Shown here piece after piece: positions 1-32,000 of a DNA stretch of 32,000 nt; position 1 is the first letter of the stretch; every line of letters begins with the position of its first letter. Where the stretch lies: positions 92,721-124,720 of the forward strand of contig CAVPBK010000005.1 in assembly GCA_963701855.1 (NCBI GenBank). The letters run 5' to 3'. The notes below the pieces were generated by a model, which saw nothing but the letters and a program-made list of their open reading frames with translations, was not told the origin of the DNA and ran no database searches. A program made the translations under genes and the position numbers. This stretch comes from Nitrospirota bacterium (lineage in GTDB: Bacteria > Nitrospirota > Nitrospiria > Nitrospirales > Nitrospiraceae).

Positions 1-368
1 TAAGTGTGGAAGACGAGATCGATGTGCAGGATCTGCTGCATGCATTGCTGCGAATCCAGTTTGACGATATCGATACAGAGGAATGGACGCCGAGTTATGC
101 CGAAGGAGCCCCTCGCACAACATTTCTACTGAACGACAATCAGCTTGCGGTGCTCGTCAAAAAAACGCGAAATGGTCTCACAGCCAAAGACCTCACTGAA
201 CAATTACGGATCGATACCGAGCGCTATCTCACCAAAAGCCGATGTACGTCGCTCTTGTGCTTTATTTACGACCCCGATGGCCGCATCGGTAATCCGAGGG
301 CTTTCGAAACCGCGCTCACCACGGTGAACGGTTCCTTGACCATTGGTGTACTGATTGCTCCGAAATGA
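1..368 (+). CDS. 5'-partial ORF running off the left window edge; restriction-endonuclease-like (PD-(D/E)XK-type) C-terminal domain protein, function unknown
   Basis: The frame of track ORF 6..368 stays open to base 3, so the true start is probably outside the window. The block DLLHALLRIQFDDI..EEWTPSY..FLL..AVLVKKTR..LLCFIYDPDGRIGNP resembles the D..(D/E)xK core of uncharacterised nuclease-fold proteins. The usual acidic residue of the ExK triad reads Leu here (VLVKK). Recognised by eye only. Confidence 0.35.
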   Translation, partial: SVEDEIDVQDLLHALLRIQFDDIDTEEWTPSYAEGAPRTTFLLNDNQLAVLVKKTRNGLTAKDLTEQLRIDTERYLTKSRCTSLLCFIYDPDGRIGNPRAFETALTTVNGSLTIGVLIAPK

Positions 369-376
369 GGTAAGAC

Positions 377-778
377 ATGAAGAAGTCTAAATCTGTTGTC
401 GCTACGCGTCCCCTATCGTCTGCGGGCTCTCTCGCATTGACAGCGGAGACGGGCATCCGCTACGTTGACGGGAATCCTGCGGTGCCTTGTACGATTCACG
501 CTCCAGTCGATGGTGGAAGAATCATGTCGGATCGAGCCTACGTGCTTATCAATGTACAGCCAGGGCGCACGAGCGATGTGGTTCGGGCGTTGTCCGGAAT
601 CAAGCAGATCAAGACCATCGATCCCTGCTGGGGCAAGCCCGATATTATTGTGGTGGTGGAAGTGTCGGACCAGGATGCCCTGACCCAGTTAGTGCTGAGC
701 CGGATTCATGAGATCGATGGCGTCCTCCAAACAGACACCCATCTTGTCTATCGATTAAAGGTCGGTAACGCCAAGTGA
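377..778 (+). CDS. small Lrp/AsnC-family ligand-binding (RAM) domain protein without an HTH
   Basis: The C-terminal 84 aa (MSDRAYVLINVQPGRTSDVVRALSGIKQIKTIDPCWGKPDIIVVVEVSDQDALTQLVLSRIHEIDGVLQTDTHLVY) show the stand-alone RAM/AsnC_trans_reg pattern. The start is ambiguous: ATG 377 has GAGGT 5 nt upstream, while internal ATG 524 would give the domain alone. Confidence 0.6.
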   Translation: MKKSKSVVATRPLSSAGSLALTAETGIRYVDGNPAVPCTIHAPVDGGRIMSDRAYVLINVQPGRTSDVVRALSGIKQIKTIDPCWGKPDIIVVVEVSDQDALTQLVLSRIHEIDGVLQTDTHLVYRLKVGNAK

Positions 779-852
779 CCGACACTCTTTGCGAATTCAA
801 CCTCGCCCTCTTAGCAGGCTGCTGAAAAATTCCTCCAGCGGAAGAAGACCGT

Positions 853-952
853 CATTTGGTTTATTTTGTTTGTCTTGTTTGTTTGGTTAAACCAGACTAA
901 CCTGATCAACTAGATGAACCAAATAAACCAAATGGACCAAATAGACCAAATA
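853..952. repeat. two inverted arrays of four tandem 9-bp units (TNTTTGGTT x4 at 853-888; RACCAAATR x4 at 917-952) around a 28-bp spacer
   Basis: Left units read directly: catttggtt, tattttgtt, tgtcttgtt, tgtttggtt. Right units: aaccaaata, aaccaaatg, gaccaaata, gaccaaata. The arms are reverse complements at 27 of 36 positions. This is an AT-rich island between two convergent gene ends. Confidence 0.8.
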
Positions 953-965
953 ACAGACTTGTTTC

Positions 966-2369
966 CTACTCTAACTCTCCGCTGTCGGCATCATCGCCAA
1001 GATCCAAACCAAACCGGTCAGCCATTCGATAGAGCGTGCGCCGATCGATGCCGAGAATCTTTGCGGCTTTGACTTTATTCCCCTTGGTTTCCTTTAGCAC
1101 GCGGGCGAGATGGCGTTTTTCGACCTCTTCAAGCGACAAACATCCCTCATCGCTATCGCCGACCGCCCCGGCGGTCTCCTTTACTGGCAGACCTGTCCGA
1201 CGCAGCGACGCCGGCAGATCGTCCGGGGTGAGGAGGGGCCCGTGACTCAACGAGACAGCCCGCTCGATGGCGTTTTCCAACTCGCGCACATTGCCGGGCC
1301 ACCGGTATTGCATCAACAACGTCATGGTCTCCGGCAGCACCCCGCGCACTGCATGCGCCGCCCCCGCCGCGCATTTCTGCAAAAAGTGATGCGCCAACAT
1401 TGGAATATCCTCCCGCCGCTCCATAAGCGGCGGCAAGGTGATACGCACGACATTAAGCCGATAAAATAAGTCGTCCCGATACTTTCCCGCCTTGACGAGC
1501 TGCTCAAGATCTCGGTTTGTCGCTGCGATGATGCGGACATCGACTTTCGTCGACGTCGTGCTGCCGACACGGCGGACCTCGTGATCTTGCATCACCCGCA
1601 ACAACTTCACTTGCACGGCCTGCCCCAACTCGCCGATCTCATCGAGAAACAACGTGCCCTCGTTCGCGGACTCAAAGAGGCCGACTTTGTTTCCCACCGC
1701 GCCGGTAAAGGCTCCCTTCTCATATCCGAACATTTCCGACTCCAGCAGGGCATCCGGTAACGCTCCACAATTCACCGGAATAAATGGCTTGTCCCGACGC
1801 GGCCCATTGGCATGGATCGCCCGCGCAATCAGTTCCTTGCCGGTCCCGCTTTCCCCTTGCAGGAGCACTGTGCTCTTGCTCTCGGTCACCCGCGCCACCA
1901 GCTTATACACTTCCAGCATGGCAGGACTGCTCCCCACCAGCGGAGACCATTCATCTTTGCTTTTCAACTCTTCACGAAACCGGGCATTTTCTCGGATGAG
2001 TCGGCAGTGATCGAGACTTCGCTTGACTACCAGCGTGATATCCTCTTTCTTAAACGGCTTGGCGAGATAGTCGTAGGCCCCTTGCTTGATCGCTTCGATT
2101 GCACCTTCAAGAGATCCGAACGAGGTCAGCACCACGACCTCCGTGTCAGGGCTCATGCGTTTAAATTCGCGCAAGACGGTCAGTCCGTCGACCGCGCCCA
2201 TGCGAATATCTGTCAGCACTAGATCCACTCGTCCCTGGCGTCCACGAGCGATGACCTCTTCTCCACCGGCGAAGGTTTCAACGGCATAGCCTTCTCTCTT
2301 TAAGGCCTCAGCCAAGAGATCGCGCGCGACCGCATCGTCGTCGACTACGAGAATATTCGCTGGTTCCAT
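966..2369 (-). CDS. sigma54-dependent Fis-family response regulator (NtrC-type: REC + AAA+ sigma54-interaction + HTH_8)
   Basis: REC domain (ILVVDDD..DLVLTDIRMG), Walker A GESGTGKE, GAFTGA loop (EKGAFTGA), WPGNVRELEN, and a C-terminal Fis-type HTH (KAAKILGIDRRTLYR). Confidence 0.93.
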   Translation of the reverse strand: MEPANILVVDDDAVARDLLAEALKREGYAVETFAGGEEVIARGRQGRVDLVLTDIRMGAVDGLTVLREFKRMSPDTEVVVLTSFGSLEGAIEAIKQGAYDYLAKPFKKEDITLVVKRSLDHCRLIRENARFREELKSKDEWSPLVGSSPAMLEVYKLVARVTESKSTVLLQGESGTGKELIARAIHANGPRRDKPFIPVNCGALPDALLESEMFGYEKGAFTGAVGNKVGLFESANEGTLFLDEIGELGQAVQVKLLRVMQDHEVRRVGSTTSTKVDVRIIAATNRDLEQLVKAGKYRDDLFYRLNVVRITLPPLMERREDIPMLAHHFLQKCAAGAAHAVRGVLPETMTLLMQYRWPGNVRELENAIERAVSLSHGPLLTPDDLPASLRRTGLPVKETAGAVGDSDEGCLSLEEVEKRHLARVLKETKGNKVKAAKILGIDRRTLYRMADRFGLDLGDDADSGELE

Positions 2370-3574
2370 CAGTTCCTCTCTGTCACGCGCGTCGGCTCAG
2401 TTTTCAATCCAGGTAAGGTTACGGTGACGGTTGTGCCGCGTCCGGTCTCGCTCTCGAGCACAAGACTGCCTCCATGAGCCAGGACGGTTTCGCGGCTCAA
2501 GAATAGCCCTAATCCGGTGCCCTTGCCAACCGCCTTAGTCGTAAAAAATGGTTCAAAGGCTTTCTCCACATCAGCCACCGGCATGCCGCATCCCGTATCC
2601 TGCACCGCGACCGTGATCACCAGAGGCGACATCGCGTCGGCCACCCGGCGGCCGCGGTCGAGTTCGTCGGATGAGGCCTCACGAGCTCCTACTAATACCT
2701 TCACTGCTCCCTGTGGCGGGGTAGCGGCTAAGGCATTGGCGAATATGTTCACCAACACTTGATGCATCTTTTCCGCATCGGCCCAGATGAGCGGGAGGTT
2801 CCCGGGAATCTCGATCGTCAATGCGATCTCTTTCGCATGGAAGGCCGGCTCCATGAGCACAGCTGCCGGGCTGATCACCTTGTCCACGGGCAACCATGTC
2901 GGTTCAGGTAGGCGCTGTCTGGTTGAGGACAGCAAATCCTGAATGATCCGAACCACCCGCGTGAGCTGCTCATCGATCACGGTCACCCGCTTCTTCATCT
3001 CAGGTGTGACGCCCGGCTCTTCAGCCAATGCTTGTACATGCCAGGCAATCGAGTGTAACGGCGTTCCGATCTCATGCGCTACGGAAGCCACCAATTGCCC
3101 CACCGCAGCTAAGCGTTCTGAGCGATTCAACTGGTCTTTCGCTTCAACCAGCTGTGTATTGGCTTTCAGGAGATTTTCCGTTTCCCGGGCGAGAGCGGCG
3201 CGTGCCGCTGCCTCTCTCGTCTTGCGTTCCTCCCACGTCATACCGATATACGCCACGACCAGGAGTACTCCTGCAACCACACTGCGGTTGATCACCGCCG
3301 ATTGAAACCGCCCCGGTTTGGTTGGTTGCATCAACCCCATATAGGTCGCCACGATACAGGCCACTACGGTTACGAGCATCAGGCTGCGACTGCGCACTGT
3401 GGCAACCAACAGAATCGGCACCACAAAACCGTACGCGCCAACAACATTCGCCGGGGCGGCCATTTCAAGCACGACGATCGCCAGGAACACCGCCCCTGCG
3501 ATCGCCAGCACAATGCGATTTTGTTTCAACATGGGAGTGGGAGATACGTAAATTGCCGATGAACCATGGTCCAA
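2369..3574 (-). CDS. membrane sensor histidine kinase (HisKA + HATPase_c), partner of the adjacent regulator
   Basis: N-terminal hydrophobic helices, H-box [14 protein letters not shown]-box NIFANAL, G-boxes DTGCGM and GTGLGL. The stop overlaps the regulator start by 1 nt. An alternative start at Met15 (3532) is possible. Confidence 0.9.
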
Positions 3575-3614
3575 TCCCTAGCAGGTTGAGAAAAACCGCA
3601 TTGTGATATAGTTG

Positions 3615-3739
3615 CCGGATGCTCAAAAAGGCCGTCCAGCAAGGCCGCAGGCGAGTCGAAACCGGAGGCGTACCCTCAGGGGTACGTTGAGGATTTCGAT
3701 GAGCCGAGAACGAAGCAGGCGGACTTTTTCAGCATCCGG
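3615..3739. repeat. 125-bp palindromic intergenic element (MITE/REP-like)
   Basis: The termini ccggatgctcaaaaag and ctttttcagcatccgg are inverted repeats (15 of 16). There is an internal near-palindrome cgtaccctcaggggtacg. The element lies between the malQ stop and the kinase start. I recall very similar elements recurring in Nitrospirae and deltaproteobacterial assemblies. Confidence 0.6.
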
Positions 3740-3749
3740 ACAGAGGGTC

Positions 3750-5867
3750 TTACCCTAGCGGACGGGTGGAACGCAAGGCAGCCCCAAGCTGCCGCAGACG
3801 TTCATCACCCAACATCTCATCCACACGAACCGCATACTTCCTGGTCCAGTTCGGATGGGTATCGACCGTTCCGGGAAGATTGGTTTGCGAAAGTTCGTCC
3901 AAGCCGTCTTCGAGATTTGCCAGGACGAGACAGGACGGTGTGCGGGCCAGGTAGAGATGGATCGCTCGGCAGAGTTCAGTCGTCATGGCGGGAGCGGTGG
4001 CTGGGTCCTCCGTTACGCCAGGTGGCAGAAGGTTTTCCCGTTGAAGCGCACAGAGGATGTGTGACTTGTCGCGCCGACGCTCTTCCCAGGCGCGCCAGCG
4101 CGTTTCGTCATCTGGAAAGGCGCCCAATTCCGCCCGTACGAGTAGATCCTCGCCGGACCAAAATCCGGTGAGCGTCGGCAAGTCGTGCGTCGTGGCTACA
4201 GCCAGGGATTGTGCGGGATAGTCGCCGGGCGGCTTCATGGCGCCGTCTGCGCCGCGCTCGAAGTAGAACACACGATACGACAGTACTCTCGCCTTCGCCA
4301 ACTGTTCTCTGACCCAATCGGGGACCGTGCCGAGGTCTTCTCCAATGACTAGGGTTTTGGATCGAACGCTTTCCAATGCCACGATCGCCAACAAATCTTC
4401 AAAGGGGTACTGCACATAGGTGCCTTCGGATGCAGGCCTCCCGCGCGGGATCCAGAAGAGCCGGCAGAACGCCATCACATGGTCCAATCGAATGGCTCCG
4501 CCGGATCGAAAGTTGTTGTGAAATAGCTGGATCATCAGCTCATAGCCACTGGCGCGTAGCGCGTGAGGATTGATCGGAGGTAAGCCCCAATTCTGTCCCG
4601 CTGGCGCAAATGCGTCAGGCGGGGCGCCGCAGTCGGCTCCGAACGCCAACACCGATTGATAGATCCAGGCTTCAGCCCCATTCCGATCGGCGCCGAGAGC
4701 CAGGTCATGATAGAGCCCGATCGGCATTGGCAGATGCTCCGCTGTACGTCGGACCTCGTTCAGCTGTTCGCTCGCCACCCACTGAAGGTATTGAAAGAAG
4801 CGAATGCGTGTCCGGTGGCGTTTCGCATACTCACGAACCGGTTGGCCAGGCGTCAACAATTGCTTGGGCCAATCGTGCCAAGAGACCGGCGAGGATTGAA
4901 TCAGTCGGCGTTCTTCTTCCAACGTCTGGAAGGTGGCATACAACTCAAGCGGTGTGCCCTCAGCCTGGATAAACCGCTCCAAGAACAAGCCGCGAGCTGT
5001 GCGGGGTTGGAGATTTGGCTCCTCTCCGCTGTAGGCATCTATGAGGAATTGTTGGTAGGCCAGATCGAGCATGGTGCGCTTGACGGTTGCAATGGCACCG
5101 TAGTCTACCCGCCGACTTTCTCGCAACGCCTGAAGCTTGGTTTGAAACTCGGGAGCATGGAACTGTTGCTGCGCCTTCTCCGATCCATAAAACTCCGGCA
5201 GCCGCTCGAGATCGATATAGAGTTCATTGAGGTATAGTCGGCTGTCCGGCGCATAGGGACTAATGTGATAAGGTAGAGTATTTCGCAGTGCGTGCAACGG
5301 ATTGAGCCCGATGAATCCGGCGCCGAGCTCTTTCCCAGCCCACTCCACAATATGACCGAGATCGGTGAAATCGCCGCACCCCCAGTTACGGTCGGAGGAC
5401 AACGAATAGAGTTGCAAGGCCAGTCCCCACAGCCGCTGGTTCCCCTCAAGCGACGGCGGAACATAGCACTGGCGTGGAGCCACAATGACACGCATCGTTC
5501 CCACGTTTCCCCCGACCAAGCCTTCGGCCCGCATCATCAATTTGTAGTACCCGAGCGAGAGACCATTCGGAGCCGGTATTTCGATACGCACATGCCGTTG
5601 ACCTTTGAGAAAACGGACCTCCATGGCGGAAAGCCCAGGCCCTGCCTGTCCTTCTTGCACCATGGTGTTCGCTTCATCGAAGATCTGCCACGCCACTACG
5701 ACGGACCCTTCTCTTCCGTCCTCGATCGCGAGATAACAGGAGACAGAAGGTCCCGTTTCATTGTCACGCAGGATCTGCACTGCGCTGCAGGGGTGTTGCC
5801 ACGGTGCCTCATCCCAATCTTGCAGCGCTTGTGTCAGCGATTCGGTCGAATCGACCGAAAAGCCCAT
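3750..5867 (-). CDS. malQ: 4-alpha-glucanotransferase (amylomaltase, GH77) with an N-terminal extension; the 5' end is unresolved (see findings)
   Basis: GH77 signatures GLNPLHAL, ISPYAPDSRLYLN, GLYHDLALG, IRLDHVMAF, IGEDLGTVP, THD. Conserved MalQ N-terminal sequence continues upstream of ATG 5867 without a canonical start. Confidence 0.9.
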   Translation of the reverse strand: MGFSVDSTESLTQALQDWDEAPWQHPCSAVQILRDNETGPSVSCYLAIEDGREGSVVVAWQIFDEANTMVQEGQAGPGLSAMEVRFLKGQRHVRIEIPAPNGLSLGYYKLMMRAEGLVGGNVGTMRVIVAPRQCYVPPSLEGNQRLWGLALQLYSLSSDRNWGCGDFTDLGHIVEWAGKELGAGFIGLNPLHALRNTLPYHISPYAPDSRLYLNELYIDLERLPEFYGSEKAQQQFHAPEFQTKLQALRESRRVDYGAIATVKRTMLDLAYQQFLIDAYSGEEPNLQPRTARGLFLERFIQAEGTPLELYATFQTLEEERRLIQSSPVSWHDWPKQLLTPGQPVREYAKRHRTRIRFFQYLQWVASEQLNEVRRTAEHLPMPIGLYHDLALGADRNGAEAWIYQSVLAFGADCGAPPDAFAPAGQNWGLPPINPHALRASGYELMIQLFHNNFRSGGAIRLDHVMAFCRLFWIPRGRPASEGTYVQYPFEDLLAIVALESVRSKTLVIGEDLGTVPDWVREQLAKARVLSYRVFYFERGADGAMKPPGDYPAQSLAVATTHDLPTLTGFWSGEDLLVRAELGAFPDDETRWRAWEERRRDKSHILCALQRENLLPPGVTEDPATAPAMTTELCRAIHLYLARTPSCLVLANLEDGLDELSQTNLPGTVDTHPNWTRKYAVRVDEMLGDERLRQLGAALRSTRPLG

Positions 5868-6241
5868 GGCAGTCAGTATGGCGCGCCGGGTGTCATCGGA
5901 GGTGAGGTGAAAATTACCGGCTATATCGTAATAGTCAGTCGCGATACCGGCACGTTCGGCGAGTTTGGCAAGAAGGGTCCGTCTGGTCTTGCATGTAGGG
6001 GAGTCTGCGTGAAGACCTCAGGCATGTCAAGCTATCTCATTGTTCTTGAAAGCAAATTTGTGCAATTGTGTCTCCTGTCTGGCGGACTCAATTACGTTCG
6101 ACTCGGTACCATTTCTCACGTTCCGTCCGCAGGAGTTCATTCTGTCGTGGTAACGGAAGTGACTCCGGAAATTTGAATAAACCGATATGTGATGGATCTG
6201 CTGCTCTTGATAGTTTTCCTGATCGATGAAAGTGCGCAGAA

Positions 6242-6545
6242 GATGGCAAAGAGAACGAGACGAACTCACTCGGCGGTGTTTAAAGCCAATGTGGCGTTGG
6301 TTGTGATGGCTGGGATTATGTTGCATCCGAAGCGCTGGCTGGTGGCTCGATTCGTGGATTGTCCTCCCAGGGCATAGCGCATACCCGAGACGTGATCGCC
6401 TCATAACGCCATCTCGTCGCTTCGGTGAGTCTGGAGGTCGTGCTACACCGTCACGAGCGACACCTAGACGTTTCAAGAAAGTTCGGCGAGTCCACGACCG
6501 AGAATCTGGGTGCTTCGAGAAGCCACTCTGGAAGAAGGTTGCTAT
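6242..6545 (+). pseudogene. relic of an IS3-family orfA (HTH transposase N-terminal protein); orfB absent
   Basis: MAKRTRRTHSAVFKANVAL matches the typical IS3/IS911 OrfA N-terminus. Downstream similarity (..LSSQGIAHTRDVI.., ..ESGCFEKPLWKK..) can only be followed by switching frames and crossing stops. Confidence 0.45.
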
Positions 6546-6761
6546 AGCCTGTCAGAATAATGAGGCTTGCATTAAAGACACCGAAGAGCAGTCAACTCCG
6601 TCCATTGGTTTTATCGAGCCACAGTATAAAAGTTATTGAGGTTTATTGACTCCCCCCATTTCATTTTGTTAGCCTCAAACCCCACCGCCGCGTGACTGTC
6701 GATAGAAAAGACGAGAAAAGTCAGGCAGTATCCTTGGCATTCAATCCCGAAAGGAGTTCCA

Positions 6762-8627
6762 ATGGCTAGCTCAACCGCCTCGCCCGAATTGCTTACTGAA
6801 CTGCAGAATAAGGCGACACAGCTTCGGATCGAGAGCGTTCGCGCGACGAGTGAAGCCGGAAGCGGGCACCCCTCTAGCTGCTGCTCTGCTGCGGACATTG
6901 TCGCGGCCCTTTTCTTCTCAGTCATGCGATACGATCCCACAAATCCGAAGGCGTACAATAGCGATCGGTTCGTGCTGTCAAAAGGCCATGCTGCCCCCTT
7001 GCTCTATGCCGCTTGGGCTGAAGCTGGTCTCTTTCCCAAGAGTGAACTGCTCAAACTCCGAACGCTGACGTCCGATCTCGAAGGCCACCCGACGCCTCGC
7101 TTATCATTTGTCGATATGGCAACGGGTTCGTTGGGGCAAGGACTTCCGGTTGGTATTGGAATCGCCCTCAATGCAAAATTCATCGACAAACTGGATCACC
7201 GTACCTACGTCTTGATGGGCGACGGAGAGTCCGTCGAGGGATCCGTATGGGAAGCGGCCGAAGTCGCGCGCCATCACGAACTGGATAATCTCTGCGCCAT
7301 TGTGGATGTCAATCGACTCGGTCAAAGCGATCCCACCATGCTGCAACACGACATGGAGGGCTATCGTTCCCGATGGGCTGGCTTTGGCTGGCAAGCGCTG
7401 GTGGTTGACGGGCACGACCTTTCAGCTTTGCTCGCAGCCTTTGATGCCGCCGCATGCACCAAAGGCAAACCGACGGTGCTTCTCGCCAAAACATTTAAGG
7501 GCAAGGGCATTTCCTTCATGGAGAACCATCCTAGCTGGCATGGGAAGCCGGTCGCCAAAGGTGAGGAAACTCAGAAGGCGATCGATGAGTTGACCAATCA
7601 GTTGAAGCCGAGCAGGACCGCCATAGCATTGAAGAAGCCAGCGGCGCCGGTTCAAGGGCCGTCGTCAATCAGCCCTCTCCCACCTTCGCCCTACAAAGTA
7701 GGCGACGCTGCCGCTACGCGTGAAGCGTTCGGCAATGCATTTGAAGCACTGGGCGCGGTCAATTCACTAGTCGTGGGACTGGATGCCGATGTAAAGAATT
7801 CGACCTATACCGATAAATTCGGCAAGAAGTTTCCCAATCGATTCTTTGAAAATTTCATCGCGGAGCAAAACATGCTCGGGGCTGCAGCCGGTTTAGCCGC
7901 CTGCGGGAAAATTCCGTTTGTCGCCACGTTTGCGGCATTTTATACGCGAGCCTACGACTTCATTCGCATGGCTGCCATCAGCGGCTCGAACATCAAACTC
8001 GTCGGCACACACGTCGGCGTGAGCATCGGAGAAGACGGTCCCTCGCAAATGGGATTGGAAGATATTGCGATGATGGCTGCACAACCGGGCGTGACCGTGT
8101 TGTATCCGTCCGATGCGACCTGTATGTATCGGCTCGTTGAAAAGGCTGCTACGCACAAAGGGATGGTCTACATTCGGGCTGGTCGCCCAAAATCTCCGGT
8201 CCTATACGGACCAGATGAAGCCTTCCAGATCGGCGGATCGAAGGTCATTCGCCAAAGCGCGTCAGATGTCCTTACGATTGTTGCGGCCGGCGTCACGCTC
8301 TTCGAGGCCTTGAAGGCGTACGACACATTGAAAGGCGCGGGCCTCTCCGTGCGGATCGTCGATCTTTATAGTATTGTTCCCATTGATCGCATCACATTGC
8401 TGGACAGTGCCAGAGCCACTCAGGGGCGCATCCTCACCGTTGAGGATCATTATGCGCACGGCGGTCTCGGAGATGCAGTGCTCAGCGCGGTCGGACCAGA
8501 AGGCATTAAAGTGCATAAGCTTGCCGTTCGCACGATCCCACACAGCGGAAAACCGGACGAGCTTGTCGATCACTTTGGCATCGGAGCACGATCGATTGTG
8601 GAAGCAGCTAAACAAATCACAAAGTAA
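6762..8627 (+). CDS. tkt: transketolase (single-chain, about 620-aa form)
   Basis: SGHPSSCCSAADIVAALFF, GHAAPLLYA, MATGSLGQGLPVGIGIA, GDGESVEGSVWEA and the C-terminal pyrimidine-binding and C domains. AGGAG lies 6 nt upstream of the ATG. Confidence 0.93.
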   Translation: MASSTASPELLTELQNKATQLRIESVRATSEAGSGHPSSCCSAADIVAALFFSVMRYDPTNPKAYNSDRFVLSKGHAAPLLYAAWAEAGLFPKSELLKLRTLTSDLEGHPTPRLSFVDMATGSLGQGLPVGIGIALNAKFIDKLDHRTYVLMGDGESVEGSVWEAAEVARHHELDNLCAIVDVNRLGQSDPTMLQHDMEGYRSRWAGFGWQALVVDGHDLSALLAAFDAAACTKGKPTVLLAKTFKGKGISFMENHPSWHGKPVAKGEETQKAIDELTNQLKPSRTAIALKKPAAPVQGPSSISPLPPSPYKVGDAAATREAFGNAFEALGAVNSLVVGLDADVKNSTYTDKFGKKFPNRFFENFIAEQNMLGAAAGLAACGKIPFVATFAAFYTRAYDFIRMAAISGSNIKLVGTHVGVSIGEDGPSQMGLEDIAMMAAQPGVTVLYPSDATCMYRLVEKAATHKGMVYIRAGRPKSPVLYGPDEAFQIGGSKVIRQSASDVLTIVAAGVTLFEALKAYDTLKGAGLSVRIVDLYSIVPIDRITLLDSARATQGRILTVEDHYAHGGLGDAVLSAVGPEGIKVHKLAVRTIPHSGKPDELVDHFGIGARSIVEAAKQITK

Positions 8628-8819
8628 GCCCGCCCGCGCCAGCCTTCCTCATGAGTTGGTGCGGTATTTCTTTTCTGAACATTCTGAGAGGACCGGTGCG
8701 CCAACGTCTGCTTCAGGAACTGACAGAAGCCCGCTATGGCAGTGACTGTTCGTGGAGAAACATCAGTCCGGCGATGATTTCGCATGGCGTGCGAAACTGG
8801 TTGGATTTCAATTGCCCAC

Positions 8820-9284
8820 TCATGGTGCGTTTATTCCAGTATGGGGGGCCAGGTCTGCCGTGATGCAGGACTGCATAATTTCAGCGCGGCATTGCCATGA
8901 CGTGGCCGCCGTATTGAGATGGTGAACCAGTTCTTCCGGCACGATTATGCCAACGGTGATATCCACCAAGACGTGATCGGGTATGCGATGAAAATGCGCG
9001 GCGTTCACACCCTGAAGGGTGAGCAACGCCCTGCTTAGCTCGTTCTCATGGGTGTAGCAGCCAGGTCCTATCAGCACGACGGGAACTCTCTCCATGGCAG
9101 CGTGGCTGGCTGCGGCTGGCTGAAATACGGCAAGACCCACGGTGAGCGCCATCGCAAGCATCAGACGGTTGTGTCTAAGCGTGGCCTTGCCGTCTGCATG
9201 AGGCTGTGGGCAGGTTGCGGCTACGCTCTTCGCGAAGGGCGTCTGCGTCCGGTTTGCGTATCCGCGATGAGCTGTTCGCGTCAT
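8820..9284 (-). CDS. hypothetical exported protein (possible ferredoxin-like/HMA-like fold)
   Basis: The ORF is open 8820..9437. An internal hydrophobic segment MLAMALTVGLAVFQPAAASHA looks like a signal peptide, so the start is more likely Met52 (9284) or Met93 (9161). No recognisable family. Confidence 0.35.
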   Translation of the reverse strand: MTRTAHRGYANRTQTPFAKSVAATCPQPHADGKATLRHNRLMLAMALTVGLAVFQPAAASHAAMERVPVVLIGPGCYTHENELSRALLTLQGVNAAHFHRIPDHVLVDITVGIIVPEELVHHLNTAATSWQCRAEIMQSCITADLAPHTGINAP

Positions 9285-9435
9285 CGGAATACCTGTCTGC
9301 AGGGAGGCGATCTGAAGCCCTTGGGTAGGTTCATCGATTTGTCTTAAGATCTCATGGTAGACGGTGATGCGAGTTGTCGGACCATGCGAATCTCCGGTTC
9401 GGCTGGGTTGCAGTGTTCCTCTCTTGAACGCGTTC

Positions 9436-9470
9436 ACGGGCAGGCGGCGAGGATCTCACCGCCTGCCCGT
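9436..9470 (-). terminator. 12-bp perfect GC-rich stem-loop just downstream of the truncated haemoglobin gene (no clear U-tract)
   Basis: acgggcaggcgg (9436-9447) pairs with ccgcctgcccgt (9459-9470) around an 11-nt loop. Confidence 0.45.
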
Positions 9471-9476
9471 CGCCCT

Positions 9477-9923
9477 TTACGGTACTTCGACGATGTCCTT
9501 CTTCATAGGACCCAGCACAGCAAGGAGTTCGTTCTTTTCCCTGGCTGGCACGTTGAACGTATCCAATGCCTTGACGAGGTCTTCAACCAGGGCATTGAAG
9601 GCAGCCGTCGTGATTTTCATGCCGGCATGCGTTGTTTTCATGTCTTTCCCATCATAGGTGCAGGGGCCTCCGCTGGCTTGGCAGACCTGGTCGACCAGCT
9701 GCTTCTTCAGGTGCGGCAGATCGGCATGGGCAAAATACCCGTTGATGCGGGTGTCTTGGCCCACGATGCTGACGAACTTGCCGACGACGGCCGTGATAGG
9801 GCCGGTTCCGCCGAGCCGTTCATATAGTGAGGGCAACGGAGCATCGGCTGCCCACACCGGCGATGAGATCAACAGCAAGGAGACGGTCAGCATAGTCTTG
9901 ATGGCGCAAGAAAGTTGTTTCAT
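9477..9923 (-). CDS. group I truncated haemoglobin (trHbN-like) with an N-terminal Sec signal peptide
   Basis: SLYERLGGTGPITAVVGKF..YFAHADLPHLKKQLVDQV..GGPCTYDGKDMKTTHAGMKIT..F aligns by eye along its length with the trHbN pattern (SIYDKIGG..FF....LGGP..Y.G..M...H.G.GIT). MKQLSCAIKTMLTVSLLLISSPVWA precedes it. AAGGAG lies upstream of ATG 9923. Confidence 0.85.
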   Translation of the reverse strand: MKQLSCAIKTMLTVSLLLISSPVWAADAPLPSLYERLGGTGPITAVVGKFVSIVGQDTRINGYFAHADLPHLKKQLVDQVCQASGGPCTYDGKDMKTTHAGMKITTAAFNALVEDLVKALDTFNVPAREKNELLAVLGPMKKDIVEVP

Positions 9924-9995
9924 GAAAGGCGCTCCTTTTTGAGAGGTAATTGAGGGCTTCCTTCGAGTGCACAGCTCTATCATATTTCAGGTCGT

Positions 9996-10943
9996 TTAGG
10001 GCTTCCAGGGCGTCAGTGGCATCAGCGGAGCATCCTTGGCTACCGGTGTAATCGTCAGCGCGGCAATGGCTCCACGAAGGGCTCCAGTGAGCGAATGCGT
10101 CACAATCGGATAGACCCCGGGTGATTCGGAGACCAAGTCGAATGTGGCGGCGCTTCCGGGTCCTACGACATAGGTTTGTACCCCTGTGAGTTTGTTGGCA
10201 GGGTTCCCGCTCTCGTAGACGTTGTCCCAAATCTCGCCGATCGGGTGGAGCGAGGAAAACTCGTTGGGGCCCGCGTTCACAAAATAGATCCGGACCCGCT
10301 CATTCGGTTTCGCCTCTAGCGCTTCCGCGCCGATGAAGAAGGGATGATACTTGAAGATCCCTCCGTTGAAGACCGTATAGTCGAACTTCCGAGCGAACAT
10401 GGCCTCGACATCGTCGGGGTTCTTCCAGAGCTCAGATTGGACCAACAAAAACTCCCGGTCCGCTTTCGGCCAGACCTTCGGATCCTTGGGATCGACGATA
10501 ATCGCGCCGAACATGCCGCGCGCGACGTGCTGAATCATGGGTGCTGCGCCGCAATGATAGAAAAACACGCCGGGCTTCTTCGCCACAAAGGTGAAGGAAA
10601 TGGTTTCTCCCGGATTGATGGCCCGGTAGTTCTTCAGGAAATCGATTTCCGCCGCATGGAAGTCCATGGCGTGTGGAAAAACATTGGTCTTGGGATTCTC
10701 CAGCGTGAAGTTGACAGTGTCACCTTCCGTGACCCGCACGGCCGGCCCCGGCATCTGGCCGTTGAACGTCCAGGCCTTATATTTCGTTCCCGTTCCTTCA
10801 ATCACGATTTCCGTTTCGAGCGCCGTCATCTTGACGTCATGGGTCTTCGCGGATGCCTCGGAGGGCAATCCCATCAATCCGGCAATCGCAAGGGCCGTGG
10901 CCCCTGCGATGGCCATGAGTTGAGGTGATCGTCTTTTCATCAT
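9996..10943 (-). CDS. nirK: copper-containing nitrite reductase, NirK family (two-domain multicopper oxidase)
   Basis: Cu-ligand motifs HAMDFHA (type 1 His, Asp, type 2 His) and FFYHCGAAPMIQHVARGM (His-Cys...His...Met), plus a C-terminal THSL His. Signal peptide MMKRRSPQLMAIAGATALAIAGLMGLPSEASA. GAGGAG lies upstream of ATG 10943. Confidence 0.88.
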   Translation of the reverse strand: MMKRRSPQLMAIAGATALAIAGLMGLPSEASAKTHDVKMTALETEIVIEGTGTKYKAWTFNGQMPGPAVRVTEGDTVNFTLENPKTNVFPHAMDFHAAEIDFLKNYRAINPGETISFTFVAKKPGVFFYHCGAAPMIQHVARGMFGAIIVDPKDPKVWPKADREFLLVQSELWKNPDDVEAMFARKFDYTVFNGGIFKYHPFFIGAEALEAKPNERVRIYFVNAGPNEFSSLHPIGEIWDNVYESGNPANKLTGVQTYVVGPGSAATFDLVSESPGVYPIVTHSLTGALRGAIAALTITPVAKDAPLMPLTPWKP

Positions 10944-11175
10944 GGTTGGACTCCTCTCTGAAATGGTTGGGCGAACTTCTCCGGGCAAATGTGCAACTGG
11001 TCTTTTCTTATGTGAAGGGTCTCACTGGCACTTCGTCTGTATGTGAGGAAAAGAATAACAGAGCAAAATTGTCTAGTGTATATCGTAGCGTTCGGTTAAG
11101 AATCAAGCCCTTTGTTAGTCCCAAATGAGCCTGTGACCCAAAACCCGAAAAGTAGGCCAGGGGGAGCTTGAGGAA

Positions 11176-11485
11176 ATGCCCCGCGACGTGGTCTTCTTAA
11201 CTCAGAAGGAGGACCCGACGAGGGCACGACGACGAGGGTATATCGAAGAGCAGCTCCTGGCGGCCGTGCGACACGCGGAGGGCGGGACGACCGTAGTCGA
11301 GGGCTGTCGAGAGGTGGGGATCAGTGAGCAGACGTTCTCCCGCTGGAAACGAACGTACGTAGGGCTGGGGCTGAGCGAACTCCGCGAGCTCCGGCAACGC
11401 CGAGAAGAGACCACGAAACTGAAGCGGCTGGCGGCCGATCTCTCACTTGATCGGCATAGGTTGCAGGAGATGGTGCGAAAAGAGC
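11176..11485 (+). CDS. IS3-family OrfA (HTH plus leucine zipper)
   Basis: YIEEQLLAAVRHAEGGTTVVEGCREVGISEQTFSRWKRTY..LRELRQRREETTKLKRLAADLSLDRHRLQEMVRKE is the typical OrfA pattern. The track ORF 11176..12033 continues only as out-of-frame read-through. Confidence 0.65.
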
Positions 11486-12229
11486 GGTACGGCCTCGGGA
11501 CCGGCTGGCGCTGGCCCGCTGGGCGCACACGACCTACCAGGTCAGTGAGCGCCGACTCACGGTCGTGTTGCGGCGGGAGGGGGGCACGTGAATGCGAAAC
11601 GGATCTATCGGCTGTATACGGACGAAGGGCTGACGGTGCGGACGAAACACCGCACGAAGGCCGCAGGCCGAGCCCGTGTGCCGCAGGCCCGAGCCACGGC
11701 GCCGAACGAGCGGTGGAGCATGGGTTTTATGAGCGAGCGTGTGGCGAATGGCCGCTGGGTTCGGATTCTGACCGTCGTGGACCAGTTTACACGGGAGTGT
11801 CTGTGCTTGGTGGCGGATCAGTCGCTCACCGGAGAGACGGTGGCGGAGGCGGTAGAGCCGGTGGTGATGCACCGGGGCGCACCGCGTGCGCTCACCGTGG
11901 ACAACGGCAGCGAATTTTCCAGCCGCGTCATGGATGCCTGGGCCTACCGGCATGGGATCCCGCTGGATTTTATTCGACCGGGGAAGCCGGTGGCGAATGG
12001 CTTCATCGAGAGTGTCAATGGGCGGCTCCGTGATGAGGGTCTGAATGTGGACGTGTTCTTCACGCTGGACGAGGTGCAGGAGAAATTGGCGCGATGGCGG
12101 ACGGACGATAACCTCCTACGCCCGCACAGTGCGTTTCAGGATCAGGCGCCAGTCTCTTTTGCGGCGAAGTGGTTCGCCGCCCGGCCGACGGCTCCGGCCT
12201 CTTCCGAATTGCTGGAGCCACTCACGTGA
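11480..12229 (+). pseudogene. IS3-family OrfB (DDE/rve transposase), disrupted
   Basis: The -1 frame gives AVRPRDRLALARWAHTTYQVSERR, which runs directly into VVLRREGG and a stop, so about 60 aa normally between these motifs are missing. A further frame switch is needed to reach VNAKRIYRLYTDEGL. NERWSMGFM has Gly where the first catalytic Asp is expected. VDNGSEF and IESVNGRLRDE are retained. Confidence 0.7.
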
Positions 12230-12327
12230 GCGATGCGAGCGTTGTAACGCTGCATGGGCGGCTCACACCGATCACGCGCAGGCCAATTCCTCAGGGCTCG
12301 ATCGGTCTACATTCGCGGGGCGGGTCA

Positions 12328-12986
12328 GAAAGCCACAACATCGATTTTCATGCGGTCACTGGACCGGGTGGTGGAGCAGCAAGCCTCAATACCGACCAGG
12401 GGAGGAAAGTGAGTTACGATTTAAGGCCCTCAATGCTGGCCTCCATTTCTATCACTGTGCCACCGCATCGCCATCCATTCCTGAACACATTGCGAATGGA
12501 ATGTATGGCGGGATCTTAGTTGAGCCGGTTGGCGGGCTTCCCAAGGTAGACAAAGGGTTTTATGTCGTGCAGAGCGAGTTTTACACCAAGCCTGGCAAGA
12601 AGGGCGAGACCTTGGAATTTTCGTTCGAAAATGGGTTAACGGAGCACCCGTTACATGTGGTGTTTAACGGCATGGCGGGTTCGCTTATCAAGAATCTTCT
12701 GATGGCCAAGGTGGGCGACACCATTCGAATGTATTATATCAACGCAGGACCCAATCTGACCGAAAATTGGCACGTCATCGGCGAGATATTTGACAGGGCG
12801 TACCCCAAGGGTTCCTTGATTATGCCTCCATTGCAGAACGTCCAAACCACTGTCGTGCCGGCTGGTGGCTCTTCCATGGCAGAGTTTAAGATCGAGGTGC
12901 CTGGAACCTATATCAATGTGGACCACGCAATCTTCCGCATCGCAAAAGGCGCCGTTGGCCTGATAAAGGTGGAAGGTGCGGAGTAA
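12328..12986 (+). pseudogene. nirK: second NirK-type nitrite reductase, 5'-truncated at the IS3 end and frameshifted
   Basis: ESHNIDFHAVTGPGGGAASLNTD (frame of 12169..12519) continues as PGEESELRFKALNAGLHFYHCATASPSIPEHIANGMYGGILVEP... (frame of 12045..12986). A 1-nt shift is required near 12394-12398. There is no N-terminal about 100 aa and no signal peptide. The C-terminal domain is intact through VDHAIFRIAKGAVGLIKVEG. Confidence 0.8.
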
Positions 12987-13119
12987 TCGGACATCTACAA
13001 GAACCTCCTGAAGTAATCGGAGGAGATTACACCGCTGTGACCTCAAAACACAGCGGTGTAAATCTGTAGCGGTCAGGCATCATGGTTTGATGAATGTGAC
13101 GCAGTAACCTAGTCTAGGG

Positions 13120-13150
13120 GAGGGAGAGGCATTGCTTCTCCCTCTTTTTA
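13120..13150 (+). terminator. rho-independent terminator
   Basis: An 11-bp stem (gagggagaggc / gcttctccctc, one G-U pair) with a 3-nt loop, followed by TTTTT. Confidence 0.7.
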
Positions 13151-13311
13151 TTCGAAAGGGTGAGTTAATGGGGTGATCGCAGAGCATCTGGTTCACAGCA
13201 TATCGACGTCACGAAGTTCCCGGTAAGATCGCTGTCAGCCCATCTCCAGTTGCGTGTGGATCATCTTGCGTGTGGGTCATCGTCCGTTCTGCAAGACTCA
13301 ACTGCATGTAG

Positions 13312-13539
13312 ATGTTTCCCATGCAACATTTTCCCTCAAAAATGTTGCACTTGGAGTTAGTACTCAAGACCATTTTTACGTCAGGAAAACCTCACGGAAC
13401 TGGATTGGGGATGGCTATCTGCAAGAACATCATCGAGGGCCATCATGGAGATATCCATCTGACAAGCGAAGTCGGAACAGGCACCACCGTGAATATTTGG
13501 CTGCCGTTATCCCAAGATAGCCAGCTGGTGAAAGGCTAG
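13312..13539 (+). pseudogene. C-terminal tail of a histidine kinase (HATPase_c G2 box only)
   Basis: IFTSGKPHGTGLGMAICKNIIEGHHGDIHLTSEVGTGTTVNIWLPL is the last about 50 aa of an HATPase_c domain. No H-box or N-box is encoded upstream. Confidence 0.75.
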
Positions 13540-13544
13540 CCCCT

Positions 13545-14145
13545 GCAGGCATCATCTTTGTGGTTGACGAAGAGCAGGCGACCCGCTCTGCCATTACCAA
13601 ACGGCTGACTCGGCAAGGCCACCATGTGGTGGTTGGGCATGAAACCGGTGAAGCGTTGCTGGAGGGGCTTCAATACAACCTTCCTGACCTTGTGTTGCTC
13701 GATGTGAAAATTCCATTTCTTCAACGGTCTGAAGCACATGCTTTAACGCATCTAGCTGGCTCAGGAGTTCAACAAACCAATTTCTGATATTGCTCCAGCA
13801 GCGCGTGCGATACTGGAGCGATACCAATATCCCGGAAACGTTCGTGAGCTTTAGAATATTCTCGAACGGGCTTTGATATTTTGCCAGGGACGGACGCTTA
13901 AGCTCACTTGTTTGCCAAGTGAATTGTGTGAGATCTCACCGCATGTGGCAGTGGCCTCAGAAACTGTGACAGATTCGGTGGTCCGGATCGATATGAAGCT
14001 CGGACAATAGACCCTCGCTGACATTGAGCGGATGATCATCGCTGAAGTCTTGCGGCTGACGAGCTACAATAAGACGTTGGCTGCCAAGCAGCTAGGTCTC
14101 ACTCGTTTTTCGCTCGATCGACGGTTAAAGAAGGTTGCAGACTGA
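13545..14145 (+). pseudogene. relic of an NtrC-type sigma54-dependent response regulator lacking the AAA+ core
   Basis: The REC N-terminus (IIFVVDEEQATRSAITKRLTRQGHHVVVGHETGEALLEGLQYNLPDLVLLDVKIP) shifts frame to FNGLKHML*RI*. It then jumps to the extreme C-terminus of the AAA+ domain and the HTH (ISDIAPAARAILERYQYPGNVREL*NILERA...TLADIERMIIAEVL...NKTLAAKQLGLTRFSLDRRLKK). There are four in-frame stops, no ATG, and about 250 aa missing. Confidence 0.8.
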
Positions 14146-14398
14146 TGAGGCGAACTTTTTCACTTGGCTGCCGAGTTTCTGGTTTGTCCTTGTAGGGAGA
14201 TATCGACGAGGGTCGCCGCTTGATTGCTCAGATCCACAACTCTTCCGGTGTTATTTTCTGATCGTGGGTTCATTCCAGCGACTGCCTATCCGTGAAGACG
14301 GCGCTCGAGAGAACGAGCGGGAGAATGTCATGCACTTCGTGCCTGACAGGCGTGTTGCGCCGTCTTCGAGATGTCCATATAAGCATTCTTCTCGTTCC

Positions 14399-14446
14399 AT
14401 AAAAAAGCCGATCCGCCGGCCCGTCTCACGACGGCGGCGGATCGGC
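14399..14446 (-). terminator. strong rho-independent terminator of the amoCAB operon
   Basis: On the minus strand, 24 nt after the amoB stop: gccgatccgccg / cggcggatcggc, a perfect 12-bp stem extended by an inner 5-bp ccgtc/gacgg stem, followed by TTTTTTAT. Confidence 0.85.
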
Positions 14447-14469
14447 GTCACGCTTACGTGACTAAACCC

Positions 14470-15735
14470 TTAGCTTGCTGAGGCCCTCGTGAAGACCGGG
14501 ATGATGTTACCAGCAATACTGTTGATGTGGCGATTGCCGGATTCGTCCCAAGCCATGATGAGACCTCCGAAGCGCTGATCAGGATCGTGGACCAGGTCCA
14601 TAAGTCTCTGTATTTCCCAGAGCGAGTCTCTCGAGTCGAGCTTGACCTCTTTGCTTTCGCCCGGGTTGATTGGTGACTCATCCTCGATATGCAAGCCGTC
14701 TGTTGCCATAATCTCCGCTGGGTAGTCCGGGTCCATGTTGTTGGCTACGCCAACCTTGTTGAGGAACCGGATACCTGCTGTTGTGAACTCTCCAATCCTG
14801 AGTGGCTGTTCACCGCTGTTGGTCACCTGCAGGGTCATGCGCAGGGCGCGACCAGGAACATCGTAATCTGCGGCGAGCACCTTTACCGTAAGATCCGACT
14901 TCAAATGAGTCGCCTTGATCTTTGGTTCACCCGCCTGGAGCGGGATGGTATACGGATACTGACTGTCCGTAACGAAGAAACCAATGGCAATCAAAACAAA
15001 GACCACTCCTAGCATCCCAAAGGCCACTACGCGATCAACTGGATCGTTCAACAGTGCGTCTCCACCCTCTTGGGCCAACACACGCGCACGAATGAGGAAC
15101 ATTGGTCTGATCATGAACCAGCCGATCCAGGCAAATCCAAGCCCACCCCATAACAAATGCCAGAAGAGCCCGGCCGCTAGGCCTGCGGTTTCTGTATCGA
15201 TGGTTCCTCCAACCAACAGCTTTGCTGGGTTGGTGAAATCTTTATAATTGCCTGTGATATCCATCCAGCCTCCAGGTCCGGCGATAGGCCCGGCCCCATT
15301 GACTGCCAACATCGGGTGGATGTGGTGGTGGCCAGGTAACCGGCCCCTCAGTTTAATCACGTATTCGTAGTCCCCACCGATCTCCACCGGGCCCGAGGTG
15401 AACATCGGAACCCCGTTCACTTTCGAGCTGAGACGTGTGAACACCGAACTTGGGCTCCCCACGTTGATGAACGTACGATTGGGCTTGACGACGGCCCGAG
15501 GCCAGTCTTCCGATATGTGCAACTTCCCCGACAACATCGCTTCATCGTTGACGGCGGTTTTCGACGGATTCCACCTTGTGTCGTACCATTGAGCGGTACG
15601 CATCCGCAGGAACGGTTCCTGAGAGCGCTCCCCGTGGGCGGCAGCGGGTGAGGCATTGAACACCAGGGTGAGCCCCAGCGTCGCCATCCCGAGGGAGCCA
15701 ATCACGCACAATTTGAATATGTTTTTAGCGTTCAT
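14470..15735 (-). CDS. amoB: ammonia monooxygenase subunit B
   Basis: Signal peptide ending AAA, then HGERSQEPFLRMRTAQWYDTRWN (the AmoB/PmoB hallmark with an N-terminal His). GHHHIHPM supplies the H-x-H copper ligands. Two internal TM helices and a C-terminal cupredoxin-like domain are present. Confidence 0.95.
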   Translation of the reverse strand: MNAKNIFKLCVIGSLGMATLGLTLVFNASPAAAHGERSQEPFLRMRTAQWYDTRWNPSKTAVNDEAMLSGKLHISEDWPRAVVKPNRTFINVGSPSSVFTRLSSKVNGVPMFTSGPVEIGGDYEYVIKLRGRLPGHHHIHPMLAVNGAGPIAGPGGWMDITGNYKDFTNPAKLLVGGTIDTETAGLAAGLFWHLLWGGLGFAWIGWFMIRPMFLIRARVLAQEGGDALLNDPVDRVVAFGMLGVVFVLIAIGFFVTDSQYPYTIPLQAGEPKIKATHLKSDLTVKVLAADYDVPGRALRMTLQVTNSGEQPLRIGEFTTAGIRFLNKVGVANNMDPDYPAEIMATDGLHIEDESPINPGESKEVKLDSRDSLWEIQRLMDLVHDPDQRFGGLIMAWDESGNRHINSIAGNIIPVFTRASAS

Positions 15736-16625
15736 GATTTCCCTTCCGCTAATGTAGCTCCGCCCGACAATCTAGGTGCAACTCCATCCGGCGTACCATG
15801 TCTCGCTGCATACTCATCTGTACCGACGATCATGATGTCGTTCTTCCGTGACATAACGCCACGTCTACCCTTAACCCAAAAGAATGCTTGCCCGACAAAG
15901 TGCCCCACTTGCCACCAAATGGTGAACATCAACATGGAGATGAAGGCCGAGAAGAACGCGGAAATCCAGACGGTGTGGCCGCCAAACGTACGCAGCGATC
16001 CCACCTCGATGATCCGGATATATTCAGGTGTCCCCGTACGGACATAGGTGAATCCCATGTAGTCTGCCAGAGATAGCAGCTGACCATCCACCACCATCGG
16101 TTGATGGCTGTACCCGAATAGGGCATAGTTTGTCGGATTAAACATCATCGCGAACGCCCATACCCCGAATATCGCTGTGAGCATCCAACTCCGAGTCAGC
16201 AACAGGGTACAGTCGAGGATCAGCGCACTGGAGACCATGGTGGCCGGCATGACGAAGTTTGCCGGAAAGTTGGCCCACCAGTACCAGGCAAACAGAACCG
16301 TGATCCATTTCCCGACAAGGAGCCCCGTGATGCTCAACGTGGCACCAAACGGTTGCCGATAGAATGTCCAGAAGTAGTACATGATCGCTCCGGGATACAT
16401 GACCTCTACAATTGGTGTGACCGTCACCCAAAACTGCCGGTCCTTCCAATCGATCCAGAAATCCCAGTCTCCTGCAAGCAGGTCGAAGTGCATATGAAAG
16501 GTTGCGAACACCCCTAAATACGCAATCGGAAGAAAATACACCGCGTCTATCATTCTTGACAGCTTGACGCCTTCCGGCGGAAGCTTGCTGGCTTTGATAA
16601 TCTCAGCGGTTCTAAACAGTGCCAT
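15732..16625 (-). CDS. amoA: ammonia monooxygenase subunit A
   Basis: MALFRTAEIIKASKLPPEGVKLSRMIDAVYF..HMHFDLLAGDWDFWIDWKDRQFW..YVRTGTPEYIRIIE..RTFGGHTVW closely parallels the Nitrosomonas AmoA sequence as I recall it. A 4-nt ATGA overlap links it to amoB. Confidence 0.95.
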   Translation of the reverse strand: MALFRTAEIIKASKLPPEGVKLSRMIDAVYFLPIAYLGVFATFHMHFDLLAGDWDFWIDWKDRQFWVTVTPIVEVMYPGAIMYYFWTFYRQPFGATLSITGLLVGKWITVLFAWYWWANFPANFVMPATMVSSALILDCTLLLTRSWMLTAIFGVWAFAMMFNPTNYALFGYSHQPMVVDGQLLSLADYMGFTYVRTGTPEYIRIIEVGSLRTFGGHTVWISAFFSAFISMLMFTIWWQVGHFVGQAFFWVKGRRGVMSRKNDIMIVGTDEYAARHGTPDGVAPRLSGGATLAEGKS

Positions 16626-16678
16626 TTGTCCCCTCCTCGCTCGTTCTGAACATCTGTTCCCTCCCTAAATTTCCAACT

Positions 16679-16729
16679 GGCTGGGCGGCCCCGCTCTTTC
16701 CGGCATCCGGAGTACGGGGCCAGCCCGCC
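16679..16729 (-). promoter_or_regulatory. GC-rich compound stem-loop in the amoC-amoA intercistronic spacer
   Basis: ggctgggcggccccg (16679-16693) pairs with cggggccagcccgcc (16715-16729) at 12 of 15 positions. It encloses an inner tccgg-cat-ccgga hairpin. No U-tract follows. A GAGGAGG RBS for amoA lies downstream. Confidence 0.5.
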
Positions 16730-16746
16730 AAAGTCGACGGCACGAC

Positions 16747-17544
16747 TTAGTACGGGATCACGTGCAAGCAGTCCTTGCTCTCGTTGTTCCAGACCACATC
16801 GCACAGGTTCGACATGCGCGCGACGATCTGCGCCGCGACGCCGCCCGTGCCCCCGAACAATCCGCACCAGCCCAGAGTCACAAAGCCCCAGTGCAATGGC
16901 GCCGCAAAGAGTTCATCGACGAACCAGAACGCATGCCCCCACTCATTGAGGCCCACGTTGGGAAGAATCATCATCGGCCCCACGATCGCCCCCACCAAGG
17001 GGAACGACACCGCCTTGCTGAACTGCGGCAGCCGGGTCATGGCATACAGATAGCTCGCCACGCCACAGGTGATGTACAACGGGAAGGTGAAGTAGAAGGC
17101 AATGATATGGCTGGCCGTGAAGCTGGTGTCGCGGATGATCACCTGGTGCCACGACGCATCCTGCTCCAAAGTGTACGAACCCGCCCAGTACACGCCGAAC
17201 ACGTATACCGCAAGCCACATCATCCAATAGAAGTACCGCTTGAGCTCGGTCTTGGGATCCACGTTGGCAATGTTGCGATCCCGGGTACTCCATATCCACC
17301 CAAGGGTGGAGGCCGAGAAGATGATGTTGGAAATCACGTTAAAGCGCCACAGCCCCATCCAGACATTTTCGAACTCCGGCGTCATGGAGTCCAAGCCGTG
17401 GGAATACCCAAAGACGCGCTGAAAGACGACCTCGGCCCCTACCGCCGCCAACATCGTAAACCAGCCGATCTTGAGGGGCCGGGAATCGTACCAGAGCGAC
17501 ATGTCGTAGCCCCGATCCGCCCCTCCCCATGTTGTACTAGCCAT
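16747..17544 (-). CDS. amoC: ammonia monooxygenase subunit C
   Basis: [40 protein letters not shown], a six-TM pattern and [20 protein letters not shown] are AmoC/PmoC hallmarks. AAGGAGG lies 6 nt upstream of the ATG. Confidence 0.95.
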
Positions 17545-17650
17545 ACACTGACCTCCTTGTTAAGTGATTGAGACCCACCGCTTACTTCCAGAGAAAAATT
17601 CTCCGGCGAAACATTGATACTGGTTGCTGCCGTTAGATCTGCGTGGCGGG

Positions 17651-17680
17651 AGATTAGCGGATACAGTTTCTTGATGTCAA
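17651..17680 (-). promoter_or_regulatory. candidate sigma70-type promoter for amoC
   Basis: The minus strand reads TTGACA (17680-17675), an 18-nt spacer, then TAATCT (17656-17651), about 105 nt upstream of the amoC ATG. The -35 sits inside the palindrome cttgacatcaag. Pattern match only. Confidence 0.3.
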
Positions 17681-17733
17681 GTAGAATATCCAAGGTGGAA
17701 GCCTTGTCTCGCCTGCAAAATGCGTGCAACGAT

Positions 17734-18733
17734 CTATGCACTTAACTCCAGTTTATCGCCTACTATTTATGAGGTGGCTGCAGTCAGCCTCGAGTAGGGG
17801 ATAGGCTCAATCGCGACGGTTTGTGCGACAAGTTTGTAGAACAGTTTCCAGCGGTATCTCGACGTTCGACGATTGAACCGAAATGTGAATTCGTCGAGAT
17901 AGGAGTCCAGTTGCTCACGGGACAATGCACCTTTATGGGTACCCATTAACCAACGTTTCAATAAGGAAGACACCTGGTGCACGCGGGGTAGCAAAGCCGA
18001 CGTTATTTTGCCGCTGGTGTTGATCAGACGCGGTTGGTGCTTGAAGCCTTCCTGCTTCAAGCCCGCATAGGCCTTCCATCCATCTGTAACGACCACGGAA
18101 CCAGGCTCGACAGCGTATTTCACGAAGGCGACGAGCGAGCTCGGAGAGGCAGAGGGAATCCGTCGCAGGCAGATGCGTCCAATCCCCTTCCCGTCGACCT
18201 GTGCCGCGATCGCCACCAGGGCCTTGCTTCCCATGTGCCGACGGCTTCGTCCAGCCTCGACGCCCACCACATATGTTTCGTCCACTTCAATCTGGCCTCC
18301 CAGGCTGTCCCAGCCAGGCCGCACTACTGCGCGTCGCAGTTTCTGCAGCCACAACCACGCCGTCCTGTAACTGCCAAAGCCCAGTAGGCGCTGTAGCCCC
18401 AAGGCGCTGAGCCTATGTTTCTGATCGGTCATCCACCACATGGCTCGGAACCAGTCCTGCAGAGGAAGGCGGGTTCGATGAAAGATCGTTCCAGCCGTTA
18501 CTGAGGCTTGGTATCCACACCGGCGGCACATCAAAAGGCATCGTGTGGTTGTCCAACTGCCGCTGGTCATGCATTGGGGGCAACAGAACCCGGTCGGCCA
18601 CCGCAGCCTGGCCAGATAGGCACGGCAGGCACCTTCTGTAGCGAAGCGCTGTTCGAACTCGGAAAGGGTTCGCATATAGTCCTCCACGGTATAACTCCAG
18701 CACGTCTGGCGCGAACTGGAGTTAAGTGCATAG
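17734..18733 (-). mobile_element. intact IS1595-family insertion sequence (1000 bp)
   Basis: Perfect 20-bp terminal inverted repeats: ctatgcacttaactccagtt at 17734-17753, and its exact reverse complement at 18714-18733. A single transposase ORF fills the interior. Flanking octamers gcaacgat and cctaattc differ, so no target duplication is visible. Confidence 0.9.
17767..18687 (-). CDS. IS1595-family transposase (N-terminal zinc ribbon + DDE domain)
   Basis: CPQC..x..CRRCGYQASVTAGTIFHRTRLPLQDWF (Zn_Tnp_IS1595), then EVDETYVVG, ALVAIAAQVDGKGIGRI and VVTDGWKAYAGL (DDE_Tnp_IS1595). GGAGG lies upstream of the ATG. Confidence 0.9.
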   Translation of the reverse strand: MEDYMRTLSEFEQRFATEGACRAYLARLRWPTGFCCPQCMTSGSWTTTRCLLMCRRCGYQASVTAGTIFHRTRLPLQDWFRAMWWMTDQKHRLSALGLQRLLGFGSYRTAWLWLQKLRRAVVRPGWDSLGGQIEVDETYVVGVEAGRSRRHMGSKALVAIAAQVDGKGIGRICLRRIPSASPSSLVAFVKYAVEPGSVVVTDGWKAYAGLKQEGFKHQPRLINTSGKITSALLPRVHQVSSLLKRWLMGTHKGALSREQLDSYLDEFTFRFNRRTSRYRWKLFYKLVAQTVAIEPIPYSRLTAATS

Positions 18734-19071
18734 CCTAATTCGCATGCAAAAAAATATACAAAGTTGTATTAAAAATCAAGCTTACTGGGAGATCTATGCG
18801 CCAAGCAATATCCGTGCCGGCTTGGCCATGAACGATCAGTCACGCTTTCTCAATCCTGTGCCCACCGTACCATACTGGACGTAACTGACTCATCCGATTG
18901 TTCGCGTGTATTCACGAGTGGCGCTGCGAACCACGACTTCAAGGACCACGGTCACATGGGTCTGACACGCTCGGGTTGTCGGGAGCACAGCCTCCATTCC
19001 ACTTCCTGATAATGACTGTTGAAAATCTAGCTGCGCAATCCACGCCACACCCCGTTACTTCCACACGAAGC

Positions 19072-21093
19072 TCAGTGCACATGGTCGTCTGGTGGCGGAC
19101 GGAGTTCCTTTTCCCGATTGAGTTGTTCGATCTGCCGCGTCAGTTCGCCGATGTCTGTCCACCCCGCCCCGTCCGCGTTAGGAATCCAGCGCGCTCGCAA
19201 ATAACCGTAACGATCTATGAGGAACTCCATGTGCTTGGGTGATGTTCCCTCACCAGCCAGATCAGGGTTGCTGAGAGTCCTACGGAATAGAGCATAGCTG
19301 CGTGCGATCTCTGGCGCTCCTTGTGTCGCCACTGGAAAAGGCATGTCTGCTGTGATCGTCGCCAGGTCTTCTGGGTTGAGATCATTCACTGGTGCCGCCA
19401 AAATCACCGTATTGGCGGCGCTTAGTGTGGCATAAGCCAGCCGCAGCTGATCGAGCCTCGCGCGTGACTCCGGCCACGAAAACAGGACTAGCAGTACCGC
19501 TTTCTGCCGACGGAAGTCCTTCAAGGTACCGCTCGTACCGTCATGCGCGGAGTAGGAGAAATTCTGCGGGGCCATGTAGGGCTGATTGGGAGCGACGTAG
19601 GGATTAATGAGGCGAGCTTGATAGCCGCGGGATGTGGCATGGAGAAAGTTCACGACATCCCAACGATCCTCTTCCGAGAGTTTGTCCGCAAATGCCGGCA
19701 TGCCGGTACCGGGAATACCATGGGTCAGCCAGTGGAAAAAGTCTCCAGCAGTGTGCTTGGCCGTGTGCGGTTCTGTGAGCAGATCCACCGGTGGTATAGC
19801 GAAGGTCTTGGCCAGAACGCCATTGCCCTTGGCTTGGGGTCCGTGGCAGAGCACGCAATTCGTGGCAAATATGGTCGCACCGTTGGCAACGGAAATGGCG
19901 TCGAACGGGACCGGTGTCTTGCGGTAGGTTTCCGGAAAAGCTTGAGTGGCAAGGGGAGGCAGCGCCGCAACCAGTGCACAGAGTGCCAGTAGGGCTGGGA
20001 TGGCAATGCGCCACTTCGTTTCCCAGAGCTTGGTTCGACCGAGGACAACTGCCCCGCCTGCCAGGGTAAGCAGTGCGATTCCGACCCCCCCGCCGATCAT
20101 TACGCCCAACCCGCCCCAAGTGGCGTCGATGGAGAAGCGGAATGGATAGGGCCAGTCCTCAATGACGGCATGTTTCGCCGGCACGGCGTTGGCTAGCATT
20201 GTCGCCACCAATACCAGTACCAACGCGATTACGAATTCGATGGTGACCCACTTTCGAAGTCCCTGTTTGCCGACTGCAGCCACGTCCGTGTTCTGGTCGA
20301 GTGACGGAATCCAGATGCGGCGCGCACACGCGCCGATCACGAGAATCGGCGCGAGCAACGCAAGCTTTGTATTGAGAAACCAGCCCCAGCTCGTTGCGAC
20401 CAATGCGGCGTAGCTCGTGTCCACCATGTCATTCGCAACGATGATGCCGGTGCCCACGACAGCGACCATCACAGGAAGCGCTATTGCAGAGAATCGCTTC
20501 ATGGTCTGGATGTCGAACCGATCCACTTCCTCGTGTGATCGTTTCCCGACGGTGGCGAACATTATTGAGAGAATAGCCGGCAGCCCTCCGAGCCAGACGC
20601 TTGCCAGAACAATATGCAGCGCGTAAGGCAGCACCGATATCACGGATAGTTCTCCGGCTGCGGAATGGCTTGCGAGCGATCCTGCAGCCAGCGTGAGTGC
20701 AGCGACGGTCGCGCACAGCACATACCGCCAGCGTGCCCAAGGTGAGAAGCGAATGTAGAGAGCCATTCCGAGCACGAGCAGCGCAAGGGCCGCGCGCGCC
20801 GTCCAGATGAGTCCTATGCGGGTTTTTTGTAAGAGTTCTAGCCAGGCTCCCGGGTGCCAAGCATTTTCAGCCAAGCCCGTAGCCTGCGCGGTAGTCGTGG
20901 CCAGCAAGCCTAGTAACCCCAGCAGAAGCGTGGCCGAAAGCCACGGTAACGCCCGTTCCAGACGGGCTAGCCATGGGCTGTCGAGTGCGGTTTTCGCATG
21001 CACCGCAATTGCAAGAAAAACGCAACTGCCGATCAGGATCATGTTGGACGCAAGCTGCAGCCAGCGGAGCAGCGCGCCGATGACCTCGATCAT
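19072..21093 (-). CDS. copD: CopD-family copper membrane protein fused to a class I cytochrome c domain and a C-terminal thioredoxin-like domain
   Basis: The N-terminal about 300 aa are polytopic and CopD-like, followed by two further TM helices. Then comes NCVLCHGPQAKGNG (CxxCH) with a distal GTGMPAF Met. The AhpC/TSA-like fold KAVLLVLFSWPESRARL has no CxxC. Confidence 0.85.
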   Translation of the reverse strand: MIEVIGALLRWLQLASNMILIGSCVFLAIAVHAKTALDSPWLARLERALPWLSATLLLGLLGLLATTTAQATGLAENAWHPGAWLELLQKTRIGLIWTARAALALLVLGMALYIRFSPWARWRYVLCATVAALTLAAGSLASHSAAGELSVISVLPYALHIVLASVWLGGLPAILSIMFATVGKRSHEEVDRFDIQTMKRFSAIALPVMVAVVGTGIIVANDMVDTSYAALVATSWGWFLNTKLALLAPILVIGACARRIWIPSLDQNTDVAAVGKQGLRKWVTIEFVIALVLVLVATMLANAVPAKHAVIEDWPYPFRFSIDATWGGLGVMIGGGVGIALLTLAGGAVVLGRTKLWETKWRIAIPALLALCALVAALPPLATQAFPETYRKTPVPFDAISVANGATIFATNCVLCHGPQAKGNGVLAKTFAIPPVDLLTEPHTAKHTAGDFFHWLTHGIPGTGMPAFADKLSEEDRWDVVNFLHATSRGYQARLINPYVAPNQPYMAPQNFSYSAHDGTSGTLKDFRRQKAVLLVLFSWPESRARLDQLRLAYATLSAANTVILAAPVNDLNPEDLATITADMPFPVATQGAPEIARSYALFRRTLSNPDLAGEGTSPKHMEFLIDRYGYLRARWIPNADGAGWTDIGELTRQIEQLNREKELRPPPDDHVH

Positions 21094-21494
21094 TTCTTTT
21101 GCACTTTGCCCTTTACCGTGAAGTCGAAGGACGACTCCACCACGTGACCGTCTACCGACAGTACTCGAAACTTTACTGAATACTTTCCGGGCGTCAACTC
21201 CGGCAATGGGAGAACGATGGACTTTGGGTCATCTGGAGTAAGTTGAGGCTTGATCTCGGTAACGGGATGTTTCTCGGCGTCGAGTACAACAAGCGACGCG
21301 TACTCGCCTTCGAGTTCCTCGTTGAACCAGAGTCGCACCTGCGCCGGCGCCTTGGCGAGGACAGCCCGGCGTGGCGGCTCTGCCTTGACCAGCATTGAAT
21401 GCGCCAGCGCTGGGGCGGCATGCGCGCCCATCGCCATCAGCATCGCTACTCCTATCATGACGCGCTTGAGTGCATGAACCGCCCATGATTCCAT
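21090..21494 (-). CDS. copC: CopC-family periplasmic copper chaperone
   Basis: Signal peptide ending ALA, then HSMLVKAEPPRRAVL (mature N-terminal His), and VLSVDGHVVESSFDFTV. The start is chosen at Met59 of the track ORF (GGAGAGGGGGAG RBS). ATGA overlap with copD. Confidence 0.85.
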   Translation of the reverse strand: MESWAVHALKRVMIGVAMLMAMGAHAAPALAHSMLVKAEPPRRAVLAKAPAQVRLWFNEELEGEYASLVVLDAEKHPVTEIKPQLTPDDPKSIVLPLPELTPGKYSVKFRVLSVDGHVVESSFDFTVKGKVQKK

Positions 21495-21588
21495 TGGATC
21501 TCCCCCTCTCCTTGACTGCTGCGTTCGAGTAAAGCAGCCGGTCTTTTGCACGCCTCGGTTCGGCGTACTGCTCTCAGTGACTGGCTGC

Positions 21589-22176
21589 CTAAGAAGCGGT
21601 GCGAACCGACGGCTTGCGACGACTGCGCAGGAAAAAGAATATCGCCGCTCCACCGGCAATCGCTGCAAGCGGGACTATGACCATGATGTAGTGCATGAAG
21701 TGCGAAACCACTCCCGATTCTCCTACCGAGATCGGGAATCGCGCGATATGTTCCTCCTTGCCGCCAACGGTGACTACACCGATGAAATTGCCTGGCTGGG
21801 TGAAGTTATATTCGAAATTAATGAACCCCCCAGGGTAGACCTTGGCCGGCAGGTGAAGGACCGTGTTGGCCTGAAGATCCTGTTCCGAACCCGTATCCTT
21901 GATGACCCGGACCTCGACGGGCAACGAGCGGAGTTCCCCTTCTATATAATCGAGCACCAACACCGTGCGTCCGATCGACGGAACATCCCCGCAGAGTTCC
22001 CTCGAGGCTGAGGTATCAGGTTGATATTCTGTAAGATGCATGCCGTAGGGTCCGAGCTTGAGTATGCAGAAGTTTTTGTCCAATTCGTGAAAGTGCTGGG
22101 CCTGTGCGGAGAGCGGAGCTCCGATCGCCAATATCAAGAAGCACACGCAAGCAGGTTTGAGAAATTGCAAAGACAT
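21589..22176 (-). CDS. AmoD/AmoE (PmoD)-like secreted, C-terminally membrane-anchored protein, copy 1
   Basis: Signal peptide, a beta-rich domain of about 130 aa with FCILKLGPYGMHLTEYQP (C-x8-M-H), and a C-terminal TM helix. Position upstream of copCD. The start is chosen at MSLQFLK (GAGGA 8 nt upstream). Confidence 0.7.
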   Translation of the reverse strand: MSLQFLKPACVCFLILAIGAPLSAQAQHFHELDKNFCILKLGPYGMHLTEYQPDTSASRELCGDVPSIGRTVLVLDYIEGELRSLPVEVRVIKDTGSEQDLQANTVLHLPAKVYPGGFINFEYNFTQPGNFIGVVTVGGKEEHIARFPISVGESGVVSHFMHYIMVIVPLAAIAGGAAIFFFLRSRRKPSVRTAS

Positions 22177-22269
22177 CGTCAGTATCCTCATCATTATCAT
22201 CTTTTAGACAGCTCAATTTTCTCGTTGAACCAGAGTTGCAACTGCTCATTGGACCGGATGGCCGGTCGC

Positions 22270-22848
22270 TTACGAAACGGTATTGCTCGACGTTGTGCCA
22301 CGCCCGCGCAGGGCAAAGAAGATCACTCCGATAACGGCAACCCCTGCGAGCGCAATCAAGAAGTAGGTAGGGGGTAACCATATTTTTGTTTCCCCTACCG
22401 AGAACGGAAATCGCGATACATGTTTATCACCTACGGTGACCAGACCAACGAATTTGCCAGGCTGGTCAAAGTTATATTCGAAATTAACCGAGCCGGCAGG
22501 GTAGACCTTGGGCGGTAGGTGAAGAATCGTGATGGCCTGAAGGTCTTGCTCCGACCCCGTATCCTTGATGATCCGAACCTCGGTGGGCAACGGGCGCAGT
22601 GCATCTTCCATATAATCGAGCACCACGACTGTACGGCCCGTCGCGGGAATGTCCTCACAGAATTCCTTATTGCGGGTGTTGTCTGGCTGATAGCCGGTAA
22701 AGTGCATGTTGTACGGGCCGATCGTGAGTCTGCACATGTCCTCGGCCAGTGCCAATCCTCCGTGAGCCTGGGCCTGTGTGGAGAATATAACCCCCATCGC
22801 CAGCATCAAGAAGCACAAGCCAGCAGATTTCACCAATTGCACAGCCAT
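22270..22848 (-). CDS. AmoD/AmoE (PmoD)-like secreted, membrane-anchored protein, copy 2
   Basis: Same architecture, with MCRLTIGPYNMHFTGYQP. In the core block, 53 of 71 residues are identical to copy 1 (counted by eye). The leader gggaggatactgacaATG is nearly identical to that of copy 1 (gaggatactgacgATG). Confidence 0.7.
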   Translation of the reverse strand: MAVQLVKSAGLCFLMLAMGVIFSTQAQAHGGLALAEDMCRLTIGPYNMHFTGYQPDNTRNKEFCEDIPATGRTVVVLDYMEDALRPLPTEVRIIKDTGSEQDLQAITILHLPPKVYPAGSVNFEYNFDQPGKFVGLVTVGDKHVSRFPFSVGETKIWLPPTYFLIALAGVAVIGVIFFALRGRGTTSSNTVS

Positions 22849-22901
22849 TGTCAGTATCCTCCCTCTCGAATGTTGAACCATGTGCTCGCGGGCCGGAGCG
22901 C

Positions 22902-23495
22902 CTAGTTTCCCGTACGGCGGACTGCCCACCAATTCCGCAGCCATTTCGATCGTATGAGTATGTATCCAATGAATGCAACTACCAGCACTCCTATCGCCGG
23001 TCCTGTCATGGTACGTATAAGCTTCTGGTAGTCGATCATGTGTACCCGCAAGAGATACTGCGGGTGCTTCATGAGATTCTGCTTCTCCGCCGAAATAGTT
23101 ACCGTATACAGGCCCTCATCCAATCTGACTTCGCCTCTGAGCACTCCGTCCGGGTGAGTGCTTGGGCGAAAATCTGCCACAATCTGATCTTCTGTCGCAT
23201 TGTTCCCATTGCCCTTCATAATCCGCATACCGATAGGCTCGCTGCGTAACGCCGGGTCCACGAGGTCTACGACTAGGAAGGTGTCGCCTTCCTTGGGAAT
23301 GTCTGTGCAGTATTGACCCTTCAGCTCGTATTGAGGCTGGTAGGCGCTGAAATGCACCATGCGCTCACCTACTCGGCGCAAGCATGGGTCGTCTTCTCCG
23401 CTCGTTGTTCCATGTGCAGAAGCGACTCCAGGATGGTCCAGTGCGGCAAGAAGAATGAGCACCATAAGGCCTGCTCTTGTCACTTGCCTAATCAT
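22902..23495 (-). CDS. AmoD/AmoE (PmoD)-like secreted, membrane-anchored protein, copy 3 (divergent)
   Basis: Signal peptide ..GVASA then HGTTSGEDDPCLRRVGERMVHFSAYQP (C-x7-M-x-H) and a C-terminal TM helix GPAIGVLVVAFIGYILI. AGGAGGA RBS. Confidence 0.65.
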   Translation of the reverse strand: MIRQVTRAGLMVLILLAALDHPGVASAHGTTSGEDDPCLRRVGERMVHFSAYQPQYELKGQYCTDIPKEGDTFLVVDLVDPALRSEPIGMRIMKGNGNNATEDQIVADFRPSTHPDGVLRGEVRLDEGLYTVTISAEKQNLMKHPQYLLRVHMIDYQKLIRTMTGPAIGVLVVAFIGYILIRSKWLRNWWAVRRTGN

Positions 23496-23922
23496 ATATG
23501 CGTGATCCTCCTGTTTGGAACCTCACGGTGCTCCGTTGCTTCGTATAGCGAAGCGGCCTCACCGCATAGTTGCGTATCTAGCCACATGTCCTATCAAGTA
23601 CAATCACCATGATGCCACTAACGCAGGGCAAGATTCTAGCCCCCCTCGCAAGGGAAGAGAAAATCTAAAAATGTGTTTCTGCTGGGCTGGGCCGAGCTCT
23701 GGCTATCCGAGTATGGAGCAGGCCTGATTGAGAGGATGTCTCGCATGGCGACAGCTTTCCCACGGGTGTTGGTGAGCAACGGTTTCTGCTGTTGCAGATG
23801 CGGTTGGACTGGTTGCTTGGGGGGATCTGTCCTGGTTCATTCTCGGTGTGACGTGCTAGAAGAGAGTACACCGAATTGTGTTCTGGGACCCCCGAGTTCG
23901 AGCAGCGAGCTCGGAGATGCGT

Positions 23923-24009
23923 TCATGCCATATTAACTCCAAACCATCTTTGACTTGCCAGTGTCAGATGGGCGACAATTATTACTGACGTGAGTGCATT
24001 CTCTTTCAT
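23923..24009 (-). CDS. candidate 28-aa small hydrophobic ORF (MKENALTSVIIVAHLTLASQRWFGVNMA)
   Basis: GGAGG lies 4 nt upstream of the ATG, in the about 690-bp divergent spacer between the amoD/E-like genes and ccmA. No homology was recognised. It is too short for the ORF track. Confidence 0.15.
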   Translation of the reverse strand: MKENALTSVIIVAHLTLASQRWFGVNMA

Positions 24010-24190
24010 GAGGCCTCCAATTGCCATATAGCGACATCAATCTTGTGGATGGGTTTGCGTTTCAGCGACAGCTGGATCTCTGTATGCGACGTCAGGCAGG
24101 GTCGAGAAAGTACTCACGAGCAGCACGACCCATGAAGATCCGATGCTGTGGCAATTTTGTTTCTTCGGCCCCAGTAGGATTTCCCTGAAT

Positions 24191-24811
24191 ATGTTCCAAA
24201 CCGTCGCACTGAGCGGCAGTCGCGGAGAACGACAGCTGTTCTCCGGCGTCAGCGTGACGGTCAAGCCAGGAACGCTATTGGCTGTGACCGGTGAAAACGG
24301 CAGTGGGAAGACCAGCTTTCTCCGCATGCTGTGCGGTCTGTTATCTCCTGATGGAGGTACGATCCTTTGGCAGGGGAAAGACATCCGCCAACTTAAGGAA
24401 CTCTATAGCGCCCAGCTTACCTATGTAGGGCATCTCAATGGAATTAAGGACGAACTAACCCCGGTCGAAAACCTCAAAGTCTCAGCTTCCCTGGCCGGCG
24501 ATAAAAATTCCGGCGCAGTCGTGCAACAGGCATTGGAGGCCGTCGGTCTTGAACCGCGAGTTCATCGTCTGTCGACGAGGGTGCTGTCGCAAGGACAAAA
24601 ACGCCGCGTGGCATTGGCTCGTCTCTGGCTTTCCACACGTCCGTTATGGCTCTTGGATGAGCCGTTCGCTTCACTCGATACTGCAGCCACCAATTACTTA
24701 ACCCAACGCTTGCAAGCGCATCTGAGTCATGGCGGCATGGTGGTCGTCGCTACGCACCAGGATATCGCTCTCCCAAGTGATTCCATCCAGCACCTGAGGC
24801 TGACTCGATGA
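24191..24811 (+). CDS. ccmA: haem exporter ATP-binding protein CcmA
   Basis: Walker A GENGSGKTS, ABC signature LSQGQKRRVALA, Walker B LWLLDEP. The start is chosen at MFQTVALSG (Met17 of track ORF 24143). Confidence 0.9.
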   Translation: MFQTVALSGSRGERQLFSGVSVTVKPGTLLAVTGENGSGKTSFLRMLCGLLSPDGGTILWQGKDIRQLKELYSAQLTYVGHLNGIKDELTPVENLKVSASLAGDKNSGAVVQQALEAVGLEPRVHRLSTRVLSQGQKRRVALARLWLSTRPLWLLDEPFASLDTAATNYLTQRLQAHLSHGGMVVVATHQDIALPSDSIQHLRLTR

Positions 24812-25491
24812 GTCAGCCCAGCATGAGTGCGGCGTTGCGCGGAGTTGTCCGGCGGGATTTTCTGCTGGCCATGCGGCACCGTTCGGATGTGGCGATGTCG
24901 GTTTTCTTCGTCGTCATCGTCGCTAGCCTCTTCCCTTTGGGAGTTGGGCCGGAGCAGGCGGTTTTGAGGGTGATCGCCTCCGGTGTGCTCTGGGTCACGG
25001 CCCTGCTTGCGTGCCTGTTGTCACTGGGGCGTCTGTTTACCGCTGATTATCTCGATGGGGTGCTGGAACAGACGCTTTTGGTACCTCAGCCTCTGGCTGT
25101 CCTGGTCGTTGGCAAGGTATTCGCGCATTGGGTAATCTCCGGTTTGCCAGTCGTTCTGCTCTCGCCTCTCCTCGGTTTGCAGTTCGGCCTGAGTGGAGAC
25201 TCGCTGGTGGTGTTGACGTTATCGCTCTTGCTTGGTACGCCGACGTTGAGTATGATTGGAGCCATCGGTGCTGCGCTGACTCTTGGATTGCGGGGGAGCG
25301 GTTTACTCGTTGCCCTCCTAGTGCTTCCTCTCTTTATTCCGGTACTGATCTTTGGGGCTGGCGCCGTTACGAATAGTTTGGCCGGAATCGGCAGCGAAGC
25401 GAATCTGTCGTTACTTGGAGCCTGTTTCATGCTGTCACTCGTTTTTGCGCCCTGGGCCACGGCTGTTGCATTACGCATTGCGTTGGAATAA
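24808..25491 (+). CDS. ccmB: haem exporter permease CcmB
   Basis: Six-TM protein of CcmB length and position. 4-nt overlap with ccmA. Confidence 0.88.
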   Translation: MSQPSMSAALRGVVRRDFLLAMRHRSDVAMSVFFVVIVASLFPLGVGPEQAVLRVIASGVLWVTALLACLLSLGRLFTADYLDGVLEQTLLVPQPLAVLVVGKVFAHWVISGLPVVLLSPLLGLQFGLSGDSLVVLTLSLLLGTPTLSMIGAIGAALTLGLRGSGLLVALLVLPLFIPVLIFGAGAVTNSLAGIGSEANLSLLGACFMLSLVFAPWATAVALRIALE

Positions 25492-25503
25492 GACAATTAC
25501 GAG

Positions 25504-26265
25504 ATGAGCGCCACCGGCATTAACTGGTTCAAGTATTCCTCGCCGCAGGCCTTTCACCCTTTGGCCGGGCGGCTGATTCCGTGGTTCGCCGCGGCGGCGC
25601 TTGGATTGAGCGGTGTCGGCCTATACATGGGGTTTTTCGTGGCACCGACCGACGCGACACAAGGTGATGCGTATCGCATTATCTTCGTCCATGTGCCGGC
25701 CGCCTGGATGTCCATGTTCCTCTACGTCATGATGGCCGTGTGGGCCGGGATCGGACTGGGATTGAATGCACGCCCGTCGTTCATGATGGCGCAAGCCATC
25801 GCCCCCACCGGGGCGATGTTTACGTTTTTGGCGCTGCTCACCGGGTCGATGTGGGGAAAACCGACCTGGGGGGCCTGGTGGGTGTGGGATGCCCGGCTGA
25901 CGTCGGAACTGATTCTGCTGTTTCAATATATTGGGATCATCTTGCTTCGGTCGTCGATTGATGATCTACGCCGTGCTGATCGCGCGAGTGCCGTGTTGGC
26001 ACTGGTAGGAGTGGTCAATGTCCCAATCATCTATTTTTCTGTGCGCTGGTGGAACACGTTGCACCAGGGGGCGTCTGTCAGCATCACCGCGGCGCCGAGC
26101 ATGGCCGGGAGCATGGTGACGGCCATGCTCGTGATGACGCTCGCGTTTTGGATGTACAGCTTCGTTGTGACGCTAGCCCGCATGCGGTGCGTGATTGTCG
26201 AGCGGGAGCGACAACCTTCGTGGGGCAAGCCGGCCGCGATCCCAGACGTTGCGGAGGCGCGCTGA
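25504..26265 (+). CDS. ccmC: haem exporter/haem lyase subunit CcmC
   Basis: WWD motif WGAWWVWDARLTSE and conserved flanking His residues. Confidence 0.92.
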   Translation: MSATGINWFKYSSPQAFHPLAGRLIPWFAAAALGLSGVGLYMGFFVAPTDATQGDAYRIIFVHVPAAWMSMFLYVMMAVWAGIGLGLNARPSFMMAQAIAPTGAMFTFLALLTGSMWGKPTWGAWWVWDARLTSELILLFQYIGIILLRSSIDDLRRADRASAVLALVGVVNVPIIYFSVRWWNTLHQGASVSITAAPSMAGSMVTAMLVMTLAFWMYSFVVTLARMRCVIVERERQPSWGKPAAIPDVAEAR

Positions 26266-26420
26266 TGCAGTGGGGAAGTCTGGCAGAGTTTGTCGCGATG
26301 GGCGGGTACGGTCTCTACGTGTGGGTCTCATTCGGGGCCACGGCCCTGTGTATGGGGGGAGAAGTCCTCGCGGTGTGGCGGCGGTCTGTCGCCGCAGCGG
26401 CGAGTCGTGACGAGTTGTAG
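26265..26420 (+). CDS. ccmD: haem exporter protein CcmD
   Basis: MQWGSLAEFVAMGGYGLYVWVSFG is the typical CcmD single-TM peptide. Its ATG shares 1 nt with the ccmC TGA. It is hidden inside the longer track ORF 26049..26420. Confidence 0.8.
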   Translation: MQWGSLAEFVAMGGYGLYVWVSFGATALCMGGEVLAVWRRSVAAAASRDEL

Positions 26421-26435
26421 GAGGAAACTGAGACG

Positions 26436-26903
26436 ATGACACCTCGACGGAAACGGTTTGTTCTCATCGGGCTGGGACTGATTGCCTTGGCCGTGGCGTC
26501 GGCCCTCGTGTTGAATGCGTTCCAAAGCAACCTGGTATTCTTCTATACGCCAACGCAGGCGGCCAATGGGGACGTGCCCCAGGGGCGCAGCTTCCGTATC
26601 GGCGGGATGGTTGAAGCCGGCAGCCTCACCCGCGAAGGCGATGGCCTCACTGTGCATTTTGTTGTGACCGATATGGCGAAGCGTGTGCCTGTGACGTTCA
26701 AAGGGATACTCCCAGATCTCTTCAAGGAAGGGAAGGGAGTAGTAGCCCAGGGTCAACTCGGTGCTAATGGGGCATTTCTGGCAAGTGAAGTGCTAGCGAA
26801 GCATGATGAAAACTATATGCCACCAGAAGCCGCGGATGCGCTCGCCAAGGCCAAGACCGTAGGGGTGCAGAGCAGCGGCACCTTGGTCGTCAATCCACGG
26901 TAG
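26436..26903 (+). CDS. ccmE: cytochrome c-type biogenesis haem chaperone CcmE
   Basis: N-terminal anchor, [28 protein letters not shown] and the haem-binding [10 protein letters not shown]. Confidence 0.92.
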
Positions 26904-26912
26904 GGAGCCTAC

Positions 26913-28907
26913 ATGATTCCAGAAATTGGTCATTATGCCTTAATTCTCGCGCTCTGCGTGGCGGTGGTGCAGGGGAGCCTGCCCATCTATGGTGCCGCAG
27001 TGGGAAACGCGTCGCTGATGGCTGTCGCGAAGCCAGCGGCGCGCGGGCAATTCCTCCTTGTTCTACTGGCTTTTTGTTGCCTGGGGTATGCTTTTGCGGA
27101 GAAAGACTTCTCCGTACTCTACGTCGCGGCCACGTCAAACTCGCAACTCCCGCTGCATTATCGCCTTGCAGCCATCTGGGGTGCGCACGAGGGCTCGTTG
27201 CTTCTCTGGATGTTCATCCTTAGCATTTGGATGGTCGCCGTCTCATTCTTCTCCACTCATCTGCCCGATGCGATGCGTGCACGCATCTTGGGCGTCATGG
27301 GCCTCGTCAGTGTGGGATTTCTTTTATTCATGTTGACCGTCTCCAATCCGTTTGAGCGGTTGATTCCGGCGGCTCTCGATGGGCGCGACTTGAATCCGCT
27401 GCTGCAGGACCCAGGTATGGTAATCCACCCGCCGATGCTTTACATGGGGTACGTGGGGTTCTCCGTGGCGTTTTCTTTTGCGATCGCCGCGCTCTTGGGG
27501 GGCACGCTGGACGCGGCTTGGGCGCGCTGGTCTCGCCCCTGGACCACAGTCGCCTGGTGTTTTATGACCGTGGGGGTTGCGATGGGCAGCGGCTGGGCCT
27601 ATTACGAGCTGGGCTGGGGTGGTTGGTGGTTCTGGGATCCGGTTGAAAATGCTTCCTTCATGCCCTGGCTGGCCGGCACTGCGTTAATGCACTCGCTGGC
27701 GGTTACCGATAAACGGGGCGGGTTCAAAGCCTGGAGTGTGTTGCTCGCCATTATGGCGTTCTCGCTCAGTTTGCTCGGAACCTTCTTAGTCCGCTCCGGC
27801 GTGTTGACTTCAGTGCATGCGTTTGCCACCGACCCTAAGCGTGGCTTATTCATTCTCGTATTCCTGGCCGTGGTGATCGGCGGCTCGTTAGTCTTGTACG
27901 CGTGGCGGGCGCCCCGCGTGGGTTTAGGCGGGAGCTTTGCTCTGATCTCGCGTGAAGGAATGTTGCTGGCGAACAATGTGTTGTTGGTTGCGGCTTTGGG
28001 ATCGGTGCTTTTGGGCACGTTGTATCCCTTGTTCTTGGACGCGCTGGATCTCGGAAAAATCTCGGTCGGTCCGCCGTATTTCGACACCGTCTTTCTTCCT
28101 CTGATGACCCCCGCCATCTTTTTGATGGGGGTCGGGCCGCTGGCTCAATGGAAGCAGACGAGCCTGCCGGCGTTGGCCATCCGCCTGCGCTGGGCCTTCG
28201 GCGTCAGTCTGGCGACCGCTGTGGTGGTGCCGTGGCTCATGGGCCAATGGACGCCGCTGATCAGTCTAGGGCTGTTGCTGGCCTTCTGGATTCTGGCGAC
28301 GATCCTGGTGGATTTGCGGGAGCGGCTGCTCCAGGCCGAGGGCGGCGGCAGCATTGGAGGCCGTGTGGCCACGCTGCCCCGTGCATATTGGGGCATGGTC
28401 CTGGCCCACTGTGGTGTGGCCCTGTTCATCGTTGGTGTGACTATGGTGAAGGGCTTCGAAGTGGAGCAGGATGTTCGGATGAACGTCGGTGAGACGGCCA
28501 TGCTTGGCGGCTACACGTTCCGTTTTGACGGGACGCAACAGGTAAATGGCCCGAACTATGTCGCGGCGCGGGGAACGTTTCATGTGAGCCAGGATGGCCG
28601 AGAGGTGACGGTGATGTATCCCGAAAAGCGACGGTACTTCGTGCAGAACCAGACGATGACCGAAGCGGCGATTGCACCGGGGTTATTGCGCGATCTGTAC
28701 GTGTCATTGGGCGAGCCGATCGAGGGCGGAGCCTGGAGCGTGCGGCTCTATCACAAGCCCTTTATAGATTGGATCTGGGGAGGCTGTTTGGTCATGGCTT
28801 TGGGTGGCGTTCTGGCCGTCAGTGATCGGCGCTATCGGCTGGCGTGGCGGCGAAAAGAGGCCGCGGTACCGGCTGCGACGCAGATGGCGCGCACGACCGT
28901 CTCATGA
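26913..28907 (+). CDS. ccmF: cytochrome c haem lyase subunit CcmF
   Basis: MIPEIGHYAL start, WWD motif WGGWWFWDPVENAS, and a polytopic protein of about 660 aa. Confidence 0.93.
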   Translation: MIPEIGHYALILALCVAVVQGSLPIYGAAVGNASLMAVAKPAARGQFLLVLLAFCCLGYAFAEKDFSVLYVAATSNSQLPLHYRLAAIWGAHEGSLLLWMFILSIWMVAVSFFSTHLPDAMRARILGVMGLVSVGFLLFMLTVSNPFERLIPAALDGRDLNPLLQDPGMVIHPPMLYMGYVGFSVAFSFAIAALLGGTLDAAWARWSRPWTTVAWCFMTVGVAMGSGWAYYELGWGGWWFWDPVENASFMPWLAGTALMHSLAVTDKRGGFKAWSVLLAIMAFSLSLLGTFLVRSGVLTSVHAFATDPKRGLFILVFLAVVIGGSLVLYAWRAPRVGLGGSFALISREGMLLANNVLLVAALGSVLLGTLYPLFLDALDLGKISVGPPYFDTVFLPLMTPAIFLMGVGPLAQWKQTSLPALAIRLRWAFGVSLATAVVVPWLMGQWTPLISLGLLLAFWILATILVDLRERLLQAEGGGSIGGRVATLPRAYWGMVLAHCGVALFIVGVTMVKGFEVEQDVRMNVGETAMLGGYTFRFDGTQQVNGPNYVAARGTFHVSQDGREVTVMYPEKRRYFVQNQTMTEAAIAPGLLRDLYVSLGEPIEGGAWSVRLYHKPFIDWIWGGCLVMALGGVLAVSDRRYRLAWRRKEAAVPAATQMARTTVS

Positions 28908-29431
28908 ACCGATTTCTCATCCCGTTTGGGCTCTTCGTCGTCGTGGTTGGTTTTCTTGCTGTCGGACTGACGCTCAACCCGCGTGAATTGCCGTCTCCTT
29001 TAGTCGGGAAGGCGGCTCCTGAATTTTCGCTGCCGCAGCTCCACGATCAAGAGAAAACGATTTCGTCAAACGATCTCAAGGGCAAGGTCTGGCTGCTCAA
29101 TTTCTGGGCGTCCTGGTGCGGGGGCTGCAAGGACGAGCACCCGGTACTCATCCACCTTGCACAATCCGGAGTGGTGCCTATCTATGGCATGGACTATAAG
29201 GATCATCGGAGCGAAGCGCTGGCGTGGTTGAAGGAGTGGGGCAATCCCTATTCGGTCGTCGCGGTGGATGAGCCGGGGCGCGTCGGCATTAATTATGGAG
29301 TCTACGGGGTGCCGGAAACCTACGTGATCGATAAAGCCGGCGTCATCCGCTACAAGCAGATCGGCCCGCTTCGCGAGGACATCTTGGAGAAAAAGATTTT
29401 GCCTCTAGTCAGGGAGTTGCAAAACCAGTGA
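28904..29431 (+). CDS. ccmG: thiol:disulfide oxidoreductase CcmG/DsbE
   Basis: N-terminal anchor, FWASWCGGCKDEHP (WCxxC) and GVYGVPETYVID. ATGA overlap with ccmF. The start is Met21 of track ORF 28844. Confidence 0.9.
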   Translation: MNRFLIPFGLFVVVVGFLAVGLTLNPRELPSPLVGKAAPEFSLPQLHDQEKTISSNDLKGKVWLLNFWASWCGGCKDEHPVLIHLAQSGVVPIYGMDYKDHRSEALAWLKEWGNPYSVVAVDEPGRVGINYGVYGVPETYVIDKAGVIRYKQIGPLREDILEKKILPLVRELQNQ

Positions 29432-29889
29432 GCTGGCTGTGGTTGCTCATGCTGCTACTCCCAAGTTTCGCGACGGCGTATGAGGCTCAGCCGCTCGCTG
29501 TGAACCCGCAGGCGGAGGCGCGATTGAAAGCTCTTGCCGTCGAGCTGCGCTGTCTGGTCTGTCAGAACCAAACCTTGGCCGACTCAAACGCGCCCCTGGC
29601 TGAAGACTTGCGCAGAGAAGTGCGTGAGATGATCGCAAAAGATATGAGCGACAAGGAGATTATCGATTTTCTCGTCACTCGATACGGAGATTTTGTCTTA
29701 TACCGACCGCCCTGGAAGCTCACGACTACGTTGCTCTGGCTGGGGCCGTTTCTCTTATTGGGAGTTGGCGCAACGGGATTAGTGTTTGCGCTACGCAGGA
29801 GACAGAAAAAGGTTACCGACGTGACATTGTCTGAAGCTGAGCATAACCGTGTCGCAAAACTGCTTTCCGAAGGAGTTCATCGCCCTTGA
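29428..29889 (+). CDS. ccmH: cytochrome c biogenesis protein CcmH
   Basis: LRCLVCQNQTLADSNAPLAEDLR (LRCxxCQ motif). GTG start overlapping the ccmG stop. Confidence 0.9.
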   Translation: MSWLWLLMLLLPSFATAYEAQPLAVNPQAEARLKALAVELRCLVCQNQTLADSNAPLAEDLRREVREMIAKDMSDKEIIDFLVTRYGDFVLYRPPWKLTTTLLWLGPFLLLGVGATGLVFALRRRQKKVTDVTLSEAEHNRVAKLLSEGVHRP

Positions 29890-31550
29890 CCATCATATTC
29901 TGGCTGATCGCATCGAGCATGACCCTTCTCATCCTCGGTCTCCTGCTGTGGCCACTGCTGAAACGCACAGTCGCCGTAACGGGAGAGCAGGAAAAGACGT
30001 TGTCTATTTTCCGGCAGCAGTTTGCAGAATTGGGGCAAGATCGCGCCAACGGTGTGCTCACCGACGAATTGTATGAGCAGGCGCGACGTGAGCTTGAACG
30101 CCGTTTGCTGGAGGAAACAGGCACCACAGAGACGACGCCAAAAATGGCACGTCGACAGGTGAGTAGCAGGCCTGTGGCTCTTGCTCTTGCCATCATCGTT
30201 CCGACTGCCAGCGGGTTGCTCTACTGGCAACTTGGAAATCCCCTCGCCATGACGGAGCCAACCGCGGCTTCTTTGTCTGCGCAAGGGGGGCCAGAAGGTG
30301 CGAGTCCATTTTCTGACGGACTTGGCCCACTGATCGAGCGACTCAAGCAGAAAATGCAGCAGAATCCGAATGATGGCGAGGGATGGGCATTGCTCGCACG
30401 TTCGTACATGGGAATGGGGCGTTACGCCGAAGCCGCACTGGCATATGAGAATGCCACAAAACTAATTCCTGATGATGCCCAGTTACTCGCCGATTATGCC
30501 GATGCCATGGGAGTCCTCCATGGCCGTAAGTTGGAGGGAAAGCCTGAGGTCTTGATTCAACAGGCGCTGAAGATCGATCCACGCAATGTGAAGGCACTGA
30601 TGCTGGCAGGGACTGTGGCGTTCAACCGAAAAAACTTTGCTCGTGCAGCGAAGGACTGGGAGCAAGCTCGTGCCAACCTTCCTGCGGACGTAGATCCGGA
30701 GATGACACAGCAACTGACAGCCGCTATCGAAGAGGCCCGAAGCCAACTCGGTGGTGGCCAAAGCATGATGTCTGGGCTTACGGAACCTGCGGCGCCAGCT
30801 CAGCCAGCCGGGCAGCCGCGCGTAATCAAGGGCACGGTGGCGATGGCGCCAAGCTTGGCTGGCAAGGGATCACCGACGGATACATTGTTTGTGTTTGCAC
30901 GCGAAATGAATGGACCACCCATGCCGGTGTCGATCGTGCGGGCGTCGAGAAAAGATTTGCCCTTCACGTTTCAGCTTGATGACTCAACCAGCCCGATGCC
31001 CTCCAGAAAACTTTCCAGCGCAGGCCCTGTAGTGATTGTCGCTCGTCTCTCGAAGTCTGGCCAGGCCATGCCTCAGAGTGGAGATCTAGAGGGGACGAGT
31101 CAGCCGATACAATCAGGGGGGGAGGGGATCGCAGTTGTCATCGATCATGAGAGAATGGATAAAGAATCGGCAGCGCCGGCTCCGCTAGCCAGCCAGACGG
31201 GACAACCGCGTGCGATCAGAGGTACGGTGACTGTGGCGCCGAGCTTAGCCGGCAAAGCATCCGCGACAGACACATTGTTTGTCTTTGCCCGCGAGATGAA
31301 TGGGCCACCGATGCCGGTGGCGATCGTGCGGGCGTCGAGAAAAGATTTGCCCTTCACGTTTCAGCTTGATGACTCAACCAGCCCGATGCCCTCCAGAAAA
31401 CTTTCCAGCGCAGGCCCTGTAGTGATTGTCGCTCGTCTCTCGAAGTCTGGCCAGGCCATGCCTCAGAGTGGAGATCTAGAGGGGACGAGTCAGCCAATAC
31501 AATCAGGGGTTGATGGGATCACCGTCGTCATCGATCGTGAAAGACCGTAA
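29886..31550 (+). CDS. ccmI: cytochrome c biogenesis protein CcmI/CycH with TPR region and a duplicated C-terminal domain
   Basis: Two N-terminal TM helices with a charged loop, and a TPR-like segment (GWALLARSYMGMGRYAEAALAYENA..). Then two copies of the CcmI C-terminal domain (..TLFVFAREMNGPPMPV.IVRASRKDLPFTFQLDDSTSPMP..ARLSKSGQAMPQSGDLEG..). TTG start overlapping the ccmH stop. Confidence 0.88.
   Translation: MTIIFWLIASSMTLLILGLLLWPLLKRTVAVTGEQEKTLSIFRQQFAELGQDRANGVLTDELYEQARRELERRLLEETGTTETTPKMARRQVSSRPVALALAIIVPTASGLLYWQLGNPLAMTEPTAASLSAQGGPEGASPFSDGLGPLIERLKQKMQQNPNDGEGWALLARSYMGMGRYAEAALAYENATKLIPDDAQLLADYADAMGVLHGRKLEGKPEVLIQQALKIDPRNVKALMLAGTVAFNRKNFARAAKDWEQARANLPADVDPEMTQQLTAAIEEARSQLGGGQSMMSGLTEPAAPAQPAGQPRVIKGTVAMAPSLAGKGSPTDTLFVFAREMNGPPMPVSIVRASRKDLPFTFQLDDSTSPMPSRKLSSAGPVVIVARLSKSGQAMPQSGDLEGTSQPIQSGGEGIAVVIDHERMDKESAAPAPLASQTGQPRAIRGTVTVAPSLAGKASATDTLFVFAREMNGPPMPVAIVRASRKDLPFTFQLDDSTSPMPSRKLSSAGPVVIVARLSKSGQAMPQSGDLEGTSQPIQSGVDGITVVIDRERP
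30789..31547 (+). repeat. tandem direct duplication (about 390-bp unit) inside ccmI
   Basis: 30931-31105 is identical base for base to 31321-31495 (175 bp, checked by reading both copies). The 5' portions of the two units (30789-30930 and 31170-31320) are clearly more diverged. Confidence 0.9.
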
Positions 31551-31783
31551 CGCCGAGAAGTCCACGGGCTGCTCTCTTCCATTGCCTCGCATGCTGCACT
31601 CCTGCCGCTGATCCGTCACGTATCGTTAGGGCGCTCTGTTTATTGCAGTAAACCGCCAGATTTATTGCACAAGCCCACTTGACATATTCCGATGTATGCT
31701 GAGATATATATGTGCGCTGTTCGCTAATCGATAAGTTTGCTCAGGAGCGTAGTGATGTGTTTTTACAAACGGGGAGTACGCAC

Positions 31784-32000
31784 ATGGTCAACAAGTTTTG
31801 GCTGAGGTGTAGTCTGCTGGTCTGCGGCGTGCTGCTTATTTCAATGGGAACTGGATATGCGGAACCGGCAGCGCCGGCCAAATCGTCAGGACAGTCGCTT
31901 GCGATCAGCGGCAAGGTCAGTATTGCGCCGAGCCTTGCCGGCAAGGGGTCCGCAACGGACACGTTATTTGTGTTTGCCCGTGAGACGAATGGCCCACCGA
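31784..32000 (+). CDS. 3'-partial ORF: secreted protein starting with a third copy of the CcmI C-terminal domain
   Basis: GGGGAG lies 7 nt upstream of ATG 31784. MVNKFWLRCSLLVCGVLLISMGTGYA is a signal peptide. EPAAPAKSSGQSLAISGKVSIAPSLAGKGSATDTLFVFARETNGPP then parallels both ccmI repeats. It runs off the window end and is absent from the ORF track. Confidence 0.7.
   Translation, partial: MVNKFWLRCSLLVCGVLLISMGTGYAEPAAPAKSSGQSLAISGKVSIAPSLAGKGSATDTLFVFARETNGPP

Follow-up and report, generated by a model that had tools for sequence, protein, structure and literature searches.

An ammonia-oxidation locus assigned to comammox Nitrospira clade B, with an IS1595-family element between copD and amoC

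A 32-kb stretch of DNA, here called the window, carries genes for ammonia monooxygenase (AMO), for accessory copper proteins and for cytochrome c maturation. The arrangement of these genes raises the question to which kind of ammonia oxidiser the locus belongs. A second question arose from the analysis itself, namely how a transposase gene directly upstream of amoC is to be understood.

The amo block and its flanks

All genes that a sequence-only reading had named in the amo block were recovered on the minus strand, at or near the positions first assigned to them. In minus-strand order, the features are:

22902-23495, minus strand: amoE, orf4-type PmoD-family gene, 197 aa, signal peptide and C-terminal membrane helix; structure match 6CPD, E=9e-7
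22270-22944, minus strand: amoD1, PmoD family; 6CPD, E=2.9e-23
21589-22200, minus strand: amoD2, PmoD-family paralogue; 6CPD, E=1.5e-20
21090-21668, minus strand: copC, periplasmic copper-binding protein; Pfam CopC, E=1.4e-21
19072-21093, minus strand: copD, 673 aa, fusion of CopD, cytochrome c and thioredoxin/AhpC-like parts; Pfam CopD, Cytochrom_C and a weak AhpC-TSA match
17552-17558, minus strand: AAGGAGG, ribosome-binding site upstream of amoC
16747-17544, minus strand: amoC, 265 aa; AmoC_BACT, 342 bits (cut-off 319); Pfam match
15732-16625, minus strand: amoA, 297 aa; AmoA_BACT, 312 bits (cut-off 290); Pfam match
14470-15735, minus strand: amoB, 421 aa, signal peptide; Pfam Monooxygenase_B, E=4e-146; NCBIfam AmoB_BACT, 523 bits (cut-off 336)
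14405-14422, minus strand: terminator-like GC-rich hairpin with T-run, 48 nt past the amoB stop; from a consensus scan, with a site count in the region not above chance

The three enzyme genes are adjacent and co-oriented, the stop of amoA and the start of amoB share 4 nt, and each protein scored above the curated NCBIfam threshold for the bacterial AMO equivalog. The closest solved structures were bacterial AMOs (9LEG, 9PXF, 9CL6; E=1e-107 to 1e-162), and the ligands described for the CuB, CuC and CuD sites of 9LEG are all kept. In AmoB, the CuB ligands H34, H138 and H140 align with H38, H142 and H144 of 9LEG. In AmoC, D129, H133 and H146 (plus D139) align with the CuC ligands D136, H140 and H153, and N200, H204 and H218 (plus E211) align with the CuD ligands N207, H211 and H225. 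The family cut-offs, Pfam domains and copper ligands confirmed the hallmark motifs that had been read in AmoC, AmoA and AmoB. The gene products would form a copper membrane monooxygenase that converts NH3 to NH2OH. The most likely start of amoCAB transcription is a conserved region 100-190 nt ahead of amoC, and the transcript would end at the hairpin after amoB; promoters and terminator were called by consensus matching, and such matches are no more frequent in the region than by chance.

The presence of three AmoD/E-like genes, copC and copD upstream of amoC on the same strand was likewise verified by structure and Pfam matches. All three PmoD-family proteins match the solved PmoD structure 6CPD and have visibly hydrophobic N- and C-termini. 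In pairwise BLASTP comparisons, AmoD1 and AmoD2 were 54-60% identical, and AmoE was 24-29% identical to both. The true start of amoD1 is likely at 22848, which abolishes the overlap with amoE, and that of copC is probably near 21494, as the predicted signal peptide begins at M59. AmoE, AmoD1 and AmoD2 are predicted to be PmoD-type periplasmic copper proteins and CopC/CopD a copper-import pair, and together they may supply or handle copper for AMO.

The block is flanked by the following genes:

24143-31550, plus strand: ccmABCDEFGHI, complete System I cytochrome c maturation operon, divergent from amoE
about 26268-26420, plus strand: ccmD, small ORF within the ccm operon
9996-10988, minus strand: gene for a NirK-like copper nitrite reductase, likely start 10943; TIGR02376, E=3.5e-63, 214 bits, below the 296-bit cut-off
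9477-9983, following the nirK-like gene: truncated haemoglobin gene; Pfam Bac_globin

The ccm operon, which would mature the c-type cytochromes needed by the pathway, had been placed back to back with the amo block, but the two are divergent and lie head-to-head, about 650 bp apart. The position "near nirK" holds in so far as a NirK-like gene is present, but it lies 3.5 kb beyond amoB, and the interval contains gene debris: what is left of an IS3-family element and of a two-component system, and a second nirK paralogue that lacks its 5' end. The order nirK-globin-hypothetical gene is kept in clade B loci. In contrast to other clade B loci, in which the two-component system is intact, the window lacks most of it and has the truncated second nirK.

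Assignment to comammox Nitrospira clade B

The best genome matches of AmoA were comammox Nitrospira clade B assemblies (CG24A, CG24C, CG24E, RCB, RSF3 and 'Rifle_cladeB'), with 85-99% identity, while identities were 57-61% to clade A, 59% to Nitrosovibrio and below 50% to PmoA and PxmA relatives. In an AmoA tree (neighbour-joining, 100 bootstraps, modest reference set) the window sequence fell within clade B (bootstrap 91%), separate from clade A, from betaproteobacterial AmoA and from PmoA. The flanking genes gave the same picture. All named proteins among the best 120 transketolase matches were from Nitrospira, Nitrospiraceae or Nitrospirota, the tkt and malQ regions are syntenic with and align to large Nitrospira contigs, the longest of 2.87 Mb, and the whole window is syntenic with Nitrospira assemblies. 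The initial reading of a comammox-type Nitrospira locus is therefore upheld by AmoA identities, tree, tkt/malQ and gene order, and can be narrowed: with a probability of roughly 95%, the window represents the ammonia-oxidation locus from a comammox Nitrospira that belongs to amoA clade B.

Three other origins were considered. Comammox and betaproteobacterial amo genes share ancestry, and homologues of AmoA, AmoB, CopC, CopD, AmoD and AmoE with 55-68% identity exist in Nitrosovibrio, so that a rearranged operon of Nitrosomonas or Nitrosospira might come to mind. This origin has a negligible probability, because AmoA is much closer to Nitrospira clade B and does not group with the betaproteobacterial sequences in the tree, the flanking tkt and malQ are Nitrospira-like, and the gene order differs; AmoA identity, tree, gene order and transketolase matches together refute it. 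An origin from clade A, which has the same amoE-D-D2-copCD-amoCAB order, or from a methanotroph-type pMMO/pXMO, which has all Pfam domains of the CuMMO families in common with AMO, is hardly more credible. The low AmoA identities and the separate clade A branch rule against both; in addition, the bacterial AMO equivalog thresholds were passed, and the window has a second CcmI-like gene of the clade B type. Finally, in short-read assemblies of these genomes the contigs usually end within amoC, which makes joins in this region error-prone, and a chimeric or mis-binned contig could combine Nitrospira housekeeping genes with foreign amo genes. This, too, is extremely improbable, as the order tkt-nirK-amoBAC-IS-copDC-amoDDE-ccm recurs in different projects, on contigs that are independent of each other and reach 2.87 Mb.

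The designation as a core nitrification island was only partly borne out. The ammonia-oxidation genes are in the window, but the HAO, cycAB and NXR genes are absent from its 32 kb, so that complete nitrification by this organism is deduced from its clade membership. The assignment identifies organism and pathway and is not new in itself: the DNA of the locus is 97-98% identical to two public assemblies, and the gene order and the co-location of AMO, HAO and ccm genes were described for comammox between 2017 and 2019 (bioRxiv 10.1101/138586; PMC6852473; PMC12903955). The only new angle is one under-described detail, the conservation of a transposase gene just upstream of amoC in clade B.

The IS1595-family element upstream of amoC

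The amo block is interrupted: an insertion element, overlooked in the sequence-only reading, splits copD from amoC. The element and the sequences around it are:

18753-18779, minus strand: P1, putative sigma-70-like promoter, TTGATT-N15-TATATT, about 20 nt upstream of the left inverted repeat
17734-18733, minus strand: IS1595-family insertion element (ISSod11-like), 1000 bp, between copD and amoC
18714-18733 and 17734-17753, minus strand: its perfect 20-nt terminal inverted repeats
17767-18675 (or 18687), minus strand: transposase ORF, 302 aa; Pfam DDE_Tnp_IS1595 and Zn_ribbon_IS1595; NCBIfam transpos_IS1595, 181 bits (cut-off 75)
17714-17729, minus strand: near-invariant motif TTGCACGCATTTTGCA, adjoining the right inverted repeat
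17651-17680, minus strand: P2, putative promoter block TTGACATCAAGAAACTGTATCCGCTAATCT, upstream of amoC

An N-terminal zinc ribbon, an IS1595-type DDE domain with retained D-D-H-K catalytic positions, and flanking terminal inverted repeats define the element as a member of the IS1595 family. Of 14 clade B genome loci that extend far enough upstream, 9 carry it at this position. Among its close relatives (at least 70% identical), 45 are on contigs, from metagenomes or genomes, that reach far enough downstream; in all 45, amoC comes after the element, and copies at varied sites were not seen among them. One exact transposase protein occurs on 15 contigs; the 10 places that were listed all gave one context, with CopD or CopC-CopD upstream in five, while the others are too short or without Pfam calls. 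The element travels with amoC in every context found, solitary amoC copies included, whereas transposase relatives with 58% identity or less sit in other contexts.

The perfect inverted repeats and the intact catalytic residues are features of a young element, and transposases beside amoCAB have been read as signs of lateral transfer (PMC6852473; PMC12903955). Both would be in line with an element that arrived recently in a single strain, separating the genes of the amo cluster and perhaps impairing it. Nevertheless, a recent event is improbable and is contradicted by the conserved site, by a transposase dS of 0.64, which equals that of the neighbouring genes and indicates divergence in step with the host locus, and by a dN/dS of 0.15, indicative of purifying selection. 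Moreover, an 8-bp target-site duplication was not found, as the flanks gcaacgat and cctaattc differ and the only direct repeat is displaced, imperfect and 12 nt long, and amoCAB retains its own conserved upstream region.

P1, which reads TTGACA-N16-TATATT in relatives, is kept throughout the clade B units, even those in which IS and amoC stand alone, and is homologous to a clade A sequence. In P2, column conservation is 94.7% among 46 clade B units, and clade A has a homologous block. The element lies between these two ancestral promoter-like sequences of amoC. The amoC-proximal inverted repeat is near-invariant (97.8% conserved). The adjacent TTGCACGCATTTTGCA resembles a sigma-54 -24/-12 promoter except for a single mismatch at -25, and in some relatives it also forms a TTGCA/TGCAA palindrome; repeat and motif are more conserved than codon positions 1 and 2 of the transposase. 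The element probably entered the amoC leader in a clade B ancestor, between P1 and P2, and has since been inherited with amoC.

We hypothesize, tentatively and with more doubt than confidence, that the element has been domesticated and that clade B comammox Nitrospira retain it because it serves the host in connection with amoC. The transposase protein could be a DNA-binding regulator of amoC or amoCAB that acts via the inverted repeats, or it could mediate changes of the amoC copy number. Should the transposase prove to have been co-opted for the control of amoC, an operon central to the nitrogen cycle would offer one of the few cases in which a bacterial transposase has been domesticated. 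The value of the IS1595-amoC pairing is otherwise modest: it is a clade-B-specific marker, it explains the breaks of short-read assemblies at amoC, and it calls into question the usual reading of transposases beside amoCAB as evidence for recent lateral transfer.

Comparison with known systems

IS1595 elements of the ISSod11 subgroup (ISfinder classification) are about 1 kb long, generate an 8-bp target duplication and have a D-D-H-K motif. The window element resembles them in its length of about 1 kb, its single transposase ORF, the zinc ribbon, the histidine at the third catalytic position and its 20-nt inverted repeats. It differs from them by the lack of a detectable target duplication, by a context that was upstream of amoC wherever it was seen, and by divergence in step with the host locus under purifying selection.

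Of the clade B genomes compared, CG24A, CG24C and CG24E reportedly stem from Palomo et al. 2017/2018 and Nitrospira sp. RCB from Poghosyan et al. 2019; their AmoA proteins are 89-95% identical to that of the window. Nine independent clade B genome loci have the same gene order, and CG24C shares that of the window (ccm / amoE-amoD-amoD2-copC-copD-IS1595-amoCAB), whereas CG24A and RCB have another region upstream of amoCAB, without an insertion element there. The window has the clade B layout, in which amoE-amoD-amoD2-copCD precede amoCAB and adjoin a System I ccm operon with an extra CcmI-like gene; the last two features have been reported for clade B (bioRxiv 10.1101/138586).

The position of amoE-amoD-amoD2-copC-copD upstream of amoCAB is common to both comammox clades. 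Clade A loci (e.g. Ca. N. nitrificans type) have these genes on one strand and have homologous P1 and P2 sequences upstream of amoC. They differ from the window in their AmoA (57-61% identical) and AmoC (75-77% identical) and in a copD-amoC spacer of 365-372 bp, which contains no insertion element.

The betaproteobacterial cluster of Nitrosovibrio sp. Nv6 has the order amoAB-amoE-amoD-copC-copD. The expectation that accessory genes follow amoB in betaproteobacteria and precede amoC here was thus correct, and in the window they do not follow amoB. AmoE had its best match (55%) in the first gene after amoB in Nitrosovibrio, and AmoD1 is 68% identical to the second, while a counterpart of AmoD2 was not found in that locus. 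A ccm operon was not detected within about 10 kb downstream of amoA in the Nitrosovibrio locus, which includes only about 560 bp upstream, without amoC. Nitrosovibrio thus differs from the window in the accessory genes after amoB, a single amoD and the host phylum. Nevertheless, the proteins are homologous throughout: the CopD-cytochrome c-thioredoxin-like fusion matches over its full length of 673 aa (62% in Nitrosovibrio, 63-64% in clade A), and the copper ligands of the solved betaproteobacterial-type AMOs (9LEG, 9PXF, 9CL6) are all identical to those of the window.

The amo genes and the organism that carries them

AmoC, AmoA, AmoB and the accessory proteins are encoded by co-oriented genes on the minus strand, as the sequence-only reading had proposed and as the ORF list and profile searches confirmed. 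The genes of the block had been named correctly, but a transposase gene of the IS1595 family between copD and amoC had been overlooked.

Genes of the amo block (bit scores for amoB, amoA and amoC against NCBI curated bacterial AMO equivalogs)
14470-15735, minus strand: amoB (Pfam E=4e-146; 523 bits, cut-off 336)
15732-16625, minus strand: amoA (Pfam E=3.5e-92; 312 bits, cut-off 290)
16747-17544, minus strand: amoC (Pfam E=1.6e-105; 342 bits, cut-off 319)
17767-18675, minus strand: IS1595-family transposase gene, 302 aa (NCBIfam 181 bits, cut-off 75; Pfam zinc-ribbon and DDE domains)
19072-21093, minus strand: copD, upstream of amoC
21090-21668, minus strand: copC, start probably near 21494
21589-23495, minus strand: the three outermost ORFs, upstream of copC

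The amoA stop and amoB start overlap by 4 nt, amoC is preceded by the ribosome-binding site AAGGAGG, and 48 nt past amoB there is a hairpin with a T-run behind it, found in a terminator scan with counts no higher than chance. CopD (673 aa) is a fusion with a cytochrome c domain and a thioredoxin/AhpC-like domain, and this full-length architecture is common to the betaproteobacterial locus of Nitrosovibrio (62% identity) and to clade A, one of the two amoA clades of comammox Nitrospira. The three outermost ORFs matched no Pfam or NCBIfam family, and all three matched the solved PmoD domain 6CPD (E=1.5e-20, 2.9e-23 and 9e-7). The two middle PmoD-like ORFs are 54–60% identical to each other, and the outermost is 24–29% identical to both. 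The outermost ORF resembles the first gene after amoB in Nitrosovibrio (amoE) and the next ORF the second (amoD), and the order was therefore read as amoE-amoD1-amoD2-copC-copD.

The nearest solved structures for all three subunits were the bacterial AMOs 9LEG, 9PXF and 9CL6. The ligand list of 9LEG (PMC12804982) was read against the printed alignments, and all copper ligands on it are kept in AmoB and AmoC, namely those of CuB (AmoB H34, H138, H140), of CuC (AmoC D129, H133, H146, plus D139) and of CuD (AmoC N200, H204, H218, plus E211). In the same paper, 'AmoD' and 'AmoE' are the names of two additional subunits. No chain of 9LEG was matched by the three PmoD-like proteins, which had 6CPD as their sole PDB match, and therefore they were not equated with these subunits; the names may cover different proteins.

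The species-representative genomes with the best AmoA matches were without exception Nitrospira assemblies. AmoA was 85–99% identical to that of the assemblies which published work assigns to clade B (CG24A, CG24C, CG24E, RSF3, 'Rifle_cladeB'), compared with 57–61% for clade A assemblies, 59% for Nitrosovibrio and less than 50% for methanotroph-type proteins. In a neighbour-joining tree (40 sequences, 100 bootstraps) it fell within the clade B group (91% bootstrap), as sister of a Danish assembly (100%), and apart from clade A, betaproteobacterial AmoA and PmoA. The flanks were also of Nitrospira type: the named proteins among the top 120 transketolase matches were all from Nitrospira, Nitrospiraceae or Nitrospirota, and Nitrospira contigs as long as 2.87 Mb are colinear with the window in its tkt, malQ, nirK, amo and ccm regions. 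Two public assemblies share 97–98% DNA identity over the locus. Thus, AmoA did not nest within Nitrosomonas, Nitrosospira or PmoA clades and the flanking genes were not proteobacterial. Taken together, these sequence comparisons supported the proposal of a comammox Nitrospira and narrowed it to clade B.

In summary, this clade B comammox Nitrospira has a complete and apparently functional AMO gene set, accompanied by genes for copper handling and cytochrome maturation. From family knowledge, the CuC/CuD centre of AmoCAB would be the site of ammonia oxidation, the copper would be supplied by PmoD-type proteins and CopCD, and the Ccm system would mature cytochromes of the HAO pathway and possibly also the cytochrome domain of CopD. 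Protein look-ups for hao past the window end yielded no match for CcmI and only short contigs for CcmE.

An IS1595-family element in the amoC leader

Two perfect 20-nt inverted repeats (17734-17753 and 18714-18733) bracket the transposase gene; 0 of 100 shuffles gave a match to the repeat sequence. The transposase has kept its catalytic residues, which are two Asp, a His at the position where distant relatives align their catalytic Glu, and a Lys seven residues on. Of the 14 clade B genome loci with enough upstream sequence, 9 have the element at the same site. A metagenome scan with the transposase yielded 80 loci, which were pooled with the genome loci, and 56 loci of the pooled set carried close relatives (at least 65% identity). 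The element was followed by amoC in all 45 close-relative loci whose downstream sequence reaches about 450 nt or more, and copD lay upstream in 37 of these, whereas distant relatives (at most 58% identity, n=21) had no amo context. One transposase protein recurred with identical sequence on 15 contigs, which come from different samples and end just past the element. The 10 listed places appear to share a single context, with CopD or CopC-CopD upstream in five, the rest being too short or without Pfam calls.

Column conservation was computed over 46 clade B units.

Conservation in the amoC leader (46 units)
amoC-proximal inverted repeat: 97.8%
distal inverted repeat: 90.9%
transposase codon positions 1, 2 and 3: 92.7%, 95.3% and 81.0%
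unconstrained spacers: 55–61%
17651-17680, minus strand, P2 block TTGACATCAAGAAACTGTATCCGCTAATCT: 94.7%

Further sequences of the copD-amoC spacer
18753-18779, minus strand: P1, promoter-like, TTGACA-N16-TATATT in relatives
17714-17729, minus strand: TTGCACGCATTTTGCA, immediately downstream of the proximal repeat, with hardly any variation among 46 relatives
18804-18819, minus strand: second sigma-54-like match, poorly conserved

After removal of the element in silico, the clade B copD-amoC spacer was colinear with that of clade A. The element was placed between P1 and P2, because the element-free spacer shows both when aligned to clade A. The scan for sigma-70 promoters and terminators gave counts no higher than chance, and therefore the promoter proposals were based on conservation and not on the scan. 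TTGCACGCATTTTGCA agrees with the sigma-54 consensus TGGCACG-N4-TTGCW in spacing, with one mismatch at -25; both half-sites are invariant and the spacer between them varies. With at most one mismatch allowed, the consensus had only two matches across the window, and the copD-amoC spacer contains them both; this count was not above chance, as two or more were also found in 10 of 100 shuffles. We thus regard TTGCACGCATTTTGCA as a hypothetical, candidate sigma-54 promoter. Some clade B units (L089, L092, L095, L100, L102, L110, L142, L152) contain a tandem second copy of the amoC-proximal repeat, 46–56 nt downstream of the right repeat and before amoC.

Origin and upkeep of the element

Several ways in which the element could have come to lie before amoC were considered. 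No target-site duplication was found at its flanks. A recent, strain-specific insertion was rejected by the conserved position across clade B and by the synonymous divergence of the transposase, which had a dN/dS of 0.15 at a dS of 0.64 (pairwise Nei-Gojobori). The neighbouring genes had ratios of 0.17 (copD), 0.19 (amoE) and 0.15–0.20 (amoD) at comparable dS, and by this measure the transposase is under purifying selection. On some contigs, the element and amoC are followed by unrelated genes (dnaE, haem peroxidase, tRNA-editing protein) in place of amoA. These solitary units (L089, L095, L098, L099) have no amoAB after amoC, and some have no copD upstream; the upstream context was read from L106, L112 and L117-L124. 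Housekeeping genes (dnaE, pseudouridine synthase, tRNA-editing protein) flank the solitary units, and one sub-clade of elements is without copD upstream. A composite transposon carrying amoC was ruled out on two grounds: a third inverted-repeat copy downstream of amoC is absent from both the window and the solitary units, and the duplicated unit has as its upstream edge not the left repeat but a point about 70 nt before it, with P1 included.

The simplest reading of these sequences is that the element was inserted into the amoC leader once, in an ancestor, and was later copied along with amoC. For the upkeep of the transposase and its repeats, host co-option is our preferred guess, albeit a tentative one that we hold to be rather improbable. 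Short-read contigs usually stop about 230–340 nt past the element, at the amoC start, which is consistent with repeated amoC copies. No description of a conserved IS1595-amoC association was found in the searchable literature, where 'a transposase' near amoCAB is mentioned only in passing (among others in PMC6852473 and PMC12903955), and this pairing is the only part that a specialist might find new.

Surroundings and gene order

Features outside the amo block
6-778, plus strand: C-terminal part of a DpnII/MboI-type restriction endonuclease (cut by the window start), then a small Lrp/AsnC-type regulator
966-3574: second kinase and sigma-54 regulator pair, intact
8820-9983, minus strand: truncated haemoglobin (Bac_globin) and a 205-aa protein without family match, after nirK
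9996-10988, minus strand: nirK (TIGR02376 214 bits, below the 296-bit cut-off)
11176-12033, plus strand: IS3-family OrfA remnant, adjoining a second nirK remnant
12045-12986, plus strand: artificial ORF, only its last ~198 residues NirK-like (5'-truncated second nirK paralogue)
13312-14145, plus strand: remnants, short and in frame, of the C-terminal end of a histidine kinase, of a receiver domain and of a Fis-type helix-turn-helix
24143-31550, plus strand: ccmABCDEFGHI
29886-31550, plus strand: CcmI, 554 aa, two Ig_CycH stretches
about 31782-32000, plus strand, running off the window end: CcmI/CycH-like ORF with signal peptide and CycH-like C-terminal sequence

The ccm operon lies beside the amo block, as had been noted, but the arrangement described as back-to-back is head-to-head, with ccm and amoE diverging across a gap of about 650 bp. 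The nirK gene is present too, but 3.5 kb beyond amoB and with a NirK score under the cut-off; the nirK-globin-hypothetical trio is kept in several clade B loci. Three relatives (L015, L030, L033) have a full-length second NirK of about 335 aa in place of the truncated one, whereas the 1.7 kb with the IS3 remnant and the truncated nirK (11176-12986) is missing from a 98%-identical assembly (L160). At the position of the kinase remnants, other clade B loci (L012, L032) encode a kinase and a sigma-54-dependent regulator, both intact and convergent with amoB. Genes for sigma-54-dependent regulators occur near the copD-amoC spacer. An Rfam scan of the whole window gave no match.

Window proteins were mapped by tblastn onto the fetched loci. 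The order ccm (minus), amoE, amoD, amoD2, copC, copD, IS1595, amoC, amoA, amoB was found in nine clade B loci, and clade A loci have the same order but lack the element, with a copD-amoC spacer of 365–372 bp. In contrast, the Nitrosovibrio order is amoA, amoB, amoE, amoD, copC, copD. The mapped orders therefore bear out both the statement that betaproteobacterial accessory genes follow amoB and the view that they precede amoC in comammox Nitrospira. The comammox arrangement of the window is already published: bioRxiv 10.1101/138586 described the order 'amoBAC, copDC', a duplicated amoD, AMO, HAO and ccm genes located together, and the extra CcmI of clade B, and these features are echoed in PMC6852473 and PMC12903955. 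The second CcmI-like ORF at the window end fits the duplication of CcmI, which is reported for clade B alone.
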